The notes beneath the pieces were generated by a model, which was not told where the DNA came from, did not search any database, and saw only the letters and a program-made list of their open reading frames with translations. A stretch of 64,000 nucleotides of DNA from sequence record MN850615.1, one strand, 5' to 3'. Source of the DNA: Escherichia phage kvi. The stretch's first letter is position 1. Each line of letters begins with the position of its first letter. Both the position numbers and the translations under genes were made by a program. This document shows positions 1 to 64,000 of the stretch, piece by piece.

Positions 1-1
1 C

Positions 2-1600
2 ATGAAAACTACCAAAGAACTGATGGAAAAATGGTCCCCGCTGCTGGAGAACGAAAAACTGCCGGAAATCGCAACTGCGTCTAAGCAGAAACTGGTTGCT
101 AAAATTCTGGAATCTCAGGAAGCGGATTTTGCTGTAGACCCGATCTATAAGGATGAAAAAGTTGTTGAAGCATTCGGTGGCTTTATCGCAGAAGCCGAAG
201 TTGCTGGCGACCACGGTTATGACGCATCTCAGATCGCGGCTGGTCAGACTACTGGTGCAATCACTAACGTAGGTCCGGCTGTTATCGGTATGGTTCGCCG
301 TGCTATTCCTAACCTGATCGCATTTGATATTTGTGGCGTTCAGCCGATGAGCACTCCGACTAGCCAGATCTTTGCAATCCGTTCTGTATACGGTCCAGAT
401 CCGCTGGCAGGTGGCAATGCTCAGAATGTTCGTGAAGCATTCCATCCGATGTATGCACCTGATGCATTCCATAGCTCTCTTGCTGCTAAAGGTGCAACTG
501 TAGGTTCTCCGACCGGGACTCCGTTTGCTAAACTAACTATCAATACTCAGATTGATGCAGGTGATATTGTACACCACACCTTCGCAGAAACTGGCATTGC
601 ATATCTGCAAAACGTTACCGCAGGACAAGTAACCCCGACCAAATCTGGCAGCGAGTCAGATGATGAAGTTGTCATGAAGCTGATTGAAGAAGGTAAACTG
701 GCTGAAATCGCTTTCGGTATGGCTACCTCTATCGCTGAAATTCAGGAAGGCTTTAATGGTTCAACTGGAAACCCGTGGGCTGAAATGTCAATGCGTATTG
801 ACAAACAGGTTGTTGAAGCGAAATCTCGCCAACTGAAAGCTCGTTATTCTATCGAAGTTGCGCAGGATCTGCGTGCTGTACACGGTATGGATGCTGACGC
901 TGAACTGAATGCTATCCTGGCTAACGAAGTTCTGCTGGAAATCAACCGTGAAATCGTTGACGTGATCAACTTTACCGCTCAGGTTGGTAAGACTGGTATG
1001 ACTCAGACCGTTGGTTCTAAAGCTGGTGTATTTGACCTGCAAGACCCGATCGATACTCGCGGTGCTCGTTGGGCTGGTGAATCCTTCAAATCTCTGATCT
1101 ACCAGATCGACAAAGAAGCTGCTGAAATCGCTCGTCAGACTGGTCGCGGTGCTGGTAACTTTGTTATCGCTTCCCGTAACGTTGTAAACATTCTGGCTTC
1201 TGCTGATCAGGGTATCAGTCTTGCTATGCAGGGTGCTGCAAAAGGTCTGAATACCGACACCACTAAAGCTGTTTTCGCTGGTGTTCTGGCTGGTAAGTAC
1301 AAAGTGTTCATCGACCAGTATGCTCGTCAAGACTACTTCACCGTAGGTTACAAAGGCGACAACGAAATGGATGCTGGTATCTACTATGCTCCGTATGTTG
1401 CTCTGACTCCGCTGCGTGCAACTGATCCGCAGTCTTTCCACCCGGTTCTGGGCTTCAAGACTCGCTACGGCATCGGTATTAACCCGTTTGCAGACAGCAA
1501 ATCCCAGGCACCGTCCGCTCGCATCACCTCCGGTATGTTGAGCAAAGACAGCGTAGGTAAAAACGCATACTTCCGTCGTGTATGGGTTAAAGGTTGCTAA
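2..1600 (+). CDS. 23: Major capsid protein gp23
   Basis: 532 aa; recalled T4 gp23 matches along the whole length (PEIA, GDHGY, AIPNLIAFDICGVQPM, NAYFRRV.VKG); ATG at 2. Confidence 0.95.
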   Translation: MKTTKELMEKWSPLLENEKLPEIATASKQKLVAKILESQEADFAVDPIYKDEKVVEAFGGFIAEAEVAGDHGYDASQIAAGQTTGAITNVGPAVIGMVRRAIPNLIAFDICGVQPMSTPTSQIFAIRSVYGPDPLAGGNAQNVREAFHPMYAPDAFHSSLAAKGATVGSPTGTPFAKLTINTQIDAGDIVHHTFAETGIAYLQNVTAGQVTPTKSGSESDDEVVMKLIEEGKLAEIAFGMATSIAEIQEGFNGSTGNPWAEMSMRIDKQVVEAKSRQLKARYSIEVAQDLRAVHGMDADAELNAILANEVLLEINREIVDVINFTAQVGKTGMTQTVGSKAGVFDLQDPIDTRGARWAGESFKSLIYQIDKEAAEIARQTGRGAGNFVIASRNVVNILASADQGISLAMQGAAKGLNTDTTKAVFAGVLAGKYKVFIDQYARQDYFTVGYKGDNEMDAGIYYAPYVALTPLRATDPQSFHPVLGFKTRYGIGINPFADSKSQAPSARITSGMLSKDSVGKNAYFRRVWVKGC

Positions 1601-1685
1601 TATAAGCCAATTCCTGAAAACTCCGGTCGGGTGCAATACCCGACTTATCATAAACCTTATGACAGTGTAAAGTGTTAATTCCAAA

Positions 1686-1715
1686 GGGAAGACTCGAAAG
1701 GGTCTTCCCTTTTTG
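1686..1715 (+). terminator. Rho-independent terminator after gene 23
   Basis: GGGAAGAC / GTCTTCCC stem with 8-nt loop followed by TTTTTG; a weaker hairpin at 1626-1644. Confidence 0.7.
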
Positions 1716-1730
1716 CGTATTATAACCCGT

Positions 1731-1738
1731 TATAAATA
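1731..1738 (+). promoter_or_regulatory. T4-type late promoter motif TATAAATA
   Basis: Exact TATAAATA upstream of the small + ORFs at 1915 and 2100. Confidence 0.4.
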
Positions 1739-1914
1739 AGGTTGCAAGCCTATATTCTATTGGGAGCGAAAATAGATACACACAACAAAGACAGGAAGAT
1801 GCAGAACATCGGTGGGTTGCTAGCCTAAATCCGGTGTCTATGATATGTGATTGATTTTGATGCTGGATTTATTAAAACACAACAAACAATTCCACCAATT
1901 TTCGTAGTAACTGC

Positions 1915-2103
1915 ATGGCAAAGGGACCAATGAATGAAATGAGCGTTCATGTTGATATTGGGTCGGATAGATTTGGTAGATATACAGATCTGGTGTATGC
2001 CGACCTTGTTATGACATTCCAGTGTGACGCTAGCGGTAATTTTTGGTTTTGGTACGCTGTTCCCCGAATTAACCCAAAATTCTCCATAAGGAGGAATGCA
2101 TGA
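1915..2103 (+). CDS. Hypothetical small protein
   Basis: 62-aa ORF from track; no clear SD at first ATG (alternative ATG at 1930 has AAGGGA). Confidence 0.3.
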   Translation: MAKGPMNEMSVHVDIGSDRFGRYTDLVYADLVMTFQCDASGNFWFWYAVPRINPKFSIRRNA

Positions 2104-2252
2104 GTAAGAAAGAAAACAGCTATGTTATGACTCGTAAGGAATACAACGAATTGATGTTAGCATTAGCTTATGCAATTATTCGTTCTGATCATGCAATTAA
2201 TCTGGTAAACAAAGTTAACCGTAGCGTTGATAATGTTTCTAGGAAGAAGTAA
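2100..2252 (+). CDS. Hypothetical small protein (50 aa)
   Basis: Not in ORF track; AAGGAGG 7 nt upstream of ATG; stop overlaps preceding ORF (ATGA). Confidence 0.45.
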   Translation: MSKKENSYVMTRKEYNELMLALAYAIIRSDHAINLVNKVNRSVDNVSRKK

Positions 2253-2291
2253 GTTTATTTTTGGAATCCTTTGGATTCCTTTTTCTTTTTG

Positions 2292-2299
2292 TATAAATA
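2292..2299 (+). promoter_or_regulatory. T4-type late promoter motif TATAAATA for gene 24
   Basis: Exact TATAAATA about 38 nt upstream of the gp24 ATG. Confidence 0.5.
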
Positions 2300-2336
2300 T
2301 GATATATCCATTAAGGCAAATACAGGATTCATAAAC

Positions 2337-3578
2337 ATGACTCATATTTTTACTGAACTGTTGCGGGAATCTACTTCCTCAGTAGCTAACCAGACAGCGC
2401 GACCGCAACTATTATCATTAACTCGCGCGGTAAACAACCTGATTTTCTCTGATCTGGTAGCAATCCAGCCAACGGATCAACCAGTATCTGCATTGTACGG
2501 CCTACGTTATCTTAATCGTGATGGTCAGATGACTTTCCGAACTGCTGCGACCTACGGTGGCGCGGCTGGTGATCGCACAGAGATTGAAGAGTTTTCAAAA
2601 GAAAAATCTTATGACGAAGGCGCACTATTCAAATCAGGCGATGTTGTATACGAAGTTGTGACCGCTGGTACAGTCGGTGAAGATGCCGAAACTCCAGAAG
2701 CTGCAATCTTTAAAGGCGTAATGACAAACAAAATTCGTTTCTACAGCGATTGTGCATCGGTAGAATACTTTGAAGATAAAAACACCGAAATTTCGTCTAC
2801 CTCTATGCAGTTTGATAAATGGCAGGTTAATGTAGGTTCTCGTAAACTGAAAACCTCATTCACGACCGAATTGATGCAGGATCTTGAGGCAAGCCAAATC
2901 AACTCTGAAAACTCTGTAATTGATCTTCTGGCTACTGTTGCTTCCGAAGAGATCAACAAAGATATTATTCAGAAGTTGATCACTGTATCATCTCGCTATA
3001 AAATTAAAGGGATCACCCCTGATGGCGTACTTTCTCTCGTTAGCGTTCAGGATGCACCAACACAAGCGCGTGAACTTTACCGCTACGCGTGCGAAATGAG
3101 CAATCAAATGTTGCGTACTTCCTCCTTTGCTGGTACATACGTTTTGGCTTCTTCTCGCGTGGTTGGCCTCCTGCAATCTACCGGGTGGATGGAAGAAACC
3201 GACAATGCTCTAAGCGAAGGTCGTCTACGTTGCGGTCTGGAAGTGTACGCAGACACGACAACACCTTTCGATTATATGCTCGTTGGTTGTAAGCACATGA
3301 TCGGTGATATGGAGAGTGTAGGTTCTCTGTTCTACTCCCCATATACAGAAGCCGACGGCGCTGGCGCGTATAAGAGCGTAATTGACCCTAATAGCTTCCA
3401 GCATCATGTAGCTATTATGAATCGTTATTCACTCTCTGTCAACCCATACACATCAAAAGTTGATCAGGAAGAACACCAGGTCATCAAGGGTGACGATTGG
3501 GGTAAAATGGCTGGACGTTCAGAAATGTCCTACATTTTAGGAATCGAACTGCCACCGCTTGAGATTGACAACGCTTAA
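2337..3578 (+). CDS. 24: Head vertex protein gp24
   Basis: 413 aa from ATG 2337 (track ORF starts earlier at an alternative codon); gp23-paralog similarity, position directly after 23. Confidence 0.9.
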   Translation: MTHIFTELLRESTSSVANQTARPQLLSLTRAVNNLIFSDLVAIQPTDQPVSALYGLRYLNRDGQMTFRTAATYGGAAGDRTEIEEFSKEKSYDEGALFKSGDVVYEVVTAGTVGEDAETPEAAIFKGVMTNKIRFYSDCASVEYFEDKNTEISSTSMQFDKWQVNVGSRKLKTSFTTELMQDLEASQINSENSVIDLLATVASEEINKDIIQKLITVSSRYKIKGITPDGVLSLVSVQDAPTQARELYRYACEMSNQMLRTSSFAGTYVLASSRVVGLLQSTGWMEETDNALSEGRLRCGLEVYADTTTPFDYMLVGCKHMIGDMESVGSLFYSPYTEADGAGAYKSVIDPNSFQHHVAIMNRYSLSVNPYTSKVDQEEHQVIKGDDWGKMAGRSEMSYILGIELPPLEIDNA

Positions 3579-4166
3579 CTAAATATCTAACCAAGACAAG
3601 TCAGATCCGCCCAAGATTTTTTCGACGGCGGATCTATTTTCTTGATGATATAAGTTAAAACATGGTATCCCATGTCTACGGGCAACATAAACAGCAATTC
3701 GAGTTCCTCCCGAAACGATTCCATTAACTTCTTTCGCCCAGAATATCACACAATCTACAGGATCATCAAGTGTCTCACCTAAGACTTGAGCAACATTTCT
3801 AGAAAACAGATTTTGCATGTATAACGGTATAGAACGAGGATTATCATAAACGTGTTCTAATTCATCCATCGCCAGATTCTTTTGTTCTAAGGTTTGCCAT
3901 GCAATAACATCATGACCGTTATGCTTATGGTCATAAAACTTCCAATTTGGAATGAAAATTTTTCTATAATCTGGATCGTAATACTTCATGAAAGCATTGT
4001 CCATACCGTAAGCCCCTCCAGAATGCGCTACAACGCGATTTTCTGACAATACCCTCCCAATGGTACTAGCCATTATCAAAATGTCGCTAGGCGCTTTTCT
4101 AGAGCCTATTAAAGCACATCTACGAAGTGGTTTTACTCCAAATAGATCTTGTAACTGGTCAAACAT
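3579..4166 (-). CDS. DprA/Smf-like (SLOG-type Rossmann fold) protein
   Basis: 195 aa; ALIGSRKAPSD...VVAHSGGAYGMDNAF and IVSGGTRIAVYVARRHGIPCF resemble the DprA Rossmann core; GGAGG SD. Confidence 0.5.
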   Translation of the reverse strand: MFDQLQDLFGVKPLRRCALIGSRKAPSDILIMASTIGRVLSENRVVAHSGGAYGMDNAFMKYYDPDYRKIFIPNWKFYDHKHNGHDVIAWQTLEQKNLAMDELEHVYDNPRSIPLYMQNLFSRNVAQVLGETLDDPVDCVIFWAKEVNGIVSGGTRIAVYVARRHGIPCFNLYHQENRSAVEKILGGSDLSWLDI

Positions 4167-4190
4167 AATATTTCCTCCATAGAAAGCAAT

Positions 4191-4219
4191 ATCATACTAC
4201 AAGTTAATAACAAATGCAA
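4191..4219 (-). promoter_or_regulatory. Putative sigma70-like promoter (TTGCAT-17-TATGAT)
   Basis: On - strand upstream of 3579..4166; weaker match than the PeSL promoters. Confidence 0.3.
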
Positions 4220-4320
4220 GTATCCGCGTAGCGGAAGCGAGCACAGCGAGCAATAAAAACACTTCCAGTAATTGATTAATAAATGTTCGAAACAAATTTT
4301 TATTATTCTATAAGATAAGT

Positions 4321-4345
4321 CTTCGTTTTGATCATAATTTAATCA
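4321..4345. repeat. Direct repeat copy 1 (25 bp, CTTCGTTTTGATCATAATTTAATCA)
   Basis: Identical 25-mer recurs at 4470-4494 inside a 410-bp non-coding stretch. Confidence 0.6.
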
Positions 4346-4469
4346 TACATGTAAAAACTACACAAAAGGATATCGCTTCGCGAACCCCTACGGAGTATAA
4401 CATTTGTGTTACAATATGTAGTGATTAATAATTAACCAAAGATACATTTTCTATGTTCTAAAGATCTTT

Positions 4470-4494
4470 CTTCGTTTTGATCATAATTTAATCA
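4470..4494. repeat. Direct repeat copy 2 (25 bp)
   Basis: Identical to 4321-4345; flanks also similar (CATGTAAA..ACTA). Confidence 0.6.
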
Positions 4495-4547
4495 AACAGT
4501 ATTAATATTGTGCACATGTAAACTAAAATTATGTTAATAACAGATAC

Positions 4548-4572
4548 AAAAAAGCCGCCCAGAAGGACGGCT
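4548..4572 (-). terminator. Rho-independent terminator (- strand)
   Basis: GC hairpin AGCCG..CGGCT followed on - strand by TTTTTT; just downstream of ORF 4581..5018. Confidence 0.5.
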
Positions 4573-4580
4573 AATGTTAA

Positions 4581-5018
4581 TTATTTGTTGATAACGATCT
4601 GATTTCGGCGAATGGTAACATTACTCTTAGAGATGATCAGATCATCCGGCACTACGTTAGTTTTGTATGGTTGGAATCGAACAAGCATCTGATTGCGTTT
4701 AGACCCTTCCTTAATCTTGATTTCCATCTGGATATTGTTGCCTACGTGAGCAACCGCAATTTCACCTTTATTCTCATAGACCCACTTGCTGGTAACGTCT
4801 CCAGCAAAAGCCTTAATAACTTGCAATGCTTCGTCGTATGCGGTAGAGCTGTGAACTTTCAGAAGGCCAGCCGTAGCAAGACGGGAGCAGGTGATCGCCG
4901 GAGATTGCCAAACATCAACATTAATTTGCTCAATCAGAGTAACACCGCCCTGATCAACTGCTTTGAATGCTTCGAACATTGCCTTTTTCATTGCTACGTG
5001 GTTTTTACGGAATTTCAT
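4581..5018 (-). CDS. Hypothetical protein
   Basis: 145 aa; ATG with GAGGTG SD; no recognisable motif. Confidence 0.6.
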   Translation of the reverse strand: MKFRKNHVAMKKAMFEAFKAVDQGGVTLIEQINVDVWQSPAITCSRLATAGLLKVHSSTAYDEALQVIKAFAGDVTSKWVYENKGEIAVAHVGNNIQMEIKIKEGSKRNQMLVRFQPYKTNVVPDDLIISKSNVTIRRNQIVINK

Positions 5019-5064
5019 AATTAGTCACCTCTATTGATTAGTTATTCAGAATATTAATTACAAA

Positions 5065-5340
5065 TCAGGACATTGCCCGTTTGAATGCGTCCATTATAAC
5101 AGTGTTATTTGGCTTGTCAACACGTTTTTGAACTTTATTTTTAAATTTTTTGTTGATGTGGTGTTTACGATAAACAACCTTTTCACGATTGGCGTAAGAC
5201 TCTCGTGCATCTTTTACCATCAACCATGCCTTAGCCGCATCTTGTCCGCTGATCCCGCCAATCTTCTTAGCAATATCAACAAAATTAAGACCGTGGTCTT
5301 CGCGTAGCATGTAAACCATTAACGCTGTTTTCTTGTCCAT
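5065..5340 (-). CDS. Hypothetical basic protein
   Basis: 91 aa, lysine-rich C-terminus; start overlaps upstream stop (TAATG). Confidence 0.55.
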   Translation of the reverse strand: MDKKTALMVYMLREDHGLNFVDIAKKIGGISGQDAAKAWLMVKDARESYANREKVVYRKHHINKKFKNKVQKRVDKPNNTVIMDAFKRAMS

Positions 5341-5537
5341 TACTTCGCCTCATTGACGATTAACAGGATAGTGATCAGTACCGGAAACTGGATCATGACA
5401 GTACCAAAAAACCGGATAAACGCATTTTCTGACTTCCACACATGACATGCGACTAGCTGATAGACCATTGTTGCAACCAAAGCCAGAAAATACATCTCGA
5501 TTGGTGCTTCTTTGATCAATCGTACAATCTCATTCAT
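5340..5537 (-). CDS. Small hydrophobic (membrane) protein
   Basis: 65 aa, largely hydrophobic; GAGGTG SD. Confidence 0.5.
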   Translation of the reverse strand: MNEIVRLIKEAPIEMYFLALVATMVYQLVACHVWKSENAFIRFFGTVMIQFPVLITILLIVNEAK

Positions 5538-5664
5538 ACTTCACCTCATACATTCATAAACACAACAACGAATAATACAGTAACAGTTATCAACGCCATT
5601 TTCAACCCCATATTCATAATATTTTCTTCGCCTCACTATGGACAGTAGCATGTCGATGCGTGCC

Positions 5665-5692
5665 ATTATAGGCATCTAAATCGCTCTGTCAA
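5665..5692 (-). promoter_or_regulatory. Early promoter (TTGACA-16-TATAAT)
   Basis: rc of TGTCAA at 5687-5692 and ATTATA at 5665-5670. Confidence 0.5.
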
Positions 5693-5702
5693 GCACAAAA
5701 AC

Positions 5703-5727
5703 AAAAAAGCCACCCCGAAGGATGGCT
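5703..5727 (-). terminator. Terminator downstream of hoc
   Basis: AGCCACCCC..GGATGGCT hairpin followed on - strand by T-run. Confidence 0.5.
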
Positions 5728-5738
5728 GATAGATTTCA

Positions 5739-6953
5739 TTAAGCAGGATGCGTTTCACGAATGCGTAGAACTCGCTCTAACGTCTCTCGGTCCAGTTTAT
5801 GTAACTCTTTGGAATGATACATGAAACCATTGCGAGATTCCATGCAAGTGCAATCACTATATTTTTCTTCCGCTGCCGCGATTGTCTCCAGATCTTTGGC
5901 GTACTTGCTGGTTGAATAAACTTCTCGGTTACGCCACTCTAACCCAGCCTCATTGAATTTAACAATCTCGTCAAATACCCACCATCCAATGTAGATAAAT
6001 GAAGTTTTGCGCCACGGGATCGGGTGTACGTAACGAAACATTTTAACAACTTCCATTGAACATTTTCTACTTGTACTTGTTGCAACTTCTACTGTTTCAT
6101 CTTCGATCTGTTGATATAGTTTAGCAACACACCAGAATTTGGCTGTGTCATCGTAAGTAGCACTCTCTTTGAACAGATGACCGTCTGGAGTGATAGAAAA
6201 TCCTTCCAGTGCTTCGCCAACCTCACTACCGATCAGAGTCGGTGACATTTGCCCTTCGCGCTGCAAATACCAGTTATATTTGATCGTCAATTCAGGCATA
6301 CCGCTAGAATCGCCTACAATGTTCTCTGACACAACATAATTAAGTAAGATCTCATTACCTAGTGCCACGGTCTTTGATTCCACCACATCCTGATCTACGT
6401 TCATTGTTGCCAGCATGATTTTAGTCGATGCGCTAGCGGCTGAATCTTCCGACTCACCCCACACTTTTACAGTATACACGCCGTTTTTATCTGCTGTAAA
6501 TTCTTGGATCGTAATATCCTTTTTTGTGTCTATAACGTCATCGCCCTTACTCCAACTATAATGTAGTTCATAGTTGTCTGATGGAGTCTTCCCACCAGAA
6601 AATTTTACTGTTGCATGTAATTCTACGTTTGTTTGTGATGATACGTAGAAATGCTGCGGTTCGGTGATATTTACGATTAATTCAGCTTCTTCCATGAGGA
6701 AAACTTCAGATTCTACTGATGTCATCGTATCGGTATCCTGTACCGTTACTTTATAGCTACCCGCATTTTCACTTGTTGCGTCTGCTACAGTTAGCGTAGC
6801 TGTGCTATTTTCATGCGGTTGGTCGTCTTTTGTCCATGTATATGTCAAATTGCTGGGTAATGGTTCGTCACCCGCTACAGTCGCCGTTAAGGTGAAACCA
6901 TCTCCAGCAAGAAAACATCTTTTGTCAGATTTAATTGATACTGTGAAAGTCAT
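5739..6953 (-). CDS. hoc: Hoc, highly immunogenic outer capsid protein
   Basis: 404 aa; Ig-like repeats then C-terminal YVHPIPW..IGWWVFDEI..ESRNG motif as in recalled T4 Hoc. Confidence 0.85.
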   Translation of the reverse strand: MTFTVSIKSDKRCFLAGDGFTLTATVAGDEPLPSNLTYTWTKDDQPHENSTATLTVADATSENAGSYKVTVQDTDTMTSVESEVFLMEEAELIVNITEPQHFYVSSQTNVELHATVKFSGGKTPSDNYELHYSWSKGDDVIDTKKDITIQEFTADKNGVYTVKVWGESEDSAASASTKIMLATMNVDQDVVESKTVALGNEILLNYVVSENIVGDSSGMPELTIKYNWYLQREGQMSPTLIGSEVGEALEGFSITPDGHLFKESATYDDTAKFWCVAKLYQQIEDETVEVATSTSRKCSMEVVKMFRYVHPIPWRKTSFIYIGWWVFDEIVKFNEAGLEWRNREVYSTSKYAKDLETIAAAEEKYSDCTCMESRNGFMYHSKELHKLDRETLERVLRIRETHPA

Positions 6954-7122
6954 ATAAAGCCACTCCCATAGAAAATCCGAATTTAATTAATTGAAATAGT
7001 TGATTGCCATCAACCAGATAACCATTGCGAGATTCCAATACATGAGTATTAGAATAGTGATGCAACGAGGCCGAAATAGTATCGATCTCGTCTGGGTATT
7101 TGTTCTGTTTGATGTAATACAT
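6931..7122 (-). CDS. Hypothetical small protein with Hoc C-terminal-like motif
   Basis: 63 aa; YYIK..ESRNGY resembles the Hoc C-terminal region; overlaps hoc start by 23 nt. Confidence 0.3.
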   Translation of the reverse strand: MYYIKQNKYPDEIDTISASLHHYSNTHVLESRNGYLVDGNQLFQLIKFGFSMGVALYDFHSIN

Positions 7123-7218
7123 TGATTTTGTTAGACATGTAGTATCCTCTTTTTAATTGCATAACGGAACTACAATTAAAATTATAACAAATATTTCACA
7201 ACTTTTATCACCCAAAAA

Positions 7219-7944
7219 TTACTTGAGTGTGTGGAATTGGCTGTGTTTAGTCTCTCGCACCTTGACAGACCCATCGCGTTTGATATAATAGATCAGTGAC
7301 TTGAGGGTGTCGTGTACATACGCGTGCGGGAAACGCTCTGGATACTTCTTCCAATCTGGAGTATTAACGATCCAGTCGAAAATCCACCACGGGCAGGAGT
7401 AGTAACCACGACCGCCACCGATCAAGCAAATGGTCGGACGGAAGCCAGTAAGATCGCAAAATGAATCAGTGTCATGTGCTGGGGAACGATGCTCTGCTTC
7501 GTTAGAGAAAATGTTGGCTACCGGAGATTCCACTTTAACTTCCGGTGCTTCTTCAACATCTGACTTAACTTCTTCGACCACTGGTTCAACTGCCGGAGAT
7601 TCTTCTTTTGTTTCTTCAATGACGATCTCAGGTTCTTTCATTGCTTCAACCAGAGACGGATCAACTTCGTCGAATACCACTTTATCATCTGCGGTGTCTG
7701 CTGCCAGAATAAGATCGTTAATACTGGTTCCTTCTGCCGGAGTTTCTTCTTCCATTTCGGAAGCCAGTTTAGTTAATTCTGTTTCTACGAACTCGATCAT
7801 GTTCTCTAGCGAGAGCGTCTTTTTGACCTTTATATCAAATTGTTTTGCGTAGTCCGCTAATTCTGTTTTAGCGGCTTTCTGTGATTCTTTGTCGTCGGAC
7901 GCCGCAATAGCGCGGAGTTCTTCGAAATATTCTTTATCAAACAT
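7219..7944 (-). CDS. inh: Acidic protein, Inh-like by position, with Hoc-like C-terminal motif
   Basis: 241 aa; Glu-rich linker; C-terminal PWWIFDWIV..YYIKRDG resembles Hoc capsid-binding motif; sits where T4 has inh. Confidence 0.45.
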   Translation of the reverse strand: MFDKEYFEELRAIAASDDKESQKAAKTELADYAKQFDIKVKKTLSLENMIEFVETELTKLASEMEEETPAEGTSINDLILAADTADDKVVFDEVDPSLVEAMKEPEIVIEETKEESPAVEPVVEEVKSDVEEAPEVKVESPVANIFSNEAEHRSPAHDTDSFCDLTGFRPTICLIGGGRGYYSCPWWIFDWIVNTPDWKKYPERFPHAYVHDTLKSLIYYIKRDGSVKVRETKHSQFHTLK

Positions 7945-7970
7945 GTTATTCTCCTGATTGGGGGTGTTTG

Positions 7971-7978
7971 TATAAATA
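7971..7978 (+). promoter_or_regulatory. Late promoter motif TATAAATA for uvsW
   Basis: Exact TATAAATA about 37 nt upstream of ATG 8015. Confidence 0.5.
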
Positions 7979-8014
7979 TTTGTATACTGTATTTATTGAG
8001 TGAGGCTATTCGCT

Positions 8015-9517
8015 ATGCAAGATATTAAAATTCACTTTCTGAACTACTCCCATGTTCAAATTGAATGTAGCGATTCAATTTTATTAGAAATGCGAGATTA
8101 TTTTAGTTTTGAAGTCGAGGGAGCGCGGTTTCAAAAAAGATTTAAGTATGGTGGATGGGATGGGCGTATTCGTCTTTTAGATTACAACGGAAAGCTGCCA
8201 ATCGGCCTAACTAAAACCGTGGGAATCTTCGCTAAAAATATGGGCTATAGCGTATGGGTAGATCCTCGCTTATTCGAAAAAGAACAAGTTACAGAAGAAG
8301 AAATTACAAAATGGTGTAATGACTTAGAATTATATTCCGGTGCTAACAGGATCACCCCGCATTGGTATCAATCAAAGGCCGTCTTTGAAGGTATTCATCA
8401 TAAACGCCGTATGTTAGTTTTGCCTACGTCCGCTGGTAAATCTGCGATTGCTTGTATGTTGTCTCGTTGGTACTTAGAGAACTACGAAGGGAAAGTGTTG
8501 ATCATCGTTCCTACCACGTCGCTAGTGCTGCAAATGCGTGATGACTTTGTTGATTATCGCCAGTTTCCTTATGAAGCAATTCATACTATCATGAGCGGTA
8601 CTAGTAAACACGTAGGTGATCGCCTGATCGTTGTTAGTACGTGGCAATCTGCATGTAAACAACCTCGTGAGTGGTTCCAACAATTCGGGATGGTTATTGT
8701 TGACGAATGTCATAAAGCCACTGCTAAAAACCTGCTAAACATCGTTACTGATATGGATCATTGCCAATTTAAGATCGGCATGACTGGTTCCCCTCGTGAC
8801 GGGAAAGCTAACATGATGCAGTATGTCGGGCTTTTCGGTGATATTTCTAAGATCGTGAGTATTGACCGCCTGATGGAAGAAGGTCAGGTGACAAAACTGA
8901 AAATTAACTGTCTTTTCCTTCGTTATACCGATGAGGAATGTAGCGCGGTTAAGGGGCGAGAATATGCGGAAGAGATCAAGTATATTACGTCTAACCCACG
9001 ACGAAATAAGTTTGCTTGTAATTTGGCGCTAAAACTCGCTAAGAAGGGCGAAAACGTATTCCTGATGTTCCGCAATACTAAGCACGGAAAACTTATGTAT
9101 GACGCGTTACAGAAGGTACACGACAAGGTTTATTATATTGACGGTGGAGTTAAGACAGAAGAACGTGATGAATTTAAGAAAATGGCGGAGGGTGACACCG
9201 GGATCATTTGTGTTGCGTCTTATGGTGTGTTCTCTACTGGTGTTTCAATTAAGAATTTGCACCATGTTATTTTCGGTCATCCAGTGAAGGAATCAACTAT
9301 CGTTCGTCAGAGTATCGGTCGTGCATTGCGCAAACATGGTTCTAAGGATATTGCAACGGTCTGGGATCTTATAGATCATCTGGCGGTGAAGACAAAGAGC
9401 AAGAATGCTAAGAAACAGTTTAGTCACCTTAATTATGCTCTTAAACATGCCCTTGAAAGAATAAAAATTTACAACACCGACCGATTTGAATATGTCACGA
9501 AAACCATCGAGATTTAA
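8015..9517 (+). CDS. uvsW: UvsW DNA/RNA helicase
   Basis: 500 aa from ATG 8015 (track start 8000 is GTG); close match to recalled T4 UvsW (RFKYGGWDGRIRLLDY, LPTSAGKS, DECH, KHGSKDIATVWDL). Confidence 0.95.
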   Translation: MQDIKIHFLNYSHVQIECSDSILLEMRDYFSFEVEGARFQKRFKYGGWDGRIRLLDYNGKLPIGLTKTVGIFAKNMGYSVWVDPRLFEKEQVTEEEITKWCNDLELYSGANRITPHWYQSKAVFEGIHHKRRMLVLPTSAGKSAIACMLSRWYLENYEGKVLIIVPTTSLVLQMRDDFVDYRQFPYEAIHTIMSGTSKHVGDRLIVVSTWQSACKQPREWFQQFGMVIVDECHKATAKNLLNIVTDMDHCQFKIGMTGSPRDGKANMMQYVGLFGDISKIVSIDRLMEEGQVTKLKINCLFLRYTDEECSAVKGREYAEEIKYITSNPRRNKFACNLALKLAKKGENVFLMFRNTKHGKLMYDALQKVHDKVYYIDGGVKTEERDEFKKMAEGDTGIICVASYGVFSTGVSIKNLHHVIFGHPVKESTIVRQSIGRALRKHGSKDIATVWDLIDHLAVKTKSKNAKKQFSHLNYALKHALERIKIYNTDRFEYVTKTIEI

Positions 9518-9522
9518 TAAAT

Positions 9523-9546
9523 AGGGGCTTTAATGCCCCTTTATTC
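9523..9546 (+). terminator. Terminator after uvsW
   Basis: AGGGGC..GCCCCT hairpin followed by TTATTC. Confidence 0.55.
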
Positions 9547-9560
9547 TACGGAGATTAAAA

Positions 9561-9797
9561 ATGATTAGCTTTAAACGTTTTTTGGTTGAGGCCGCTATTG
9601 ACGGTTTCATGCGTAAGATTTATTCTTGTAATACTATCGAGGGATTAAATGAACTTGAGGCATATTATGAGAAGCGCAAGAAAGAAACAGAATTGAAACC
9701 TGCTGATGATATTTCGATCCGTGATGCCATCGCTGGACGCCGTAAGCAACTGGAAGCGGACAACGAGCCGGAAGAGGAGCCGGAAGAGGATTTTTAA
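9561..9797 (+). CDS. uvsW.1: UvsW.1-like small protein
   Basis: 78 aa directly after uvsW; GGAG SD; acidic C-terminus. Confidence 0.55.
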   Translation: MISFKRFLVEAAIDGFMRKIYSCNTIEGLNELEAYYEKRKKETELKPADDISIRDAIAGRRKQLEADNEPEEEPEEDF

Positions 9798-9801
9798 GAT
9801 A

Positions 9802-9828
9802 TAAAAAAAGCCCCATCAATGATGGGGC
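9802..9828 (-). terminator. Terminator-like hairpin (- strand orientation)
   Basis: GCCCCATC-AAT-GATGGGGC with T-run only on the - strand side. Confidence 0.45.
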
Positions 9829-9861
9829 AAAATAAACCAATTAAAATCGGTTATCAACAAA

Positions 9862-10038
9862 TTACATTAACAGCATTGTTTGCTCTACGAGTTGTTCTTG
9901 TTCTTCGCCGTTCGCATCTTCACTAATCGAACGTTCTGTTACTAGCTGTAAGCAGTAGCCAGTGTGAACAACGCCGTTTTCTGTCTGGACGGATAACGCA
10001 TCCTCGACAGGTTGTTTACAACAAATACAGATTTTCAT
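9862..10038 (-). CDS. Small Cys-rich protein (uvsY.-2-like by position)
   Basis: 58 aa, not in track; MKICICCKQP...; between uvsW and uvsY. Confidence 0.35.
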   Translation of the reverse strand: MKICICCKQPVEDALSVQTENGVVHTGYCLQLVTERSISEDANGEEQEQLVEQTMLLM

Positions 10039-10059
10039 AAAAATTCCTCCTGCATGTAT

Positions 10060-10467
10060 TTAGCGACCAGATTCCAGCATACGCAATTCTATAGCATTCT
10101 TGATCGCAAAGCCACGAGATTTAACGATATCAAGTGCGCGACCAGAAAAATCCATTACCATCTGGTAATATGCAATTTTCGTATCAAGCGGTAAGATCTC
10201 GTCGTCTGCTGCCATGACAACTTTCAATTCTGATTTCTCATATTCAGCACGACACCAGTCATCACTACGGTTAGTGTAAAAATCAAGACGATTTTTCATA
10301 GCCTTTTTCTTTTTAGCCTCAAGAGCAATCGTCTCTCTTTTCGCCTCGCTGTAAATCCTTAACCACTTTGAGTATACTACCGGATTATTCAGCGCCTCCC
10401 ATTGCAACTTAGTCGCATCGATCTTCATGTCAGCTTCTAATTGTTCTTTCAAATCGTTTAGGTCCAT
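10060..10467 (-). CDS. uvsY: UvsY recombination mediator
   Basis: 135 aa; matches recalled T4 UvsY (KSRGFAIK, YSKWL, RLDFY). Confidence 0.9.
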   Translation of the reverse strand: MDLNDLKEQLEADMKIDATKLQWEALNNPVVYSKWLRIYSEAKRETIALEAKKKKAMKNRLDFYTNRSDDWCRAEYEKSELKVVMAADDEILPLDTKIAYYQMVMDFSGRALDIVKSRGFAIKNAIELRMLESGR

Positions 10468-10514
10468 AATATCCCCTTATTCACACTAAGACCTATATCA
10501 TATCACACACAAAA

Positions 10515-10901
10515 TCACTTTGCAAGTCTTATGCGTAGTTGTTCAAGATCATCTGGGTTATCTATTACTGAAAAGTAGATTGATACTATGATTGAGTTAT
10601 CGTCGTACTGCGGAGTTACTTCTACTGTCAGGTTTCGGACCCGTGGTTCATAGTTTCGGATCGCCTCATTGATGTTTTTTGATAAAGTATCCACCGTCAG
10701 TGGGTTCATGTTCTCAAACAAAGATTTATTGAGATCGCATCCAAACAGTGGATCAAATGGACGAGATCCCTTGCGAGTAGTCACGATCAGTAGAATAGAA
10801 TCCTTAACCGCTTTAATCCCTATGTTCTTTTTAACGTCGTTATTCCACGATCTGGATATATTGAGATCCAAATCAGTATACATCTGATTAATAGTTGCCA
10901 T
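10515..10901 (-). CDS. 25: Baseplate wedge protein gp25
   Basis: 128 aa from ATG 10901 (track start 10913 is TTG); TTRKGSRPFDP.FGCDL and FSVIDNPDD match T4 gp25. Confidence 0.9.
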   Translation of the reverse strand: MATINQMYTDLDLNISRSWNNDVKKNIGIKAVKDSILLIVTTRKGSRPFDPLFGCDLNKSLFENMNPLTVDTLSKNINEAIRNYEPRVRNLTVEVTPQYDDNSIIVSIYFSVIDNPDDLEQLRIRLAK

Positions 10902-10909
10902 GTTATACC

Positions 10910-11539
10910 TCAAAGAATTTTAAGGAAACTGGATAGACCTGATAATGAATATACACCAGATTCCCCGCATTCGCACTTGATCGGTACTGCCAGCGTGATT
11001 TGATTTCTTGTTAGCTCGTCGATCACTTCTTCCACTTTATCCGTGGTAAGCATATCCAGCACGCGGTCAAAGTCCTGTGCGTTCAGGTCGTCTATATTGA
11101 ATTGCTGATCGCCGATCACGATATATTCGATACATGCAATTACCATCTGCATAATATCAACATCTTCTGTAAACTTAGGTTGACGAAACTTGATTTTTAC
11201 TTGTCCTAAGTCTAGAATATATGGTTCAACTTCTGGTATCTGTGTGCGTGAAACATCAAGAGAGTATACTTTCTCTTTATTGCATACACCACACACCCAA
11301 GTAGCATCAATTTTCATCTTATTGAGGCTGTGACACCATAAGAGAAGAAAAATATATTCTGCTTCGCATTTCTCTAGCTCTAATGCATTGATCCCCGTAC
11401 ATTCATGTATGATCTCTATAACAACCTCTGACAGCTTGCCAGTCTCTTTTGCTGCTACCAGTTTTTGAAATTCGCCGAAGGTGAAAGCACGGGCGTGTAT
11501 CAACTTTTCGCCTAATTGGATCTTGAAAAAGTATTGCAT
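10910..11539 (-). CDS. 26: Baseplate hub subunit gp26
   Basis: 209 aa; position and size as T4 gp26; CxxC pairs. Confidence 0.8.
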   Translation of the reverse strand: MQYFFKIQLGEKLIHARAFTFGEFQKLVAAKETGKLSEVVIEIIHECTGINALELEKCEAEYIFLLLWCHSLNKMKIDATWVCGVCNKEKVYSLDVSRTQIPEVEPYILDLGQVKIKFRQPKFTEDVDIMQMVIACIEYIVIGDQQFNIDDLNAQDFDRVLDMLTTDKVEEVIDELTRNQITLAVPIKCECGESGVYSLSGLSSFLKIL

Positions 11540-11581
11540 AATAAAACACCCTTTATAAACACATAGAATTATTTAGTATTT

Positions 11582-11589
11582 TATAAATA
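11582..11589 (+). promoter_or_regulatory. Late promoter motif TATAAATA for the 51-27-28-29-48-54 operon
   Basis: Exact TATAAATA 21 nt upstream of gp51 ATG. Confidence 0.5.
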
Positions 11590-11609
11590 CCCGAAAGGGG
11601 GATTATACC

Positions 11610-12380
11610 ATGAATATTATCCGAATAAAACTACCGGAAGGTGTGCAGAGATTTAAACCATTCACGGTAAAAGATTATAGAGATTTCCTTCTGGTGTCAA
11701 CTGAAATTAAGATGAATCCAGAAGAAGAACAAACGATTCTTGATGAGCTATTAGAAGAAATATATCCAGACGTAGATCCGGCATTTCGTGAATATATTTT
11801 CCTGAATGTCTTTACTAGTTCAATTGGTAAAACTAAGATACCGCTTTGTTTTACTTGCCCGACTTGCAACAAAGAAAGAAGAATGTTGCTTAACTTACAG
11901 GTTGAAGCACTAAAACCAATCGTTCTAGAGGCCGCAGGGCTTAAAATAACTTTCCGGTATGTTAAACCATCAACCGACTATGCAAAAACGTTTCTGGATG
12001 CGATAGAGCGTGTATCTGATGGTATTAATGACTATCTATGGACTGAATTGCCGGAAGAAGTTAGAGAACAGGTTATCGATTCAATCTCATTTTCTGAATT
12101 TGAAGAAGTTGTTAAGCAGATGCACACAATCAAGATCGAACAAAAGATATCTTGTTGTGAGAGTCATGACCTGAAATACATAGGTCTTCTTCCATTATTC
12201 AAATTGTTGTTGAATCCAGATGAGTTATTCATCTTTTATCGAATAAACCATCTATTGGCAAAATCAAATTATTCTATCAGTGATCTTATGGACATGTTAC
12301 CCGTCGAGAGAAACATTGCACTGACACTGGTCGAGAAAGACGTAAAAGAGGCAAACAATGCAAAGAACGGGGTTTCCTAA
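11610..12380 (+). CDS. 51: Baseplate hub assembly catalyst gp51
   Basis: 256 aa; gene order and size as T4 gene 51; CPTC motif. Confidence 0.8.
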   Translation: MNIIRIKLPEGVQRFKPFTVKDYRDFLLVSTEIKMNPEEEQTILDELLEEIYPDVDPAFREYIFLNVFTSSIGKTKIPLCFTCPTCNKERRMLLNLQVEALKPIVLEAAGLKITFRYVKPSTDYAKTFLDAIERVSDGINDYLWTELPEEVREQVIDSISFSEFEEVVKQMHTIKIEQKISCCESHDLKYIGLLPLFKLLLNPDELFIFYRINHLLAKSNYSISDLMDMLPVERNIALTLVEKDVKEANNAKNGVS

Positions 12381-13467
12381 TGTCTCAATAAAACTTTATC
12401 AGGATTATGAGGCATTTCTAAATCATCGCTTTATAGAATTGGGTGCTACCTTTGTTACAATGACTCTGCGTGATTCGATTCGTGGGGTGAACGAAGGATT
12501 GTTGCAATTCTATGATAATAAGGCGATGCATACAAAATTAAACGGGAGAGAGATCATTCAGATTTCGCTATCCACTGCTAATACAGATGAAGTGTTTAAC
12601 CGAATCTATGGGATCTCTCATAGTAATGTAACAATTGACCAAAAATCTGACAACATTTTAACATTCCAGTTAAAGAGCTATCACGAAACATTAAACCTTA
12701 AATTTTCTCGCTCATTGACAAATAACGCGGTTAATAACGTAACTAGCATGATTGATGCTATCTATAAGGAAGTTCCTTTATGGAAACCTACTATAAAGGG
12801 TGATAACGTTGTTATTCCTCGTTGTCCGTGGGTTAGTACCATAAATGACTATATGGATTTTGTGAGGGCATACGGGCAAAGCGTAGAAACCGAGTCTTTC
12901 GTGTATTGCTGGGAAGATTTTGATGGTATAACGATCGCTGGACACGATACAATATTAAAAAATGAGCCAATACCAGCTATAATCTGTGAGCCTAGACTCA
13001 TGGGGCAGTTTATTGATATGTCGCCTAATCTGATGGTTTTTAATTTCGAGTGGCAGACTAAGAGTAATGCTAAAGTTAAAAATTCATTTAGCAATGTGAC
13101 ATACACAACTATTGATTTTGTTACTAAGCAGTATAATAAAATTATTGTTGGTAATGGGGATAACATTGCACACTTTGCTCATGGTGGCGCTTATGGCGAT
13201 TTAACTTATAAGAATGCGTTTTTGGAAGGTTCTAAACTTGCCACAATAGAACAATATGATTCATATGCTACCGCCGTGTGTCACGGTAATTTTTCGTTGC
13301 GCCCCGGTATGGTTATTCGATTCTTTGATGAGAAGCAACAAGCACGCAATGATTTTATTGTTGACGAAGTGGTGCATGAAATTAGCCGAGAGCAATCATT
13401 AACTCACCTGTATATGATCGGTAACAGCGAAGAATTACAGGAAGTCAAATTTGAAGGTAAGATATAA
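12358..13467 (+). CDS. 27: Baseplate hub subunit gp27
   Basis: 369 aa; MTLRDS..GLLQFYD..NGREIIQIS matches recalled T4 gp27 N-terminus. Confidence 0.9.
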   Translation: MQRTGFPNVSIKLYQDYEAFLNHRFIELGATFVTMTLRDSIRGVNEGLLQFYDNKAMHTKLNGREIIQISLSTANTDEVFNRIYGISHSNVTIDQKSDNILTFQLKSYHETLNLKFSRSLTNNAVNNVTSMIDAIYKEVPLWKPTIKGDNVVIPRCPWVSTINDYMDFVRAYGQSVETESFVYCWEDFDGITIAGHDTILKNEPIPAIICEPRLMGQFIDMSPNLMVFNFEWQTKSNAKVKNSFSNVTYTTIDFVTKQYNKIIVGNGDNIAHFAHGGAYGDLTYKNAFLEGSKLATIEQYDSYATAVCHGNFSLRPGMVIRFFDEKQQARNDFIVDEVVHEISREQSLTHLYMIGNSEELQEVKFEGKI

Positions 13468-13985
13468 TGACAGAAACTAAACCTATGTTAAAATTTGTTG
13501 TTCCTGTAAAAAAATTAGAGATAAACGGGAAACATATCAAGATCCCAAAAATGGGGATTAAGCAACATCGATTATTAAAAGATGTTCGTAGCTGTGATGA
13601 AACATTAAAGATTCTTCTTGATTCAATCTGTCCTGGGTTAAACGCTGCCGAGTCTGAATTGGTTATGCTTAACCTTTGTGCGTTTAATGGTAAGTGTCTG
13701 GAAGAAAAAGATGGTCTTAAGCTGTCTGATGTGTATATTTGTACAGAGACTGAATTTACTTTAAATGGTAAAGTCTTTAAATTTAAAAATCCAATGTATA
13801 CTTCTGACCCCATTATCGATGACGCTGATTTCTTGAGTCATCATTATCACGATCCTAGCGTAGACTTCCATGATTTCCCAGCTTTTATTATGGATTGGGC
13901 TACAGGATTAAGAAAAACTATTGCACTGGATACACCGGAAGGTACTATCTATGGTGGAATTAACATATTGGATCGCCTATCATGA
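13467..13985 (+). CDS. 28: Baseplate hub distal subunit gp28
   Basis: 172 aa; TAATG overlap with gp27; position. Confidence 0.8.
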   Translation: MTETKPMLKFVVPVKKLEINGKHIKIPKMGIKQHRLLKDVRSCDETLKILLDSICPGLNAAESELVMLNLCAFNGKCLEEKDGLKLSDVYICTETEFTLNGKVFKFKNPMYTSDPIIDDADFLSHHYHDPSVDFHDFPAFIMDWATGLRKTIALDTPEGTIYGGINILDRLS

Positions 13986-15715
13986 ATGACGCATTAACAT
14001 CATTTCGCGGGATGCGCAAGGAAGCGGAAGAAAACCCGATTGATAAACTTAACAAATTAGATAAACTTGATTCTATTGATAATTTGCAAGCCGCTACCGA
14101 ATTGGTGGCTGAGACAGTGGAACAAAAATCTAATGAAGTTGTTGGTGCGGTAGAGGATAACACCGCAGCCAATGAATTGACGGCAGAAAATACACAATCT
14201 ACCGCTGGCAATACCCAAAAAACTTATGAAGAATTGCAAAAACTCAATAATTTCTCTTCTCAGATGAATGAGAAATTACGTGGTTTTGGTGTTATGATGG
14301 AACGTAGATTTGGTGTTGTCAGTAAAATGGCTAGCGGTATTGGTGCGATTGAAGAAGCACTGAAAAAACCGGAACAACCGCAAACAATGCCATCACCTCA
14401 GCCAGTTTTGCCTACTGTACCGGAACAGCCTAATAATGACAACTATCAAGGTCTTCCAAAGAAAAAACCAGATGTTGAGGAACGGAAGAAAAAGAACGCC
14501 GCAGATAAGCGCGATGCGGATTCTATGGAAAATCTTCTTAAAGTTGTTCGTGGAGGATTTAAAGAAACCATAGGTATCTCTAATAAGGTCTTAGGGATGT
14601 TATTTAAGATCACCTTGACCGCTATGGCAGAAGCCGCAAAATGGGGCGCTATTTTGATGGGTATTGTTTTTGCCATTGATACCCTTATGATTCATTTCAG
14701 ATATTGGAGTGATTTATTCGAAACAAAATTTGATGAATTTATGGATAAGGCCGGAGAATGGGCTGGACCAATTAGCGATATCTTAACCACGATTCGTCAA
14801 GTTCGAGATTATTGGTCTAAAGGCGAATATGGAGAATTAATTAAATCTCTTGTTATGGGTATTGGTGATGCATTCTATAAAACCTTTATCCAACTTGATC
14901 GAATTATCACTACTGGTATTGCTAAAATTCTTCGCATGATCCCCGGTATGGGTGATTATGCCGATAAGTTAGAATACGGTGCTTTAAAGTCTGCTGTTGC
15001 TAAAGGCTATAAGCCAAATGAAAGAGAACTCGAATTAATGGATAAGGTCGAGTCTGAACACGAAGAAGACAAATATGGAGAGCGCACAGGATGGACAGGA
15101 AAAGCCCGTGATATTGGCGAAGCTATTGGGGATTCTATTAAGGATAAAGTTAACGAAGGTCTTGTTAGTCTGGGCTGGAGAGATCAAAAGGATGTTGACG
15201 CAGAGAAACGACAAGAAGAATTAAAACGCGGGGAATACAAGTCTGTTTCTGCTGAACAACGATCTGCTAGTCGTAAACTTAAAATTAAAAGCGAGGGAGC
15301 GATCAATAATATTAATGAAGTTATGGAGAATTTGAGCGGTGACTATGACAAAGAAAGAATGGAAGAGTTGAAAAAGGATATTGATGTTTACCGTGAGCAA
15401 GTTCAAGATCCTACATTAGTTGAAAGTGATCGTTCTCAGTTAGAGCGTCTTATTGAAAAATTTGATGAGATGTATGCTGATAAAACTAAGGGTGTGGTTC
15501 CAACCAAACCTGTTCCTGCAACTGAAACGGAAACAGCAAAACAAGCGGAACGTACTGAACAAATGCAGAAACAAGCTGCAATCCAGCAACAAACGACAAA
15601 TCAGACCTCAAACGTAAATAATACACAAATTGTAACAAACAATAGAACTATTAAACAGGGTGCACCAACAACTAGAATTGATGCCCCTGGTACAATTAAT
15701 ATGGGGAACTTTTAA
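13982..15715 (+). CDS. 29: Baseplate hub / tail length determinator gp29
   Basis: 577 aa; coiled-coil and Q-rich; position and size as T4 gp29. Confidence 0.85.
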   Translation: MNDALTSFRGMRKEAEENPIDKLNKLDKLDSIDNLQAATELVAETVEQKSNEVVGAVEDNTAANELTAENTQSTAGNTQKTYEELQKLNNFSSQMNEKLRGFGVMMERRFGVVSKMASGIGAIEEALKKPEQPQTMPSPQPVLPTVPEQPNNDNYQGLPKKKPDVEERKKKNAADKRDADSMENLLKVVRGGFKETIGISNKVLGMLFKITLTAMAEAAKWGAILMGIVFAIDTLMIHFRYWSDLFETKFDEFMDKAGEWAGPISDILTTIRQVRDYWSKGEYGELIKSLVMGIGDAFYKTFIQLDRIITTGIAKILRMIPGMGDYADKLEYGALKSAVAKGYKPNERELELMDKVESEHEEDKYGERTGWTGKARDIGEAIGDSIKDKVNEGLVSLGWRDQKDVDAEKRQEELKRGEYKSVSAEQRSASRKLKIKSEGAINNINEVMENLSGDYDKERMEELKKDIDVYREQVQDPTLVESDRSQLERLIEKFDEMYADKTKGVVPTKPVPATETETAKQAERTEQMQKQAAIQQQTTNQTSNVNNTQIVTNNRTIKQGAPTTRIDAPGTINMGNF

Positions 15716-16773
15716 TGAAAATTAGTGTTATCAATGATGCCGTTGATAGCTTTAAAGCGGGGGTTAAAACCTCCGCTGGTTTTACCTCAAAAAATAAAGG
15801 GAAAACATTAACCGCTCAATTCCCCGCTGAACGTGCTAGCGGTAATGATGCTAGCGGTTATTATATCAACGACTTATATAATAATGGTCTGTTATTCACT
15901 GCATACGATTATACATCTCGTACTACCGGATCGTTGCGTGATTTCAGGAAAAAGAAAAATGTTGCTAGTGGTTTTGGTGGTAGCGTTAATATCGCTGGTT
16001 TTGATTTAAATTTGGGTGGGAGAAATGCTGCATTTGACCGAGAGGCAATTGCTAATATTCTTCTTCCTCGTAGTCAATCTGACGTTGACGCTGCTAGCCA
16101 TAAGTTTAATGATGTTGGTGAATCTGTCATTTCTCGCGGCGGTGGTACTTTAGGCGGTGCTCTTTCTAATATGGCATCTACTGCCGTTTTTGGTGGTATC
16201 GAAAGTATTACTGGTGGATACCTTGCCGATCACGGTGAACAGATTTATAATACTGCGCGAAGCATGTATGCTGGTGCTGACGCACGAACTAAAAACTACG
16301 TATGGCATCTAACCCCACGTAGTATTGAAGACCTTCGCAATATTCTGATCATATACGAAACGTTTTTAGAATTGTCTTATGGTTCTAGTGGTATTTCCAG
16401 CACCGCAAAAGAATTAAAAGCGGAAGTTGATGCGTGGTATAAAAATACACTATTGAGAAAATCCACTCCAGAGGAAGCGAAGAGAAATGATACTCTTTTT
16501 GAAGGGATCACCGATTTTCTATCAAACGCAATTACTGTATCTAACCCGACAATATGGATGATCTCTAACTTCGGCAAGCGTACATCGTTTGAAGGGCGTA
16601 GCGATGCATTTGGTCCCGCTCAGATCTCAAGTGTACGTCTGGACAAGTCGCCTGATGGTAAGTTTAATGGCCTTGCTATTTCTCCTAACTTGCCGAGTAC
16701 CTTTGTTCTGGAAGTATCATTTAGAGAGATCTTGACACTTTCCCGTGGTACTATATTTGGGAGTGCGGCATAA
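15715..16773 (+). CDS. 48: Baseplate tail tube cap gp48
   Basis: 352 aa; ATGA coupling to 29; position. Confidence 0.85.
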   Translation: MKISVINDAVDSFKAGVKTSAGFTSKNKGKTLTAQFPAERASGNDASGYYINDLYNNGLLFTAYDYTSRTTGSLRDFRKKKNVASGFGGSVNIAGFDLNLGGRNAAFDREAIANILLPRSQSDVDAASHKFNDVGESVISRGGGTLGGALSNMASTAVFGGIESITGGYLADHGEQIYNTARSMYAGADARTKNYVWHLTPRSIEDLRNILIIYETFLELSYGSSGISSTAKELKAEVDAWYKNTLLRKSTPEEAKRNDTLFEGITDFLSNAITVSNPTIWMISNFGKRTSFEGRSDAFGPAQISSVRLDKSPDGKFNGLAISPNLPSTFVLEVSFREILTLSRGTIFGSAA

Positions 16774-17705
16774 TGTTTGATTTAAATGACTTTAACGAAC
16801 AAGCCGCTAACCTTGACTTTCAGCGATCTAACTTATTCAGCGTGGCATTTGCCACCACTCCAAGTAATAAGACACAAGCGATCCTAGAAAGTATGGGCGG
16901 TGCGGTATATGATATTATACCAAATGCATTAAATGACTATTTCGGGATTACTCGTGGTGATTATACTGACGCATTAACAAATCTTGCTGTGCAGGGTGTT
17001 AGGCGTGCTGTTGATTCATCTGGTGTCAAAAAGTATCTTTTAGGTGCAATGTCATCCCGCGTAGTTCAATCTCTTCTGGGGCAATTTGATGTTGGTACAT
17101 ATGCGCTTGATTGGTTCAATATGGCATATAAGACAAGCGGTCTTCTGGTGTATGCTGTTAAGGTTCCAGAAAACAGATTGAATTATGAAATGGACCGTAA
17201 CCACAATGCGCCAAACATTCGAATTACCGGACGTGATTTTGATCCGCTTGTATTGAGCTTTAGAATGGACTCTAGCGCATCAAACTATAGAGCAATGCAG
17301 GATTGGGTTAACTCAGTAGAAGACCCCGTTACAGGGCTTCGTGCGCTTCCTGTTGACGTTGAAGCAGATATTCAGGTTAACTTACATAACCGAATGGGAG
17401 TTCCTCACACGATCATGATGTTTAATGGTTGTGTTCCTGTTGGTGTGAGTGCACCGGAATTAACCTATGAAAACAACAACGAAATTACAACATTCGATGT
17501 TACTTTTGCGTATAGGACTATGCAAACTGGTGCTGTAGGAGAGCAAGCCGCGCGAGAATGGATTGAGGATAAGGCAATAAACGCAATAACAAACACTTTC
17601 GGCAATAATTTACTTGATAGTGGGTTATCTGCTGCTGGTAATGCTTTATCGCGTCTAAATGGCGTTGGTGGGCGTGTGGTGAATACTGTCACTAACTGGT
17701 TCTGA
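16773..17705 (+). CDS. 54: Baseplate tail tube initiator gp54
   Basis: 310 aa; position; TAATG coupling to 48. Confidence 0.85.
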   Translation: MFDLNDFNEQAANLDFQRSNLFSVAFATTPSNKTQAILESMGGAVYDIIPNALNDYFGITRGDYTDALTNLAVQGVRRAVDSSGVKKYLLGAMSSRVVQSLLGQFDVGTYALDWFNMAYKTSGLLVYAVKVPENRLNYEMDRNHNAPNIRITGRDFDPLVLSFRMDSSASNYRAMQDWVNSVEDPVTGLRALPVDVEADIQVNLHNRMGVPHTIMMFNGCVPVGVSAPELTYENNNEITTFDVTFAYRTMQTGAVGEQAAREWIEDKAINAITNTFGNNLLDSGLSAAGNALSRLNGVGGRVVNTVTNWF

Positions 17706-17714
17706 TAAGCGAAA

Positions 17715-17745
17715 GGCGGGGATTATCCCCCGCCTTTTTATTTTG
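17715..17745 (+). terminator. Terminator after gene 54 (convergent junction)
   Basis: GGCGGGGGA-TTA-TCCCCCGCC followed by TTTTTATTTT. Confidence 0.7.
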
Positions 17746-18223
17746 CTAAATCATTGCAATATTTTAGTGCCTTAGTTTGAAATTCTGCGCTGTTAAGTTC
17801 TTCATAACGGTCATAATCACCGTTTAATGCTGCCTTTCTTGCTTCTTGCTCTATCTGCATGTCAGACATGATAATACAGCGATCCCGTGCTTTCATCTTC
17901 TCAAGTTGTATAGACTCTTCTTTCTGCTTGCGCAATTCTTCTTGACGCTTCTTTTCTTCTTGTGCTTTCTCTTCCTGCGCTTCTTTGATTGCATCCTTGA
18001 ACATCTGCGTTTGTGGTGCTAAACCAACTTTAACGCGATCCACGTCTCGACGTTCCATTTTAGAAATAAAGCACGATTCGATCTGATCATCACTTGCATA
18101 TGCTGCTTTACATTCACGAAGCAAGAAAACCGGATCTGATTTAGCATTCATCATAGCTTCCATGTTGGCACAACCAGTAAGCATGAATGCAGCCGCAAGA
18201 CCAATCAGTTTAATCATTTTCAT
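17738..18223 (-). CDS. Predicted lipoprotein
   Basis: 161 aa; signal peptide with lipobox LTGC; Glu/Lys-rich coiled segment. Confidence 0.6.
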   Translation of the reverse strand: MKMIKLIGLAAAFMLTGCANMEAMMNAKSDPVFLLRECKAAYASDDQIESCFISKMERRDVDRVKVGLAPQTQMFKDAIKEAQEEKAQEEKKRQEELRKQKEESIQLEKMKARDRCIIMSDMQIEQEARKAALNGDYDRYEELNSAEFQTKALKYCNDLAK

Positions 18224-19044
18224 TTAGTCACCTCACCGAAAATTGTAAATTGTCTACGATTCTCATCGCCGAAAGATTCTACTACGTCGTTTACCTTGAC
18301 GCAAGTCCCGCGCGGTAAAATTACTTCACATTCGCAAGGGTTCCATGCAATTGACCCAACAACAAAACCTTTATGATCTTTTACGTCAATTACCCATGAT
18401 ACATTACAAGAATGCTGCATCTTTCCGGTCATTGATTCATATCGATTCTCACAATAAAGGCTAGTGCTGTTTGATAGCCATCCTCCAAAGATGATTGGTG
18501 TCATGCTGGTCGATACAAAGTTTTTAAAGGTAAACTCCTTATCTTCAATGATGCGCTCTATTGTCTGAATGTCAAGATGTTGACCGCGATAAAGAGTACC
18601 GTTTAACTTTTCGGTTTTATCCATGACACAATCCATCAAATCAACAATCTCTGATATCTCATCGGTCATGTCTTCTTCCCCTAAGAGAGCACCATTTACC
18701 CATTCGTATTGCTCAGACACATAATCACAGATTGCATTATATTCTGCTGGTGTTATGTTGTTATGTTTGTAATGTTTGAATACATTATCTCCAAAGTCTT
18801 CGGAGTGTACTTCATACATCACATTAATGATTTTCTTGACAAATCCATAATCTTGTGTCTCACGCTCAAGGAAGCGGATAACCTTCACATAATCATCAAA
18901 GTTAATCTGATCGCTGATCATCTCAGTGATCATGTAGCCATTAATCCCCTCAATGTCATATGTTTCGATGTAATTATCCATACGTTCCATCATTGATTCG
19001 CGTGATTCTTCCGAAAGACGAAAATCCTGTAATTTCTTGAACAT
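18220..19044 (-). CDS. ADP-ribosyltransferase, Alt/Mod family (second copy)
   Basis: 274 aa; R-S-E triad: LYRGQ, FVSTS, ECEVILPRG; paralogous to Alt C-terminal domain. Confidence 0.8.
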   Translation of the reverse strand: MFKKLQDFRLSEESRESMMERMDNYIETYDIEGINGYMITEMISDQINFDDYVKVIRFLERETQDYGFVKKIINVMYEVHSEDFGDNVFKHYKHNNITPAEYNAICDYVSEQYEWVNGALLGEEDMTDEISEIVDLMDCVMDKTEKLNGTLYRGQHLDIQTIERIIEDKEFTFKNFVSTSMTPIIFGGWLSNSTSLYCENRYESMTGKMQHSCNVSWVIDVKDHKGFVVGSIAWNPCECEVILPRGTCVKVNDVVESFGDENRRQFTIFGEVTK

Positions 19045-19061
19045 TTTAAACCTCCCATATA

Positions 19062-19095
19062 ACAGAAAACGGGGCTAGTATAAAACTAGTCCCCG
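19062..19095 (-). terminator. Hairpin/terminator between alt and downstream ART gene
   Basis: CGGGGCTAGT..ACTAGTCCCCG stem, T-run on - strand. Confidence 0.45.
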
Positions 19096-19122
19096 TTTGA
19101 GTCAACCATTATTTCTTAAAAA

Positions 19123-21174
19123 TTACATTTTAAATTTATCTGGCATTGCGTCTACAGATACCAGATCAGCGATAAGCTGACGTAGAGTTGCCTTATCTGC
19201 TTTCTTACGTTCGGTTTTAGCTTCGCTAATGAAGCTGGAGAAAGACAGGTCAGAAGCAGGTTTAACAACACCTTCACGGATGAATGCATCACCGTCCGCG
19301 ATCATCTCGCCAGATTCTTGTAATGCTGCCAGTTCATTTTTGTTCATAATATGTGCCTCAATGTAATAAGTTTCTTGTGAATCCGTCGATGCCGTAGCAC
19401 GAGTTACCGTATCAAAGGATAACACAACACCGCGAGGAAGTAAAATCTCGCATTCTTTGTAAGCAAATGCTTTGTTACCTACTGGCAAGACAGGGATGTT
19501 TTCCGCGCCAGCAATGGAGAAAGCAACATTAGCGCCACCTTCACCACGAGAGCCAGCCATAGAATCAACACCAGCAACGGCACTAGCCACGTTTGCATTC
19601 CAGCCGCCAAAAATGTTAGGTGCAAGGGAAGTGCTCACATAGTTTTTAAAGTAAAACGCTTTTTGCTTACGTGCAGTTTCCCACATTTGCGACCGGAAGT
19701 CCATACCACGATACAGAATAGTACCCGGATCAAGTTTAACTCCATAGTTGGAGAAGGCATTATCCAGTGCATCACACATCTTGACCAATTCTTCTGGATC
19801 TGCGATGCCTTCAAACTCTTCCAGCTTACGGTCGGTTAGGAAGTTGTTCATATTGATGTATGCTGCATCGGCATATTCGCTCAACACAAAACCTTCCGCG
19901 CCCGGCAGATCAAGATCAATATCTGCCATCATTTCACCCATGTTGCTAGCAATTGCTTCAAACATACCGGAAGCAACATTACGTAGGGCATCGGTTTTAA
20001 TCTGGGTGATGTGACTACGCAGCATTTCAGCTTTTACATCTGCTGGCATAGACTGGTCTACTCGATCCATTGCCAGGGCGGTGATCTTGTTTTCGAATAC
20101 TTCCTCGCTCATGATTTCTTTTAAGCGTTTGATTGATGCTGCGATAACTTCCGCAGACAATGGATCATATTGATCCTGAACTTTTACCAGTTCGCTTACT
20201 GCGTATTTTGCATCGGCTTCGCTTTCAAAAATAGTACGCATGAAACCATAGCGAGTGATAATATCACTTGTCCAGTCATTCAGAGAACGAGCGGTTGAAC
20301 GTTCTAAGGCTTGACGGTCAATCAGAGTATTAAACTGTTTCTTAGGTTCTGCTTCGGTGATATCTTCTTCCGGTTTAAGATTAATTTTTTCTGGATGATT
20401 CACATAGTCGCTGTTATAGGTCGCTTGAGTTTTCAGCATTTCTTCTTTAGTCAAACGAGATTTAGCCGCTACGCGTTGTTCTGCTTCCGCGTTTCGTTCT
20501 TCTTCTGACACAAGACTAGCCGCATATGCCTCATCTTTAGTCAGAGATTCACCAGTAGCCTTAGATACCCAGCGATCACCTAAATCACTTTCTACTTTAG
20601 TGAACAAGGATTCATCAAGTTTAATCCCTTTAATCTTATCAATCGCCATCCCGCGACGCTTGACAACAACTAAAGCGATCTTTTTGCTGGTCATTACTTC
20701 CTGCTGGAATACTTCAAACTTCGGTGTACGACGCACCAAACGCTCTATAACGCGCTTAACCAGTTCGGTCTTACCTTTCATGCGGGATACGTTAAAACGG
20801 AACATAACAGCGTCTAATTGCGCTTTACGGGCTGTTTCCATAACCACATCAAAAGCACTTGACATAACTGCAATCGGGTTATCGCCTAGACCATTTTTAA
20901 GCTGTACAATACGACCGCTTTTGTTCATTTCGCACAGTACAACATGTGCGGTCTTGTCACCCATACGAATGATTTTAGGTGTTTTGTTGGTGAAGTTACA
21001 AAGACGGACAATCACATCTTTATCGCGTGTCTGTACTGCAAAAAGCTGTTTAGGATTCTGCTTAGGCTTTAAGCACTGTACCGGAGCAATACTGCCAAAG
21101 TTTTCTTCCTCTTCCGTCAACAGCCATTTCTCGAAAGATTCAATCATTAGATCGTCGATTTCTAAGTTAAACAT
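19123..21174 (-). CDS. alt: Alt ADP-ribosyltransferase
   Basis: 683 aa (T4 Alt 682 aa); ILYRGMD, YVSTSLAPNIFGG, ECEILLPRG. Confidence 0.9.
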   Translation of the reverse strand: MFNLEIDDLMIESFEKWLLTEEEENFGSIAPVQCLKPKQNPKQLFAVQTRDKDVIVRLCNFTNKTPKIIRMGDKTAHVVLCEMNKSGRIVQLKNGLGDNPIAVMSSAFDVVMETARKAQLDAVMFRFNVSRMKGKTELVKRVIERLVRRTPKFEVFQQEVMTSKKIALVVVKRRGMAIDKIKGIKLDESLFTKVESDLGDRWVSKATGESLTKDEAYAASLVSEEERNAEAEQRVAAKSRLTKEEMLKTQATYNSDYVNHPEKINLKPEEDITEAEPKKQFNTLIDRQALERSTARSLNDWTSDIITRYGFMRTIFESEADAKYAVSELVKVQDQYDPLSAEVIAASIKRLKEIMSEEVFENKITALAMDRVDQSMPADVKAEMLRSHITQIKTDALRNVASGMFEAIASNMGEMMADIDLDLPGAEGFVLSEYADAAYINMNNFLTDRKLEEFEGIADPEELVKMCDALDNAFSNYGVKLDPGTILYRGMDFRSQMWETARKQKAFYFKNYVSTSLAPNIFGGWNANVASAVAGVDSMAGSRGEGGANVAFSIAGAENIPVLPVGNKAFAYKECEILLPRGVVLSFDTVTRATASTDSQETYYIEAHIMNKNELAALQESGEMIADGDAFIREGVVKPASDLSFSSFISEAKTERKKADKATLRQLIADLVSVDAMPDKFKM

Positions 21175-21214
21175 TTTATATCCTCTAGTTGATAACCTAT
21201 AAACCTATATTTAT

Positions 21215-21236
21215 GAAAAAGGGGCTTAACGCCCCC
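21215..21236 (-). terminator. Terminator closing the accessory early block
   Basis: GGGGC-TTAAC-GCCCC with flanking A/T runs. Confidence 0.5.
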
Positions 21237-21241
21237 ATTTA

Positions 21242-21454
21242 TTATAATGCACCATCGAGCAATTGCTCTAAGGTGTATCCTGAATAGTCTTTTTCAATAA
21301 GGGTATATTTTCCTACTCGTTTAATCCAGCCACGCATTTCAACGTATTCTGCGTAGTTGATGGTGCGAGTTGTTCCATCTTCCAGTAATGCAGTACCGAT
21401 TTCGTTAATGCGGTCATAAGTTACGTCGGTAATGATGATTTCGATGTTAGCCAT
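21242..21454 (-). CDS. Hypothetical protein
   Basis: 70 aa; AAGGAG SD; downstream of promoter at 21491. Confidence 0.5.
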   Translation of the reverse strand: MANIEIIITDVTYDRINEIGTALLEDGTTRTINYAEYVEMRGWIKRVGKYTLIEKDYSGYTLEQLLDGAL

Positions 21455-21490
21455 TTGATACTCCTTAGTAGTTCGTTTCGGTATGGGTGT

Positions 21491-21519
21491 ATTATGATAT
21501 ACACCATCTGTTATGTCAA
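21491..21519 (-). promoter_or_regulatory. Early promoter cassette (TTGACA-17-CATAAT)
   Basis: rc of TGTCAAC..ATTATG plus conserved leader CGAAACGAA..GGAG. Confidence 0.6.
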
Positions 21520-21525
21520 CAACTT

Positions 21526-21690
21526 TTAGAACATTTTTGAAATTAATTCTGCTTTGATTTCGCAGAGAACATCTAAAGATTTCTCGTCACCCGCTTTTGC
21601 TGCTTCTGCTTGCATTTTTGAAATGGCTTCAATGTCAGTGCAATTATAAGCCGCTTGAACTTTAGCGATTGCGATGATTAAGTGTTTCAT
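21526..21690 (-). CDS. Hypothetical small protein (54 aa)
   Basis: Not in track; AGGAGA SD; immediately downstream of promoter at 21723. Confidence 0.4.
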   Translation of the reverse strand: MKHLIIAIAKVQAAYNCTDIEAISKMQAEAAKAGDEKSLDVLCEIKAELISKMF

Positions 21691-21722
21691 GTTTGATTCT
21701 CCTTTCGTTTCGGTATGTGTGC

Positions 21723-21752
21723 ATTATGGGGGATCACCGATCCCCCTGTCAA
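21723..21752 (-). promoter_or_regulatory. Early promoter with palindromic spacer (PeSL-like)
   Basis: TTGACA-GGGGGATCGGTGATCCCC-CATAAT on - strand. Confidence 0.65.
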
Positions 21753-21759
21753 CAATTTT

Positions 21760-22278
21760 TTAGTTATTTTTTAATTGCTCATCTTGCAATAGGGCAATCA
21801 CATGCTGGCGATGTTCTTCCGATTGAGGCACACCGAAAAAGTTTGTTTTGTAGAAATACTCTAATCGGTCTTCTCGTGTGCTCTCTTCCATCATGATCGC
21901 GGGTAGTCCGAGATTTCTGAAACGTCGCTTTTCTGCTGGCGTAAAATCACTGTAATACAACATAGAATCATCATTACAAGCAATGCTAAACTCATCATTC
22001 ATAAAGGAGAATATTGCGTTTAAACGCTGTTTACCGTCCACGATTTCGATCTCATAGCGAGAGCCATCATCAATCTTAGCCATTGCGATAGCACCAACCG
22101 GAAAATCATTAATAAGGTTTTCGATAAACATACGTTTGTTTTCGGTGTCCCATACTAAAGGACGCTGATAATCTGGGTTCATGTTGATATAGCCATCTTC
22201 TAACCATGCATCATAAACAGAGATGACAAAGTTTTTAGTATTGGTATAGTAACGGCGTTTAGGCGTTAAACGGTTCAT
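21760..22278 (-). CDS. DUF262 / ParB-like (GmrSD N-terminal-type) domain protein
   Basis: 172 aa from ATG 22278; PDYQRPLVW and IVDGKQRLNAI match DUF262 signature; no nuclease domain. Confidence 0.6.
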   Translation of the reverse strand: MNRLTPKRRYYTNTKNFVISVYDAWLEDGYINMNPDYQRPLVWDTENKRMFIENLINDFPVGAIAMAKIDDGSRYEIEIVDGKQRLNAIFSFMNDEFSIACNDDSMLYYSDFTPAEKRRFRNLGLPAIMMEESTREDRLEYFYKTNFFGVPQSEEHRQHVIALLQDEQLKNN

Positions 22279-22279
22279 G

Positions 22280-22612
22280 TTATAGTCTCCTGAATGGATC
22301 ATCACGTAAATCAATATCTTTTAAGAACTCATCCCATGAATGCCGGATATTGTTCTTAATTCTCCAGATAAGCGCAGGGATTGAACGCTCTCCCATCTGG
22401 AAGTATGGATCATATGATCCGTATGCCCAATATGCTACTACAATTCCACAATCAGCGCAATAGTATTCTATTTCACTGGCTGGCGACCAAAGTCCATCAA
22501 TATGATCGGTGATCTTGCTTTCGATGTTATGGCTATGACAATCAGGGCAACGGATGCAATGACCTTGTTTATCGTAATTTGACGTTAGCGAATACTTAAA
22601 CAATCTCATCAT
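22280..22612 (-). CDS. Zinc-ribbon protein
   Basis: 110 aa; CIRCPDC ... CADCG; ATGATGA overlap with upstream gene. Confidence 0.55.
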   Translation of the reverse strand: MMRLFKYSLTSNYDKQGHCIRCPDCHSHNIESKITDHIDGLWSPASEIEYYCADCGIVVAYWAYGSYDPYFQMGERSIPALIWRIKNNIRHSWDEFLKDIDLRDDPFRRL

Positions 22613-23325
22613 AGATCCTTATTTGCTTCAAATACTGCCTTTGCGAATCCTCGCGGGGTAAGTGACCTGATAGTCTTTGTTTTCGTTCCTTTCCCGCCTA
22701 GCTTAGAATGCTGTTTACTGTACCCTTTATTAATCTGCAACGGTTTCTTTTCTGGCATTATAAAGCCTTGTCCGGTCCATAAGCAAGTCTTTTTCGGGTA
22801 CATATCACGGGCGGCGATATACTCAGGAAAAGTAGGATGTTTATCATCTTCCGGCAAATAACCGCCATATTCCCACGGGTGGAACATGTAATCAGGCTTA
22901 CGCCACATGCTAGAGATAACGCTTACAGGATTCTCTATCATGTAGGGAACTCCTAGCCATTCACCCAAATAAGCGGTTATTTTAGCTGCCCTTACATCAT
23001 GAACTTGAATCAATGGTCCTTGTTCTCGTTTCTTTCGTTCAAAGTGTGCAGCGCCACTAACAGCTAAATTGGTGCACGGTGGGAATGCAAAGATAATATC
23101 CGGTTTCCCCCATTCAAGGTCCATTGCTCTTTCCAGCCAGTTCAAATCAATCCAGGTGTTTACATAGGTAATGTTTGGATGTTCAAATCTGGTATTATAC
23201 TTTTTGTATGTGCCGTGGTCGCCATCATCAGCATTAAAGCAGATCACCTTATGACCTGCTTTAGCCCATTCTAGCCCCATTATCCCCGATCCGTCAAAGT
23301 TACAGAATATTAATTTTTGTTTCAT
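22609..23325 (-). CDS. Compact DNA C5-cytosine methyltransferase-like protein
   Basis: 238 aa; motif I FCNFDGSG, motif IV FPPCTN, motif VI MIENPV, C-terminal RSLTPRGFAKAV; very short variable region. Confidence 0.6.
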   Translation of the reverse strand: MKQKLIFCNFDGSGIMGLEWAKAGHKVICFNADDGDHGTYKKYNTRFEHPNITYVNTWIDLNWLERAMDLEWGKPDIIFAFPPCTNLAVSGAAHFERKKREQGPLIQVHDVRAAKITAYLGEWLGVPYMIENPVSVISSMWRKPDYMFHPWEYGGYLPEDDKHPTFPEYIAARDMYPKKTCLWTGQGFIMPEKKPLQINKGYSKQHSKLGGKGTKTKTIRSLTPRGFAKAVFEANKDL

Positions 23326-23567
23326 ATACGCCCCTTTAATCCAACACAGATTTTAGAAGGTTCTTTGCCGTGCCACATTAAGTAAAGTCCGTTAATGCGG
23401 CCTTGTTTTGTATATGATTCTTTTCTGATCTTCTTATAGTGTCGTGTTTCCTCAACTGATTGTTTAGAATACCAATCATAAAGGAAGAGGCACAAAGGCC
23501 AACCATTAGCGGCCTTAATGCAGTTATTAAGAAATTCCTTATTGCGTTTAATTAATTTTCTTTTCAC
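23322..23567 (-). CDS. Hypothetical protein (GTG start, translationally coupled)
   Basis: 81 aa; GTGA overlap with upstream stop. Confidence 0.4.
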   Translation of the reverse strand: MKRKLIKRNKEFLNNCIKAANGWPLCLFLYDWYSKQSVEETRHYKKIRKESYTKQGRINGLYLMWHGKEPSKICVGLKGRI

Positions 23568-23815
23568 GCTGCCCCCATTGGTTTGATAGTAACAGAATCT
23601 AAAAGACCTTTGTTAGCCAGTTCGCGGCAAGTTTTCAGATCCGCAACTTCCCAGCCAGCCGCAATCAGGTTATCAATGAGGCTGTTAGCAACTTCTTCGC
23701 TCATGAAAGAGCACTGTTTGCCGATGGTGTAGCGTACACGCTGTAATTTCAGTTTACGGAAGCCTTTAACGTTCAGGTCTTTAGCGATTTTCTTTGCGGT
23801 TTCGATGTTAGCCAT
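23564..23815 (-). CDS. Hypothetical protein (first gene of 5-gene operon)
   Basis: 83 aa; AGGAGA SD; preceded by promoter at 23856. Confidence 0.5.
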   Translation of the reverse strand: MANIETAKKIAKDLNVKGFRKLKLQRVRYTIGKQCSFMSEEVANSLIDNLIAAGWEVADLKTCRELANKGLLDSVTIKPMGAA

Positions 23816-23855
23816 TGTTTGATTCTCCTAAGTGGTATCTCGTCTTGATGGTTGT

Positions 23856-23884
23856 ATTGTAGGGGAGTTATCCTCCCCTGTCAA
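23856..23884 (-). promoter_or_regulatory. Early promoter with palindromic spacer
   Basis: TTGACA-GGGGAGGATAACTCCCC-TACAAT. Confidence 0.6.
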
Positions 23885-23898
23885 TACTTTTTATAAAA

Positions 23899-24066
23899 TT
23901 ATTTGTTAATTTCTGGTGCGTTGCTAGGATAGTAACCTTCTTTAACACCCAGATATTTTGCAACCATTCCTACAATCTTCTGTGCTACTACAATGTCAAA
24001 TTTCAGATAATCTTCGCCGTGGGTTTCAATGATATATGCTTCACATGCTGCTTTAGTCTCGAACAT
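23899..24066 (-). CDS. Hypothetical 55-aa protein, paralog A
   Basis: MFETKAACEAYIIETHGEDYLKFDIVVAQK...; near-identical to 27180..27347. Confidence 0.45.
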   Translation of the reverse strand: MFETKAACEAYIIETHGEDYLKFDIVVAQKIVGMVAKYLGVKEGYYPSNAPEINK

Positions 24067-24099
24067 TTTGATTCTCCTATTTCGTTTCGGTATGTGTGT

Positions 24100-24128
24100 A
24101 TTATAGGGGATCTCCCGATCCCCGTCAA
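24100..24128 (-). promoter_or_regulatory. Early promoter with palindromic spacer
   Basis: TTGACG-GGGATCGGGAGATCCCC-TATAAT. Confidence 0.65.
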
Positions 24129-24142
24129 CAACTTTTTTAAAA

Positions 24143-24424
24143 TTATTCGTGATTAGTTTCGATGTTGTACATTTTGCACCAGTTCAGCCAATCGCCCAGA
24201 TCTTGATAGTTGATGCTTTTATCTGCTGCCATCGTTTTTGTCTTGATACCCATATGTGCGTTATGAGTAAGCATTTTTACAGTGAACTCAATTTTATCGC
24301 CTTTAGCTTTAACATCAACCAGTTTGGTCCACTGGCTACCAGCGCCGCGAATGTTCATACCAACGATGTTTCCGATGTATGCTTCTTTGTTTTTCAGGAT
24401 TTCGGTTGCTTTGATGAATTTCAT
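24143..24424 (-). CDS. Hypothetical protein
   Basis: 93 aa; conserved leader/SD. Confidence 0.55.
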   Translation of the reverse strand: MKFIKATEILKNKEAYIGNIVGMNIRGAGSQWTKLVDVKAKGDKIEFTVKMLTHNAHMGIKTKTMAADKSINYQDLGDWLNWCKMYNIETNHE

Positions 24425-24457
24425 TTTTGATTCTCCAGTTCGTTTCGGTATGTGTGT

Positions 24458-24486
24458 ATTATGCTATGTTCTTACTTTGGTGTCAA
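24458..24486 (-). promoter_or_regulatory. Early promoter (TTGACA-17-CATAAT)
   Basis: rc of TGTCAA..ATTATG with conserved leader. Confidence 0.6.
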
Positions 24487-24494
24487 CAACTTTT

Positions 24495-24764
24495 TTAGAT
24501 ATTTTCAGAAATAAATTTTAAAACTTGACGTAAATGTTTCTCATCTTTGATAGACGCCGGAAGTTCTTCTTTTACTTCCTGTGCAAGATAGATATTTCCG
24601 TTCCAAGTGAAAGATCCGTCTTCGTTTACGCGATAGCTGAACATCCACTCGCAATCATTTTCGATTTCATATACACACAGAAGGGTGTAATCGTTAAAGC
24701 TATTGATTTCAAGGTCGAAGCCGTGACGTTTTGCAAAGTTGGTAGTGGTTTTAGTCAGCGCCAT
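24495..24764 (-). CDS. Hypothetical protein
   Basis: 89 aa; AGGAGA SD. Confidence 0.55.
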   Translation of the reverse strand: MALTKTTTNFAKRHGFDLEINSFNDYTLLCVYEIENDCEWMFSYRVNEDGSFTWNGNIYLAQEVKEELPASIKDEKHLRQVLKFISENI

Positions 24765-24804
24765 TGTTTGATTCTCCTAAGTGGTATCTCGTTTCGATGG
24801 GTGT

Positions 24805-24833
24805 ATTATGCTATAGGCGTGATCTGGTGTCAA
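24805..24833 (-). promoter_or_regulatory. Early promoter (TTGACA-17-CATAAT)
   Basis: rc of TGTCAA..ATTATG. Confidence 0.6.
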
Positions 24834-24854
24834 TGTTTTTTTTAATTTTATGCA

Positions 24855-24881
24855 ATAAAAAAGCCGACGCTAAGGTCGGCT
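24855..24881 (-). terminator. Rho-independent terminator (- strand)
   Basis: AGCCGAC-GCTAAG-GTCGGCT followed on - strand by TTTTTTATT. Confidence 0.6.
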
Positions 24882-24938
24882 AATAAAATCATTTAGACAA
24901 ATAATCATTCTGCGCAATCCGGTCGGCGTATGCTGGTG

Positions 24939-25196
24939 TTATGTCAATCGCCAGCACTTTAACGCGTGCTTTCTTACGACCTGGTTTTCTCGTAACCAGT
25001 GCTCATGACCGTGAACATTTTTATACTGCGATGCTTCTTCGAAGGTACGGATCGGACCTGGGTAATCAGCGTAAAGGATCTCTAGATCTTCGGTGATGTA
25101 AAAATATACATCATAATGGCTGTTCTCTAGTTTAAGCAGAGAGTTGCGAAATTGTGGTAAATTCTCGCGGGTAAATTCAACTACAAGATTTTTCAT
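24939..25196 (-). CDS. HxHW-family small protein, apparently frameshifted/truncated
   Basis: 85 aa from ATG 25196; family motif HGHEHW present but conserved VLAIDI tail is in another frame ending at 24889. Confidence 0.4.
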   Translation of the reverse strand: MKNLVVEFTRENLPQFRNSLLKLENSHYDVYFYITEDLEILYADYPGPIRTFEEASQYKNVHGHEHWLRENQVVRKHALKCWRLT

Positions 25197-25219
25197 AGTG
25201 ATATCCTCATTCAGATAGA

Positions 25220-25243
25220 TTAAAAGGGGGGCGTTAATCCCCC
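25220..25243 (-). terminator. Terminator-like hairpin
   Basis: GGGGG-CGTTAAT-CCCCC with A/T flanks. Confidence 0.4.
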
Positions 25244-25248
25244 ATATA

Positions 25249-25536
25249 TTAAAACAGTCCTTCCTGTACACCGTAGTAGAGTTCGTCGCTGATAATTTCA
25301 TTAATGCGACGGTGTGCATATTCCTGATTTGCGAAGTTGTCAGCAAGTTCTACTTTAGTTTCGCCGTCATGAGTCCATTTAGTGATAACTTTACCATCTG
25401 CAAATTTGAAGTTGAACTCTTTAGCTACTGCATCGCGTACCAGACGTGCGAACTTGTTGTTACGGATTGCATTGTCTGTTTCGTTTGCAGCGTGAGCAAA
25501 TTTGTTAACTTTCAGAGTGATAGTAATGTATGCCAT
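25249..25536 (-). CDS. Hypothetical protein (AKEFN family)
   Basis: 95 aa; RLVRDAVAKEFN; paralog of 28564..28875. Confidence 0.55.
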   Translation of the reverse strand: MAYITITLKVNKFAHAANETDNAIRNNKFARLVRDAVAKEFNFKFADGKVITKWTHDGETKVELADNFANQEYAHRRINEIISDELYYGVQEGLF

Positions 25537-25582
25537 AATTTTATTCTCCTAGTTAGAAAGTGTATCTCGTTTCGATGGGGAT

Positions 25583-25611
25583 ATTATGCTATATCCCCGA
25601 TCCGGTGTCAA
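25583..25611 (-). promoter_or_regulatory. Early promoter (TTGACA-17-CATAAT)
   Basis: rc of TGTCAA..ATTATG. Confidence 0.6.
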
Positions 25612-25617
25612 CACTTT

Positions 25618-25896
25618 TTATAAAATAATTTTTTGATATTTTTCTATGATGTTCGTGTAAGTCACATCAACCGCTAGCACCGTTGCTTCGAATCCACCGT
25701 TTAGCCAATGGCTATGATCATGATCGTGAAAGAAACCTAGACCAGTACGAAGACCTTCTTTATATTCTGCGCGTACATTCAGTTTGTCGTCGATAAACAG
25801 ATAAAACCATGAATTTTTACTAGGATTGATGATACAACCTTTCAGATTAGGGAGAATATCACGACTAAGAATAAACTTATCACCTACTTTGAACAT
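25618..25896 (-). CDS. HxHW-family small protein
   Basis: 92 aa; FHDHDHSHW..VLAVDV. Confidence 0.5.
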   Translation of the reverse strand: MFKVGDKFILSRDILPNLKGCIINPSKNSWFYLFIDDKLNVRAEYKEGLRTGLGFFHDHDHSHWLNGGFEATVLAVDVTYTNIIEKYQKIIL

Positions 25897-25900
25897 AATA

Positions 25901-26221
25901 TTAGTCCTCACTTATAAGGTCAAACCAATTGTTTTTCGCATAATGCTTAATGCGTGCTTGATCTGCTTCCGCTGGTGATAGATTCCATGCAACCACTACA
26001 ACTTCTGACGCATCGTCATCCGTTTCTGATACCCAATGATTGTGATTCATACAGTTATTTGCTATCGAGTGAGCAAATGATTTCATCACTGGAGACGTAT
26101 AATCATAGTAACGGATTTTCAGATTTTCATCAACGTACAAATAGATCGTATAAGGTTTATATTCAGTAACCAGTAACAGACAGTTACGCAATTCTGGGAA
26201 AATCTTTTTAGTTAATTTCAT
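25901..26221 (-). CDS. HxHW-family small protein
   Basis: 106 aa; NHNHW..VVVVAWN; N-terminus similar to 24939 member. Confidence 0.5.
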   Translation of the reverse strand: MKLTKKIFPELRNCLLLVTEYKPYTIYLYVDENLKIRYYDYTSPVMKSFAHSIANNCMNHNHWVSETDDDASEVVVVAWNLSPAEADQARIKHYAKNNWFDLISED

Positions 26222-26222
26222 T

Positions 26223-26441
26223 TTATAATCCTCGGTCGCGGCTATAGTACACGGTACGCCATACAATTTCATGTTTCGTGTCGCTCCAGCACACGATCTC
26301 ATTTACTCTTAAATCTTTGTTATCAACAAAAGATGAACATTGTGACGCTTCTTTCATCATTTTATATGCTGTTTTCTCATCAAATACAGCACAGATTTCT
26401 TTATACACTCGATAATCTTTGAATTGACTCTGGATACCCAT
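26223..26441 (-). CDS. Hypothetical protein (paralog pair with 26401..26658)
   Basis: 72 aa from ATG 26441; FKDYRVYKEI..KMMKEASQC. Confidence 0.45.
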   Translation of the reverse strand: MGIQSQFKDYRVYKEICAVFDEKTAYKMMKEASQCSSFVDNKDLRVNEIVCWSDTKHEIVWRTVYYSRDRGL

Positions 26442-26658
26442 AATTAACACCATTCCAACCAATTGTTTTTGAGAAAACGTTTATCCACTGTTGAGTGTAG
26501 CATGTTTCTTTCCATGATACAATACGAGTAGAATAATGGTTTTTGTTTCCAGAAAAGGACGGGCATTTTGATGCATCTTCCATCATCTTTTCGGCGAACT
26601 CTGGTGCGTATACTCGCAGGATCTGTTGATATGCTTTGTATTCTTTAAATTTGCTCAT
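26401..26658 (-). CDS. Hypothetical protein (paralog pair)
   Basis: 85 aa; FKEYKAYQQI..KMMEDASKC; 3' end overlaps next gene in another frame. Confidence 0.45.
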   Translation of the reverse strand: MSKFKEYKAYQQILRVYAPEFAEKMMEDASKCPSFSGNKNHYSTRIVSWKETCYTQQWINVFSKTIGWNGVNYGYPESIQRLSSV

Positions 26659-26923
26659 AATCATTCACTACCTTATCAGCTTCTTTTGTTGTTTTTACAT
26701 CAACTGCGATAACTCGTAAATGTTCGTCATGGTTCCACCAGTGGTCATGAATATCAGCTTGTGATTTATCACCAAAGGAATCACGAATATCATTTTTACA
26801 TTTATAGCTAATGTGACCTTCATAGTCAACATAAAGGTAATTATCGAAAATCGGCGTTTTTAAGATCATACCGAAAAATCTTTCTTTGTGTGTCTTATCC
26901 AGCGTTGCAGTAATTCGCATCAT
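26645..26923 (-). CDS. HxHW-family small protein
   Basis: 92 aa; IHDHWWNHDEHLRVIAVDV. Confidence 0.5.
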   Translation of the reverse strand: MMRITATLDKTHKERFFGMILKTPIFDNYLYVDYEGHISYKCKNDIRDSFGDKSQADIHDHWWNHDEHLRVIAVDVKTTKEADKVVNDYEQI

Positions 26924-26935
26924 AATATATTCCTC

Positions 26936-27115
26936 TTAGAAAGGGATGGTCATTTCTTGAGCTTGTACATTCTCGTTAGGATTAAACTTCATCCAACCGA
27001 TATTGTCTACCAGCATATGCACATTTTTATCATATCCTACGTGGGTAGTCAATACTGTATGTGCTTTACCTTCAATGATGAGTTCCATGTACTTCTGAAC
27101 TTCGATAGCTTTCAT
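26936..27115 (-). CDS. Hypothetical small protein (59 aa)
   Basis: Not in track; conserved leader; downstream of promoter at 27148. Confidence 0.4.
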   Translation of the reverse strand: MKAIEVQKYMELIIEGKAHTVLTTHVGYDKNVHMLVDNIGWMKFNPNENVQAQEMTIPF

Positions 27116-27147
27116 TTTGATTCTCCGTTTGTTGTCTTGATGGGAGT

Positions 27148-27176
27148 ATCTTACTACTCCCTTTAATCATTGTCAA
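27148..27176 (-). promoter_or_regulatory. Early promoter variant (TTGACA-17-TAAGAT) with hairpin over -10
   Basis: GGGAGTAGTAAGATACTCCC palindrome overlaps -10. Confidence 0.5.
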
Positions 27177-27179
27177 CTA

Positions 27180-27347
27180 TTATTTGTTAATTTCTGGTGC
27201 GTTGCTCGGATAGTAACCTTCTTTAACACCAAGATATTTTGCAACCATTCCGGTGATCTTCTGTGCTACTACGATATCGAATTTCAGGTAGTCTTCACCG
27301 TGGTTTGCTACAATGTACGCTTCGCATTCTGCTTTAGTCTGGAACAT
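27180..27347 (-). CDS. Hypothetical 55-aa protein, paralog B
   Basis: MFQTKAECEAYIVANHGEDYLKFDIVVAQK...; duplicate of 23899..24066. Confidence 0.45.
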   Translation of the reverse strand: MFQTKAECEAYIVANHGEDYLKFDIVVAQKITGMVAKYLGVKEGYYPSNAPEINK

Positions 27348-27381
27348 TTTTGATTCTCCTATATCTCGTTGGTATGTGTGC

Positions 27382-27410
27382 ATTATAGGGGATCGGTGAT
27401 CCCCTGTCAA
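27382..27410 (-). promoter_or_regulatory. Early promoter with palindromic spacer
   Basis: TTGACA-GGGGATCACCGATCCCC-TATAAT. Confidence 0.65.
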
Positions 27411-27415
27411 CAACT

Positions 27416-27709
27416 TTATAATGCTTTATATGCGTATTTCATAAATTTGTCTGCCACTTCATTGGCATGTTCAGATTCTACGCCTGATTCGAGAACAATA
27501 GCTAGGTCGGTTTCGTCATTCCCGCCGTACCAATGATTTGATGTTCGATTTTTTTCAATTGGAAATTGGTCACTTTTATCTGTGCGACAAAATACATCTA
27601 AATGCTCGTCGATGTAAAAGATCCAATCTTCATAAAGAATAACGGTATTAGAAAGATTTTTATTGCCTTCAACGAAAGGTTCGGCTACAAACAAATTAGT
27701 ATGTTCCAT
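27416..27709 (-). CDS. HxHW-family-like small protein
   Basis: 97 aa from ATG 27709; YIDEHLD..NHWYGG..LAIVLESGV; GAGGA SD. Confidence 0.45.
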   Translation of the reverse strand: MEHTNLFVAEPFVEGNKNLSNTVILYEDWIFYIDEHLDVFCRTDKSDQFPIEKNRTSNHWYGGNDETDLAIVLESGVESEHANEVADKFMKYAYKAL

Positions 27710-27725
27710 AGTATTTTCCTCAAAA

Positions 27726-27917
27726 TTATACAGCTTCGTAAACTTCCCAATGTCCAACACCAGCACGCTTAACGAAAAGGTTTTCTTTGATGTTATTCAT
27801 AAACGTCTGGATGGATTTAATGCGATTTGAAGGTTTCCAGTCTTCGTTGGCATTGCGTCGATACATCATAACATTACCAGTTCGCTTATATTCAGCAACC
27901 ATTTTAAGACCACACAT
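27726..27917 (-). CDS. Hypothetical protein
   Basis: 63 aa; GAGGA SD. Confidence 0.45.
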   Translation of the reverse strand: MCGLKMVAEYKRTGNVMMYRRNANEDWKPSNRIKSIQTFMNNIKENLFVKRAGVGHWEVYEAV

Positions 27918-27966
27918 AATATTATCCTCAATTTGTGGGAGAGTATTACCCCTCCCAATGATTGTT

Positions 27967-27995
27967 ATGTTATATCACACAAAATGGCGTGTCAA
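27967..27995 (-). promoter_or_regulatory. Putative early promoter (TTGACA-17-TAACAT)
   Basis: -35 lies within the 3' end of the upstream gene. Confidence 0.4.
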
Positions 27996-28295
27996 TGCTT
28001 CTTTTGCGGTTCCGCTAAGACTTTCGATCTCGCCTGGCATAACATCAACCGCCAGAACTTCTACAACATCCTCGGACCCTAACCAGTGAGTATGACCTTT
28101 GTAGAACTTAATAACCAGACTACCTTCCTCGTCCCATTTAACGCTATCGCTAGCCCACCACACATCACCGTCGATAAAGTTGATGTAAAGCACACTACGC
28201 CACATTGAATTAATTACTTTCAATACTGCGCCTTTCATCTCTTCCACGGTATGGTCTTCCATTTTGAAGACCTCACCTACCTGAACTTTTGCCAT
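27975..28295 (-). CDS. HxHW-family small protein
   Basis: 106 aa; GHTHWLGSEDVVEVLAVDV; GAGGTG SD. Confidence 0.5.
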   Translation of the reverse strand: MAKVQVGEVFKMEDHTVEEMKGAVLKVINSMWRSVLYINFIDGDVWWASDSVKWDEEGSLVIKFYKGHTHWLGSEDVVEVLAVDVMPGEIESLSGTAKEALTRHFV

Positions 28296-28312
28296 TTAGT
28301 CACCTCTCTTTA

Positions 28313-28492
28313 TTACATAACAATCACGCCAGCCGTTGAAAGTTGATGTTTCAACTGAGCATTTTCTGCTACCGTCAAATCAATGATTTCTTGTGACGCT
28401 GCAATCATATAGCCATTGGTGATATTGTTTTGCATCAGTTCAATGGTTTCTTCGTTGTAGCGGATTTTAGCGATGATTTCGTTGAAGTTCAT
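28313..28492 (-). CDS. Hypothetical small protein (59 aa)
   Basis: True ATG at 28492; track ORF is extended upstream through the promoter palindrome. Confidence 0.45.
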   Translation of the reverse strand: MNFNEIIAKIRYNEETIELMQNNITNGYMIAASQEIIDLTVAENAQLKHQLSTAGVIVM

Positions 28493-28526
28493 AATTGATT
28501 CTCCTAGTTCGTTTCGGTATGTGTGT

Positions 28527-28555
28527 AGTATAGGGGATCGGTGATCCCCTGTCAA
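28527..28555 (-). promoter_or_regulatory. Early promoter with palindromic spacer
   Basis: TTGACA-GGGGATCACCGATCCCC-TATACT. Confidence 0.6.
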
Positions 28556-28563
28556 CAACTTTT

Positions 28564-28875
28564 TTAAAGTTTTTCCATGATAACGGTCATAATTACATCT
28601 TCTGCGCGAGTGGTTAGATTATCAGCGTCAGCATGTGGGCGGTTGGTTGTTACAGAGATAACACCGTTGCGCACTGGTTTGATGTTGATATCAAGATGAT
28701 CCGCGAAACGTTCGCCAGTTACAGAATGAATTTTGGTGTTAAATTCTTTTGCCAGTGCCTTGCGAACTTCACGAATCAGGGTAGCGTTTTTCAGTTGGTT
28801 CTCCGCGCTCATGGTCTTCTGGGTGTTCATGGTTCCGTCGAAGTCAATCATTGGCAGCGTTACGATGTATTTCAT
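28564..28875 (-). CDS. Hypothetical protein (AKEFN family)
   Basis: 103 aa from ATG 28875; LIREVRKALAKEFN. Confidence 0.5.
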   Translation of the reverse strand: MKYIVTLPMIDFDGTMNTQKTMSAENQLKNATLIREVRKALAKEFNTKIHSVTGERFADHLDINIKPVRNGVISVTTNRPHADADNLTTRAEDVIMTVIMEKL

Positions 28876-28920
28876 TTTTGATTCTCCGTTTAAGAAAGTG
28901 TGTTTCGTTTTGATGTGTGT

Positions 28921-28949
28921 AGTATAGGGGATCACCGATCCCCTGTCAA
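28921..28949 (-). promoter_or_regulatory. Early promoter with palindromic spacer
   Basis: TTGACA-GGGGATCGGTGATCCCC-TATACT (loop inverted relative to 28527 copy). Confidence 0.6.
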
Positions 28950-28961
28950 CAACTTTTTGAA

Positions 28962-29438
28962 TTATTTTTCTTGATGCTCGCGATCGTACTTTTCGAAATA
29001 AAATTCTACTGGCTGGTCGTGGATTGACAGCAAGCCAAAGCGTTTAGCCGCTCGCAATCCCATATTGCGCTGAATGTACTTCTGGAAGTTCTCGCGTATA
29101 CACTTACGCCAGGATTCTAAGCCCATGCAGCTTTTATAAAGATTGCATTGCACACATGCCGGATTCATGTTATCAAGTATATCATGCTCCGGTTTATGCA
29201 TTCCTACAACCTTATACTTCCACGATCCATCATCATTACGGGCAATTCGTCCATTTTCATCATAGACAACCTTTGAGCGTCGTAATACTGGTTTGATATG
29301 GTCTGCGTGCCAGCGATCCCCTAGTTCCTCGCCACAATAGGCACAACGTCCACCGTATTTCATTTTCAGGATCTGACGTTGCTCTTTCTTTGACAATTTT
29401 TTAGGTTTAGGGGCTTTCGCCCCTTCATTATCACACAT
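28962..29438 (-). CDS. HNH endonuclease
   Basis: 158 aa; CAYCGE..WHADHIKPV..NMNPACVQCN; start overlaps ligase stop by 8 nt. Confidence 0.8.
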   Translation of the reverse strand: MCDNEGAKAPKPKKLSKKEQRQILKMKYGGRCAYCGEELGDRWHADHIKPVLRRSKVVYDENGRIARNDDGSWKYKVVGMHKPEHDILDNMNPACVQCNLYKSCMGLESWRKCIRENFQKYIQRNMGLRAAKRFGLLSIHDQPVEFYFEKYDREHQEK

Positions 29439-30927
29439 CGAATACCTCTTTTACTGTATTTGCAGCGGTCTTGTCGTAGCGAATACGTTTGATGATCGGG
29501 AGAAATAAAGAGAACTCCGGTTCATCTTCTTTACGTGATTTGCTGCGAATGTACCCGTTGCATGTCATCTCGATGACTTTTCCAATCAGGTTATGACGGT
29601 CAGCCCATAACATTTCTCGGTCAAGTTCATTTCGACGATCGAACGGAATTACACGTTCGATACCATCATCACCTTTTTCGGTTGTAGTGTCGGTTAATCC
29701 CGATCCGGTGTTAGTCATCATTCGTCCACACGCACTACGGACAGTAAAACCGCCTACCTTATTGGGGTCTTTACTATGCGGATATACATCAACAATTTCC
29801 GCGTCGAAGTCAATCACTTCTTTAAATTTAACCTGATCTTTACTACGGCGATCTTCAAATACACCATGTAAATTTTTAAGGATAATACCTTCTAAGCCCA
29901 TGTTGACATAACGATGATATACTTCGCGAGCTTCATCGATATTGTTAACTACAGTGTTTTCGATGATCTGAACACGAGGATCGTTAAGTTCTTCAACAAT
30001 CTGTTTTAGTTCTTCAAATCGATCTTTATATTGCTTCGTTGCTTTCTCGTTTCCGTAGTACACATCACGGTCGATAACATCCCAGACAGTGTAAACAATA
30101 CATTGGGCTTCTTCTTTTGGAATAGTTCCTTTCAGTGATTTGTTGAGGATACCATTTCCGGTCTGACGGTCTGCAACAACGGATTCTTTCACTGCTTCCG
30201 CTACTGGCGTTAATGGCATTTCCTCTTCTTCAAATATCCATGACAGAGTACCATCATAAACGCTCTCAACGAAGTTCTGCGCTGGTGTTTGCGAAAGGGT
30301 AGGCATATATACCAATTCACCATCTAGAACAATTCCACGGCCTCGTAGACGCTCTAAAACCGCAAACAAATCATCAAGTCCTTGATAGGTATTACCTGAG
30401 CGGGTATAGATTGCTAATGTTTCCCCGTCAATATCAGCCATACCACGAGCGCCATCGCTTTTAAGTTGTGCATACGCCGGATACTTGATATTAGCAATAG
30501 TCTTATCAGAACATGACGATGCAAGGTGACACGGTTGCTGGGGGATCAGTTTCTTCCATACCTTGTTTGCAGTGGTAGCGGAACAACCACATTCCAGATC
30601 ACGATTCAGGACCATCATTGCAACTTTAGCATCATCTTCTGACAAGCAAGTCAGAGTATCGGTAACTAGCTGTAATGCTGCGTTACCAGTTACTTGACGC
30701 GTGGCAAGTTTATTTTTAAAGACCTGTAATGCACCGGATAAAGACAATACAGACGAATAGCGAGATGGTTTATCGTATTTCTTTACGCCAAACGTAACCT
30801 GTTTGCAATATGCCAGATAAAAGCATTCTTTCAGTGTTTCATTGCTTGCAGATTCTTTCAGGATCTTTTCTTTCAGCGATGTTTTGTCGGTCGCTGCAAG
30901 CTGGTTAATGATATTAAGAATTGACAT
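29431..30927 (-). CDS. 30: ATP-dependent DNA ligase gp30
   Basis: 498 aa from ATG 30927; KVW..LIPQQP..LASS, AQLKSDGAR (KxDG), LDGELVY, EGIILKN, KFKEVID as in T4 ligase. Confidence 0.9.
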   Translation of the reverse strand: MSILNIINQLAATDKTSLKEKILKESASNETLKECFYLAYCKQVTFGVKKYDKPSRYSSVLSLSGALQVFKNKLATRQVTGNAALQLVTDTLTCLSEDDAKVAMMVLNRDLECGCSATTANKVWKKLIPQQPCHLASSCSDKTIANIKYPAYAQLKSDGARGMADIDGETLAIYTRSGNTYQGLDDLFAVLERLRGRGIVLDGELVYMPTLSQTPAQNFVESVYDGTLSWIFEEEEMPLTPVAEAVKESVVADRQTGNGILNKSLKGTIPKEEAQCIVYTVWDVIDRDVYYGNEKATKQYKDRFEELKQIVEELNDPRVQIIENTVVNNIDEAREVYHRYVNMGLEGIILKNLHGVFEDRRSKDQVKFKEVIDFDAEIVDVYPHSKDPNKVGGFTVRSACGRMMTNTGSGLTDTTTEKGDDGIERVIPFDRRNELDREMLWADRHNLIGKVIEMTCNGYIRSKSRKEDEPEFSLFLPIIKRIRYDKTAANTVKEVFDV

Positions 30928-31393
30928 TTTCACCTCGTTTTGTTAAACGTTCACGAATATCATTGAGGATACTACAAAATTCCGATTCAGTCAATATAGT
31001 CTTTAACGGATCAGTTCCACCTATGCTATGACGCAATTTCTTATTTCCGGTAGCGAGTAATGCTTTACAAAATTCTGGGTTATTCCGTGCCATCGTAACA
31101 AATGCCAGATGTACCAGTCTGTAATAATGCTCACTCATTCGATGAATAGGGCGACCCTGAAAATATAACATGTGATTCTCAATCTTTTCAGTTCTTCCGG
31201 TTCTTTTTGCTTTGCCACCGTGCATCAAAAAGATTTCTCTTTGTCTCTGAGGGTTCTTAAATCTTAGCCCCTGTAAAAATCCTTCTGTGCTGTTAATATC
31301 GCAACCAAATAGACGGAATGGTCTTTTATTGAAATTACTCAATTCACCCGATGGATAAGGTCCACCCGCATAGATATCAATTTCAGAAGTCAT
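30914..31393 (-). CDS. NADAR (DUF1768)-like protein
   Basis: 159 aa; GGPYPSGELSNFNKRPF..EGFLQGLRF..EHYYRLVHLAF fits the NADAR/YbiA pattern. Confidence 0.55.
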   Translation of the reverse strand: MTSEIDIYAGGPYPSGELSNFNKRPFRLFGCDINSTEGFLQGLRFKNPQRQREIFLMHGGKAKRTGRTEKIENHMLYFQGRPIHRMSEHYYRLVHLAFVTMARNNPEFCKALLATGNKKLRHSIGGTDPLKTILTESEFCSILNDIRERLTKRGENVNS

Positions 31394-31547
31394 TGAAACT
31401 AATCTCGCTAATCAGAGAGAACGGATCATAATCGTCATTAGGAATATCGATAGTAATCGAATGAGGGTTTACCCATACACCAAACTGGTCTTCTTCGGTG
31501 AATACTTCGGTATGGATTTCGTGGATGTTTACATTCATAGTTTTCAT
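31383..31547 (-). CDS. Hypothetical small protein (54 aa)
   Basis: Not in track; AAGGA SD; 3' end overlaps NADAR start. Confidence 0.3.
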   Translation of the reverse strand: MKTMNVNIHEIHTEVFTEEDQFGVWVNPHSITIDIPNDDYDPFSLISEISFNDF

Positions 31548-31590
31548 AATAAAATTCCTTAATAATCAATAACTTACAAAATCATATAGC

Positions 31591-31618
31591 CAAAATATAG
31601 GCGGGATTATTACCCGCC
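31591..31618 (-). terminator. Terminator after gene 31
   Basis: GGCGGG-ATTATTA-CCCGCC with T-run on - strand. Confidence 0.5.
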
Positions 31619-31629
31619 GTTTAAAATCA

Positions 31630-31953
31630 TTAACCGTAAACTACCACAATATTCTGTTTGTGTGTTACAGTCCATTTCAGGTCGATCTCTTCTTCCTTCT
31701 TAACGCCGTTAATAACGTCTGGATGAGGAACTTTATTCATCTTGCCATGTGGCAGTAAAACAGTTTTACCCAGCAATTCTTTATCTACCGTTTCACCGAT
31801 ATCAATAATCTTACCTACCAGCGGAATCTCGCCCATAGTGCGCTTTTGCTCAATAATGATCCCCATAGAGCTTTTTACTTCTGTCCCTGCGCTTTCTGCT
31901 TTAGCTTCAATAATCACATAGTCACCAAGTGCTTTAGGAGTTTTAACGGTCAT
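31630..31953 (-). CDS. 31: gp31 co-chaperonin (GroES-like)
   Basis: 107 aa; GDYVIIEAKAESAG and NKVPHP loosely match recalled gp31; position. Confidence 0.8.
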   Translation of the reverse strand: MTVKTPKALGDYVIIEAKAESAGTEVKSSMGIIIEQKRTMGEIPLVGKIIDIGETVDKELLGKTVLLPHGKMNKVPHPDVINGVKKEEEIDLKWTVTHKQNIVVVYG

Positions 31954-31994
31954 AATTTTATTACCTCTTCAAATCAATACAGTTTAATGATGAA

Positions 31995-32309
31995 TTATTT
32001 ATAAATTTCGACGATCTGCGCTGGAGTCAGCCCGTCTACATTAATCAGACTATCAAGCCCAAAACTACGGAAACCTTCAACTGCAATTTCATATACTGGC
32101 AAAGATGTTTCTGATTCTTTACGCGGTTTTTCAACATTCGGAACTAACCACTTTTCGTATGTTTCAAACGGCATCAGTGCCGGATCTCGCGTGGCGATCA
32201 TCTCACGGACAGTACCATCTTTCTTAGTAAACTGCAAAGAGTGAGTACCGACCGAAAACATTTTCTTTAGTGCTTCACGAAGTGCGATATTATCAACTTG
32301 TTCAGTCAT
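31995..32309 (-). CDS. Hypothetical protein
   Basis: 104 aa from ATG 32309; position between 31 and cd. Confidence 0.5.
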   Translation of the reverse strand: MTEQVDNIALREALKKMFSVGTHSLQFTKKDGTVREMIATRDPALMPFETYEKWLVPNVEKPRKESETSLPVYEIAVEGFRSFGLDSLINVDGLTPAQIVEIYK

Positions 32310-32808
32310 TATCAATACCCTTCAAATCAGTCAATAATGCTTTTGGAATACGCGTGATTGTAATATCTGCATTATTCAGAATATCAGCCCAATCACGCCC
32401 ACCATTTCGATCATATGTGTCGCAATAGTATAGATGTTTAATACCACTGTTTGCAATTGCTTTAGCGCAATCTGGACACGGTGAAGCAGTACACCACATA
32501 CTAGCGCCTTCAATCGATACACCGCTACGGGCAGCAAACAAAATAGCATTTAATTCAGCGTGGATCTCGTTTTTCTGTGACCATGCACTATGCTCTGGTC
32601 GTTTTTCTGGGATCATTTTGCCGTCATCATCCAGCCAACCGTTTTTATGTGCATGACAGCTACAATTTACTTGCCCTGCTGGAGTTCCGTTAAATCCAGT
32701 AGAAATGATTCGCCCGTCTTTTTCAATTAGTGCGCCTACCTTCCACGAAACGCATTTAGAGTTCTTTGCGATTAGATAGGCGATCTGCATGTAAGTTTGT
32801 GACAACAT
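32302..32808 (-). CDS. cd: dCMP deaminase
   Basis: 168 aa; HAELNAI and PCPDCA zinc-binding motifs. Confidence 0.9.
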   Translation of the reverse strand: MLSQTYMQIAYLIAKNSKCVSWKVGALIEKDGRIISTGFNGTPAGQVNCSCHAHKNGWLDDDGKMIPEKRPEHSAWSQKNEIHAELNAILFAARSGVSIEGASMWCTASPCPDCAKAIANSGIKHLYYCDTYDRNGGRDWADILNNADITITRIPKALLTDLKGIDND

Positions 32809-32834
32809 AATATAATCCTCACATCACATATTAA

Positions 32835-33038
32835 TTAACCGTATACGCGAAAGTATTCTACTGATCCGTCGCTATACTGTTTTACATTGAATGTATTCAC
32901 ACCATGATTATTTCTCATGATGACATATACACTGCGACGTTCATCGCTAAACGGCATAACTGGCGCTGGTTCAATATCAACACTAAAACCACGTTTAGCA
33001 AGTGCTTCGCCTAATTGCTTGAGTTTATCGGTAAACAT
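32835..33038 (-). CDS. Hypothetical protein
   Basis: 67 aa between cd and pseT. Confidence 0.45.
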   Translation of the reverse strand: MFTDKLKQLGEALAKRGFSVDIEPAPVMPFSDERRSVYVIMRNNHGVNTFNVKQYSDGSVEYFRVYG

Positions 33039-33916
33039 TAAAAGTCTCCGTAGTTAACCTGAAAACATTCTACACCAATTGAGCGGTACATGTCAACCAC
33101 TTGATCACGGTCATCTACTGCCAACACAACATGATAACGCGGTGCAATTTCAGAGAAGAAGATCTCTTTCTTCACTTCATGATCAGGACGACGATCATTA
33201 GTTTCACGTTGAAAGTGATCGCTAGGTTCAATACCCTGTTCACGCAGCCATTGCAGAGTATCTTCTTCGCAAACATCCTCACGCCCTGAGCATGTAATGA
33301 TACGATAACCATTATCACGATACAGTTTAAGCATTTCGATCACTTGCGGACGCGGTTTATCTTCTTTGACCTTTGTCCAGTCAAACGGATGACGACCGCC
33401 CTTATCCGCTAATGTTCCATCAATATCAAAGATCACTGCCTTCGGCAGCATGGTATTCGGTTTGTATACTTCTTGACCCATATATTCCTGCATCAGATAA
33501 AATTGGTTGCGCAAATGAGAAAGTGGGATTGCTTTCTCTCCGCGATAGAAATTACGTTTCTTTAGTGTCTCAAATGATTCATTGAACACTTGTTCAGTAT
33601 ACACCGCGTTAAATTCTTTTGCAAGTTCTTTGTAGAATACACGATGTTTTTCTTTCAGGTTAGTATCAGAGATAATGATACTTAATCCGCGTGATAGAGT
33701 CTCACGAGCAATCATTCTCTGAATAGACTCTACCAGCTTTTCTTTTTCCTTAGTATACTTGTATTTCAAATGTGAGTCAACGCCAAACAACATAAGACGA
33801 AGATCATCGCGATTCACATTACGATAATTACTAAACCGTTTACATGTTTCCATAGCCCATGTAGTTTTACCGGACCCAGAACAACCAACGGTTAAAATCA
33901 CTTCACATTTCGGCAT
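33038..33916 (-). CDS. pseT: Polynucleotide 5'-kinase / 3'-phosphatase
   Basis: 292 aa from ATG 33916 (AAGGAG SD); Walker A GCSGSGKTT; DxDGT phosphatase motif. Confidence 0.85.
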   Translation of the reverse strand: MPKCEVILTVGCSGSGKTTWAMETCKRFSNYRNVNRDDLRLMLFGVDSHLKYKYTKEKEKLVESIQRMIARETLSRGLSIIISDTNLKEKHRVFYKELAKEFNAVYTEQVFNESFETLKKRNFYRGEKAIPLSHLRNQFYLMQEYMGQEVYKPNTMLPKAVIFDIDGTLADKGGRHPFDWTKVKEDKPRPQVIEMLKLYRDNGYRIITCSGREDVCEEDTLQWLREQGIEPSDHFQRETNDRRPDHEVKKEIFFSEIAPRYHVVLAVDDRDQVVDMYRSIGVECFQVNYGDF

Positions 33917-34368
33917 TATTTCTCCTTCGGTTTGCACCGTTCCTCATTAAGTTCTTTTCGATAATAACACATGATCAACTTACTTTCAAGTGTATATCTC
34001 TTAATATCCGCAAGCCAGACTCTGAATTTTTGGGAGTCCTCCCACGACATAGAAACTCTAGGTTTACCGTCTATTGTATCCACTTTCAGGTCAATGTCAA
34101 CTTTTTCTATTGGTGCTGGTAGTGGTGGATGTAATTTCGGTTCCTGTGAATAATGGTCCATTGTACACGAAGAAAGCGCAAATACAATAGGCACAGCGAA
34201 GACATGGATTATGGAGGTCTGAAAATTCTTATGTGCTTTCTTAAACATCCAGTGTATCACGAAAATTGAAAACACCATCAGGATAATAATGCTTGCACCT
34301 ATCCCCAGATAATCAACCAGATTAAAATTGCTTATCTGCTCTTGTGTAGGCAATATTTCTATGCTCAT
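33916..34368 (-). CDS. Putative o-spanin (lipoprotein) / membrane protein
   Basis: Lipobox-like ALSSC then Pro-rich HPPLPAP; start uncertain (34368 with AAGGAGG SD, or internal ATG 34248). Confidence 0.45.
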   Translation of the reverse strand: MSIEILPTQEQISNFNLVDYLGIGASIIILMVFSIFVIHWMFKKAHKNFQTSIIHVFAVPIVFALSSCTMDHYSQEPKLHPPLPAPIEKVDIDLKVDTIDGKPRVSMSWEDSQKFRVWLADIKRYTLESKLIMCYYRKELNEERCKPKEK

Positions 34369-34688
34369 TTAGTAGCCTCCTTTAATTCTTCGGTAAACTC
34401 CTTAAATGAATCATTAAGCTGTTTCTCTACCAACTTTGGTTTTTGTGCTACTACATAGCCTCGTGTAGCGTCTTTCATTGCTTTGTTTTGTTCTTCTGCA
34501 AACTTAGTTCTTATTCCGTACATCTCCTTTTGTAGTGAGTCTACGACCTTCATCTTTTCATCTGTCTTTTTCTTATATTCTGTAAATTCCTGATTCAGCC
34601 GATCTACCTCCTTTTTATTTTCCCACCACATATTGCCACCTACCCCCAGCAATACAGATATGATAACAATGTATATCAGCTTTGACAT
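34365..34688 (-). CDS. Putative i-spanin
   Basis: 107 aa from ATG 34688; N-terminal TM helix then charged coiled-coil; position beside pseT as in T4. Confidence 0.5.
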   Translation of the reverse strand: MSKLIYIVIISVLLGVGGNMWWENKKEVDRLNQEFTEYKKKTDEKMKVVDSLQKEMYGIRTKFAEEQNKAMKDATRGYVVAQKPKLVEKQLNDSFKEFTEELKEATK

Positions 34689-34701
34689 ATTACCCCCAAC
34701 G

Positions 34702-34726
34702 ACAAAAGGCGGGGAACTAGCCCCGC
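34702..34726 (-). terminator. Terminator after rnlA
   Basis: GCGGGG-AACTAG-CCCCGC with T-run on - strand. Confidence 0.5.
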
Positions 34727-34732
34727 TTATTA

Positions 34733-35902
34733 TTACCAATCAATCTTATCAGCCGGAATAAGTTTCTTATAATTCCGTAGATAGTAAGTTTTCATTGAAT
34801 CCAGAATACGGTCATAATCAAGACCATCAAATGCAATCATCAGACACATGAAAATATATGCTTGTGCATCACCATGTTTACGTGATTCGATAGTCGCATT
34901 TGATGCATATGTCTTTCTGTCTTCTCCCGCGTGTGCGTTATAAAATTCTGTTGCTGTCGTGAAGGCATTGCGAAGAATAGACCTGAATGCTTCCTCGAAT
35001 AGCTCGATTCGTTCCAGTGCTTCCGGTTCGCCTTCATATGCAGCACGCAAATCATCGGTTTCGCTTTCTACGACATAGTAGATCAGGTTATTAGGAAACA
35101 TCGATGTGTTTTTAATGTTATGCACACCAATATACCATTCACTCTTCACTTTGAACATTTGACCGTCTTTAGTGCGTGCAACAATTCCTTCGATACCTTC
35201 TGCGGTCCGAACTTCATCAAGAATATTGCTAAAACGCGCTGAATCAACCTGTAACGCATTTACCAGATGAGGACGTAGGATTGCGTCAGCAAATAGCATT
35301 TGATGCGGTACGTACTCTCCTGTGACGTTATGGCGTACATTCAGAAGTGTTAGCGACGGTTCAGAATATTCTACAACAATTCGGTTGCTGGGTGCTGTAT
35401 ATTCAAAGTTGAAAGTATAATCAGACCCAATATCAGCAATCTTAGCGCGTAGATCCGCATACTTCTCTGAATACAGAAGACCGTTTGCTCTCTCTGCCTG
35501 GCTTGAGTACAAGGCCGCTTTAGACTTCAACTGAACATAGCCGTTATCAATGTATGTGCTTACTAGACTACCGTCCATTTTGTCCATGACCATTTCCACA
35601 TCTTCCGGCTTAAAGCGAGCGCGATCATTCTCACCCAAATTAAAAAACTTCTCCATAGGACGAGATGCGATGCGGACCGGACGACCTTTATCGTCAATTT
35701 CAAACATGATCCCGCGACACTCTAACGCATCTGGTTTATTCCACATTTCCGGTTTGCTCAAGTACAGATAGCTAAAAATGCGCATACGGGTTTGCATCGC
35801 CGTAATTTCATCTTTGTAATAGAACGTATCAGATCCGTCACATAGTGCCATCAGATTTTTGAACAATGCTAAAACTTTTTTGTTGTTTTCTTTTGTTGAC
35901 AT
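34733..35902 (-). CDS. rnlA: RNA ligase 1
   Basis: 389 aa; RIASRPMEKFFNLGEN, KMDGSLVS match T4 RnlA. Confidence 0.85.
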   Translation of the reverse strand: MSTKENNKKVLALFKNLMALCDGSDTFYYKDEITAMQTRMRIFSYLYLSKPEMWNKPDALECRGIMFEIDDKGRPVRIASRPMEKFFNLGENDRARFKPEDVEMVMDKMDGSLVSTYIDNGYVQLKSKAALYSSQAERANGLLYSEKYADLRAKIADIGSDYTFNFEYTAPSNRIVVEYSEPSLTLLNVRHNVTGEYVPHQMLFADAILRPHLVNALQVDSARFSNILDEVRTAEGIEGIVARTKDGQMFKVKSEWYIGVHNIKNTSMFPNNLIYYVVESETDDLRAAYEGEPEALERIELFEEAFRSILRNAFTTATEFYNAHAGEDRKTYASNATIESRKHGDAQAYIFMCLMIAFDGLDYDRILDSMKTYYLRNYKKLIPADKIDW

Positions 35903-36299
35903 AATTTGTGTTCCATTCTGGTTTAAATTTGGTGATCAAAACAGGTTCTTCGATATCGGCAGTGCTTATAATATCCTTGCCCGTTGGATTCTCAATATAT
36001 AACTCAAAGCACTGGCGGTAATAGAATGTTACTGTCTTACCTTCCTCTAGCGCCTTATGAATATTCTTACTCTTGCGAGTATCCGCTGTTGGTGTTTGTC
36101 TGTTAATGCTAGTCCGGTAATAATTGATCCGCTTTCTGAGATTGACAGTCTGACCAATGTATACCAGTTCATCATCAACCGAAATAGCGTAAAGAACATT
36201 TAAACGGTTCTTCTGAGGCGGTAGAATCACGTCACCATCTTTACACTCTAAACATGAATATTTAACGAATCCATAGTTTTCTATTAGCTCATTAATCAT
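35838..36299 (-). CDS. denA: Endonuclease II (GIY-YIG)
   Basis: 153 aa; VLYAISVDDELVYIGQTVNLRKRINYYRTSINR near-identical to recalled T4 DenA; C-terminal extension overlaps rnlA. Confidence 0.85.
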   Translation of the reverse strand: MINELIENYGFVKYSCLECKDGDVILPPQKNRLNVLYAISVDDELVYIGQTVNLRKRINYYRTSINRQTPTADTRKSKNIHKALEEGKTVTFYYRQCFELYIENPTGKDIISTADIEEPVLITKFKPEWNTNYVNKRKQQKSFSIVQKSDGTM

Positions 36300-36317
36300 T
36301 ATCCTTTCCTCACGTCA

Positions 36318-36342
36318 CAACAAAGGCGGGATTTCTCCCGCC
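36318..36342 (-). terminator. Terminator-like hairpin
   Basis: GGCGGGA-TTTC-TCCCGCC. Confidence 0.45.
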
Positions 36343-36349
36343 CACCTTA

Positions 36350-36748
36350 TTAACTTTCCAGAATATCGCGAGCTTCGTTACGCTCCTTGATGATTTTCAG
36401 GACAAATTCCAGTTTTTCTTTGTTTAGTGTTCCGTTTTCCATTGCTTCTTTGACGGTAAACACTCCGCCACCTTGACCGTATACAGTGACAGTGATTTCA
36501 CCTAACATCGTGGTATGAAAACCGCCAATTTTCGGTGATTCGAAAGAAACAATTACCTCGCGGACAGTATTACCGTCGTTGATTTCTGAGAGGGTAATGT
36601 CGTTTTTGTAGGCGGTTGCTTTAACCATACGGATCAGCATAGTCTGATCTGGGGAGATGGTCATTTTGTCCATTGCATGTTGCAATGCAGCGTAACCGAA
36701 AACTTTAACGAAGTCCAGAACGTCTTTGCGAGTTTGAAATTTAATCAT
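36350..36748 (-). CDS. Hypothetical protein
   Basis: 132 aa; downstream of promoter at 36782. Confidence 0.55.
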   Translation of the reverse strand: MIKFQTRKDVLDFVKVFGYAALQHAMDKMTISPDQTMLIRMVKATAYKNDITLSEINDGNTVREVIVSFESPKIGGFHTTMLGEITVTVYGQGGGVFTVKEAMENGTLNKEKLEFVLKIIKERNEARDILES

Positions 36749-36781
36749 CTTGATACTCCTTAGTTGTTTTGGTATGGGAGT

Positions 36782-36810
36782 ATCTTACTACTCCCGTGAT
36801 ATGCTGTCAA
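36782..36810 (-). promoter_or_regulatory. Early promoter variant (TTGACA-17-TAAGAT) with hairpin over -10
   Basis: Same GGGAGTAGTAAGATACTCCC element as at 27148. Confidence 0.5.
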
Positions 36811-36818
36811 CTGCTTTT

Positions 36819-36968
36819 TTATGCAACCGCAAACATCAACATTTGAACATTCTTGGCTGTCTGGCTTTCAAAGTTCTGACATTCTTTGATAATGTCCTCT
36901 ACTTTCTCGCCGGAGATCTCCGCGTAAGTTTCGATTGCCATTTTCAGTACCGCGTCAAAGTTGTTCAT
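36819..36968 (-). CDS. Hypothetical small protein (49 aa)
   Basis: Not in track; conserved leader/SD. Confidence 0.4.
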   Translation of the reverse strand: MNNFDAVLKMAIETYAEISGEKVEDIIKECQNFESQTAKNVQMLMFAVA

Positions 36969-37006
36969 TTGATTCTCCTTAAAGTGTATTTCGTTTCGAT
37001 GGGGGT

Positions 37007-37035
37007 ATATTAATACCCCCGTTATTCAGTGTCAA
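37007..37035 (-). promoter_or_regulatory. Early promoter variant with hairpin over -10
   Basis: TTGACA then GGGGTATTAATATACCCCC palindrome. Confidence 0.45.
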
Positions 37036-37254
37036 CTACTTTTTAATGACAATTTCGAATTTTGCTACCTTTCGTCCTCGTTTATTGAAAGCAACCCACG
37101 GACGGTTTTCAATATAGAACAATTCTTCGCCAATAATGAATACTGGCTGATTGTAAAGGCGACCCATCAGGTCACGCTGGCGAATGGTAGTAGATTCGTA
37201 TACTTCGCCTACTACAAAGTGTTTGCTGATAGAGTCGGTGCAAGTAAATTTCAT
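37036..37254 (-). CDS. Hypothetical protein
   Basis: 72 aa. Confidence 0.5.
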   Translation of the reverse strand: MKFTCTDSISKHFVVGEVYESTTIRQRDLMGRLYNQPVFIIGEELFYIENRPWVAFNKRGRKVAKFEIVIKK

Positions 37255-37283
37255 TTTGATTCTCCTTTGTTTCTTGGTGGGGT

Positions 37284-37313
37284 ATATTACTACCCCCCGT
37301 TATTCAGTGTCAA
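37284..37313 (-). promoter_or_regulatory. Early promoter variant with hairpin over -10
   Basis: TTGACA-18-TAATAT, GGGGGGTAGTAATATACCCC. Confidence 0.45.
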
Positions 37314-37320
37314 CTACTTT

Positions 37321-37539
37321 TTACTTGTTGTATTCATTCCACCATTGAGTGAGCTTATCAATTATTTTTGTGTTTCTATCCAACTTATCCCACCGTTTTC
37401 TAGGGTTTATCAACCGGAATAGGTAAGGTGTACTTGTTAAGTGAACTCGGTCAATGTAGTGATTGATGTACTGCTTTTCGATTCTAAGTTTCATCTTTTT
37501 ACGATGAAAATATGCAATGACTTGTTCTTCTGTTTCCAT
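37321..37539 (-). CDS. Hypothetical protein
   Basis: 72 aa. Confidence 0.5.
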   Translation of the reverse strand: METEEQVIAYFHRKKMKLRIEKQYINHYIDRVHLTSTPYLFRLINPRKRWDKLDRNTKIIDKLTQWWNEYNK

Positions 37540-37563
37540 ATGTTCCTCCGTTTCGATGTGCGT

Positions 37564-37592
37564 ATTATGCTATGGCAAGATCAGATTGTCAA
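37564..37592 (-). promoter_or_regulatory. Early promoter (TTGACA-17-CATAAT)
   Basis: rc of TGTCAA..ATTATG. Confidence 0.6.
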
Positions 37593-37603
37593 CACCCAAT
37601 AAC

Positions 37604-37628
37604 AAAAAAAGTCGCCACTATGGGCGAC
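37604..37628 (-). terminator. Rho-independent terminator
   Basis: GTCGCC-ACTATG-GGCGAC followed on - strand by TTTTTTT. Confidence 0.55.
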
Positions 37629-37640
37629 TTTGAACAAACA

Positions 37641-38117
37641 TTAATCATGACCGTGATTTGCAATATCCGCTCGCGTCTTATCTTTGTGATTTCCTACGTC
37701 AAAGACACGATAACCATTTTCACGCAAAACTTTAATCACTTCTGGGTTATCCTCAAAGACTCCGACAACTTCATCTTTATCAAAGGATTTAATTACCTCT
37801 AATTTGATGTGATAGTCTTTACGGGAATCTGTACGGCCTCTCATAAAGATTTTATCAAAACACACCCCGTTAGAAATTAACCAATCAATTGTTTCCATGT
37901 AAGCATGTGAACTTCGTCCGGTGAGGATGTAAATCAAATGCCCGTTGTCGGAAAGAGCATTAATAACACGAATTACATCGTAAATGGGGGAATCTCCCCC
38001 ACATGCCTTGTTATATTCGATCCATGACTCGACTTTATCAAGATTTTCGGTTGGCATCTTTGCTAGTCGATGCGTTGGATCTGTGATCGTAAAATCTAAA
38101 TCGACAAAATATATCAT
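37641..38117 (-). CDS. HAD-superfamily phosphatase-like protein
   Basis: 158 aa; N-terminal FVDLDFTI (DxD motif), ILTGR. Confidence 0.45.
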   Translation of the reverse strand: MIYFVDLDFTITDPTHRLAKMPTENLDKVESWIEYNKACGGDSPIYDVIRVINALSDNGHLIYILTGRSSHAYMETIDWLISNGVCFDKIFMRGRTDSRKDYHIKLEVIKSFDKDEVVGVFEDNPEVIKVLRENGYRVFDVGNHKDKTRADIANHGHD

Positions 38118-39274
38118 AGATATTTCCCGAATCGGTTGTAGTCATCGTCTGTTAAATCGGTATTAACCTGAGATACCAGATACATGATCTCTACTTCTTG
38201 CGCCGCGTTTTGAACTTCGTCAGAGTTCAACCATTTACGCATCCACGGTAACGGATGACGACGAACACTAAACGGGCTTTTCAGTCCGGCAGCACGCATA
38301 CGGGAATCTGCCAGGTATTCTACATAGGTTTTCAGAATTTCCGGTGACAGGTTAGGAATTGCCCCCATTGCGAATAGGTGGTCTACCCATTCTTTTTCTT
38401 GCTCGACAACATCCAGAAAGATTTTCGTTGCTTCGCCTTCAAGTTCTTCCGCAATCTGTTTCCACTCATCACCATCAACCCCCGTTTGCCATTGACGAAT
38501 AATGTATTGTGTGCCTTTTAAGTGAAGTTGTTCATCACGCGCAATAAATTTCATGATCTTCGCGTTACCTTCCAGTAAACCACGTTCGGCAAAGCTGAAA
38601 GTACATGCAAAGGACACATAAAAACGAATTGCTTCCAGTGCATTGACGCAGTGTGCACACAGATAAATCGAAGCCATCAGATCTCGTTTTGTATCTTCAA
38701 AAAATCTTCTTGCATCATCTAATGCTGTCTGGTCGTCTCGTTCTTCCCAATAACGGAGATCTTCTTTTGCATTCTCATACTTACGAATCCAATAAAGAAC
38801 ATCATCATAATATTTCCCGATAGATTCCGCTCGCTTCATGATAGCAGGGTTATCGATGATCTGGTCGAACTCACTAGCCGGATCAATGAAACAGTTACGC
38901 ATAATGTGTGTATAGCTTCGGCTATGAATCGTTTCGCTGAATGTCCATGTTTGCAACCATGTATCGAGAGTTGGATCAGATACAATTGGACCAAATGCTG
39001 CGGACGGTGCGCGACCTTGAATAGAATCAAGTAATGTCTGATACTTCAAGTTTTCAGTAAAGAAACGCTTTTCAACGTCACCCATATTAAGATATTGAAT
39101 GCGGTCGGTTGCAAGTGAAATTTCTTCTGGACGCCAGAAAAATGACAATTGCTTTTCGATCAGTTCTTCAAATACTTGATGACGCTGAATATCATAGCGA
39201 GCTATACCCAACCCACTACCCAGAAACATCGGTTCGTTCATAATATCAACATGTTCGCGGTTAAATACGCTCAT
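38114..39274 (-). CDS. nrdB: Ribonucleotide reductase beta subunit
   Basis: 386 aa; di-iron motifs (CAHCVNALEAIRF, ARDEQLH). Confidence 0.95.
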   Translation of the reverse strand: MSVFNREHVDIMNEPMFLGSGLGIARYDIQRHQVFEELIEKQLSFFWRPEEISLATDRIQYLNMGDVEKRFFTENLKYQTLLDSIQGRAPSAAFGPIVSDPTLDTWLQTWTFSETIHSRSYTHIMRNCFIDPASEFDQIIDNPAIMKRAESIGKYYDDVLYWIRKYENAKEDLRYWEERDDQTALDDARRFFEDTKRDLMASIYLCAHCVNALEAIRFYVSFACTFSFAERGLLEGNAKIMKFIARDEQLHLKGTQYIIRQWQTGVDGDEWKQIAEELEGEATKIFLDVVEQEKEWVDHLFAMGAIPNLSPEILKTYVEYLADSRMRAAGLKSPFSVRRHPLPWMRKWLNSDEVQNAAQEVEIMYLVSQVNTDLTDDDYNRFGKYL

Positions 39275-39289
39275 TAATTCACCTCACTA

Positions 39290-39457
39290 TCACTTTTTAA
39301 CACAAAAGAACTTAGTATTTCTGTTTATTTCGCTATCCTGCTGCAATTCCTGCACAGCTTCAAAACAATTTTGATATGATGAAAACTCTACGCTGGTAAC
39401 AGTTCCTTTATTATATACGCCTACGCTAACGGAAAGCAATAACCATAATGTAGTCAT
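39290..39457 (-). CDS. Small protein X1 (55 aa), tandem paralog
   Basis: Not in track; MTTLWLLLSVSVGVYNKG..; GAGGTG SD. Confidence 0.4.
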   Translation of the reverse strand: MTTLWLLLSVSVGVYNKGTVTSVEFSSYQNCFEAVQELQQDSEINRNTKFFCVKK

Positions 39458-39630
39458 TAGTTCACCTTTTGTTTTTCAACGCAATATAGATTCATAAAGC
39501 GTTTATTGTCTTCGCTGATAATCTCGCGAGCTTTAACGCAATCCTGCTTTGTTGCAAACTCAATGCTTGACATATTTCCGTAATTATACATTGAATTGCT
39601 TATTGCAATCAATAACCATACAGTAGCCAT
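39457..39630 (-). CDS. Small protein X2 (57 aa), tandem paralog
   Basis: Not in track; MATVWLLIAISNSMYNYG..; TAATG coupling both sides. Confidence 0.4.
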   Translation of the reverse strand: MATVWLLIAISNSMYNYGNMSSIEFATKQDCVKAREIISEDNKRFMNLYCVEKQKVN

Positions 39631-39797
39631 TATCCGACAACCTCAAAACATTTATCATCAGGAAGAATCGCCCATTCTACACCGTATTCATCCTCGACGT
39701 AGTAGCAAGTCCCATCATGTCGAGCATCATATTCATCACCAACAACAAAGCTATCAGCTAGTTCAAAATCTACAGCAACACATTTTAATTTGGTCAT
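39630..39797 (-). CDS. Hypothetical small protein (55 aa)
   Basis: True ATG at 39797 downstream of promoter; track ORF extended upstream. Confidence 0.4.
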   Translation of the reverse strand: MTKLKCVAVDFELADSFVVGDEYDARHDGTCYYVEDEYGVEWAILPDDKCFEVVG

Positions 39798-39828
39798 AAT
39801 AAAATCCTCACTTGTTTTTGATGGTTGT

Positions 39829-39857
39829 ATTATAGCGGGGATTTCTCCCCGCGTCAA
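39829..39857 (-). promoter_or_regulatory. Early promoter with palindromic spacer
   Basis: TTGACG-CGGGGAGAAATCCCCGC-TATAAT. Confidence 0.6.
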
Positions 39858-39865
39858 CACTTATT

Positions 39866-42109
39866 TTACAGCTTGCAAGATGAGCACTCGCTAGAGTCTT
39901 CCGTACCATCTGCACCGTCGCGAACGTTCGCATAATACAGGGTTTTCAGACCGTAATATTGAGCAAACAACATATCATCTAAAACATCAGCAATATCGAC
40001 TTTACCCGTCTTATAAGTGCTTGGATCGTAGGATGTGTTGGAACTAATCGCCTGATCTACAAACTTCTGCATGATCGCTGCCAGTGTCAGATAAGGCTTG
40101 TTACCTTTCTTGATCAGTGTCCAAAGCAGGTCAATAACATCAGCATTATTCTCTACGTTCGGAATAACCTGATTAAATTGCCCTTCTTTCGATCCTTTAA
40201 CCGATACAATACCGCGAGGCGGTTCAATACCGTTTGTGCTGTTAGATACCTGAGAAGACGACTCACAAGGCATCAGAGCCGAAAGCGTACTGTTACGAAT
40301 GCCATATTTTTTCAGGTCTTCGCGCAGTTCTTCCCAATCCATCTCATATACCGGATCAACCAGTTCATCTACTGTCTTTTTGTACCAGTCGATAGGCAGT
40401 TCACCGCGTCCATAACGTGTTTCGTGCATCAGTTCGCAAGCACCCTTCTCTTTAGCCAGTTGCACACTAGCCTTAATCAGAGCATATTGCAAGCGTTCAA
40501 ACGTTTTATGCGTAAACTCGTTAGCGTCTTCATATGTGAAGAAATTATCCGCGAGATACGATGCAAAGTTAGTCACCCCAACACCCAGAGAGCGACGTTT
40601 TTTGGATGTCAGAGCTTGCTCTACAGGATAATCCTGGTAATCTAACAGGTTGTCAAGTGCACGCACCATAACCATAGCAATGCGTTCTACTTCTTCCATA
40701 TTTTCGATATCAAAGTTTCCTAAAACATATGCTGCCAAAGTACATAGGCTGATCTCTGAATCATCACGACCCATCGGTTTTGTAGGCAGAGCAATTTCAC
40801 AACACAGGTTGGATTGTTTAATCGGTGCTACATTACGAATAAACGCCCCGTGATTGTTCATGTTGTCTGTGAACGTTGGGTAGATTCGACCAGTGTTAAA
40901 ACGTTCAATTGCCACCGCTAAAAACAGGTCTTCGGCTTTAACACGAGTTTTACGAACACTCGGATCTTTTTCCAGTTTTTCGTAAAGCTGGCGGAAACCT
41001 TCCTCATCTCGGAAGTATAGATCCCACAACAAGCCACCTGCAACATCTGGACTAAACAGAGTAATGTAATCCCGTTTAAGGAATCGCTCTACCATCAGGT
41101 TATTAATCTGTACGCCGTAATCAAGATGACGAATGCGGTTATCTTCCACCCCCTTATTGTTCTTTAACACAATCAGACTTTCAAACTCTAAATGCCACAT
41201 TGGGTAATAGAGAGTCGCCGCCCCGCCACGAATACCGCCTTGTGAGCATGACTTAACGGCAGTCTGAAAATGTTTCCAGAATGGGATAACGCCAGTATGA
41301 CGAACTTCACCATGCCCGATCTTAGATCCTTCCGCGCGAATCATACCAGCATTGATACCGATACCAGCACGCTTGCTAATATACTTGATGATTGCATTTG
41401 CTGTTTCGTTGATGCCCTGCAATGAGTCATCACTTTCAATCACCACACACGAACTAAATTGGCGTGTTGGGGTACGCACACCAGCCATAATCGGAGTAGG
41501 CAGAGATATTTGCTTATTCGCAACAGCATTATAAAAATCAATCACATGTTCAAGTCGATTTTCTGTCTCTTCTTGATGCAAGCACATACCGATCAGCATA
41601 TACGCAAATTGCGGTGTTTCGATGATTTTCTTAGTGCTGCGATCCTGAACAAGATATTTCTCTTTTAACTGCATAGCACCAGCATAGGTCATTTTAAAAT
41701 CAAGTTTATGGTCGATGAATTTCTCCAGATATTCCACTTCTTCACGGGAATACTTTTGCAGAATTTCGCGATCATATTTTCCGGTTGCAATATTACGCTC
41801 AATATGGCTGTAAAAATCAATCGGTTGGAATTGACCGTATACTGATTTGCGAAGCGCGAACATTGCAAGGTTACTTGCTACATATTGATAATCGGGTGTT
41901 TCTACAGTAATGTTATCTGCGGCGACCTTAATCAATACTTTCTGGATATCATTGGTAGACATACCTTCTGTCAGAAGTGGTTCAACCATATCAAACAATT
42001 CATATGGATCAACGTTATGACCTTCGGCTGCCGCTTCCAGAATTTTCATTACTTTTTCTTTTTCAAACGGAACAGTCAGACCGGAAGACTTAACAACATT
42101 TTTAATCAT
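39866..42109 (-). CDS. nrdA: Ribonucleotide reductase alpha subunit
   Basis: 747 aa; ATP-cone N-terminus; class Ia catalytic region. Confidence 0.95.
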   Translation of the reverse strand: MIKNVVKSSGLTVPFEKEKVMKILEAAAEGHNVDPYELFDMVEPLLTEGMSTNDIQKVLIKVAADNITVETPDYQYVASNLAMFALRKSVYGQFQPIDFYSHIERNIATGKYDREILQKYSREEVEYLEKFIDHKLDFKMTYAGAMQLKEKYLVQDRSTKKIIETPQFAYMLIGMCLHQEETENRLEHVIDFYNAVANKQISLPTPIMAGVRTPTRQFSSCVVIESDDSLQGINETANAIIKYISKRAGIGINAGMIRAEGSKIGHGEVRHTGVIPFWKHFQTAVKSCSQGGIRGGAATLYYPMWHLEFESLIVLKNNKGVEDNRIRHLDYGVQINNLMVERFLKRDYITLFSPDVAGGLLWDLYFRDEEGFRQLYEKLEKDPSVRKTRVKAEDLFLAVAIERFNTGRIYPTFTDNMNNHGAFIRNVAPIKQSNLCCEIALPTKPMGRDDSEISLCTLAAYVLGNFDIENMEEVERIAMVMVRALDNLLDYQDYPVEQALTSKKRRSLGVGVTNFASYLADNFFTYEDANEFTHKTFERLQYALIKASVQLAKEKGACELMHETRYGRGELPIDWYKKTVDELVDPVYEMDWEELREDLKKYGIRNSTLSALMPCESSSQVSNSTNGIEPPRGIVSVKGSKEGQFNQVIPNVENNADVIDLLWTLIKKGNKPYLTLAAIMQKFVDQAISSNTSYDPSTYKTGKVDIADVLDDMLFAQYYGLKTLYYANVRDGADGTEDSSECSSCKL

Positions 42110-42156
42110 ATTACCTCACTTCATATTTTAGCAGGAACAAGTTTATCCTCCATATT

Positions 42157-42180
42157 GGGGGCTTTCGCCCCCTTTGTTTA
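42157..42180 (+). other. GC hairpin with + strand T-tract in a - strand gene gap
   Basis: GGGGGC-TTTC-GCCCCC followed by TTTGTTTA. Confidence 0.4.
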
Positions 42181-43398
42181 TACTGCCATTTGAGCGGTGA
42201 TCGCTGGATGGCTTTGATAGTTGTGAATTTTAAAGTCTTTCGGAGTCTTTGTCAATACCTCATCTAAAGATTTAAATTCCGGCAACTCAATTGTTGGTTT
42301 ATCAAACGGAACACGGCTTAACTGTTCCATAACTTGATCAAAGTGGTTTTTGTAAATGTGAGTATCTCCACCAGAGAAAATCAGTTCTCCTACCTCAAGA
42401 TCACACATTTTCGCTATGATGTGAGTTAACAGCGCATAGCTGGCAACATTAAAGGGCAAGCCCAAAAAGCTGTCTACGCTTCGCTGAAACCACATACAAG
42501 ACAGTTTACCTTCATTGACGTAGAATTGCACGAAAGGATGACATACACCTAATACAGCATTATGTGTTCCCTGTACGTTCCATGAGTCAATAATGATCCG
42601 GCGATCCGTTGGATTGTTTTTAATTTGTTCAATCACGTTTTGTAACTGGTCTTCCCAAATCTTCGGGCGATAGACATATTCTTCATCGTCTTTAGTGCTT
42701 GATGTGTCTACGTCCATACTAACAAACATCGTGGTATCCGGTGCTATAATATCCCCACCCAGATAATCACTATCAAGCAGATAACCGAAATAACCATCAT
42801 CTACCCATTCCTGGAATCCCCACAAGCAATATGCATCATTAACAAAATTAGATTGAGTCTTCCAGTGGTCTGCTACCAGAATATAATCAAACTCTTCATA
42901 ACGCATACCACGCCAGATAGCACATAAACGGTCTTCTGTGTCATTGGTTGGCGTAAAGTCTTCTACCCACGGGTGCTTAAATGTATGTGTATATTTGCTC
43001 TTAACGCGCTTAATTTTGATTTCACCATGTGGATGAATCGGTTTGCGTCGCCACGCCATACCATACATATTGCCGACATTATAACCATTGAATCGCAAGG
43101 GATTCTTTTCTTTCATATCAAGACAGTTGCCGCGCCAAATATCAAAGGCTTCCTCGTCAAACTTGCCGCGTGTAATTTCCTGTAAGCGACGGCGGTCAAG
43201 TGATCCCTCCATAAACCATAGCAATTCGCCAATTACAGAGGCTGTAGCCATCTTTTTAGTGGTCAGTAATGGGAAACCCTTGCTTAAATCAATTCGCATC
43301 TCTGCGCCGAATTTAGAGAGCGTACCTACCCCCGTGCGGTCTTCACGAGGACAGCCATTATCAAGAACATCACGCAATAGTTTCAAATATTCTTTCAT
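42178..43398 (-). CDS. td: Thymidylate synthase with large internal insertion
   Basis: 406 aa; conserved TS blocks (FPLLTTKK, DSWNV, CH, GLPFNVASYALLTHIIAKMCDLEVGE) split by about 130 extra residues. Confidence 0.8.
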   Translation of the reverse strand: MKEYLKLLRDVLDNGCPREDRTGVGTLSKFGAEMRIDLSKGFPLLTTKKMATASVIGELLWFMEGSLDRRRLQEITRGKFDEEAFDIWRGNCLDMKEKNPLRFNGYNVGNMYGMAWRRKPIHPHGEIKIKRVKSKYTHTFKHPWVEDFTPTNDTEDRLCAIWRGMRYEEFDYILVADHWKTQSNFVNDAYCLWGFQEWVDDGYFGYLLDSDYLGGDIIAPDTTMFVSMDVDTSSTKDDEEYVYRPKIWEDQLQNVIEQIKNNPTDRRIIIDSWNVQGTHNAVLGVCHPFVQFYVNEGKLSCMWFQRSVDSFLGLPFNVASYALLTHIIAKMCDLEVGELIFSGGDTHIYKNHFDQVMEQLSRVPFDKPTIELPEFKSLDEVLTKTPKDFKIHNYQSHPAITAQMAV

Positions 43399-43639
43399 CC
43401 CACATCACCTTTTTCTTATTGATTGCTTTCTTACGCAGTTTTGCTACTGTCTCGTCAATGTCTATAAAGATAACACCACGGTCGAATATAGTAGCAGGTC
43501 TTGATATATCGCTATTTTCTTGCACAGGAAACCATGATGCGCTCGCTTCATCATAGAGATATTGTAAACCGTAATAATCTACGGCTACTGCGTAGTTTTC
43601 ACTGGTAGCTGTCCATAATTGAATAATACCGACTTTCAT
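43370..43639 (-). CDS. Hypothetical protein
   Basis: 89 aa from ATG 43639. Confidence 0.45.
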   Translation of the reverse strand: MKVGIIQLWTATSENYAVAVDYYGLQYLYDEASASWFPVQENSDISRPATIFDRGVIFIDIDETVAKLRKKAINKKKVMWDERIFETIA

Positions 43640-43731
43640 TATTGTTCCCGTCCGCAATGTAAGCACCGACTACCAGCAAACATTAAAGATTCACCACAAT
43701 GTTTGCACTCATAATCTGTCAGAATTTTCAT
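43639..43731 (-). CDS. Tiny zinc-ribbon ORF (30 aa)
   Basis: Not in track; CKHCG..CLHCG; TAATG coupling. Confidence 0.25.
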   Translation of the reverse strand: MKILTDYECKHCGESLMFAGSRCLHCGREQ

Positions 43732-43732
43732 G

Positions 43733-44314
43733 TTACGCCTTCTTACGTTCTAAAATTTGTTCGCTGATCAGGTAATTATCAAGGAAGTAATTATGTTCTT
43801 CTTTGGTTACAAAGTCAAAATACAATTCCTGAATCATTTCCTTAGATATACCAACATCATATTCAAATGGATCGTTGATCCCTGAACGTTTAACATACGT
43901 TAACACAATACGGTCCGCAAAGTCAACTGCTTTTTCAATCAGGGAAGGTCCACCAATAACGCTTACCAAACCTTGCAATTTCTCTATGACTTCTAATAAT
44001 TCCTTCAATCCACCATCATTAGTAATCGCGGTATACACATCAGGTTGTTCGCCGTTTTTTGCTTTCGGTGCTGGCTTACTAGTATCGGTACTAACAACCA
44101 CATTCACACGACCTTCCAGTGCTTTAGGGAGACTTTCAAAGGTATTACGTCCCATTACAACCGCCGCAAGATCAACATCTCCCATAGTGCGCATTTTAAA
44201 GTTTTCCATGTCCTTTTTAATTGGACGCCCCCAGGGTAAACCGCCTTTAAAACCAAAAGCCCAATTTTCATCTGACATTTTAGTGTCACCAATCGCAAAT
44301 ACACATTGAATCAT
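43733..44314 (-). CDS. frd: Dihydrofolate reductase
   Basis: 193 aa; GLPW motif; position next to td. Confidence 0.85.
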   Translation of the reverse strand: MIQCVFAIGDTKMSDENWAFGFKGGLPWGRPIKKDMENFKMRTMGDVDLAAVVMGRNTFESLPKALEGRVNVVVSTDTSKPAPKAKNGEQPDVYTAITNDGGLKELLEVIEKLQGLVSVIGGPSLIEKAVDFADRIVLTYVKRSGINDPFEYDVGISKEMIQELYFDFVTKEEHNYFLDNYLISEQILERKKA

Positions 44315-44329
44315 AATATAAATCTCCCA

Positions 44330-44659
44330 TCAAATCAGTTTGAAATAGTTTTCGTTTACATTTTCTTCTGTGATTGCTGTCTTAAATTCTTGACCGTTAT
44401 CCGGTGTGATGAAATAACGGTCAGAATAATCACGAAAACGTTTTAAGTGAGATACCCCAACATTAACACCATGTTCCCAAAAACGAAAGGTAATCATTTT
44501 TGGTTCATATCGATAGTCGCTGGTTAACACAGTACCATCACCGCGACGGGCTTCATAAACCGTAATACATTCACGATTAGCGGCTTTAAGGCATTCTTCA
44601 ATAGTGCCGCACGAGATAATACTTACTTTTTCATCTACGATTTGTTCTACAGTCCACAT
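44330..44659 (-). CDS. Hypothetical protein
   Basis: 109 aa; downstream of promoter at 44691. Confidence 0.5.
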   Translation of the reverse strand: MWTVEQIVDEKVSIISCGTIEECLKAANRECITVYEARRGDGTVLTSDYRYEPKMITFRFWEHGVNVGVSHLKRFRDYSDRYFITPDNGQEFKTAITEENVNENYFKLI

Positions 44660-44690
44660 AATATAATCCTCTCTTTGTTTTGATGTTTGT

Positions 44691-44719
44691 ATTATACACT
44701 ATTGCGTTACGCTGTCAAC
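44691..44719 (-). promoter_or_regulatory. Early promoter (TTGACA-17-TATAAT)
   Basis: rc of TGTCAA..ATTATA. Confidence 0.6.
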
Positions 44720-45044
44720 CTTTTTGTTCCATGAAAAGCGGTGCTGTTTCTTCTTTCAGTTTAATAACTAGCGCGGAAACTTCATCAAGAAAATCTTTTT
44801 CCATATGAGCAAGCATTGATTTAGAATCTTTGATGACTTTCAAAGAATATTCACTTAGATTTCCTTTTCCTAACAATAATGCAGGATACACACTATGTGG
44901 GATCTCGATTTCATGATATTCGCTCATAGTATAATATTTGTGAATTTTTAAATCTATATTTCTTCGTTGTACGTCCACATCAGCAATGACATACAGAAGT
45001 TCGATTTTATCGCTTTTCTGGGAAAGGGTAGCATTCAAAAACAT
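44715..45044 (-). CDS. Hypothetical protein
   Basis: 109 aa; downstream of promoter at 45074. Confidence 0.5.
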   Translation of the reverse strand: MFLNATLSQKSDKIELLYVIADVDVQRRNIDLKIHKYYTMSEYHEIEIPHSVYPALLLGKGNLSEYSLKVIKDSKSMLAHMEKDFLDEVSALVIKLKEETAPLFMEQKG

Positions 45045-45073
45045 TGTTAATCCTCCTTTGTTTCGATGTGTGT

Positions 45074-45101
45074 ATTATACATTACCGCGCCAGCATGTCA
45101 A
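45074..45101 (-). promoter_or_regulatory. Early promoter (TTGACA-16-TATAAT)
   Basis: rc of TGTCAA..ATTATA. Confidence 0.55.
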
Positions 45102-45163
45102 TATATTTTTCATAAAAATTTAGGCAATAAAAAAGCCTCCCCGAAGGGAGGCTGTAAAATTCA

Positions 45164-46138
45164 TTACATCGCTAACAGAGAGTCCAGGTCATCCAGATCA
45201 GAAGCGGAGGAAGTACCGCCACCCAGGTCCAGAGATGCCATCAGGTCATCAGCGGAAGAATCTAACGCCGTGCTAGCTGCGTTAATACCAACTACAGTGC
45301 TAGCTGCGGTCATACCAGAATCGAATGCATTCATCTGTGCGTCAAAATCGTCAAGCTGGCTGTTAATCGCTGCCGCAGCACTGGAAGCCGCAGCACCAGC
45401 TACCATAGAAACGCCCATAGTTTTCTTAAATTTGGTTTCCAGTTCATCGAACGGTTTAAACTGGCTAGGCGCTACAATCTCACTCAGATCAACCATGTTT
45501 TCCATCAGATATTTCTGATATGCTTCGTCTTCAATTTTCGGAAGCTGTGATTGCTGCATGAAACGAGAATCATCATAGTTCTGGTGTTTATCAACCTTCT
45601 TAGCTTTCAGGAGGAAGTTAGCACCGGAGAACACACAAGTTACATCTACCGGAACTTCGCCCATATCGGTATTCACGTTCACCATCGCAACGATCTTATC
45701 ATAAATTTTCTGACCGAAGCGGAATTTGAATACCTTACCTTCATTTTCTGGCGCTTGAGGATCTTTCAGTACCAGAATATTTGCGTAGTAAGAGGCTTTA
45801 CGCTTAATCAGTTGCCATTCGGTTTTATCGGTATTGTACAGGTCTTTTTCGTTAATATATTTGCACACAGGGCAAGAATCAAAATCACCGTGGGTGCTGG
45901 AGCAGTTTTCCCAATACCATTTACCATTAACTTTGAAGGAATGGTTTACCAGTTTCACAATCGGCAGACCGTCTTCTGTCTTAGACGGCAGGAAGCGAAT
46001 CAGGGCTTCACCGTTACCTGCTGCATCAGTCTTAATCTTCCACTCTTTCGGATCTTCTTTGGAGAAACCGTTGCCACCTTTCAGTGCGGCCAGTTGAGCT
46101 TGCAGTTTGGAGCTATCTTGACGACGAAACATGTTCAT
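45164..46138 (-). CDS. 32: Single-stranded DNA-binding protein gp32
   Basis: 324 aa; [19 protein letters not shown] zinc site, acidic C-terminus. Confidence 0.95.
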
Positions 46139-46198
46139 AATTATACCTCTTTATACATTAACTATTGATTAATTTACGTTTTATACTATATCAGATAC

Positions 46199-46795
46199 TT
46201 AATTGCTTGTCAATACTTTATCAATTATATCTAACAGTTTTGGCTTTCTATTTTCAAATTCTAACATCTCTTCGGGAGAAATGTCAACTACTTCTGTTTT
46301 GTTGAAAAAGTTTGGGTCTATAGCATCAGCAACAAAGTTTCTCGCAAGTGCTGCCGCTTTCTCATGAACATATATTCCCAAATATATCAACTTCTTTCTT
46401 TCGACCTGAATATTGGCAACATATTTACCATCTCGTTTATAAAGACTAACACCGATATATTCAGACGATCGGCCTTTCTGTTTACCCATATTTCTTGAGT
46501 TTTGTTGCTCGTTCGCATCTCTCAAGTTTTCAATCCGATTATCTGTTATAATTCGGTTAACATGGTCAACGTATTTTGGCATGTATCCATGATGCATAAA
46601 GAAAATTATTCTATGCTCTTTATGATGTTTACCATCGATACACACCAATCTGTATCCATGACTAGGATTAACTCCACCCGCTCTAGATCCGACTTTATGC
46701 TTTCTGTTTGTCGATATCTTGCGAATCAGCTTACCGTTATCATATTTAAAGAGTTCATGACAACGAGCATACAATTCAGGATCATATGTTTTCAC
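46199..46795 (-). CDS. HNH homing endonuclease with AP2-like DNA-binding domain
   Basis: 198 aa, GTG start; HNH block (DHVNRIITDNRIENLR) and AP2-like (SEYIGVSLYKRDGKYVANIQ); inserted between 32 and 59. Confidence 0.7.
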   Translation of the reverse strand: MKTYDPELYARCHELFKYDNGKLIRKISTNRKHKVGSRAGGVNPSHGYRLVCIDGKHHKEHRIIFFMHHGYMPKYVDHVNRIITDNRIENLRDANEQQNSRNMGKQKGRSSEYIGVSLYKRDGKYVANIQVERKKLIYLGIYVHEKAAALARNFVADAIDPNFFNKTEVVDISPEEMLEFENRKPKLLDIIDKVLTSN

Positions 46796-47459
46796 CTTTT
46801 AACCTCGATATTTCTTTACACTCTTTAACTACTTTAACAAATAATGCTCTTGCTTTTGCGGCGTCAATAACAAGTAGTTTCTTGTACGCCTTCATTTTAA
46901 CACTATAAGTTTGCCAAATCAAGTCTTTGGCTACCTTGTCGTGTTCGTCGATTATATTTAGAAAGCTATCTAACAACATAAACGACTCAAACGATATAAT
47001 CCGATTTTGCAGTAGTTTAAAGATACCGCTAGTTTCGGTTGCGGGATTGTATGTAATTAGCTCTTTAAGAGTAACCCCGCGTTTCTCTGAGAAGTATACC
47101 AGACTTTTAATGTCATCGTCAAATCGTGTTGCCGCATCAGTGATTTTACCGATGTACTCCATGTAAAACCCGTATGCGTCAACATCGGTGATTTCACCTA
47201 CCCATGCATCGGTATTAGATACCAGATTGCTTAGGAATAGGAAGTATAATTCTCTTAGATTGTACTTTTCCGCTAATTTTGCGAAATAATACTTATCTCT
47301 GCGTTTATTGAATGCGGCATCAGATAACCGCATCCTCCAATTATATTTTACGCAATCATAACGCCCGTTCATATGAGCTTTCATCATGCAATATAACATA
47401 TACACAGATTTAGCATTAATTCGCATATCTGGTTCTGGAGGAAGACGGTTTCTGATCAT
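46782..47459 (-). CDS. 59: Helicase loader gp59
   Basis: 225 aa; KYNWRMRLSDAAFNKRRDKYYF, IISFESFMLLDSFLNIID match T4 gp59. Confidence 0.9.
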   Translation of the reverse strand: MIRNRLPPEPDMRINAKSVYMLYCMMKAHMNGRYDCVKYNWRMRLSDAAFNKRRDKYYFAKLAEKYNLRELYFLFLSNLVSNTDAWVGEITDVDAYGFYMEYIGKITDAATRFDDDIKSLVYFSEKRGVTLKELITYNPATETSGIFKLLQNRIISFESFMLLDSFLNIIDEHDKVAKDLIWQTYSVKMKAYKKLLVIDAAKARALFVKVVKECKEISRLKGENI

Positions 47460-47468
47460 ACATACCCC

Positions 47469-47738
47469 TTAAATATCGAGAGTGTTGGTCGGTTCGTCGA
47501 TCACTCCCTTCCTGAGTGTTCTATTTACTATACATTCTTGTGTGATCTTGTCAATAATGGACACCGGAATATACTTCTGATAGTGACCATATTCGATAGA
47601 GTTTTCCTCTACAAACTGCGTTGTCGCTTCAAGATAAGTCAATCCCTCTTCAACAACCAGTTTTTCGATTGCAAGACCGTTTGCTGTTTTATTCGCGGCT
47701 TTTACCGCATGTTCATTAAGCATTGAACACCCGATCAT
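47469..47738 (-). CDS. 33: Late transcription accessory protein gp33
   Basis: 89 aa (ATG at 47738 or 47723); LTYLEATTQFVEENSI matches T4 gp33. Confidence 0.75.
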   Translation of the reverse strand: MIGCSMLNEHAVKAANKTANGLAIEKLVVEEGLTYLEATTQFVEENSIEYGHYQKYIPVSIIDKITQECIVNRTLRKGVIDEPTNTLDI

Positions 47739-47991
47739 AGAGTTCTACCGCTTCGTCGCGTTCTGCTTCGAAGGTTTCGCGCTGTTGCTGGTGATACAGT
47801 TTAAACAGAATGCCCCACATTTTACCATCTACGCCTAATTCTTCTTTAGCACGCTGTTTGATCTCTTTGATCTTATCGCCATATGCTTCTTGAATGGTTT
47901 TCTGATCGCTGGCTTCTTTAATCAGTTGCGCCAGGGTATTTCCGTGTACATTTTCATCGAATACTACTTTTTCTTTTTTCTGTTCAGTCAT
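47716..47991 (-). CDS. dsbA: DsbA-like dsDNA-binding protein
   Basis: 91 aa; position between 33 and rnh. Confidence 0.7.
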   Translation of the reverse strand: MTEQKKEKVVFDENVHGNTLAQLIKEASDQKTIQEAYGDKIKEIKQRAKEELGVDGKMWGILFKLYHQQQRETFEAERDEAVELYDRVFNA

Positions 47992-47996
47992 AATAT

Positions 47997-48596
47997 TTAA
48001 CCCTCTTTCGTCATTAATTGAAAACCACGTTCAGCTTTTGAAATTTCGCTAGGACTTAAATCGTCACCAACATATTCTAGCATCATTTCTCGGATAATGT
48101 CAAGTGCTTTTTCATCACCTGATTTTAACTCGAACTCAAGTTCATAATGAGCAGTGTTTCCCAATCCTTCGCCTACTTTGCCATAATAGAAAGTGTCTTT
48201 GCACATTTCCACTATACCACAACCCATATCTAGAGTCAATGACTTGCGATATGTCATTACTTGCATTATTGCAGTGATATAGTCGGAGTTTACCCCTAGA
48301 CTATCAATAAAATGGACGAACTCATCCCAATTTGAAAATGTCATTTCCTCGCGGTTGAATAGTCCAGATTCATTATCACCCATTTTGACCATGATCTCTG
48401 ATTTTCTACAGTCAAGTCGTGCATAAATTCCTTTTTGACGTAGCGCATGATCTTCGGTATCATAATAAAATTCGTGTTTTAATATGTTATCTCGGTCTAA
48501 GAGATTGTACCCGTCATACATTGCCACCCACAAATCACAGATGGTTTCGACGCCAATTTGTGAGTGTGCATAGTATTTTAATTCAAGTTCTTTCAT
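47997..48596 (-). CDS. CYTH (triphosphate tunnel metalloenzyme)-like protein
   Basis: 199 aa; N-terminal ELELK (ExExK), YYDTED, C-terminal HYELEFELK. Confidence 0.5.
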   Translation of the reverse strand: MKELELKYYAHSQIGVETICDLWVAMYDGYNLLDRDNILKHEFYYDTEDHALRQKGIYARLDCRKSEIMVKMGDNESGLFNREEMTFSNWDEFVHFIDSLGVNSDYITAIMQVMTYRKSLTLDMGCGIVEMCKDTFYYGKVGEGLGNTAHYELEFELKSGDEKALDIIREMMLEYVGDDLSPSEISKAERGFQLMTKEG

Positions 48597-48606
48597 GTGT
48601 CAACCC

Positions 48607-49554
48607 TTAGAACTCACCAATTTTCTGTAACATTTTAACTAACGCATTTGTTACAAAATAGTTATAAATTTTACCGCGTGGTGCTGGTTTAGATTTTTCC
48701 CATGCTAACAAAATTTCATATTCGATGTTATCAGGAATAAATTCAAAATCAATAAGTTCGCGGTTTTCGTCAAAGCGTCGTGCTTCTTCCTCTGTCATCA
48801 AAGACTTTGGATCTTCGGCATCGAAAATTTGCTCTAACCATTTGGTTGCAATTGGTTTAGCTCGTTCTCCTTCCAGTCGTGAGATAATGAAATCACTACG
48901 GCACTTGATAGAAGCTACACCGTCTTTTGCGTCACCCTTAACACATTTTACCATAAGGTCTTTGTAAGGGCTACCATATTTGCATTTCTTCCACGCTTTC
49001 TGTACTGGCGACCACTGTTTCACGTTTTTGTATTTGTGCAACTGTGTGTAGTCACCATCGCCGGAGTTGATTAGCACCTGGCGACCTTCTACAGAAAACT
49101 TTTTAGTTAATACAGCGATTATATCATCCGCTTCAACTTTGTCAACCTTAATAACGTGATAAGGCATGTTCTCTTTAAACTCTTCGGTGATCTTATTGAT
49201 CGCAGCAAAGATCATCTCCCAATCACGCGGATCTGCGTCTCGTTTTTCCTTACGGTTGCGTTTATAGTAAGGTGCGATATCACGTCGCCAGTAACCTTTG
49301 CTTGAATCAAAGGCAAGTACCGTAATTGGGTATTGCTCTTTGAATTTTGTCATATTATAACGCATGGTGTCAAGGATAAGATGACGGATCATACCTTCAT
49401 TAATAGGATCTTCCGGTTTAAAGGTATGTGAGATAGTAGCAATCATAAGCTGCGACATATCAATCAAATGCACACCTTCCGGCAGTTTATCTTCTGGATC
49501 ATCGAAGAAATCATTAAGTGTAGCGGTCGTTTTTGTAAATGGGTTATACGTCAT
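48607..49554 (-). CDS. rnh: RNase H (FEN-family 5'-3' exonuclease)
   Basis: 315 aa; GYWRRD, VEADDIIAVL, SGDGDYTQLHKYKNVKQWSP match T4 RNase H. Confidence 0.9.
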   Translation of the reverse strand: MTYNPFTKTTATLNDFFDDPEDKLPEGVHLIDMSQLMIATISHTFKPEDPINEGMIRHLILDTMRYNMTKFKEQYPITVLAFDSSKGYWRRDIAPYYKRNRKEKRDADPRDWEMIFAAINKITEEFKENMPYHVIKVDKVEADDIIAVLTKKFSVEGRQVLINSGDGDYTQLHKYKNVKQWSPVQKAWKKCKYGSPYKDLMVKCVKGDAKDGVASIKCRSDFIISRLEGERAKPIATKWLEQIFDAEDPKSLMTEEEARRFDENRELIDFEFIPDNIEYEILLAWEKSKPAPRGKIYNYFVTNALVKMLQKIGEF

Positions 49555-49556
49555 AA

Positions 49557-49742
49557 TTAAGTTCTCTCCACTCTCACAACAACATATTCGCCAAACGAGT
49601 TAGATACTTCACGGTCATACCCGTACTTCTCCATAACTCGCAGAATTGCATTGTTTAATTCGGCGCGGAAATAATTGTAATCCTTATCAGGGATTCTGTC
49701 AACTACCCATTTTGCACCTTCTGACAAATCAACTTTAACCAT
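49557..49742 (-). CDS. Hypothetical protein
   Basis: 61 aa upstream of rnh. Confidence 0.45.
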   Translation of the reverse strand: MVKVDLSEGAKWVVDRIPDKDYNYFRAELNNAILRVMEKYGYDREVSNSFGEYVVVRVERT

Positions 49743-49780
49743 AATATATCATCCTCTTTTGTTTCTATCAAGCCTTATTT

Positions 49781-49788
49781 TATAAATA
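49781..49788 (+). promoter_or_regulatory. Late promoter motif TATAAATA for gene 34
   Basis: Exact TATAAATA 29 nt upstream of gp34 ATG. Confidence 0.5.
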
Positions 49789-49816
49789 TGAACATACTAT
49801 AAAAGGAGACCCAATA

Positions 49817-52800
49817 ATGGCAGATTTTTCTCAACATTTCAAGGCCACATTTGGCTTTGACGCTGGTAATGAAAAGGTCGTCAATGTAGCATTGGCTGAT
49901 AAGAATGTCAACACCGATGCGGTCAACGTTGAATTTTTCAATTACCATAATGGTATTACTCAGTATGACACAACTCGCGGTTATGATCAATACGGAACTA
50001 CAATCTATCAAAACCGTCCGTATTATGCAAAAGAAGATATCACAAAGCCAGCAGGTGATTTTGACCCGACTAAATGGCAAGCACTGCGCACGGACCCACG
50101 TTGGGATTATATTGCAGCAACTTCCGGTGATACTCCTTTACAGTCTGGTGATTATATCGCAGCAGATGGTCAATTTGCAAACTTGACTTTCTCTATGCCA
50201 ACTAAACCAGCAGAGGGAGACACTATAACAGTAAAAGATATCGGTGGCAAGTGTGGTGTTAACGAATTATCGTTCTTGAGTACAGGACATGAGTTTTACC
50301 ATAACGGTAATGTGTACAACCGAAAATGGTATTGCACTACCCCGTATGCAATGAACTATTTCATCTTTGTTCGTAATCGTTGGCATGTTTATCAGACAGG
50401 AACAGAGCCACGCGGTGTGTACGCACAGCCAGCGATTGATGCTATTCAAATGCAGAATGGTGATCAGGTATTTCGTCGTAGTTCGTTGGGTAATATTACC
50501 TTAGTGCTTCCTAAGTTTGCCAACAATGGCGACATGATCCAGACTACAGACCTTGACGGATTAACCGCAACCAACCACGTTACGGTTAAAGTTCATGAGC
50601 ACGCAGAAGAACAATCAATTGGCACGTCCGGTCTAAAAGAGATTATCGGTAAGCGTAGCGGTCATGGTGTATTCATCTTTGACAAGACGGAAAACTTATG
50701 GCGTTTGTGGGATGGTGATCAGTCTGTTCGTCTTAAACCGATCATCGATGACACTCGCTTGCAACCTAATAGCTATGTTGCTGTATTTGGTGATCGTGAT
50801 GTTACTCTGACGCTGCCGACCAATGTCGAGCCGGGTGATCGTATTCAAGTTTCTATGCAGTATATGAACGGAAACCAGAATTGCCGTATTATCACCGCCA
50901 CAGAGGATACAAAAATCCTTATGCAGAAAAACATGGTTCAGTTTCCTAAGCGTAGCGAGTACCCATTCAATGGGACCGATACATGGACGGGAGTATCTGA
51001 ATTATCTTTCAACGCTGCAAATGATTATGTACCTTATCTGGAGTTCTCTTATTCAGAAGGTGATGATGGTAAGAAATACTGGTTGGTGGCACATGCTCAC
51101 CCGATTGTAGAACGAGTAGATCCGACTCGTAAAGATCGTGTTGGTGTAATTGCACTGGCTACCCAGACTGAAACGAATAAAAATCATGAAGATAATCCTA
51201 GCGACGAAGTTGCGGTGACTCCAAAGGTTCTGGCTAATAAAACAGCCAACGAAACTCGACGCGGTATTGCTCGCATTGCGACTCAAGCGGAAACGCATCA
51301 AGATACTGGTTCCAACTTCCTGGATGATGTTATCGTTACGCCTAAAAAGTTAAATGACTGTGTTGCTACCGAAGCCCGTCGTGGTGTGATGGAAATTGCA
51401 ACTCAACATGAAACCAATGAAGGTTTAGACGATACCCGCGCTATTACTCCTAAGAAATTAGAAGAACGTCGCGCTTCCGAAGATCTCGCTGGTATTGCTG
51501 AAATTGTTCAGGCTGGCGGCAGTGCTGCCGCTCGACGTGGCGAAGCTGGTACAGGGATCTATAACATCAATGACCATGCTAAAATTGTTACGCCAAAAAA
51601 CATCAACGAAGTCAAGGCGACCGAAACTTCCCGTGGTGTTGGCTATCTGGCAACTGACGCGGAAGTGCAAGGGGCTACAGAATCAACCCCGCAAGATGCT
51701 TTACTCATCACGACTCGCACGCTAACGAAACGTACTGCTACCGAATCGCGCACTGGTATCGCTGAAATTGCAACTCAGGAAGAAACAAACTTAGGTCAAA
51801 GTGATAACCATATCATCACGCCTAAAAAGCTGCATACTCGCCGCGCAACGGAAACTTTACACGGTTTAGCAGAAATTGCAACTCAGCCGGAATTTGACGC
51901 AGGTCGTGACGATTCTCGCATTTCTACCCCATTGAAGATTAAAACCTTCTTTGAGAATGCACAGCGTTTGAAAGTAGATCCGACTCAGGGGCTTAACCTT
52001 ACTGGTGATTTGTGGCAAGGTATCATGATCAGCGGTCTGGATGCAACCGAAGACACAAAAGGTGTCGCTAAAGTTGCTACTACTCAGCTTACGGATGCGG
52101 GTCAAGATGATACTACAATCATCACGCCTAAAAAGCTGCAAGGCAAAAAGGCAACCGAAGGTAAAGAAGGTATTATCCGAGTTGGTACTCAAGCCGAAAC
52201 CGTGGCTGGTGCACTGGCTAATGTAGCAATTTCTCCGAAGAACTTCAAATATGTTGTTCAGACAGAGGATACATGGAAAGCAACCGAATCGCGTCGTGGC
52301 TTCTTGAAAGTTGCTACTCAGGAAAACTGTTTTGTTGGTGATAATCTGCAAGGTTCTACTCAAGAACTAGGAAACTACCAGCATGACGGAATTGCTGTTA
52401 CCCCGAAAGGATTAAACTACGCACTTGCTAATTTCTTACCTAAGATGGCAACCGCTCAGAATAGTTTGAAATTGGGTAACGTAGAGGCCGCTAAATGGGC
52501 GCGTAGAGACATTGACCAGACCATAGAGAGCAATTACACGTTTAATAAAAAAGTTAACGTGAAGGGCGATTTAGAGTGCTTAAAATCAGGTTCCTTTGAA
52601 ACTCTGTCTGTGACTAAGAACTCGACCGATGTTCCGAGTAATGGTCATCTGGTGTTGGGTGAGCGTGGAGTTGACGGTCACACCGGAATTACTCTGCATG
52701 GCACAACCGCATCGGAAGGCATGAAAAACTCTTGGTCTATTATCGTTGGTGGTACTGGAACAGCGCAAGTTGTTGATAGTGATGCTATCGCTTTCGGTAA

Positions 52801-53557
52801 AATCAATGATGGTGGAGTCGTTGAGCATTACGCCTTTGCTATGAAACACAATGGCGACGCGACAGCATATAGAGACTTTATTGCAGGTCGTAACCTGTAT
52901 GCGAAACAAGGCGGTTTATACATTGTTGACCAGTCTAATCCGGCAATGACTCGTTCCCCAGATGGTATGCTGAATATCGGTCACGGTGGAAGTGTTAACA
53001 TCAAGGCAGGGCATCAAACGTTAACTACAGAGATCGCCGGACAGAAGTATCAGATCGTACACGCAGGAAACGCTGACGAAGTTCTTAACCGTCAGTTTGT
53101 TAAGAATGCTGGCGATACAATGGTCGGTAAGCTGACTATGGATAATGCGCCTATTGTTTCTGTTAAGCATGAAGCTAGCGCGGCAACCGCTCCGGCAATC
53201 GGTAACATCGGTTTCTGGAATATGCGAGTTACTACCCAGAACATCAAAGAAACTTATCCAGAGAAGAAAAACGGTACTCTGATGCAATGGGGTACTGACG
53301 CGGACGGGCTTACCCAGCTTTGGTCCCCTGATGGTACTCATAAACATTATATCCGTTCCGGTACTGGTGGTCAATGGACCGCATGGGGTGAAATTTACAC
53401 CAAACAGAATAAGCCTACCGCTCAGGAAATCGGGGCAGTAGTTGCAGAAGGTGGTTTAATGAACTCTATGACGGTTCGTGACTGGATCAAAGTTGGTAAT
53501 GTTAAAATCATCGCCAATAATCTGACTCGTACCGTAGACTTTATTTGGGAAGACTAA
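49817..53557 (+). CDS. 34: Long tail fibre proximal subunit gp34
   Basis: 1246 aa; repeated ATQAET/IATQ motifs; size and position. Confidence 0.9.
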   Translation: MADFSQHFKATFGFDAGNEKVVNVALADKNVNTDAVNVEFFNYHNGITQYDTTRGYDQYGTTIYQNRPYYAKEDITKPAGDFDPTKWQALRTDPRWDYIAATSGDTPLQSGDYIAADGQFANLTFSMPTKPAEGDTITVKDIGGKCGVNELSFLSTGHEFYHNGNVYNRKWYCTTPYAMNYFIFVRNRWHVYQTGTEPRGVYAQPAIDAIQMQNGDQVFRRSSLGNITLVLPKFANNGDMIQTTDLDGLTATNHVTVKVHEHAEEQSIGTSGLKEIIGKRSGHGVFIFDKTENLWRLWDGDQSVRLKPIIDDTRLQPNSYVAVFGDRDVTLTLPTNVEPGDRIQVSMQYMNGNQNCRIITATEDTKILMQKNMVQFPKRSEYPFNGTDTWTGVSELSFNAANDYVPYLEFSYSEGDDGKKYWLVAHAHPIVERVDPTRKDRVGVIALATQTETNKNHEDNPSDEVAVTPKVLANKTANETRRGIARIATQAETHQDTGSNFLDDVIVTPKKLNDCVATEARRGVMEIATQHETNEGLDDTRAITPKKLEERRASEDLAGIAEIVQAGGSAAARRGEAGTGIYNINDHAKIVTPKNINEVKATETSRGVGYLATDAEVQGATESTPQDALLITTRTLTKRTATESRTGIAEIATQEETNLGQSDNHIITPKKLHTRRATETLHGLAEIATQPEFDAGRDDSRISTPLKIKTFFENAQRLKVDPTQGLNLTGDLWQGIMISGLDATEDTKGVAKVATTQLTDAGQDDTTIITPKKLQGKKATEGKEGIIRVGTQAETVAGALANVAISPKNFKYVVQTEDTWKATESRRGFLKVATQENCFVGDNLQGSTQELGNYQHDGIAVTPKGLNYALANFLPKMATAQNSLKLGNVEAAKWARRDIDQTIESNYTFNKKVNVKGDLECLKSGSFETLSVTKNSTDVPSNGHLVLGERGVDGHTGITLHGTTASEGMKNSWSIIVGGTGTAQVVDSDAIAFGKINDGGVVEHYAFAMKHNGDATAYRDFIAGRNLYAKQGGLYIVDQSNPAMTRSPDGMLNIGHGGSVNIKAGHQTLTTEIAGQKYQIVHAGNADEVLNRQFVKNAGDTMVGKLTMDNAPIVSVKHEASAATAPAIGNIGFWNMRVTTQNIKETYPEKKNGTLMQWGTDADGLTQLWSPDGTHKHYIRSGTGGQWTAWGEIYTKQNKPTAQEIGAVVAEGGLMNSMTVRDWIKVGNVKIIANNLTRTVDFIWED

Positions 53558-53590
53558 TTAAAGGGGGCGAAAGCCCCCTATGGGGTTATT

Positions 53591-54730
53591 ATGACACAAG
53601 AGATAGAATTACGCAACACTGGAATTAGGTTTGCGCATTTCGACGAAGACTCTGCGACATTTACCAGCATTTCAGAAAATAACTCTGTGATGTATAAGCT
53701 GGAAGTGCGCGGATCTAATGCGGATTCTACCAAACCAGCAAGAATTAGATTTAATGGAGTGGAGATCGTCGGGACTGGCTATGAGACTGGCCTAAACTTT
53801 AAAGTTTTTACTCCAACTGGACAATTGCACGAAGAAAAGGTATTCTATGGTCGTGGTGCTGTATTGGCAATGCGTGATTATCTTTATTTGCTAAAAGGCG
53901 ACTATATCATTGCGATGGCAACGCATGGAGAATTGTTTGCAGATCCGATAAGTGATGATATATTTTCTAAGCTGGGATCTGTATCATTCCCGAATCACAT
54001 TTTGCTACAGCAAATGCCTCGTGTATCCTATGCAGCAATTTATTCTACTAAAATGGGTAAAATTGTGTGCGAAGGGATGCAAGCAACTCACGGGGAAGGT
54101 CAAGATTCGTCTATACAGATCGAGAAAGTTTATGATACTATAGACGATCTTGCAATAACAGGAACACCACAACGATTTTTAGATTATCCGGTTGAGTATG
54201 TTAGCGAAGATTCCGAACATTTCGAGCTAATACAATGGCCTCGTGATGAGACCAGCGCCCCACTTGAGGATTTTAACATAAAGGCAGGTGACAAACTATC
54301 AATATCCTTTGAATTGTTCCGTGATAGTGCCGCAGCCGCAGCCAACGTAACAGCGCGTTTCTATCACAACTACTTCACCGATGGACAATATCAAACTGGT
54401 GTTCGATACAATGCCAGCAAAAAAGACCAATGGGAAAAGTTTGAAGCCGTCTATACCGTACCGGAAGGAGTTGATAGTGTAGTAACTGGTTGTATCAGAT
54501 ATCCAACCAACTCCAATGAAGGTATTGTTAAAATTAGAAACATACTAATAACGCCGATCAGTGGAGTCGTCAAAACTACTGGTCCTACTTCATTTGGTGT
54601 TAATGGTGTTAGAACAACTCATATTCAGGATAACGGTGATTTTACTAACCCTGTAATGAGTCTTCTTAAACTACCCAGAGATAATAAACACATCACATCC
54701 AACAACTTTAAAGAGTTCGATGTTGATTAA
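53591..54730 (+). CDS. 35: Long tail fibre hinge gp35
   Basis: 379 aa; position and size. Confidence 0.8.
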   Translation: MTQEIELRNTGIRFAHFDEDSATFTSISENNSVMYKLEVRGSNADSTKPARIRFNGVEIVGTGYETGLNFKVFTPTGQLHEEKVFYGRGAVLAMRDYLYLLKGDYIIAMATHGELFADPISDDIFSKLGSVSFPNHILLQQMPRVSYAAIYSTKMGKIVCEGMQATHGEGQDSSIQIEKVYDTIDDLAITGTPQRFLDYPVEYVSEDSEHFELIQWPRDETSAPLEDFNIKAGDKLSISFELFRDSAAAAANVTARFYHNYFTDGQYQTGVRYNASKKDQWEKFEAVYTVPEGVDSVVTGCIRYPTNSNEGIVKIRNILITPISGVVKTTGPTSFGVNGVRTTHIQDNGDFTNPVMSLLKLPRDNKHITSNNFKEFDVD

Positions 54731-54741
54731 CATTTTTAACA

Positions 54742-54770
54742 AGCCGATCCATGTGGTCGGCTTTATTTTT
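54742..54770 (+). terminator. Terminator after gene 35
   Basis: AGCCGATC..GGTCGGCT hairpin followed by TTTATTTTT. Confidence 0.55.
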
Positions 54771-54892
54771 ATACAGTTGGTTAAATTGTAACCAAAACGA
54801 AGAAAGATCTTTAGAATAATAGAAAATTTGTTTCGGTTAAAAAGTAGTCAGTGCCTACGGCACGTCGCGAAGCGATATTTTGTTAACATTCT

Positions 54893-54900
54893 ATAAATAC
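54893..54900 (+). promoter_or_regulatory. Late promoter motif TATAAATA for gene 36
   Basis: Exact TATAAATA 32 nt upstream of ATG. Confidence 0.5.
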
Positions 54901-54932
54901 TCGGAACTATAACTAATTTTTGAGGTTACTTT

Positions 54933-56423
54933 ATGGCAGATTTGAAATATGGATCTACTGTAGGTGGATCTCCCATTTGGACGCAAGGAAACTTGACGAT
55001 CCAGCCAGCGGGGGATCAGCTTTTCTACAAAGGTCATAAAATCTATACCGCTTTTGATAAACCTTCGGCTGCCGATTTTGATGCTGTTAGTGCATCCGAA
55101 GGTGGCACATTTCAAAAGCAAGTTCATTTCGAGGAAGGTTTAAGCGTAGGTAGCGCATCGGCTGGAGAAACCAAAAAGAACGGGATCTTTAAAGGAAATA
55201 GTGATGCGGCTAACTTTGATGGTGTAAGTTGGGGTTTGCATTCGTGGAAATCTATTGGTTTTGTTAATGCCCGTGATGGCGTTATCATGGCTTATATTGA
55301 CACTACCACAGGTGATTTTAAAACTAAAGGGACTATCGAAGGGACAACCATTAAAGACACAGGTCAACGCGTCTATAGCCCTGTTAATAAACCAACGAAT
55401 AATGATTTAGATTTGGTGTCTCGTCGCGGTGATACCCTCACAGGAACATATAATTTAAACACTGTCACTGTTAAACTATCGGTTGATTCGAAATTAATTG
55501 CAAGGGAACGTGATTTAATTAATTTTGATGCGACTAAGATCTATTATGGTAACGTTCTTGATACGTTGGTCTTCCGAAGTAAAGATGAGCCTACCATTTT
55601 TGTTAATGGTAAAGAAGGTCGTTTTTATCACACCAACAATAAACCAACTAAAGCCGATGTGGGACTAGGCAATGTCACCAATGATGCACAGGTTAAACGT
55701 GCTGGTGATATTATGGAAGGTAACTTGCAAGCGCCTAGAATGTTGGCGACAAACGATCCGGCTGGTCCTAATGAATTGGTTCGTTTGAGCTACTTTGAGA
55801 AAAAATCAATGGTAGCAAATCCATCCATCATTGGAAACGTTGATTGGAACACTCTTATTAATCGCGGTATCTATCGTGTGGAAAATGCTGGGTCGGGTAC
55901 TAATAAACCGTCTGATAGCTATTATAACGGCGTTTTGATGGTATATCGCCCAGAAGATGCTGTCGGTACTCGTCGAATTGTTCAGGTATACTATCCTGAA
56001 TCTATTGATCATCCGATGTGCTGGCGTTCTTGTTCTAATGAATCATGGACTGTATGGAACTATGTAGATCACCGTAAATTGGCTGATATTCGCTATGTTA
56101 ACGTAACTGGCGATACCATGACAGGACCGTTAACTGTTCCGGCGGCAAATGGCGTTAAAACGGCTAGCGGTGCATATAATGGTGATAACTACTATGCTGG
56201 ACTTAATAGCTTAAATGGTACAGCAATGATTCATCGTGTTAGCGATATTAAAGCGCACGAGAAACTAGGAATCACACATGATTCTAAAATTATTTTCGTT
56301 AAATCTCGTGGCAATACTCAGGACACCGATACCTTTGAATTATACCACGAAGGACATAAACCAACTCCTGATGAGGTTGGCGCGGTTCCGCTCAATGCGG
56401 TAATTGATTTTGGTACTTTCTAA
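54933..56423 (+). CDS. 36: Long tail fibre distal connector gp36 (enlarged)
   Basis: 496 aa; N-terminus MADLKYGSTVGGS.IW.QGN matches T4 gp36, which is only 221 aa. Confidence 0.8.
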   Translation: MADLKYGSTVGGSPIWTQGNLTIQPAGDQLFYKGHKIYTAFDKPSAADFDAVSASEGGTFQKQVHFEEGLSVGSASAGETKKNGIFKGNSDAANFDGVSWGLHSWKSIGFVNARDGVIMAYIDTTTGDFKTKGTIEGTTIKDTGQRVYSPVNKPTNNDLDLVSRRGDTLTGTYNLNTVTVKLSVDSKLIARERDLINFDATKIYYGNVLDTLVFRSKDEPTIFVNGKEGRFYHTNNKPTKADVGLGNVTNDAQVKRAGDIMEGNLQAPRMLATNDPAGPNELVRLSYFEKKSMVANPSIIGNVDWNTLINRGIYRVENAGSGTNKPSDSYYNGVLMVYRPEDAVGTRRIVQVYYPESIDHPMCWRSCSNESWTVWNYVDHRKLADIRYVNVTGDTMTGPLTVPAANGVKTASGAYNGDNYYAGLNSLNGTAMIHRVSDIKAHEKLGITHDSKIIFVKSRGNTQDTDTFELYHEGHKPTPDEVGAVPLNAVIDFGTF

Positions 56424-56427
56424 TATT

Positions 56428-56451
56428 AGCGGGGATTCTCCCCGCTTTTCT
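56428..56451 (+). terminator. Terminator after gene 36
   Basis: GCGGGGA-TTC-TCCCCGC followed by TTTTCT. Confidence 0.6.
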
Positions 56452-56491
56452 AAATAATATTATTCTAATAACCGTTTAAGGATTTTATAAA

Positions 56492-59260
56492 ATGGCAGAT
56501 TTAAACAGAATCCAGTTTAAACGCACTAGCGCAGCCGGACGTAAACCGGATGCTGGTACGATGAATCCGGGAGAGTTGGCAATTAACTTAGCAGACCAAT
56601 ATCTGCTTACAAAAAATGATGATGGGCAAATTGTTAATTTAAGCTGCCCTCCTGTTTATGATAAAGGCTTTAATGTAAACGGTCGTGTTGTTGTAGATGA
56701 CCTTGTGTGGAGTAATACCGCAAACTATTTCGATGATCCGACCGCACGAAATCTTGATAAATTTGGGGCGTTTCGTACTAATGATATGGATGGTCATCTA
56801 GCATTGGCTTTGCATATTCCCCATCCTAGCGGTATAAATCATGCTCGTGGGTTGGATTTTACTTATGGTTCTAACGTTGTTCCTACTGTAAAAACCTATG
56901 GTTATAACGCTGATGGTGTATTGGCATATTCATATCGCATGTATCACGAAGGTGATAAGCCTAGTCCGTCAGAATTGAATGTGTACAGCAAACAAGAAGT
57001 AGATCGGATGTTCCAGAAGACCATCAACTTTGGTGTAGAAACTGGATGGTTTAAAATTGCTACCGCCATTATTCCGCAAAATGATGGACGTAGCTTGAAA
57101 ATTAGATTGATTGGTGGAAATGGGTGGAACGTAGGACAAACTGGACAATGTAATATTATTGAACTTGTTATAAGGACTAGCAACGGTTCGCCTAAAGGAA
57201 TTAACTTTGTTGCGTATCATCATGTTTCTGGTTACGAGAATCAATTTTGTGCCATTAATACAAGTGATGACACTTATGATATCTATGCATATTACTTCGA
57301 ATTTACTAATATGGTAATGGCTGAATATCAAGCGTCTACCGGTGTTAATTTAACTGTACTTGATCGACCTGAATATGTAGGCGAAAAACCTGTAGCTGAT
57401 CATATCTATGATGCATATACAATACACTCCTTTAACAGTTTCAGTAACCGTGGGACATTAAATTTTGCTGGAAACCATCAAGGCCAATATGACATTGAGC
57501 ATATGAACGAACAACCGACAAATGCTAAAAATATGTTGCGTCGGTTTAGAAGCTCTGCTCTTGCCACTATCTGGCATGAAACCGTTGATGACCAGAATTA
57601 TCGTCTTGCCACTGGCAGTACAGATTCAGGTCAACAATTATTGCTGACAACAACCGGGTTACATGTCAAGAGATTAACATTGGATGGTGGTGCTGCGGGT
57701 GGAAATGCTGGTATTGATATTCGTCGAGGACCAAACGAAGCAAGCCATTTTAATTTTATGGATTATCGCACTGGTCAAGATGTTCGTAATGGCTGGTTTG
57801 GTTTTGGTGATTTGACGACCAAAGATTTTATTTGGTGGAACGATAACGGTCAAAACTCGATAAACTTGGTCGAAAACGGTGAATTACAGATTTCTGGTGG
57901 TAAAGGCCAGAAAATTGTAATGAATAGCGAAGTTGCATTATCTGAAAATGCTCGTTTGGCTGTTAGAGGTGGTAATTATGGCGTGATATTCCGTAATGAT
58001 GGAACGAGCTTTCATCTGCTTACTACCGATTTAAAAGATTCTTTTGGTAATTGGAATAATCGCAGACCGTTCAGTTATGATTTCGCCACTGGTGGATTAT
58101 ATTTAGGTGGTACTGACACCGCACGTTGTTTGCATCTGGGAATTGATGGTAGTACCCGTATCGAGGATAACTTAGTTTTCAGGGCGGGATCTCGTCAATC
58201 AATGGACTACTTAGAATTTGTTCATTGGGGGGCAAGCAATGTAGGTCGAAATAACGTTTTAAGTCTTCGTGACTCAAAAGGGTTTTTAGCAGAATTTGAG
58301 CGTAAAGGTGATAACACCATTCAAAATACATTCTTCGGAAGATTTAAAGTCAATGGTGATTCTAACGTTATTACCATTAATGCTCCTACTGATTCTGATG
58401 CTGTTTATGTGAAAGGTACTTGTAATGATGTAGATAACTGGTATATCGGTAAAGGTGGTGCTGGTAATGGATTAGTTTTTTGTAGTTATAAGACTAATGC
58501 GGCTGTTCATCTCACAGATAATGGTGAGATAGCACTTGCGCCACAAAATTTTAATAATGTTAGTATTAGCAAAGACCGCATCTATATAAACGCTACACAG
58601 TGGGTTGCTAATCATTCCGGTGCATGGGACGGACAATGGCGCGAAGAAGCACCTATCTTTGTTGATCAGGGTAGTGTTGGAGAAGATAGCTATTATCCAC
58701 TTATTAAAGGACATAGCCAGATCACAGGTCAAGGTTATTCTACTAAGGTTGACTTTGGCTTACGTCGTACTCCCCAAACATGGGGACAAGCTGTTATTCG
58801 TGTTGGTTCTGCGGAAAACTCGCCAGCGGCTGGTCATCCTCAAGCTGTATTCGAGTTCCATCATGATGGTACTTTCTATTCTCCGGGTAATGGTAACTTT
58901 AACGATGTTTATATTCGTTCTGATGACCGTCTTAAGATTAATAAAGAAGAGTTAGAAAACGGAGCACTTGAAAAAGTATGCCGTCTGAAAGTTTATACTT
59001 ACGATAAAGTTAAGTCTATTAAAGATCGTAGTGTGATTAAACGTGAAGCTGGTATTATTGCTCAGGATCTTGAAAAAGAATTGCCGGAAGCTGTATCGAA
59101 AGTTGAAGTTGATGGATCTGACGTACTGACAATTTCTAACTCGGCAGTGAATGCTCTTTTAATTAAGGCTATTCAGGAAATGAGTGAAGAAATTAAAGAA
59201 TTGAAAACTCCTTTCTTTACTAAAATTGCTCGCAAAATTAGTAAATATTTTAAATTCTAA
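56492..59260 (+). CDS. 37: Long tail fibre distal subunit gp37 with C-terminal S74-type chaperone
   Basis: 922 aa; N-terminus MADLNRIQFKRT matches gp37; C-terminus SDDRLKINKEEL..VYTYD resembles the intramolecular chaperone. Confidence 0.85.
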   Translation: MADLNRIQFKRTSAAGRKPDAGTMNPGELAINLADQYLLTKNDDGQIVNLSCPPVYDKGFNVNGRVVVDDLVWSNTANYFDDPTARNLDKFGAFRTNDMDGHLALALHIPHPSGINHARGLDFTYGSNVVPTVKTYGYNADGVLAYSYRMYHEGDKPSPSELNVYSKQEVDRMFQKTINFGVETGWFKIATAIIPQNDGRSLKIRLIGGNGWNVGQTGQCNIIELVIRTSNGSPKGINFVAYHHVSGYENQFCAINTSDDTYDIYAYYFEFTNMVMAEYQASTGVNLTVLDRPEYVGEKPVADHIYDAYTIHSFNSFSNRGTLNFAGNHQGQYDIEHMNEQPTNAKNMLRRFRSSALATIWHETVDDQNYRLATGSTDSGQQLLLTTTGLHVKRLTLDGGAAGGNAGIDIRRGPNEASHFNFMDYRTGQDVRNGWFGFGDLTTKDFIWWNDNGQNSINLVENGELQISGGKGQKIVMNSEVALSENARLAVRGGNYGVIFRNDGTSFHLLTTDLKDSFGNWNNRRPFSYDFATGGLYLGGTDTARCLHLGIDGSTRIEDNLVFRAGSRQSMDYLEFVHWGASNVGRNNVLSLRDSKGFLAEFERKGDNTIQNTFFGRFKVNGDSNVITINAPTDSDAVYVKGTCNDVDNWYIGKGGAGNGLVFCSYKTNAAVHLTDNGEIALAPQNFNNVSISKDRIYINATQWVANHSGAWDGQWREEAPIFVDQGSVGEDSYYPLIKGHSQITGQGYSTKVDFGLRRTPQTWGQAVIRVGSAENSPAAGHPQAVFEFHHDGTFYSPGNGNFNDVYIRSDDRLKINKEELENGALEKVCRLKVYTYDKVKSIKDRSVIKREAGIIAQDLEKELPEAVSKVEVDGSDVLTISNSAVNALLIKAIQEMSEEIKELKTPFFTKIARKISKYFKF

Positions 59261-59297
59261 CAACAAGGGGGCAACGCCCCCCTTTGGAGTATAAATT

Positions 59298-60077
59298 ATG
59301 GCAGTAGTTGGTGTTCCTGGTTGGATTGGAAGTTCAGCCGCAAATGAAACAGGGCAACGATGGATGAGTCAAGCGGCTGGTCAATTAAGATTGGGTGTTC
59401 CTTGCTGGATGAGTCAATTTGCAGGTCGCTCGCGAGAAATTATTCATACACTTGGTGCAGACCATAACTTCAATGGTCAGTGGTTCCGTGATAGATGCTT
59501 TGAAGCAGGTAGTACACCTATAGTGTTTAATATCACTGGAGATTTAGTATCATATTCTAAAGATGTTCCTTTATTCTTTATGTACGGAGATACACCGAAT
59601 GAATATGTTCAGTTGAATATACACGGCGTAACGATGTATGGACGTGGCGGTAATGGCGGTAGCAATGGTCCTGGATCAGCCGGGGGGCATTGTATTCAAA
59701 ATGATATTGGTGGGAGACTAAGAATTAATAATGGTGGAGCTATTGCAGGTGGCGGTGGCGGTGGCGGTGGCGGTAACAGGGGTCGACTAGTATTTGGTGG
59801 TGGCGGTGGTCGCCCATTCGGTGCTGGTGGGTCTTCCTCGAATATGGGTTCTGGTGCAACCGCTGGCACTATTTACGCTCCGGGTCAAGGATCTGTTGGT
59901 TCGGGGTCTCTTAGTGCATATACAGGCGGTGCGGGCGGTAACGTTGGTGCTGCTGGAGGAAGATGTAATACTCACGGTAACGGTACAGAATATAACGGCG
60001 GAGCTGCTGGTTATGCTGTTATAGGGTCTGCTCCAACGTGGCAAAATCGCGGAGCTATTTACGGACCGGCTGTTTAG
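59298..60077 (+). CDS. 38: T2-type receptor-recognising adhesin gp38
   Basis: 259 aa; N-terminus [17 protein letters not shown] and glycine-rich motifs. Confidence 0.85.
59748..59776 (+). repeat. (GGTGGC)n codon repeat in gp38
   Basis: Tandem GGCGGTGGC units encoding poly-Gly. Confidence 0.6.
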
Positions 60078-60140
60078 ACGCAATTATAAAAAGAATTAAG
60101 GAAAACTCCCACGGAAGGGAACTACTAAGGAGAAACGGCT

Positions 60141-60380
60141 ATGGTCTATAATATCGTCATTGGTGCTTTGTCTAATTTCGGAATGAAACTATTGTCAAAG
60201 TTAATTAGTGAAAAGATGCTCACTAAAATTTTCTTCTATTGCGCTCGTCGTCTTGCGGCTTATACCAATACGCCAATTGATGATCGTTTTGTGGAAGAAC
60301 TTTATAAGGAGTTTAATAAAGATCAGTCAGAAGATAGTAACGAGCAAGATAAACCTAGTGATAGTCAACTACCTAAATAA
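60141..60380 (+). CDS. Hypothetical protein between 38 and t
   Basis: 79 aa; AAGGAG SD; hydrophobic N-terminus, acidic tail. Confidence 0.45.
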   Translation: MVYNIVIGALSNFGMKLLSKLISEKMLTKIFFYCARRLAAYTNTPIDDRFVEELYKEFNKDQSEDSNEQDKPSDSQLPK

Positions 60381-60413
60381 GAGTACACTGTCATAGTTAT
60401 CTTAGGGCATTAT

Positions 60414-61070
60414 ATGCAAGTTTCTGAAAAAGGGAAAGACTTTGCTATCTCAAATGTCCTGCGCGCTATTTTCACAACTAAAAGCACGGAGTTGCTCGTA
60501 CTTCGTGTTTTTGCTGCCGTCGTGTTGTCCATATTAGCATTTGTCGTTTATAGTAAAAACGAGTTATTTGCGCTTTATAAAGAGACTCGTTATGAGACTT
60601 ATGCTCACATTCTCCAGGTAGAGAAAGACCGCAATTTTGATAATGCAGCACAGGAGCAGTTACAGATAGTTCATGTGTCGGCTGATGCCGATTTTTCTGC
60701 TGTTTTTAGTTTTCGTCCGAAAAACCTAAACTATTTTGTTGATTTGGTGGCATATGAAGGAAAGCTACCGCATACAATCGATGAAAAAAATTTAGGTGGA
60801 TTCCCTATCAATAAAACGAGTGAAGAATATCGTAGGCATCTTTTAGGTAAATCCTATTTTACCGATAAAGATTTCCAGTATATTCCATCAAGAGAAAAGA
60901 AATTAGAGAATATCGATATAGGTTTCATGTATTCTTGTCCTATATTCAATCTCGATAATGTCTATTCTGGTAGTATCGCCATTTCATGGAAGAATAAACC
61001 GGATATTGACATTGAGAATTTAGATACTCTTTGCAATCAATCTGCCAGAATCCTCGGAAGGATTAGATAA
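60414..61070 (+). CDS. t: Holin T
   Basis: 218 aa; LQIVHVSADADFSAVFSFRPKNLNYFVDLVAYEGKLP and LCNQSARILGR match T4 holin. Confidence 0.9.
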   Translation: MQVSEKGKDFAISNVLRAIFTTKSTELLVLRVFAAVVLSILAFVVYSKNELFALYKETRYETYAHILQVEKDRNFDNAAQEQLQIVHVSADADFSAVFSFRPKNLNYFVDLVAYEGKLPHTIDEKNLGGFPINKTSEEYRRHLLGKSYFTDKDFQYIPSREKKLENIDIGFMYSCPIFNLDNVYSGSIAISWKNKPDIDIENLDTLCNQSARILGRIR

Positions 61071-61076
61071 CTTAAA

Positions 61077-61108
61077 GGGGAAGCCTTTCGGCCTCCCCTT
61101 CTTTTTAT
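61077..61108 (+). terminator. Terminator after t (convergent junction)
   Basis: GGGGAAGCC-TTTC-GGCCTCCCC followed by TTCTTTTTATT. Confidence 0.6.
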
Positions 61109-61353
61109 TGGCGCATAGACGCGCCTGAATCGCATTTTGACGCTGTATGATGAAAACAGGTAGCGTACCAGTCATCGGCTTGTTTGTCTTCGTCAGAAAA
61201 CGCGTAATTGCGTTGTATGCCGTTTTCTACTTTGACCAGTGCAATAGCTGTTTCTGGAAGATCAATCAATCGGACAAAATCGCCATCTTCCCATTCTACA
61301 CGAGCAATATCATAACCCATCTCAAAATAAACAATCGCTTGCTCTAATCTCAT
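61105..61353 (-). CDS. Hypothetical protein
   Basis: 82 aa. Confidence 0.45.
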   Translation of the reverse strand: MRLEQAIVYFEMGYDIARVEWEDGDFVRLIDLPETAIALVKVENGIQRNYAFSDEDKQADDWYATCFHHTASKCDSGASMRQ

Positions 61354-61697
61354 TCTGGAAACTTCCCGTAAACATTCTCTGCCAACTTACGTGCATCGCT
61401 AATAATATCTTTCATGTGATGGTCGTATTGCTTTGCCATAATAAGAATACAATCAATGAAGAATGAATAACGTCTAGAATTTACTAAAAAGTTTTTACCT
61501 AGTGAATCAAACGGATCTGGATCATCAAGTTCGATAGATTCTCTAACTTTAGACAATTCTTTCATTACAAGGTTTACATCGTTTATAATATCTTTTGATT
61601 TATATGCGCCTTTCTTTAACAATATGGCGGTCAATTCTGACGCAGTTTCTTGAAATTCTTTCTGATAAGCTGAGTTTACATCATCGATATTAAACAT
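61350..61697 (-). CDS. Hypothetical protein, tandem paralog 1
   Basis: 115 aa; MFNIDD...ENVYGKFPE. Confidence 0.5.
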   Translation of the reverse strand: MFNIDDVNSAYQKEFQETASELTAILLKKGAYKSKDIINDVNLVMKELSKVRESIELDDPDPFDSLGKNFLVNSRRYSFFIDCILIMAKQYDHHMKDIISDARKLAENVYGKFPE

Positions 61698-61706
61698 AAT
61701 CGCCTC

Positions 61707-62039
61707 TCAAATATTGCCGTAAATGTTTTCAGTCATGGTTCTTGCTTCTTCCAGCATTTTGGTCATGCTCATGGTGTAGTTGTTATCTCGTACAGACTTA
61801 ATAACGACAAGCAAGGAATCTAGGAAAACTTTATATACTCTCCATTTTACGCTATTGTTGAATAGTTTTATATCTTCTACTTTATCGATCAGATAACCTA
61901 AAACAGATAGCGCCTCGTTCACTTCTTCCGTTACTTTACTGCCACTAAACCAGATGGGGTAAAGCTGGATTGACAGCGACCGTGCTGCCTCTTTCAGTTC
62001 GGTCGCCTTCCATGATTCATATTGATCAAAGTTAAACAT
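61707..62039 (-). CDS. Hypothetical protein, tandem paralog 2
   Basis: 110 aa; MFNFDQ...ENIYGNI. Confidence 0.5.
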   Translation of the reverse strand: MFNFDQYESWKATELKEAARSLSIQLYPIWFSGSKVTEEVNEALSVLGYLIDKVEDIKLFNNSVKWRVYKVFLDSLLVVIKSVRDNNYTMSMTKMLEEARTMTENIYGNI

Positions 62040-62051
62040 TATAGAATACCA

Positions 62052-62384
62052 TTACAGATGAAAACCTGTTACGATCACCGCATCGATCATACCGCTAGGA
62101 ATAAACGGTTCGCCCTCTTTTATTTCAACTTTGAATTGATGCCATTTCGCTAATACTTCTTCCGGTACACCCAGCGATTTGGCGTCTGCTTTAGTTTCAT
62201 CCATAATCCAACTAGGCTGCATGAGAGCATAGTTTACATAGTCCATTTCTGGGGTCATGTCATCAATGTTAATATATTTGCAGTTGACGCGTTTCAGAAT
62301 TTCAAATTCTTTATTGTCAACCTGTACCATGTATAATTCAGTAGTTTCTGGAATCAGTTCCCACACAATCAGTACATTTTTCAT
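62052..62384 (-). CDS. Hypothetical protein
   Basis: 110 aa. Confidence 0.5.
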   Translation of the reverse strand: MKNVLIVWELIPETTELYMVQVDNKEFEILKRVNCKYINIDDMTPEMDYVNYALMQPSWIMDETKADAKSLGVPEEVLAKWHQFKVEIKEGEPFIPSGMIDAVIVTGFHL

Positions 62385-62392
62385 AGTTCACC

Positions 62393-62761
62393 TCACTTAA
62401 CAAAGATTTTCTTTAATGCTTTCAGGATCGTTGCTTCCGGTGCTTCTTCCGGTGGAGGAAGCAATTCTACCACTTCCTCTTCCAACTCGATATAGTCTAC
62501 CAGATATTCTACATAGAATGCAAGTGCTTCCATGAAATTAGATGCTACATCCGATTCACCACAAGCGCCTACATGCATTGTATAAACATCACTGCGATCA
62601 AGTTTGTGGATGCTTCCCAGATAGTTTCGGTTATACCAGACTTCCCACACTTTCAGCTTTCCGGTTTTGGTTGCTGTTTTATAATCGGTTTCGTAATGAT
62701 GCAATTGACGTTGCAGATCATTGATAATAACACATTTTTCGTAATTGTTTTGAATTTCCAT
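62393..62761 (-). CDS. Hypothetical protein
   Basis: 122 aa; acidic C-terminus. Confidence 0.5.
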   Translation of the reverse strand: MEIQNNYEKCVIINDLQRQLHHYETDYKTATKTGKLKVWEVWYNRNYLGSIHKLDRSDVYTMHVGACGESDVASNFMEALAFYVEYLVDYIELEEEVVELLPPPEEAPEATILKALKKIFVK

Positions 62762-62771
62762 GATGTAATCC

Positions 62772-62963
62772 TCACTTATCGTTAAGAAGTTCTAAAACTT
62801 TCTGTCGTACTTTGTCAATATTAGTTGATTCAAAAACTGTACGGTATCCCCAGCTTTGACCGTATGATCGCGAGCAATCCCCATATCCCCATTGTTCAAT
62901 CTGATAGTATTCAAGGAATGGGTGCTGCCGAACTATGATACCATCGCGATTAAAAATTACCAT
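62772..62963 (-). CDS. Hypothetical protein
   Basis: 63 aa. Confidence 0.4.
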   Translation of the reverse strand: MVIFNRDGIIVRQHPFLEYYQIEQWGYGDCSRSYGQSWGYRTVFESTNIDKVRQKVLELLNDK

Positions 62964-62986
62964 AATATAATCCTCACGTCAACAAC

Positions 62987-63274
62987 TTATTTTCGGTTGT
63001 GGTCACGATATGTTTTAAAATATCCCTCGTACCACGGTAAAATATCTGGATTTTTACCACTATACAGACCTTTAACCATCATGTCAATAAGGCCACCTGG
63101 TGTTTGATAGTTTCCAGCTTTTATAAGCTCTCTGATTAAAATCTCTCTGTATATGTCTTTCGGATCTTCGTAATCAACTTGTATTGTGGTTGTGTTCTCA
63201 TTCAATTTGGTTTCTGGAGTATCTCGCATCGCATCCCACCAATCTTTTGTGATCTTCATGTTATTGAATTGCAT
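62987..63274 (-). CDS. Hypothetical protein
   Basis: 95 aa. Confidence 0.45.
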   Translation of the reverse strand: MQFNNMKITKDWWDAMRDTPETKLNENTTTIQVDYEDPKDIYREILIRELIKAGNYQTPGGLIDMMVKGLYSGKNPDILPWYEGYFKTYRDHNRK

Positions 63275-63285
63275 AATTTAACCTC

Positions 63286-63894
63286 TTACTTGCAAACGTA
63301 TTGATCTACATCAATTGCGCCACCGAATGTAGGATGACGTTTTTCGAATCGAATAGTTCCGTCGTTTGGTTCGAAAACGGAGTATTCATATAGATCTTTC
63401 TTGCCAACATTCTTATAAAACCCGCCTTTAGTCATAACGGTTTCTTGTACGTTTGCTTTGTGTACGTTGTATTCGTCAATGTATACAAAATCAACCATCT
63501 TCCCATTTTTAATGGTTACTTTAAGATCTCCTGGTTGATTTCCATATTTGGCATACAGTGGCGCTTCTTTAATTTTTGTGGAAATTCCATCTTTCATACT
63601 CCACTCATAACGAACGGTGCATTGATAGGTAAAAGTTTCGACCTTCGGTTCTTCTACCACTTTTGCTTCCTGTTTCGGTTGTTCTTCTTCAACCTTCGCA
63701 GAAGTCTCTGAATCGCTTTCTGACGCGGTTTCTTCTTTAGGTAATACATTCATCAAGTTTTGGATTTGAGCGTTGTATACAGCCTCCAGTGGCTGAATCT
63801 GCCCGATATTGATCATTGTATCACGAACAGTTTTATTCCAGTTTCGTTGCTCTTGTTTCAGAGACGGATCAATCTTAACAGCCTTAACATACAC
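63286..63894 (-). CDS. Hypothetical protein with acidic linker
   Basis: 202 aa; likely GTG start; helical N-domain, Glu/Lys linker, beta-rich C-domain. Confidence 0.45.
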   Translation of the reverse strand: MYVKAVKIDPSLKQEQRNWNKTVRDTMINIGQIQPLEAVYNAQIQNLMNVLPKEETASESDSETSAKVEEEQPKQEAKVVEEPKVETFTYQCTVRYEWSMKDGISTKIKEAPLYAKYGNQPGDLKVTIKNGKMVDFVYIDEYNVHKANVQETVMTKGGFYKNVGKKDLYEYSVFEPNDGTIRFEKRHPTFGGAIDVDQYVCK

Positions 63895-64000
63895 CTCATG
63901 AAGTTTAGAGTCCAGTGCGGAGATAGACTCATTAGCACAAATAAACTTCTCTGATTTGGTAGTAGCTTTAGCGCAATCAAAGGACGCAGCGTTAGCACCG

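Follow-up and report, generated by a model that had tools for sequence, protein, structure and literature searches.

What is the function of some 410 bp of DNA that contains no evident gene, lies next to a DprA-like gene and carries the same 25-mer twice? The original prediction, which pointed out this arrangement, offered a duplicated operator, a small RNA locus or the scar of a lost mobile element. The locus lies near one end of a 64-kb window, by which we mean the whole stretch of 64,000 nucleotides analysed here, and the window represents a Krischvirus (RB49/Phi1/JSE group), an RB49-like T4-type coliphage. RB49-like phages are widely used as therapy candidates and provide the classic 'pseudo-T-even' comparison to T4.

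ORF164 (3579..4166, minus strand) is real, encodes a stand-alone protein of 195 aa and abuts the end of gene 24, as had been predicted. It matched phrog_768 ("DprA-like") with an E value of 1.2e-60, residues 15-187 aligning to profile positions 4-181 of 191, and tblastn detected relatives in 1354 phage records; a metagenome scan for relatives added near-identical phages only. The scores against Pfam PF02481 (DNA_processg_A; 22.3 bits, cutoff 29.6) and TIGR00732 (14.4, cutoff 191) did not reach the cutoffs, and the alignment to the bacterial DprA profile was confined to residues 15-60. The AF2 model (pLDDT 83.8) forms a single alpha/beta domain, a three-layer sandwich of the kind common to LOG, Moco-carrier and DprA proteins that defines the SLOG fold, and lacks the N-terminal SAM and C-terminal winged-helix domains of DprA. 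The top Foldseek matches were to H. pylori DprA (E about 1e-5, TM about 0.5), and the top 45 were filled by DprA, ShosA, Moco-carrier and LOG structures. These results bear out the predicted single Rossmann domain of DprA/SLOG type without the other DprA domains. The protein shares with the DprA/SLOG proteins, including the ShosA and PsyrA antitoxins, both the fold and the motifs, of which GSR, SGGAxGxD and GGTRIAV are invariant, and PADLOC returned weak matches to PsyrA and ShosA. It differs from DprA and ShosA in its single domain and sub-cutoff scores, and from DprA in that phrog_768 is a phage family of its own, often located beside rnlB; the DprA-like gene of JD18, MP1 and Matisse immediately follows rnlB, at the position of T4 24.1. 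The likeness to the ShosA and PsyrA antitoxins and the usual linkage to rnlB suggest experiments. ORF164 is nevertheless an ordinary member of a widespread phage DprA-like (SLOG) family, and the protein part adds little because the family is already annotated, ORF164 itself being listed publicly as 'DprA-like DNA recombination-mediator protein'.

The spacer between ORF165 and ORF164 (4167..4580, minus strand) comprises 414 bp and carries no annotation in the curated RefSeq records. The absence of a convincing ORF was confirmed, the longest open frame in 4167-4580 being 32 aa. ARAGORN found no tRNA in it, and the proposed covariance-model search gave no Rfam family match even at permissive E-values, the best hits being terminator look-alikes with E values of 0.24 or worse. 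The spacer is conserved; it was found in 58 Krischvirus records with 94.5-100% identity. Upstream lies ORF165 (4581..5018, minus strand, 145 aa; phrog_15652), which has 11 homologues, all at syntenic loci and only in Krischvirus-like phages, and whose confident AF2 model (pLDDT 80.8) had no PDB match below E=0.5. ORF165 is faced by a canonical RB49-type early promoter, TTGACA-16-TATAAT with TG (5093..5120, minus strand), located within the 3' end of gene 24.3; this promoter (at 5120) and another at 5692 match the consensus at 12/12 positions. Read along the minus strand, the spacer begins with the ORF165 terminator and continues with two repeated units, termed K2 and K1, a GC hairpin, a sigma70-like promoter and the ORF164 SD. 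The intrinsic terminator (4548..4572) was assigned by a terminator scan, has an 8-bp stem with 6 GC pairs followed by a T-run, and is labelled as a terminator in several public records. The proximal promoter of ORF164, TTGCAT-N17-TATGAT (4191..4219), had a PWM score of 8.6 and was under the threshold of the consensus promoter scan; promoters at the equivalent position in the relatives L105, L107 and L113 scored 10.1, 9.3 and 7.4. The SD GGAGG (4174-4178) precedes the ATG at 4166.

The 25-mer CTTCGTTTTGATCATAATTTAATCA was present exactly at 4321-4345 and 4470-4494. When up to three mismatches were allowed, these remained the only 2 matches in the window, and none of 100 shuffles was matched. 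The identical stretch is in fact 26 nt long (4320-4345 and 4469-4494) with a period of 149 bp, and the flanks are similar as predicted, with 89% identity over 38 nt and 78% over 77 nt. The duplication thus stands, whereas its extent had been underestimated: a whole structured cassette of ~150 bp is duplicated, in which the 25-mer is the most conserved part. The repeated sequence had also been quoted on the wrong strand; since the genes here are on the minus strand, the element is to be read as the reverse complement of the quoted 25-mer.

The core of the cassette is an imperfect inverted repeat of ~80 nt, in which an A+T-rich -10-like core (TAGAAT/TATAAT) is surrounded by two AT-rich palindromes, TTGATTAAAttaTGATCAA and TTGGTTAATtATTAATCA, and by a short covarying central helix. 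After this inverted repeat come GC-rich mini-hairpins, either one or two, whose loop (GAA, GTA or TAC) is closed by a C-G pair (C(GNA)G). K2 (4373..4495, minus strand; nhmmer E=5e-14 for the RB49 orthologue) holds the copy of the 25-mer at 4470-4494 and consists of palindrome 1 (4477-4495), the -10-like TAGAAC (4455-4460), palindrome 2 (4421-4439), an extra hairpin (4396-4414), mini-hairpin A (4385-4395) and mini-hairpin B, TCGC-GAA-GCGA (4373-4383). K1 (4224..4346, minus strand; E=2.3e-12) holds the other copy and consists of palindrome 1 (4328-4346), the -10-like TAGAAT (4305-4310) and the right arm (4272-4296). It also holds the predicted GC-rich segment, which is real and lies at about 4224-4251, with the direct repeat GCTCGC-N3-GCTCGC (4237-4251) and the hairpin CCGC-TAC-GCGG (4224-4234). 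K1 showed no variation across 14 Krischvirus genomes. Conservation is highest in the block (A/T)TCAAA(A)CG, which is located 12 nt upstream of the -10-like hexamer, in the position of a -35 or activator box, and the hexamer itself varies (TAGAAC in K2, TATAGA in L156). The sequence GNNYRWWWWWYRNNC had 22 matches genome-wide, 5 of which fell inside cassettes. Coding within palindrome 1 was considered and rejected by eye: its ATG opens frames of 8-18 codons, which are absent from the further copies K3 and K4, from the cassette L108A of the relative L108 and from a prophage copy.

The cassette family reaches beyond the spacer that had first attracted attention. A search with nhmmer revealed exactly four cassettes in the RB49 genome, with E values between 6e-16 and 2e-12, and a single further copy in a prophage of E. 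coli. The four occupy three dispersed loci, upstream of ORF164 (K2 and K1), of late gene 36 (K3) and of late gene 3 (K4); all are intergenic, are oriented as the next gene and precede the downstream gene's own promoter, and K2 and K3 lie directly past a strong terminator. The K3 region (54742..54899, plus strand; nhmmer E=1.1e-15) separates the tail-fibre genes 35 and 36 and comprises the terminator (54742-54770), the cassette (54777-54876) with palindrome 1 (54777-54795), TAGAAT (54812-54817) and two mini-hairpins (54851-54863 and 54864-54876), and the late promoter TATAAATA (54892-54899). The single prophage copy is found in the E. coli ycdX prophage at the edge of a divergent control region, where it adjoins about 10 iterons TTCAGGGGCAAAAAT, and it had no Rfam family match. 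This prophage and RB49 have in common a UvsW-like helicase (80% aa identity), a tail fibre and two small ORFs, which indicates that DNA has moved between them. The shared cassette documents that a virulent T4-type phage has exchanged DNA with a temperate phage. A DNA-binding protein common to the prophage and RB49, which could act as a joint regulator, was searched for and none was found.

Comparison with more distant phages showed that the cassettes are retained. Metagenomic relatives keep two to three tandem cassettes at the ORF164 locus down to 50% protein identity; tandem cassettes were found in L113, L108, L105 and L109, whose ORF164 proteins are 87, 70, 57 and 50% identical, and in L156, which was reached via an ORF165 of 89% identity. 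The conservation of the cassettes exceeds that of the adjoining spacer and of the surrounding proteins, and they precede two late genes and a gene of the anti-defence type. A scan of genome contigs with the cassette core gave scattered chance matches only, and a scan of IMG/VR with the L105-type core gave unrelated coding matches only. The retained cassettes speak against the idea that the spacer is a decayed gene, whether rnlB (RNA ligase 2) or some other ORF that was lost. This idea draws on JD18, MP1 and Matisse, where rnlB is just upstream of the DprA-like gene, and on the lack of rnlB in Krischvirus. An intact gene does occupy this site in other T4-like genera, yet tblastn with three RnlB proteins gave noise only in the spacer (best E 0.5 in a 550-nt database) and no match in the genome, which effectively refutes an rnlB remnant. 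Since the spacer is built of repeated structured units that are conserved as such in relatives, a decayed gene is hardly credible. Of the original suggestions, a scar left behind by a mobile element or gene is thus not supported, while a duplicated operator and a small RNA locus are both still candidates.

The dispersal of the copies might instead be explained by a selfish or neutral MITE-like palindromic repeat, which has spread among intergenic sites, is kept similar by gene conversion and has no function for the phage. The terminal palindromes and the overall inverted-repeat build suit such an element, as do the several dispersed copies with one in an unrelated prophage. K3 and K4, whose flanks are unrelated, share 92.7% identity across 110 nt, and in phage G2248 two changes make palindrome 1 of K2 resemble K3, which suggests conversion. 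However, there was no presence/absence polymorphism among the 58 genomes, no target-site duplication or duplicated flank at K3 and K4 and no associated transposase. The constant orientation to the downstream gene, the conservation above that of the adjacent spacer and the retention of tandem copies at one locus while the proteins diverged likewise speak against a selfish repeat, and we consider this explanation improbable.

The hairpins raise the possibility that the cassette acts post-transcriptionally on the sense strand, either as an intercistronic processing or stability element or as a family of small RNA genes. In the processing version, a long imperfect hairpin would resemble the RNase III sites of T7, and the mini-hairpins would protect the 3' and 5' ends. 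In the three core helices, 81.8% of cells were paired, compared with 72.9% in shuffles (0/500), and pairing fell to 27-50% when the partners were slid. Six of the seven pairs in the central helix change on both sides; mini-hairpin B was 88% paired with 4 of 5 pairs compensatory, and the hand-aligned mini-hairpin pairs were Watson-Crick in 132 of 137 cases, with up to six pair types per position. Changes within Krischvirus either convert a wobble into a Watson-Crick pair or fall in loops. G.U exceeded A.C by 25:10 on the sense strand, these counts not being independent events. The MFE folds gave one long hairpin per cassette, and every copy lies between co-oriented genes in the sense orientation. 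The summed fold energy was -380 kcal/mol for the sense and -355 kcal/mol for the antisense strand, although this gap is small and several z-scores were unremarkable. On the other hand, neither the spacer nor the prophage copy matched Rfam, strong terminators are placed directly upstream of K2 and K3, and the genes next to K4 and next to the prophage copy are divergent, no sense promoter having been detected upstream of these two copies. Moreover, the arm sequences are conserved beyond pairing alone, and the loop orientation is reversed between relatives (CGGC-GTA-GCCG in L113, CGGC-TAC-GCCG in L156). An action at the RNA level is a rather unlikely reading.

The reading that we favor is that the cassette is a portable transcription-control module akin to the PeSLs described below, to which we assign a probability of about 0.37. 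The spacer would then be a conserved modular control region composed of the terminator, two tandem cassettes and the hairpin, promoter and SD of ORF164. The cassette may act as a sigma70 promoter that is weak or depends on a factor and possibly works in both directions, with its -35 in the right arm of palindrome 1, and a dimeric protein that binds or bends DNA may recognise the palindromes. The downstream hairpins could attenuate read-through or stabilise RNA ends, and the cassette as a repeat may also provide patches of homology for recombination. The palindromes fit what we take to be the core consensus of host Fis, a consensus applied after the sequence had been seen. Boxes for LexA, Fur, IHF, PurR and MotA, promoters of sigma54, sigma32 and sigma28, type III toxin-antitoxin RNA arrays and lambda nut/put sites were considered by eye against consensus sequences, and none fits all copies.

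The anatomy of the cassettes, their number, conservation and orientation, the covariation of their hairpins and the presence of a copy in a prophage are all shown by the data, whereas promoter activity and protein binding, as well as any physiological role of the cassette, are what we infer. On the sense strand, a sigma70 PWM at a fixed position scored 12.1 in L109 (TTGAAC-17-TATAAT) and 8.1-8.3 in L105 and L108, and the core in L113 is replaced by TTGACA-N17-TGTAAT. On the antisense strand over palindrome 1, the scores were 10.2-11.4 in L105, L107, L108 and L113, and 8.7 in K4, where the motif faces a divergent small ORF. Against this reading, promoter matches in the Krischvirus cassettes are poor: none passed the consensus promoter scan (9/12), and K1, K2, K3 and the prophage copy did not reach a PWM score of 7, whereas genuine early promoters of this phage are near-perfect. 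Helices are altered on both sides between the cassettes of one genome (L108A/B/C), which is easier to reconcile with folding of the nucleic acid than with a single protein operator. It also argues against the promoter reading that a sigma70 promoter before the late genes 36 and 3 would have no obvious purpose. A literature search for Krischvirus transcriptomes or TSS data, or for described repeats, found none.

The same A+T-rich core and hairpins could alternatively belong to replication origins of the T4 type in a phage without MotA. A promoter would be combined with an A+T-rich core at which the DNA unwinds, and C(GNA)G DNA mini-hairpins of high stability on the displaced strand would favour a persistent R-loop primer. 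The cassettes are ~100-150 bp long, the DNA that follows their -10-like hexamer is A+T-rich (83-87% AT in 30 bp), they lie at three dispersed loci, and the prophage that carries the copy beside iterons also encodes the UvsW-like helicase. The loci are presumably near T4 oriF (uvsY, next to uvsW/hoc/24), oriG (gene 34 cluster) and oriE (near genes 2/3/4/5), although positions match within several kb only. In T4, UvsW unwinds origin R-loops, oriF and oriG are units of ~100 bp that combine a promoter with a sigma70-type -10 and an A+T-rich DUE, and the origins, about five in number, have no common sequence motif and are situated among late genes or close to strand switches (PMC3016281). RB49 has neither motA nor middle promoters (PMC1524935), and its origins cannot therefore be of the T4 MotA type. 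The evidence for origins is purely circumstantial: intergenic DNA of phages often contains A+T-rich -10-like stretches, a tandem duplication of an origin is not expected, the promoter quality is weak in Krischvirus, and the GC skew of the window merely tracks gene orientation and has no bearing on an origin. An origin function is accordingly unlikely, and the specific version, in which the four cassettes are the Krischvirus origins with a factor-dependent promoter and a hairpin-locked R-loop, and in which the module was passed to the prophage beside iterons, is doubtful to a still greater degree.

The spacer is not junk but contains two tandem copies of a conserved, hairpin-rich cassette. Since the cassette is conserved, structured, present in four copies, located before late genes and shared with a prophage, it is a concrete and testable candidate for a missing cis-element, which might be a promoter under regulation, a site of RNA processing or an origin. 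Among known systems, T4 oriF and oriG resemble the cassettes in their ~100-bp size, in a -10 followed by A+T-rich DNA, in the small number of copies and in their late-gene regions, but these units need a MotA box, which is missing in RB49, and T4 origins share no repeated sequence. The early genes of phage T7 are separated by repeated imperfect intercistronic RNase III hairpins of ~60-80 nt with an internal loop in the sense orientation, and the cassettes are alike in all of these respects; the T7 sites, however, lie within one long transcript with no terminator ahead, whereas terminators precede two of the copies here and cleavage is putative. The PeSLs are cassettes of a sigma70 promoter and a stem-loop that mediate shuffling in RB49 and Phi1 (Arbiol et al. 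2010, PMC2839356), and their promoters have been described (Comeau et al. 2014, PMC4122927). A genome contains about 50 canonical PeSLs, which combine a near-perfect TTGACA-N17-TATAAT with G(n)-loop-C(n) stems, whereas the cassettes have a poor -35, TAGAAT or TAGAAC, AT-rich palindromes and a long inverted repeat, and occur only four times per genome, twice before late genes. Their mini-hairpins are GC-rich, 4-6 bp long and covarying but not polyG/polyC, and the AT-rich palindromes are additional; on promoter and stem composition, we rejected an assignment to the canonical PeSLs. Nonetheless, both are repeated composite intergenic motifs of promoter-like boxes and stem-loops in the same phages, and the K1 hairpin together with TTGCAT-N17-TATGAT fits the PeSL subclass 'stem-loop upstream of -35'. 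Both also lie beside non-core genes or within plastic islands of the module of structural genes, among which the hoc region is named explicitly, and both are proposed as patches of homology for modular shuffling.

The region at 3400-5100 showed 99-99.8% identity to 58 Krischvirus genomes (RB49, Phi1, JSE, ECD7, and others), and the 414-bp spacer between ORF164 and ORF165 was 100% identical to that of phage vB_ESM-pEJ01. On the plus strand lie gp23 (2-1600) and gp24 (ending at 3578), followed on the minus strand by ORF164, which encodes the DprA-like protein (3579-4166), the spacer, ORF165 (4581-5018), and 24.3/DUF2774 (5065-5340), and then by ORF167, hoc, inh, and uvsW. Since the flanking genes read on the minus strand, the spacer is described on this strand. 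It comprises the intrinsic terminator of ORF165 (4572-4548), ~50 nt of poorly conserved sequence, two tandem cassettes, K2 (4495-4373) and K1 (4346-4224), the motif TTGCAT-N17-TATGAT (4219-4191), and the Shine-Dalgarno sequence GGAGG (4178-4174) preceding the ORF164 ATG at 4166. Each cassette starts with palindrome 1 (TTGATTA-aatta-TGATCAA) and the invariant block CAAAACG; 12 nt further, TAGAAC in K2 or TAGAAT in K1 precedes an A+T-rich stretch. Next, K2 contains a second palindrome (TTGGTTAAT-t-ATTAATCA), of which K1 has a degenerate right arm only, and it terminates in two directly adjoining mini-hairpins, CTCC-GTA-GGGG and TCGC-GAA-GCGA.

The duplicated 25-mer of the original prediction is exactly the palindrome 1/CAAAACG part of the cassettes. 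It occurred exactly twice, at 4321-4345 and 4470-4494 as had been reported, and the true identity extends over 26 nt. No further match was found in the window at ≤3 mismatches, and none in 100 shuffles. The flanks were indeed alike (89% over 38 nt, 78% over 77 nt, with a period of 149 bp), no ORF in the spacer exceeded 32 aa, and the GC-rich segment corresponds to the end of K1, a direct repeat GCTCGC-N3-GCTCGC with the hairpin CCGC-TAC-GCGG. The earlier observation was thus confirmed. A chance origin of the cassettes, a coding region in the spacer, and a known RNA family are excluded by the data.

The assignment of ORF164 as a DprA-type protein was correct. It matched phrog_768 ('DprA-like DNA recombination-mediator protein') with E=1e-60, whereas the match to Pfam DNA_processg_A was sub-threshold (22.3 bits) and covered residues 15-60 only. 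The GSR, SGGA.G.D, and GGTRIAV motifs were invariant among seven homologues. The AlphaFold model consists of one alpha/beta domain (pLDDT 83.8, pTM 0.84), and its best PDB match was H. pylori DprA (E about 1e-5), followed by the Shosta antitoxin ShosA (8zva, E=1.4e-3 with Foldseek), further DprAs, Moco-carrier proteins, and LOG enzymes, all of the SLOG group. The family is already known: ORF164 is named DprA-like in RefSeq and has relatives in 1354 phage records. PADLOC gave weak matches to PsyrA (4e-5) and ShosA (3.5e-4). Both are DprA-like antitoxins of anti-phage toxin-antitoxin systems, and it is conceivable that ORF164 is a phage antitoxin mimic. According to a prediction from a published survey, SLOG domains of viruses act against host immunity that relies on nucleotides (PMC9503650). 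Immediately upstream of the DprA-like gene in JD18, MP1, and Matisse (Jiaodavirus, Gualtarvirus, and Slopekvirus) is the gene for RNA ligase 2, rnlB, and this conserved arrangement hints at participation in pathways that repair nucleic acids or nucleotides. Krischvirus retains the DprA-like gene but lacks rnlB altogether; a decayed rnlB in the spacer is likewise excluded by the data. The original interpretation was partly supported: the protein call stands, and the scar of a lost mobile element is not supported.

A gene-free gap with tandem cassettes was kept at syntenic loci of metagenomic relatives. Two or three cassettes were present in L113, L108, L105, and L109, of which the ORF164 homologues are 87, 70, 57, and 50% identical, respectively; the gap is 327-434 bp in the latter three. 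L156, reached via ORF165 (89% identical), has tandem cassettes in a 446-bp gap, and the same units are visible in L107 (ORF164 59% identical), where the contig end cuts the locus. The hexamer at the -10-like position is a perfect TATAAT in several relatives, which also have an extended central inverted repeat (L105, CAAACGTCAT...ATGACGTTTG; L109, TACGTTTTCTCTATA...TATAGAAAAAACGTA). Among 14 Krischvirus genomes, substitutions were concentrated between the ORF165 terminator and K2, whereas the cassettes, above all K1 and its GC-rich end, were almost invariant; the few changes convert wobble to Watson-Crick pairs or fall in loops. Such long-term syntenic retention disfavors a selfish repeat, which we consider improbable. 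In L113 (IMGVR_UViG_3300005711_000029; L113:1300-1500), the ORF164 homologue apparently has a more upstream start (MSDYISQLDQLQDL…), and CTAG-rich sequence, also common to an E. coli prophage, is added between the cassettes and this gene. ORF165 (145 aa) was found only in Krischvirus-like phages, invariably immediately upstream of the two cassettes; AF2 modeled it confidently, with a helical N-terminal half and a small beta sheet, and the model had no PDB match. The product of gene 24.3, syntenic with the cassettes in all relatives, contains a stretch (…GLNFVDIAKKIGGISGQDAAKAW…) that resembles a helix-turn-helix by eye and might be a DNA-binding protein.

Pairing was evaluated on an alignment of 12 cassettes. 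In the three core helices (palindrome 1, the central helix, and palindrome 2), 81.8% of cells were paired, compared with 72.9% in shuffles (0/500 reached the observed value) and 27-50% when the partners were slid. Both sides had changed at six of the seven pairs of the central helix. In mini-hairpin B, 88% of cells were paired, four of five pairs showed compensatory changes, and the closing C-G was invariant. Across all hand-aligned mini-hairpins, 132 of 137 pairs were Watson-Crick, with three to six pair types at positions 3-5 and loops of mostly GAA, GTA, or TAC. Minimum free energy folding gave a single extended, imperfect hairpin per cassette core. These pairing and covariation tests indicate that the hairpins are real and under selection; they may act at the RNA level or as DNA structures, either single-stranded or cruciform. 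An RNA-level element, the main rival to transcription control, accounts better for the covariation; it fits the upstream terminators and divergent contexts of the cassettes less well and is, in our estimate, unlikely. Evidence for strand preference was weak: G.U exceeded A.C by 25:10 in counts that are not independent, the summed fold energies of -380 (sense) and -355 kcal/mol (antisense) discriminate poorly, and the flipping of loop orientation among relatives argues against it.

Self-comparison revealed a third cassette, K3 (54777-54876, plus strand), between tail-fibre genes 35 and 36, past a terminator and 16 nt ahead of the late promoter TATAAATA. In the complete RB49 genome, gene 3 is preceded by a fourth copy, K4, which faces away from a small divergent ORF. 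Over 110 nt, K3 and K4 share 92.7% identity, although their flanks are unrelated. A profile search of the 162-kb genome detected exactly these four (E 6e-16 to 2e-12) and no fifth, and all are co-oriented with the following gene. At 4387, in K2 hairpin A, the window carries G (U.G pair), whereas A (U-A pair) is present in each of the 13 further Krischvirus sequences compared. In phage G2248, K2 palindrome 1 has become more like K3 through two changes, which suggests gene conversion between cassettes.

A consensus scan found no promoter on the gene strand of the spacer and identified two 12/12 sigma70 promoters nearby on the minus strand, one at 5093-5120, directed at ORF165 from inside the 3' end of gene 24.3, and one at 5665-5692, just downstream of hoc and directed at ORF167. 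A simple PWM picked up the proximal promoter of ORF164 both in this window and, in relatives, at the equivalent position (7.4-10.1). Inside the cassette, a sense promoter was strong in L109 only (12.1), with moderate scores in L105 and L108; on the antisense strand, palindrome 1 overlaps a promoter that was strong in L105, L107, L108, and L113 and scored 8.7 in K4. K1, K2, K3, and the prophage copy all scored <7, and the core in L113 is replaced by TTGACA-N17-TGTAAT. Judged from these scans, promoter potential recurs but is neither uniform nor strong in Krischvirus itself. The palindromes fit the Fis core consensus; in a post-hoc test, 5 of the 22 Fis-type core matches in the genome fell in cassettes.

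Scanning IMG/VR with the cassette core retrieved Krischvirus contigs and about 25 near-identical ~35-kb prophage contigs with one cassette of the same build each; the remaining matches were unrelated and due to chance. The prophage (~36 kb; E. coli NZ_CP098223.1, about 1.912-1.948 Mb; L104:5673-19994 and L110:1-22066) is integrated in ycdX, carries a large serine recombinase, and was found in 58 of 5426 complete E. coli genomes. Over 41 nt, its cassette shares 90% identity with K2. The cassette sits at the margin of a gene-free region of 1.4 kb (L104:8492-9882) that also holds GC mini-hairpins, several CTAG-rich repeats (ATCTAGTATCATCTAGTT), and iterons of TTCAGGGGCAAAAAT, about ten in number. 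Two more short motifs are common to this region and the spacers of Krischvirus relatives. The region had no Rfam match and has the appearance of an origin or of a control region for immunity. For the cassettes themselves, a T4-type replication origin, which rests on the published oriF/oriG architecture of T4 (PMC3016281) and the absence of MotA from RB49 (PMC1524935), is improbable. Further prophage genes have counterparts in RB49: a UvsW-like helicase (80% identity, 500 aa), a tail-fibre protein with 37-44% identity to one from the RB49 tail-fibre region, and two small ORFs at about 45% identity. The two genomes have therefore exchanged DNA, which points to gene transfer between a temperate phage and a virulent one of the T4 type. 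A search for a DNA-binding protein common to both found none.

Taken together, a conserved, repeated, hairpin-rich cassette is placed between a terminator and the promoter of the next gene. Its position, fixed orientation, conserved box at the -35/-30 position, recurring promoter-like geometry, and presence at the prophage control region favor a portable transcription-control cassette, a reading to which we tentatively assign a probability of slightly more than one in three. Such a cassette would be related in kind to the promoter-early stem-loops (PeSLs) of RB49 and Phi1, whose published early-promoter type the 12/12 promoters at 5120 and 5692 fit (PMC4122927). Repeated regulatory cassettes are known from these phages, and the present family, which appears to be undescribed, is a variant of them.

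Follow-up and report, generated by a model that had tools for sequence, protein, structure and literature searches.

The capsid-binding domain of Hoc has a diverged homologue at the C-terminus of the head protein Inh and a putative deletion scar in an RB49-like phage

Inh, described as a minor head protein and as inhibiting the gp21 protease, ranks among the least understood proteins of the T4 head; we know of no established mechanism or location for Inh of T4. To our knowledge, no domain other than the Hoc-type one is known to recognise the gp23 capsomer at its centre. Capsid binding is established for the C-terminal domain of T4 Hoc (residues 281-376; PDB 8T1X/8T9R), which binds the centre of gp23 hexamers and anchors a fibre of Ig domains there (Fokine et al. 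2023, PMC10385173). According to the same study, the ESRNG loop of Hoc lies at the capsomer axis and contacts all six gp23 subunits, Tyr293 and His295 of the Y-V-H-P motif in strand 1 also contact gp23, and the Hoc site of T4 is present on expanded capsids only. Inh is mentioned neither in the BLAST survey of 650 homologues reported there nor in the text of that paper (PMC10385173).

Here, we analysed a 64-kb stretch (64,000 nucleotides, hereafter the window) of sequence record MN850615.1 (Escherichia phage kvi), an RB49-like Krischvirus genome of the T4 type. The hoc gene (5739..6953, minus strand) codes for a head outer capsid (decoration) protein of 404 aa, which belongs to the Hoc-like head decoration family PHROG 1149 (E 1e-81) and has Pfam Ig/PKD matches. 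Over aa 1-304 it shares ~98% identity with RB49 Hoc (crystal structure 3SHS), and its aa 296-384 can be aligned with T4 Hoc 281-367. [quoted passage not shown] The domain is intact and, as established for T4, would anchor the Ig-domain fibre at the centres of the major-capsid-protein hexamers. Just 3' of hoc, reading of the sequence reveals a G+C-rich hairpin with a T run (5700..5728, minus strand), a probable intrinsic terminator of hoc; a terminator is annotated at the matching place in GEC-3S and TB34.

Upstream of hoc lie two ORFs on the same strand. The inh gene (7219..7944, minus strand) codes for an acidic protein of 241 aa, annotated as minor head protein and gp21 prohead protease inhibitor, which is a full-length orthologue in phrog_1051 (E 1e-76 over aa 1-241) and carries PF26097 (Phage_Inh_N) and PF26098 (Phage_Inh_C) among the precomputed Pfam assignments. 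The gene order uvsW, inh, hoc is common to the window, T4, and Acinetobacter and Klebsiella phages. Between inh and hoc, a 63-aa ORF (ORF63; 6931..7122, minus strand), known as RB49p168.2 and matching phrog_32100 (E 1e-47), begins with MYYIK and carries ESRNGY. When the 1016 six-frame ORFs of the window were scanned with an HMM of the Hoc C-domain, exactly Hoc, Inh, and ORF63 were matched, the best E beyond these three being 0.39. An initial annotation had proposed that the capsid-binding motif of Hoc recurs in both upstream ORFs; all of the strings it quoted are present on the minus strand in hoc, inh, and ORF63, and the recurrence of the domain is borne out by profiles and fold for Inh, and by BLASTP and HMM for ORF63.

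[quoted passage not shown] Alignment of a profile of 86 Inh C-domains with one of eight Hoc C-domains (hhalign) gave a probability of 98.2%, an E of 6e-14, and a score of 73.3, compared with 11.7 ± 2.9 for 200 column-shuffled controls (maximum 21.8) and 10.0 for a reversed alignment. The Hoc C-domain HMM matched every one of the 86 Inh sequences (up to 41 bits), and tblastn with the C-terminus of the window's Inh recovered the Hoc C-domains of six other phages (E 6e-5 to 0.02). Against 177,635 PDB sequences, the Inh profile ranked T4 Hoc 300-359 first, with a marginal E of 0.01. An AlphaFold model of the domain, computed from Inh sequences only and with no templates, reached a pLDDT of 91.8; its best Foldseek match in the PDB was the T4 Hoc chain (probability 0.92, E 0.15; others ≤0.10). 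In BFVD, five Inh proteins came first, and the named matches at ranks 6-29 were mostly Hoc or outer capsid proteins, the majority of these at a probability of ~1.0; many matches in this range were unnamed, and a few carried other names. The predicted fold is of the alpha/beta type, with a four-stranded sheet and helices packed above it, and would be otherwise unique to Hoc in the PDB.

Other searches returned less. BLASTP was not significant for the window's Hoc against Inh (E 0.055, an 8-residue match) or for Inh against ORF63 (E 7), and the Inh HMM scored only 8.9 bits on the window's Hoc. A first large protein search with full-length Inh yielded only near-identical Krischvirus sequences, of no use for profiles. 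With the Inh C-domain alone, phmmer against 1.8 billion representatives returned 87 Inh clusters and zero Hoc at E ≤ 0.001, because a single Inh sequence is insufficient to bridge the two families. By BLASTP alone, therefore, the homology of Inh would have been wrongly dismissed; pairwise alignment, which the initial annotation had suggested as a check, relates Hoc directly to ORF63, whereas Hoc and Inh are linked by profiles and not by BLASTP.

In the column map, WWIFDWIV (aa 186-193; 7366..7389, minus strand; PWWIFDWIV being aa 185-193) at the start of helix 1 corresponds to T4 Hoc W309-W310...D313...I315, and by hhalign, HMM, and column map the RETKHS loop between beta3 and beta4 (aa 230-235; 7240..7257, minus strand) corresponds to the Q-ESRNG capsomer-centre loop. 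Specifically, the T4 Hoc/Inh pairs are W310/W187, D313/D190, E355/E231, R357/K233 (Arg in the Inh family), and N358/H234 (Asn in the family), the roles of these Hoc residues being taken from PMC10385173. W187 is kept in 84/86 Inh and 8/8 Hoc sequences, and across the Inh family the WW...D motif (here W186-W187 and D190) has W in 84/86 and D, E, or Q in 83/86. The loop R-E-T/S-R-N-S is the most conserved element of Inh (E 84/86, N 79/86, R 77/86); its family consensus E-(T/S)-R-N-S, E-T-K-H-S in this phage, is related and not identical to E-S-R-N-G of Hoc. Also retained are the WW turn and an Arg-Asp pair within the domain. The Y-V-H-P motif is missing from Inh, where the aligned columns hold Leu/Ile and gaps, and of the sheet-surface contacts of Hoc with gp23, Y293, H295, W306, and Y360 are not kept.

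This column map replaces the motif pairings of the initial annotation (YVHD/YVHP, YYIKRDG/ESRNG, YYIKRDG/YYIK), which proved spurious. YVHD of Inh (aa 209-212) follows the WW helix, within helix 3, and YVHP of Hoc precedes it, so that the two are non-homologous, being on opposite sides of that helix. YYIKRDG (aa 218-224) ends helix 3, the equivalent of ESRNG being RETKHS. The YYIK at the start of ORF63 matches that of Inh by coincidence, because MYYIKQN is an out-of-frame reading of another gene (see below). A continuation of ...YYIKRDG of Inh into MYYIK... of ORF63 was also rejected, given intergenic stops in all frames and the artefactual YYIK.

Considering its domains together, Inh resembles a miniature Hoc. 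An N-terminal domain of three helices (aa 1-65; 7750..7944, minus strand; pLDDT 91-98; helices 4-15, 19-34, and 46-65 in the full-length AlphaFold model) would be joined to the C-terminal anchor by an acidic, presumably flexible linker of ~95 residues (aa 66-160; 7465..7749, minus strand), which was modelled at low confidence (pLDDT 55-76) and whose columns are poorly conserved and variable in length in the family alignment. By analogy with Hoc, we infer that Inh may be attached to the capsid lattice, at the gp23 capsomers, through its C-domain, which would explain its designation as a minor head protein, while the N-terminal module and linker would carry the protease-related function. We put forward tentatively, as an idea with somewhat less than an even chance, that T4-like phages universally possess a second capsomer binder of the Hoc type, namely Inh, with its C-domain on gp23 hexamers, possibly those of the prohead or in competition with Hoc, and its helical module tethered on the long acidic linker. 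The initial annotation had envisaged a second capsid-decorating protein; this is found in relatives of the phage, in the form of a long Hoc of 846-847 aa, and is a reasonable supposition for Inh.

A possible alternative, somewhat less likely than not, is that the Inh C-domain shares ancestry and fold with that of Hoc and was re-purposed, binding elsewhere than the outer centre of the gp23 hexamer, e.g., to the lattice of the unexpanded prohead, the inner surface of the shell, the scaffolding core, or the gp21 protease. Consistent with this, the sheet-surface contacts named above are replaced in Inh, and Inh is kept in phiR1-RT despite a decayed hoc and in AS-yj, where no hoc was found nearby. 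Furthermore, a protease inhibitor has to be active before the capsid expands, and the Hoc site does not exist until it has done so (PMC10385173); Inh is usually listed among the head-internal proteins, as in a KEGG-based description. The partner or site of the Inh C-domain may therefore differ from that of Hoc. However, the capsomer-axis loop is the most conserved part of Inh, and a loss of the binding function would scarcely account for this conservation or for that of the WW turn and the intradomain Arg-Asp pair.

The relationship of ORF63 to Hoc is of a different kind. Its segment KYPDEI...ESRNGYLVDG aligns by BLASTP with Hoc aa 349-387 (36% identity over 39 aa, E 3e-8), and it matches the Hoc-domain HMM (E 5e-8) at positions 43-79 of ~82 only, beta1, beta2, and helix 1 being missing. 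In JK32, UPWr_E1, and G2248, the space between inh and hoc is taken up by an intact long hoc, which codes for 846-847 aa with many Ig domains, and from the inh stop to 36 nt inside this long hoc the window is 92-96% identical to its relatives. Within this part lie a Shine-Dalgarno sequence, AAAGAGGA (7145..7152, minus strand), conserved in the relatives and at the same spacing before the intact 846-847-aa hoc of all three, and the start and first 12 codons of the long hoc, MSNKINVLHQTE (7103..7138, minus strand), whose 36 nt are identical to the UPWr_E1 long hoc start (L014 1069-1104). A 3' relic (6994..7101, minus strand) holds the last 36 codons, KYPDEIDTISASLHHYSNTHVLESRNGYLVDGNQLF, for the second half of the capsid-binding domain; over its 108 nt it is 86.5% identical to the end of the long hoc of JK32 and 77% to that of UPWr_E1. 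In the alignment with JK32, UPWr_E1, and G2248, the former stop codon has changed from TAA to CAA (6991..6993, minus strand), because of which the relic frame runs into hoc, and the intergenic hairpin of these relatives is deleted. The first seven codons of ORF63 are an out-of-frame reading of the 5' end of the long hoc, MYYIKQN corresponding to its codons 5-12. From the retained ribosome-binding site and ATG, a 29-aa out-of-frame ORF would be reached (7049..7138, minus strand), and the ORF annotated there in GEC-3S is its 54-aa counterpart; scars of the GEC-3S type retain 75 nt more than the window. The scar-bearing genomes are 97-100% identical to one another.

As read from these alignments, ORF63 marks where a second hoc was deleted and is not a functional gene. 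In the ancestor, inh and hoc would have been separated by a second, long hoc (846-847 aa). Loss of ~2.3 kb would have fused the opening codons of this gene, out of frame, to its final 36 codons, and a later deletion of 75 nt between CAGAA repeats would have given the form seen in the window, the old stop codon being mutated. Of the two origins suggested initially, a decayed hoc duplication is right for ORF63, as the intact long hoc of the three relatives shows, while a split copy does not hold: the two upstream ORFs do not make up one divided domain, ORF63 deriving from another gene, the long hoc.

It is very unlikely that ORF63 is instead a functional small protein selected in most Krischviruses, e.g., a half-domain peptide competing for or modulating the Hoc site. 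Its frame is open in ~40 records of the window type, and it retains the ESRNG loop. However, no Shine-Dalgarno sequence was found at a usable distance from its start, the strong one nearby serving another frame; its N-terminus is an out-of-frame by-product; half of the domain is missing; its frame is broken by stops in 12 records of the GEC-3S type; and a protein search gave only two clusters among 5.8 billion sequences. The loss of the stop codon and of the neighbouring hairpin, together with the second deletion, points to ongoing decay. The scar is most likely translated into nothing functional, although its expression is conceivable, since ~40 genomes carry ORF63 intact and it constitutes a PHROG family.

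A short WW-x-F-D motif arisen by chance or convergence, with no common ancestry of Inh and Hoc, would fit the 8-residue BLASTP match, but we consider this extremely improbable, as the profile score lies ~21 standard deviations above the shuffled controls, the alignments are collinear over 63-76 residues, and in an independent structure prediction the Hoc domain was the sole strong match in the PDB and BFVD.

Overall, it is highly probable that a single module, the Hoc-type capsid-binding domain, is present at this locus in three evolutionary states, i.e., in hoc, in inh, and in the ORF63 scar. A literature search found no paper linking Inh to Hoc and no usable data on Inh in virions, and neither domain databases nor structural papers on Hoc appear to record the relationship. 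From the homology follows a concrete hypothesis on the recruitment of Inh to heads; it also broadens the view of the Hoc anchor, from a device for decoration to a module for capsid tethering more generally. If Inh binds the same or a similar site, it would be a second natural ligand and could compete with cargo in Hoc-anchored T4 display systems and vectors; if Inh is indeed a capsomer binder, control of the maturation protease would be linked to the state of the capsid lattice. The result for ORF63 is of practical value only: the appropriate annotation for RB49p168.2 and phrog_32100 is that of a hoc pseudogene remnant, and the scar records how most Krischviruses lost a second Hoc fibre in steps.

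Compared with known systems, Inh of the window does not differ in structure from its own family, although its clade has K233/H234 in the loop where most family members have Arg and Asn; domain databases file Phage_Inh_C as a separate family. The C-domains of Hoc and Inh share the order beta2, WW helix, helix 3, beta3, loop, and beta4, and in both proteins the domain is placed at the extreme C-terminus, preceded by a variable acidic N-terminal part. In Inh, unlike Hoc, Ser stands in place of the loop Gly and Arg in place of Gln354, the bulky sheet-surface residues are lacking, and a helical module and a disordered linker are predicted where Hoc has Ig domains. ORF63, by comparison with the Hoc C-domain, keeps the final 36 residues, half of the domain only. 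Phages with two Hoc proteins include Muldoon (Serratia) and PG7 (Enterobacter) (PMC10385173), as well as JK32, UPWr_E1, G2248, and Klebsiella phage ER45. The ancestor of the window was probably like them, with tandem long and short hoc genes that both encoded a capsid-binding domain, whereas in the window the long copy has been cut to 36 + 108 nt, joined out of frame.

The phage studied here is a Krischvirus (RB49-like, T4 group), and 52 Krischvirus genomes match positions 5500-8200 of the window at 97-99.8% identity. Read along transcription, the minus strand carries inh (7219-7944, 241 aa), a 63-codon ORF (ORF63, 6931-7122; RB49p168.2 in annotations of relatives), hoc (5739-6953, 404 aa) and a hairpin terminator, with uvsW diverging from inh on the plus strand from 8000. 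The identity of the head outer capsid protein Hoc is certain (PHROG 1149, E = 1e-81; the RB49 Hoc crystal structure 3SHS is ~98% identical to window Hoc residues 1-304), as is that of Inh, the acidic protease inhibitor and minor head protein (phrog_1051, E = 1e-76; precomputed Pfam domains Phage_Inh_N and Phage_Inh_C). In TB34 (OX001802.1), inh (3215-3939 of region L001) and uvsW (4010-5511) are each annotated as two split CDSs; the window has both genes intact at 98% DNA identity, and the splits are probably sequencing or assembly frameshifts in OX001802.1. The Inh orthologue in Klebsiella phage Roth16 (PQ657790.1, 110892-111113) is labelled 'anti-TA protein alt3', apparently through mistaken annotation transfer. 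In T4, the transposon screen HIDEN-SEQ found insertions depleted in inh, hoc, segE and uvsW, genes reported as non-essential (bioRxiv 10.1101/2025.11.20.689424), suggesting fitness or polar effects at the inh/hoc locus.

Every motif string quoted in the initial annotation, which saw the Hoc C-terminal motif recurring in Inh and ORF63, was found in the window translations. Pairwise, Hoc and ORF63 shared 36% identity over 39 residues (E = 3e-8), Hoc and Inh shared only WWVFDEIV/WWIFDWIV (E = 0.055), and comparison of Inh with ORF63 gave no match. Among PHROG profiles, ORF63 matched Hoc families (E = 3e-6), and two Hoc families were faintly matched at their C-terminal ends by Inh aa 179-231 (E = 0.1 and 0.66). 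A Hoc-domain HMM run over all 1016 six-frame ORFs of the window returned exactly three matches, Hoc (1e-36), ORF63 (5e-8) and Inh (2e-6), the best non-match standing at 0.39. The recurrence comprises two real homologies, those of Inh and ORF63, and three coincidental strings; of the interpretations proposed, a decayed hoc duplication is right for ORF63, and a split copy is wrong.

[quoted passage not shown] A tblastn search with the last 84 residues of window Inh against the inh-hoc region from ten T4-like phages recovered Inh in each, and the second matches were Hoc or Hoc-like C-domains in six: Citrobacter CfP1 (6e-5), Aeromonas 50AhydR13PP (6e-5), Acinetobacter fHyAci03 (1e-4), Klebsiella 311F (5e-3), ER45 (7e-3) and T4 (0.024). 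In the Aeromonas Hoc-like protein, PYWVHDWMVANPTWRQTP aligns with Inh PWWIFDWIVNTPDWKKYP. Searching 1.8 billion cluster representatives with the Inh C-domain yielded 87 Inh clusters, in all of which the domain occupies the very C-terminus, and the window sequence was combined with 85 of them into an 86-sequence profile. Aligned by hhalign to an 8-sequence Hoc C-domain alignment, this profile gave a probability of 98.2% (E = 6e-14, score 73.3, 63 columns), compared with 11.7 ± 2.9 (maximum 21.8) for 200 column-shuffled Hoc alignments and 10.0 for a reversed one. The Hoc HMM matched 86/86 Inh C-termini (≤41 bits) and the Inh HMM 8/8 Hoc domains; the lowest score was that of the window phage's own Hoc (8.9 bits), a weakness that accounts for the non-significant Hoc-Inh BLASTP. 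Among 177,635 distinct PDB sequences, the best match to the Inh profile was T4 Hoc residues 300-359 (E = 0.01). For the last 90 Inh residues, an AlphaFold prediction that used Inh sequences only and no templates reached a pLDDT of 91.8.

Residues of Inh and T4 Hoc were mapped from the alignments and the secondary structure of this model. Hoc Y304 corresponds to window Inh Y181 (aromatic in 80/86 family members), W309 and W310 to W186 and W187 (W in 84/86 at the W310 column), D313 to D190 (D, E or Q), E355 to E231 (E, 84/86), S356 to T232 (T or S), R357 to K233 (R, 77/86), N358 to H234 (N, 79/86) and G359 to S235 (S, 80/86). Hoc ESRNG is therefore equivalent to RETKHS in window Inh (RE-T/S-RNS in the family). 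On the capsid, the Hoc ESRNG loop is positioned at the capsomer axis in contact with all six gp23* subunits, N358 bonds gp23 R344, R357 is paired with D313, and W309 and W310 contact gp23 (PMC10385173). The window clade has RETKHS in this loop (7240-7257, aa 230-235) where most family representatives have RETRNS, its K and H sitting at the equivalents of R357 and the gp23-contacting N358. Two other pairings were rejected: YYIKRDG, taken as the ESRNG counterpart, closes helix 3 and forms the turn preceding strand 3, and YVHD, taken for YVHP, lies in another structural element. A counterpart of the strand-1 YVHP of Hoc was absent from Inh in both the alignments and the model secondary structure.

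ORF63 has a separate origin, as the scar of a second hoc gene recognized by DNA alignment. In a sensitive DNA search with window 6880-7260, the match in six Krischvirus records began only at ORF63 codon 6 or 7. JK32 (L013, 1079-3619), UPWr_E1 (L014, 1069-3612) and G2248 (L015, 1072-3612; region coordinates) have an intact gene of 846-847 codons (long hoc) between inh and hoc; the JK32 annotation calls it a second head outer capsid protein, and its product, with multiple Ig domains, terminates ...YVHPIPWRRTSFQYQGYWVLDEI...HTKYPDEIETIAASLHHYSNTHVLESRNGYLVDGTQLF. Compared with the intact genes, the minus strand of the window keeps the long-hoc Shine-Dalgarno (7145-7152), its ATG and first 12 codons (MSNKINVLHQTE; 7103-7138, 36/36 nt identical to UPWr_E1) and, directly after this 5' piece, its last 36 codons (6994-7101). 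The two relics join out of frame; from the kept start, the reading frame now yields a nonsense peptide of 29 residues (7049-7138), and the ORF63 ATG, for which no ribosome-binding site at a usable distance was found, arises in a different frame of long-hoc codons 5-7. MYYIKQN is therefore an out-of-frame reading of long hoc rather than ancestral protein sequence, it resembles Inh YYIKRDG by chance, and we reject that pairing. The former stop has mutated from TAA to CAA (6991-6993, in alignment with intact genes), so the ORF63 frame extends into hoc. Furthermore, ~15 nt of the inter-hoc hairpin, annotated as a terminator in G2248, are lost in the window and GEC-3S (window 6954-6993, versus 3620-3668 in JK32 and 3613-3663 in G2248), and transcription of the scar now probably reads straight into hoc.

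An earlier stage of the window scar, retaining a further 75 nt from the 5' end, is seen in twelve records from nine phages, among them Phi1, GEC-3S, ECD7 and the Makalu phages. Because CAGAA flanks this extra segment on both sides, the window form is derivable by a second deletion between repeats. In the earlier-stage genomes, upstream stop codons close the ESRNG frame and the annotated ORF is an out-of-frame 54 aa. The window form occurs in some 40 Krischvirus records, and long hoc persists in six. From these record types, we infer that a two-hoc ancestor lost ~2.3 kb, then 75 nt, and then underwent point decay, which is ordinary pseudogene biology.

Tandem Hoc proteins occur in a minority of Krischviruses, one long (846-847 aa, several Ig domains) and one of the usual ~405 aa, each with its own capsid-binding domain; these two domains are only ~45% identical by eye, and the two fibres would share the single site on each capsomer. 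The Hoc anchor is used in both orientations: Klebsiella phage ER45 (L008, 5306-6125) has two adjacent Hoc-like genes, one product of 177 aa with the domain C-terminal and one of 91 aa with it N-terminal, and the 246-aa protein of Citrobacter phage CfP1 (L004, 4795-5535) has it N-terminal. Yersinia phage phiR1-RT is an independent case of hoc decay with Inh kept; its hoc is only a 56-aa annotated fragment (L005, 4967-5173) amid several tiny ORFs, and inh is intact.

Descriptions of the Hoc domain, its motifs and two-Hoc phages have been published, and neither the text nor the 650-homologue survey of that study mentions Inh (PMC10385173). Pfam records no domain on the Hoc C-terminus and files Phage_Inh_C as a separate family. 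Our search of the accessible literature found no Inh-Hoc link, and we rate the link as new relative to that literature and to Pfam domain records. Its interest lies mainly in a testable hypothesis for a poorly understood protein.

In the full-length Inh model, three confidently predicted helices make up the N-terminal domain (aa 1-65), which is followed by an acidic, low-confidence linker (aa 66-160) of variable length across the family and then by the C-domain (aa 161-241). T4 internal proteins carry the capsid-targeting sequence MKTYQEFIAE, which ends in the gp21 cleavage site I/L-x-E. The Inh N-terminus (window 7918-7944, aa 1-9) resembles it (T4 MIDKDYIAE-L, L003 3045-3725; Ile at position 7 in 61/86 and Glu at position 9 in 44/86) and may act as a signal for targeting or cleavage, although these residues lie inside a confidently folded helix of the model. 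Our best reading is that the C-domain would tether Inh to the gp23 lattice, in keeping with the label of minor capsid protein, and that the N-terminal part would then have the protease-related role. A binding partner re-purposed relative to Hoc is a serious rival, because part of the Hoc contact surface has diverged in Inh, the Hoc site forms only post-expansion (PMC10385173) and Inh is usually grouped with head-internal proteins. Set against T4 Hoc, the Inh family keeps the ESRNG-loop, N358, R357/D313 and W309/W310 positions but not the bulky sheet residues Y293, H295, W306 and Y360. The layout of Inh is like that of Hoc, a variable functional part with a C-terminal anchor behind it.

Follow-up and report, generated by a model that had tools for sequence, protein, structure and literature searches.

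The 64,000-nucleotide stretch of Escherichia phage kvi DNA analyzed here (record MN850615.1; hereafter, the window) contains the already annotated alt locus of an RB49-like (Krischvirus) T4-type coliphage. The locus is real and intact, and it is not new. Three genes lie on its minus strand: alt (19123..21174), encoding a full-length Alt ADP-ribosyltransferase of 683 aa; the gene for a stand-alone Alt-type R-S-E ADP-ribosyltransferase of 274 aa in the RB49 ORF183c family, designated ART2 (18220..19044); and the gene for a predicted lipoprotein of 161 aa in the RB49 ORF182c family, designated Lpp (17738..18223). We consider it fairly probable that these genes form two units, one giving a late, packaged Alt, and the other giving an early cytoplasmic ART2 and an envelope-located Lpp under a PeSL-type cassette, with ART2 and Lpp coupled by co-expression.

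The window is 99.7% identical to phage FL37 and is matched by 58 Krischvirus records at 95–99.7% identity. The 683-aa ORF is annotated as alt in the RB49 and GEC-3S records, and Lpp as "putative lipoprotein" in phage W115. The RB49 GenBank record already describes ORF183c as "similar to C-terminal part of T4 Alt", and Nolan et al. 2006 (PMC1524935) count it among the alt paralogues. The paralogy and the lipoprotein annotation pre-exist, and an earlier note on this DNA overstated their novelty. The present analysis adds the expression signals, the age of the paralogue, the ART2-Lpp linkage, and the variable lipoprotein cassette.

The adjacency of a 683-aa Alt and a 274-aa ADP-ribosyltransferase, as claimed in that note, is borne out by the ORF calls, PF03496, and PHROG. 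Alt matches phrog_802 ('Alt-like') over profile positions 2–674 of 674 (E 9e-180) and passes the gathering score of Pfam PF03496 (ADPrib_exo_Tox) with 37.3 bits against a cut-off of 23.4. The full-length Alt architecture is present in this ORF, consisting of the N-terminal region of ~330 aa, the catalytic region, and the conserved C-terminal tail. In the alignment with T4 Alt, the catalytic residues are Arg489 (19708-19710), S514-T-S516, and E574-x-E576 (E574-C-E576, 19447-19455).

The signals upstream of alt should be noted, since they are related to its predicted timing. An intrinsic terminator on the minus strand (21220..21236), GGGGGCGTTAAGCCCCT followed by TTTTC, was found by the terminator scan and closes the early small-ORF unit preceding alt. 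It is followed by a late-promoter-like motif, CATAAATA (21208..21215, minus strand), located 33 nt 5' of the alt ATG. ATAAATA is rarer in the window than expected (10 copies against 23.7), and nine of the 10 copies are positioned 20–45 nt upstream of an ORF start. T4 alt carries TATAAATA at the equivalent place, and the first base of RB49 late promoters is reported to be poorly conserved (PMC1524935). The order of terminator and then late promoter is also found upstream of T4 alt and of alt in the metagenomic locus L007, and a terminator upstream of alt occurs in five of six T4-like genomes (Nolan 2006, PMC1524935). With both signals upstream and gene 54 adjoining, alt occupies the position of Alt proper.

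ART2 scores 59.3 bits against PF03496 (cut-off 23.4, E 4e-16). It matches phrog_15144 ('ADP-ribosyltransferase'), a PHROG of its own, with an E value of 3e-198, and its match to phrog_802 (E 3e-45) is limited to profile positions 330–602, the full-length Alt architecture being absent. The catalytic residues Arg153 (18586-18588), S178-T-S180 (from 18513 downwards), and E238-x-E240 (E238-C-E240, 18325-18333) are in register with the corresponding residues of both the neighboring Alt and T4 Alt. The motifs quoted by the earlier note (LYRGQ, FVSTS, and ECEVILPRG) are there, with the arginine in YRG. The R-S-E triad which it reported is therefore intact, and its loss on careful alignment, which that note had named as evidence against itself, is not observed. 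The note had also described ART2 as the catalytic domain of Alt alone. This description holds for the region matched (Alt residues ~330–600), but the two are only ~30–37% identical there, and ART2 is devoid of the conserved C-terminal tail of ~85 aa as well as the N-terminal ~330 residues. The identity of ART2 is ~30% to every Alt tested, and T4 Alt gives it a better score (88 bits) than the neighboring Alt does (67 bits). Judging from these sequence relations, ART2 is a paralogue that diverged from the Alt catalytic region long ago and has evolved on its own.

The AlphaFold model of ART2, the enzyme for which a model was built, has a pLDDT of 79, with low confidence in the loop of residues 187–210. 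The top Foldseek matches are Vis, C3bot2, Certhrax, iota Ia, and CDTa (E ~1e-9 to 4e-10, probability 1.0), indicating that the predicted fold of ART2 is that of an ADP-ribosyltransferase. No signal peptide is found in ART2.

ART2 is 100% identical to RB49 ORF183c. Across the 58 Krischvirus records, it is complete every time and its identity never falls below 97%. In relatives at 44–83% identity, including the homologue in the metagenomic locus L025, the catalytic R, S-T-S, and E-x-E are invariant. An inactive duplicate in all relatives, the other outcome that the earlier note had held against its own claim, is not what these sequences indicate. Tandem alt copies are common, with three in Aeromonas phage 44RR2.8t, and alt.-1 and alt.-2, found at the same position in T4, are degenerate pieces of the alt N-terminus; ART2 could by analogy be a decaying, functionless remnant of an alt duplication. 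However, its conserved length and catalytic residues, its own conserved promoter and Shine-Dalgarno sequence, and its confidently predicted fold make such decay hardly credible.

The spacer between alt and ART2 (19051..19108, minus strand) fits the layout of a PeSL, as defined by Arbiol et al. 2010 (PMC2839356): an AT-rich stretch, sigma-70-like −35 and −10 elements, a G/C-rich stem-loop, a Shine-Dalgarno sequence, and a start codon. The −35 element TTGACT (19100-19105) and the −10 element TATACT (19077-19082) are separated by 17 nt and give 10 of 12 matches in the promoter scan. A G/C-rich hairpin lies over the −10 element (about 19068-19097; RNA fold −20.9 kcal/mol, z −2.6) and is followed by a T tract, and the Shine-Dalgarno sequence is GGGAGG (19051-19056). 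Promoter-like sites in the region are no commoner than in shuffled sequences (15 against 12.3 expected), so that the call of the ART2 promoter rests on its position and conservation. As to position, the GEC-3S record also annotates a promoter at this cassette. As to conservation, the cassette is kept, with compensatory changes in the stem, in the metagenomic loci L007, L012, L013, and L025, in which the flanking proteins are only ~45% identical. Promoter and terminator activity has been demonstrated experimentally for other RB49/phi1 PeSL copies, the alt-ART2 copy not being among those in the consulted part of that source (PMC2839356).

The terminator and late promoter at alt, together with the sigma-70 PeSL at ART2, predict that Alt is made late and packaged, and that ART2 is made early and acts in the cytoplasm. 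In the motif count over the window, no ATAAATA is found upstream of ART2, although alt has one. This difference, together with the conserved sigma-70 promoter, speaks against the view that both enzymes are virion proteins, with ART2 packaged and injected like Alt to act on different targets, a picture implied by the earlier note. The N-terminal ~330 aa and the C-terminal tail, which every full-length Alt keeps, are missing from ART2, and this also points away from packaging, though it is no proof that ART2 stays unpackaged. The shared Alt-type catalytic region is compatible with packaging of ART2, and ADP-ribosyltransferases encoded beside morphogenesis genes are often packaged (PMC9503650). 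In addition, the hairpin may only attenuate transcription, and a leaky hairpin would allow read-through from alt, by which ART2 and Lpp might be produced late as well. Taking both sides together, we regard a packaged ART2 as improbable and retain the assignment of ART2 to an early cytoplasmic unit. The clearest difference between Alt and ART2 supported by sequence would thus be one of timing and delivery, as seen in the promoter context and the terminal regions.

Downstream, the stop codon of ART2 and the start codon of Lpp overlap as ATGA (18220-18223), in agreement with the overlap and lipoprotein start claimed before. The N-terminus of Lpp, MKMIKLIGLAAAFMLTG preceding the cysteine, is encoded at 18170-18223 on the minus strand and comprises a charged n-region (MKMIK), a hydrophobic core (LIGLAAAFM), and the lipobox LTG-C18, which conforms to the pattern [LVI][ASTVI][GAS]C. 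By the established sorting rules of E. coli, Ala (or Ser) at position +2 suggests Lol-dependent sorting to the outer membrane, where Lpp, with its Ala at +2, would be anchored. Gly17, Cys18, Cys38, Cys51, Cys116, and Cys156 are invariant in the family alignments (A2, A3, and A6), and the mature protein, with its four invariant cysteines, is probably disulfide-bonded. In the AlphaFold model (pLDDT 83), the mature part is all-helical, with a long helix of residues 72–133. Searches of Pfam, PHROG, structures, and sequence clusters gave no informative sequence or fold relative of Lpp, and its family comprises just 10 clusters out of 1.84 billion representatives. A bidirectional intrinsic terminator (17711..17738), having an 11-bp stem with seven GC pairs in the terminator scan, separates the Lpp gene from gene 54, which runs towards it; the terminator is annotated on both strands in the GEC-3S record.

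The gene order Alt, ART2, Lpp, and convergent gp54 is kept in 58 of 58 isolates and in the metagenomic loci L007, L012, L013, L025, and L026. The ART2-Lpp pair is retained in relatives down to 45% and 24% identity, respectively, and no genome examined has the two genes apart, since they always either overlap or abut. Such linkage by itself is no proof of a functional link, since conserved synteny is common in T4-like genomes. The constant coupling would suit a toxin/immunity or enzyme/partner pair, and the best, though weak, PDB sequence match of ART2 is the T6SS ADP-ribosyltransferase toxin Tre1, which has an immunity partner. However, ART2 depends on NAD in the cytoplasm and carries no signal peptide, whereas Lpp is predicted to be exported, and Lpp alleles of 30–47% identity stand beside ART2 proteins at least 97% identical, indicating no co-evolution. 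Neither the common compartment nor the co-evolving partner of an ART toxin/immunity system is seen for ART2 and Lpp, and no similarity of Lpp to ARH or macro-type immunity proteins was found. We therefore judge a dedicated pair to be very improbable; the tie of Lpp to ART2 would be one of co-expression rather than physical partnership.

The variability of Lpp lies in an exchangeable cassette, the part encoding the mature lipoprotein (17754..18168, minus strand), as defined by comparisons with phages 011D4 and Whisky and by the allele types. Phage 011D4 is 96–98% identical to the window on either side but unalignable over 17754-18186, and the lipoprotein cassette is the sole replacement within the 18.5-kb stretch compared. 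In phage Whisky, the identity breaks at 18168. The breakpoints are situated just past the signal peptide and at the terminator, and the mature parts in the 58 isolates fall into three allele types with 30–47% amino acid identity. The same allele (98.8% identical) is present in RB49 and in this phage, despite gp37 proteins of 45% identity and a gp38 adhesin that occurs at the tail-fibre place in this phage only, not in RB49.

The last observation bears on whether Lpp excludes other phages by masking a receptor, as proteins of the Cor or T5 Llp type do, in which case it would bind the phage's own outer-membrane receptor. The early context of its gene, its Ala at +2, and the fast evolution of its mature domain would be suited to this function, and Lpp gives a weak match to PHROG Cor (E 0.007). 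The match, however, is confined to the signal peptide (residues 1–45), and no homology in the mature domain, as expected of a Cor/Llp-type protein, was found. The occurrence of one allele with two different tail-fibre tips argues against receptor-specific masking, and the replacement of the lipoprotein cassette alone in 011D4 points in the same direction. Receptor masking by Lpp is accordingly unlikely in our estimation.

The sequences show the anatomy, motifs, conservation, linkage, and allele exchange, whereas expression timing, packaging, enzymatic activity, targets, lipidation, and what the lipoprotein does are inferred. On this footing, the two-unit arrangement would operate as follows. 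By analogy with T4, Alt would be made late, packaged in the head, and injected with the DNA, and the injected enzyme would modify arginine residues of host proteins by ADP-ribosylation as soon as the next infection begins. The PeSL hairpin would attenuate read-through from alt, and the PeSL promoter would drive an early operon of two genes, ART2 and Lpp, that runs up to the bidirectional terminator preceding gene 54. Most likely, ART2 is newly synthesized early in infection and works in the cytoplasm as an arginine-specific mono-ADP-ribosyltransferase. It may fill a Mod-like role with an Alt-type domain, the phage lacking ModA and having a ModB-like gene as its only Mod gene, though the presence of the ModB-like gene means that such a role is not required. 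Lpp would be translationally coupled to ART2, exported, and lipid-anchored, and its most likely site of action is the envelope, in conflicts between phages or with the host, for instance in superinfection exclusion or in protection against lysis from without. We infer this role solely from the location, timing, and variability of Lpp. A bolder proposal, which we put forward as a doubtful possibility, is that the ORF182c family is a hitherto unrecognized, Krischvirus-specific envelope exclusion or protection factor standing in for the absent T4 Sp and Imm, that it diversifies by cassette exchange with the signal-peptide region and the terminator as recombination arms, and that its obligate co-expression with ART2 constitutes a two-pronged early programme. 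If this were true, the lipoprotein would close off the envelope and ART2 would reprogramme the cytoplasm, perhaps in place of the ModA that is missing.

Among known systems, T4 Sp and Imm, T5 Llp, and Cor act at the envelope, and Lpp is comparable in being predicted to be exported, in its early context, and in its fast variation. None of them, nevertheless, resembles Lpp in sequence or fold, and neither Sp nor Imm is recognizable in RB49. The C3/VIP2/iota-type toxins (Vis, C3bot, Certhrax, Ia, CDTa, and Tre1) share the predicted fold and catalytic motif of ART2 but are only 13–20% identical to it, and ART2 would be an intracellular phage enzyme without a secretion or translocation component.

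T4 ModA and ModB are early-expressed small ADP-ribosyltransferases. ART2 resembles them in its small size, the absence of packaging regions, the R-S-E active site, and its predicted early context. However, BLAST against ModA, ModB, and RB49 Mod gave E values of 0.4 or worse, and ART2 belongs to the Alt/VIP2 branch rather than the Mod family. RB49 has one ModB-like gene, RB49p014, outside the window, and no match to ModA; with Alt and ART2, it has three ADP-ribosyltransferases in all, the same number as T4.

The alt-ART2 spacer is like the PeSLs of RB49/phi1 in its AT-rich stretch, its −35 and −10 elements, the stem-loop overlapping the −10, and the Shine-Dalgarno sequence and start codon. Contrarily, it is stably conserved at one locus and does not flank a mobile ORFan.

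T4 Alt is a head-packaged, arginine-specific mono-ADP-ribosyltransferase. Alt in the window is its full-length homologue, likewise adjoining gene 54, with the same terminator and late-promoter layout and the same R, S-T-S, and E-x-E residues, but it is only 26% identical overall. Packaging in the head, processing, and injection are known for T4 only, in which the head contains ~40 copies of gpAlt and gp21 processes the N-terminus of the protein (PMC9958956). T4-type phages have repeatedly duplicated alt at this locus, as exemplified by ORF187c/ORF188c of 44RR2.8t and alt.-1/alt.-2 of T4, and ART2 belongs with these cases. T4 carries only dead N-terminal alt fragments, and 44RR2.8t has extra full-length copies plus a short one upstream, whereas a short catalytic-only copy downstream, with its own predicted early promoter and a coupled lipoprotein, occurs only in the Krischvirus lineage.

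The three ORFs described in the earlier note are present on the minus strand: Alt (683 aa) at 19123-21174 (-), the short Alt-type ADP-ribosyltransferase ART2 (274 aa) at 18220-19044 (-), and the predicted lipoprotein Lpp (161 aa) at 17738-18223 (-), each by ORF call. The proposed coupling also holds, in that the stop codon of ART2 and the start codon of Lpp share the sequence ATGA. The neighbors, genes 29, 48, and 54, code for the baseplate hub and tail-tube initiator (Pfam T4_tail_cap, E 1e-124; Phage_T4_gp19), and T4 alt occupies the equivalent genomic position. The 5-kb stretch around alt, ART2, and Lpp is matched by 58 phage records with 95-99.7% identity, all of which are Krischvirus (RB49-like, T4-type coliphages), the closest being Escherichia phage FL37. 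The locus is already known. Dozens of public Krischvirus genomes encode identical proteins, and the paralogy of alt has been in print since 2006, with RB49ORF183c, 44RRORF188c, and T4 alt.-1/alt.-2 described as paralogous alt duplications (Nolan et al. 2006, PMC1524935). RB49 ORF183c, the family of ART2, is "similar to C-terminal part of T4 Alt protein" in the original RB49 record and ADP-ribosyltransferase in RefSeq, and the third ORF is a "putative lipoprotein" in the annotation of phage W115. The earlier interpretation is reasonable, yet mostly repeats existing annotation. A literature search on Krischvirus ARTs and T4-like exclusion lipoproteins gave nothing specific.

Both Alt and ART2 pass the threshold of Pfam PF03496. 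The match of Alt to the Alt PHROG spans the entire protein (E 9e-180), and ART2, besides having a PHROG of its own (15144, E 3e-198), corresponds to positions 330-602 of the Alt profile. Pairwise and multiple alignments place R489, S514-T-S516, and E574-C-E576 of Alt in register with R153, S178-T-S180, and E238-C-E240 of ART2 and with T4 Alt, in agreement with the intact R-S-E triad claimed for ART2. ART2 is full length and at least 97% identical in all 58 isolates, and the Arg, S-T-S, and E-x-E residues are present in each of its relatives in a large protein database (83, 63, 48, 45, and 44% identity). Judging from this conservation, ART2 is a maintained and presumably active enzyme; the loss of the triad or the inactive duplicate considered earlier is not borne out.

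In the PDB, the AlphaFold model of ART2 (pLDDT 79) has matches among ARTs of the C3/VIP2 type that modify arginine or asparagine, namely Vis, C3bot2, Certhrax, iota Ia, and CDTa, with E values down to 4e-10. A sequence search for solved structures of Alt-family proteins gave only weak matches (Tre1, E 0.07). The loop GGWLSNSTSLYCENRY following the S-T-S motif of ART2 has low model confidence; it is strongly conserved inside the ART2 clade and is different in Alt. This loop may determine specificity. ART2 lacks both the N-terminal approximately 330 residues of full-length Alts and the conserved C-terminal tail of approximately 85 residues (…DGD…MPxKF) common to them. Two metagenomic Alt-like proteins, P0007 and P0008 (415 and 316 aa), keep the tail (...(M/L)(S/P)xKF) without the Alt N-terminal domain. 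ART2 is without this tail, which looks like a separable module.

The regions upstream of the two ART genes differ in their expression signals. Upstream of alt come an intrinsic terminator and then CATAAATA, which lies 33 nt from the ATG. T4 alt has a matching arrangement, a terminator and TATAAATA, and a terminator and late promoter are likewise found at the alt of a distant relative. Nolan et al. (PMC1524935) describe a terminator conserved upstream of alt and point out that the first position of late promoters in RB49 is weak. Across the whole window, the late-promoter core ATAAATA occurs less than half as often as expected, with 10 copies against 23.7 (1732, 2293, 7972, 7990, 9517, 11583, 21208, 31996, 49782, and 54893), and nine of the 10 sites lie 20-45 nt upstream of an ORF start. 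Therefore, the motif seems to persist almost only at sites of use. The 78-nt spacer between alt and ART2 contains TTGACT-17 nt-TATACT, a G/C-rich hairpin overlapping the −10 element, a T tract, and a GGGAGG ribosome-binding site. The PeSL cassettes (sigma-70 promoter plus hairpin) of RB49/phi1 are built in this way, and for other copies of them promoter and terminator activities have been demonstrated by experiment (PMC2839356). A promoter is annotated in this spacer in the GEC-3S record. The element is kept in metagenomic relatives whose ART2 is only approximately 45% identical, with compensatory changes in the stem, e.g., GGGG/CCCC to GGAG/CTCC. At its other end, the ART2-Lpp operon is closed by a bidirectional terminator common to the convergent gene 54.

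From these signals, Alt would be made late, packaged, and injected as in T4, where each head contains approximately 40 copies of gpAlt, processed at the N-terminus (PMC9958956), and ART2 and Lpp would be made early by the host sigma-70 polymerase. A difference in timing and delivery is thus what the sequence supports for Alt versus ART2. Cleavage motifs of the gp21 type (L/I-x-E) are found in the N-termini of both proteins and are too short to discriminate.

Two more PeSL-type sigma-70 promoters on the minus strand are located at 21491-21519 and 21723-21752 (TTGACA ... CATAAT, 11/12 matches, hairpins in or beside the spacer), each before a small ORF (70 and 54 aa). Both small ORFs are at the edge of a large hyperplastic region extending from alt to the ligase gene. 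At 21760-22314 (-), a 184-aa protein consists only of the GmrSD N-terminal (DUF262) domain (Pfam E 8e-20; PADLOC NsnA E 4e-20, PD-T4-2_A). It is adjoined by a zinc-ribbon ORF (22280-22612 (-)) and a 238-aa ORF (22609-23325 (-)) that is named DNA methyltransferase in RefSeq and has no Pfam match. The DUF262 protein beside a methyltransferase in a lytic phage may be an anti-phage or anti-defence module.

Lpp begins with a predicted textbook lipoprotein signal, MKMIKLIGLAAAFMLTG/C. Ala at position +2 suggests sorting to the outer membrane. In the family, the lipobox Gly-Cys, C38, C51, C116, C156, and a few other positions are invariant, while the rest varies; the four conserved cysteines in a protein predicted to be exported suggest two disulfides. 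The model is all-helical with a central helix of 60 residues. A profile search of 1.84 billion representatives gave only 10 clusters, all of the lineage to which this phage belongs. Matches in Pfam, PHROG, NCBIfam, and PADLOC were confined to the signal peptide or fell below threshold, library and fold searches gave no functional lead, and homologues of T4 Sp and Imm are not recognisable in RB49.

A member of the Lpp family directly follows ART2 in 58 of 58 isolates, as one of three allele types. Allele A, the reference, is found in 50 records, including this window and most isolates. Allele B (two records, Whisky and JK32) shows 31% amino acid identity to A, and allele C (six records, 011D4, AV108, E26, PHB13, G37-3, and PTE-Eco09) approximately 30% to A and 47% to B. 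ART2 is at least 97% identical across all three. In phage 011D4, only 17754-18186 is replaced, which is the part coding for mature Lpp between the signal-peptide region and the terminator. Of the two phages with allele B, Whisky was the one examined for the replaced block. The break against the window is at 18168, just after the signal-peptide coding region, and the replaced block of 8.7 kb (9509-18168) has 74-78% nucleotide identity inside a genome that is 97-98% identical. The block is the central baseplate module (genes 54, 48, 29, 28, 27, 51, 26, and 25, and uvsY), and its Lpp part cannot be aligned at all, unlike the approximately 75% identical rest. These replacement patterns indicate that Lpp evolves far faster than its neighbors and is exchanged as a cassette. 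Whisky gene 29 is annotated as two ORFs.

Co-segregation of the Lpp alleles with the baseplate-hub/tape-measure module was rejected, since 011D4 swaps only the mature-Lpp part. Tracking of the receptor-binding protein was likewise rejected, since RB49 and this phage both carry allele A and differ in gp37/gp38. As a separate observation, the distal tail-fibre protein gp37 (56492-59260 (+)) is only 45% identical to RB49 gp37 over the first approximately 650 residues and is followed by a T2-type gp38 adhesin (59298-60077 (+); PF05268, E 1.5e-69), while RB49 has no gp38 at that position. The gp37/gp38 pair makes up a host-range module that is mosaic in this genus.

Alt, ART2, Lpp, and the convergent gene 54 are kept in every recovered context (loci L007, L008, L009, L012, L013-L015, L025, and L026 of relatives), and ART2 and Lpp overlap or abut in each. 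The contexts include the most distant Lpp (24% identity) and an ART2 at 45% identity. Judging from this gene order, the pair is stably co-expressed. ART2 and Lpp are predicted to reside in different compartments and do not co-evolve; we therefore read the coupling as common early regulation rather than as a physical or toxin/immunity partnership. Obligate linkage to ART2, restriction to one lineage, and cassette-like hypervariability make envelope-level exclusion or protection our best guess for the role of Lpp, though a tentative one that we consider possible rather than probable. As a lipoprotein that is always linked to ART2 and yet swapped as a cassette, Lpp makes a clean candidate for a phage function in exclusion or protection that would be new, and the three natural alleles in otherwise near-isogenic phages, which are present in phage therapy collections, make the function testable.

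Compared with each Alt catalytic region tested, ART2 shows approximately 30% identity, and it reaches 88 bits with T4 Alt but only 67 bits with the Alt beside it. A recent copy of the neighboring alt was rejected as its origin, since ART2 is equidistant from all Alts tested, and so was a relationship to ModA or ModB, to which no similarity is detectable. RB49 has one Mod gene, adjoining srd, that is nearer to ModB (E 8e-10) than to ModA (E 2e-5); a search for a second one in RB49 found none.

The presence of alt copies in tandem is general among T4-type phages. At the equivalent place, T4 retains two dead pieces of the N-terminal part of alt, as confirmed by tblastn, and Aeromonas phage 44RR2.8t has three Alt-like genes (319, 639, and 642 aa) in tandem beside gene 54 (11040-15908 of its locus), which makes the alt locus a site of recurrent ART gene amplification. 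Unlike the Krischvirus locus, that of 44RR2.8t has no lipoprotein gene. The Krischvirus set comprises three ARTs, the same number as in T4. Since the three-ART paradigm of T4 is rebuilt with a different set, RB49-like phages offer a natural comparison of which host targets need ADP-ribosylation, and when. T4 uses Alt, ModA, and ModB, whereas Krischvirus has Alt, an Alt-derived enzyme predicted to be early, and one ModB-like enzyme; speculatively, ART2 may stand in for the missing ModA.
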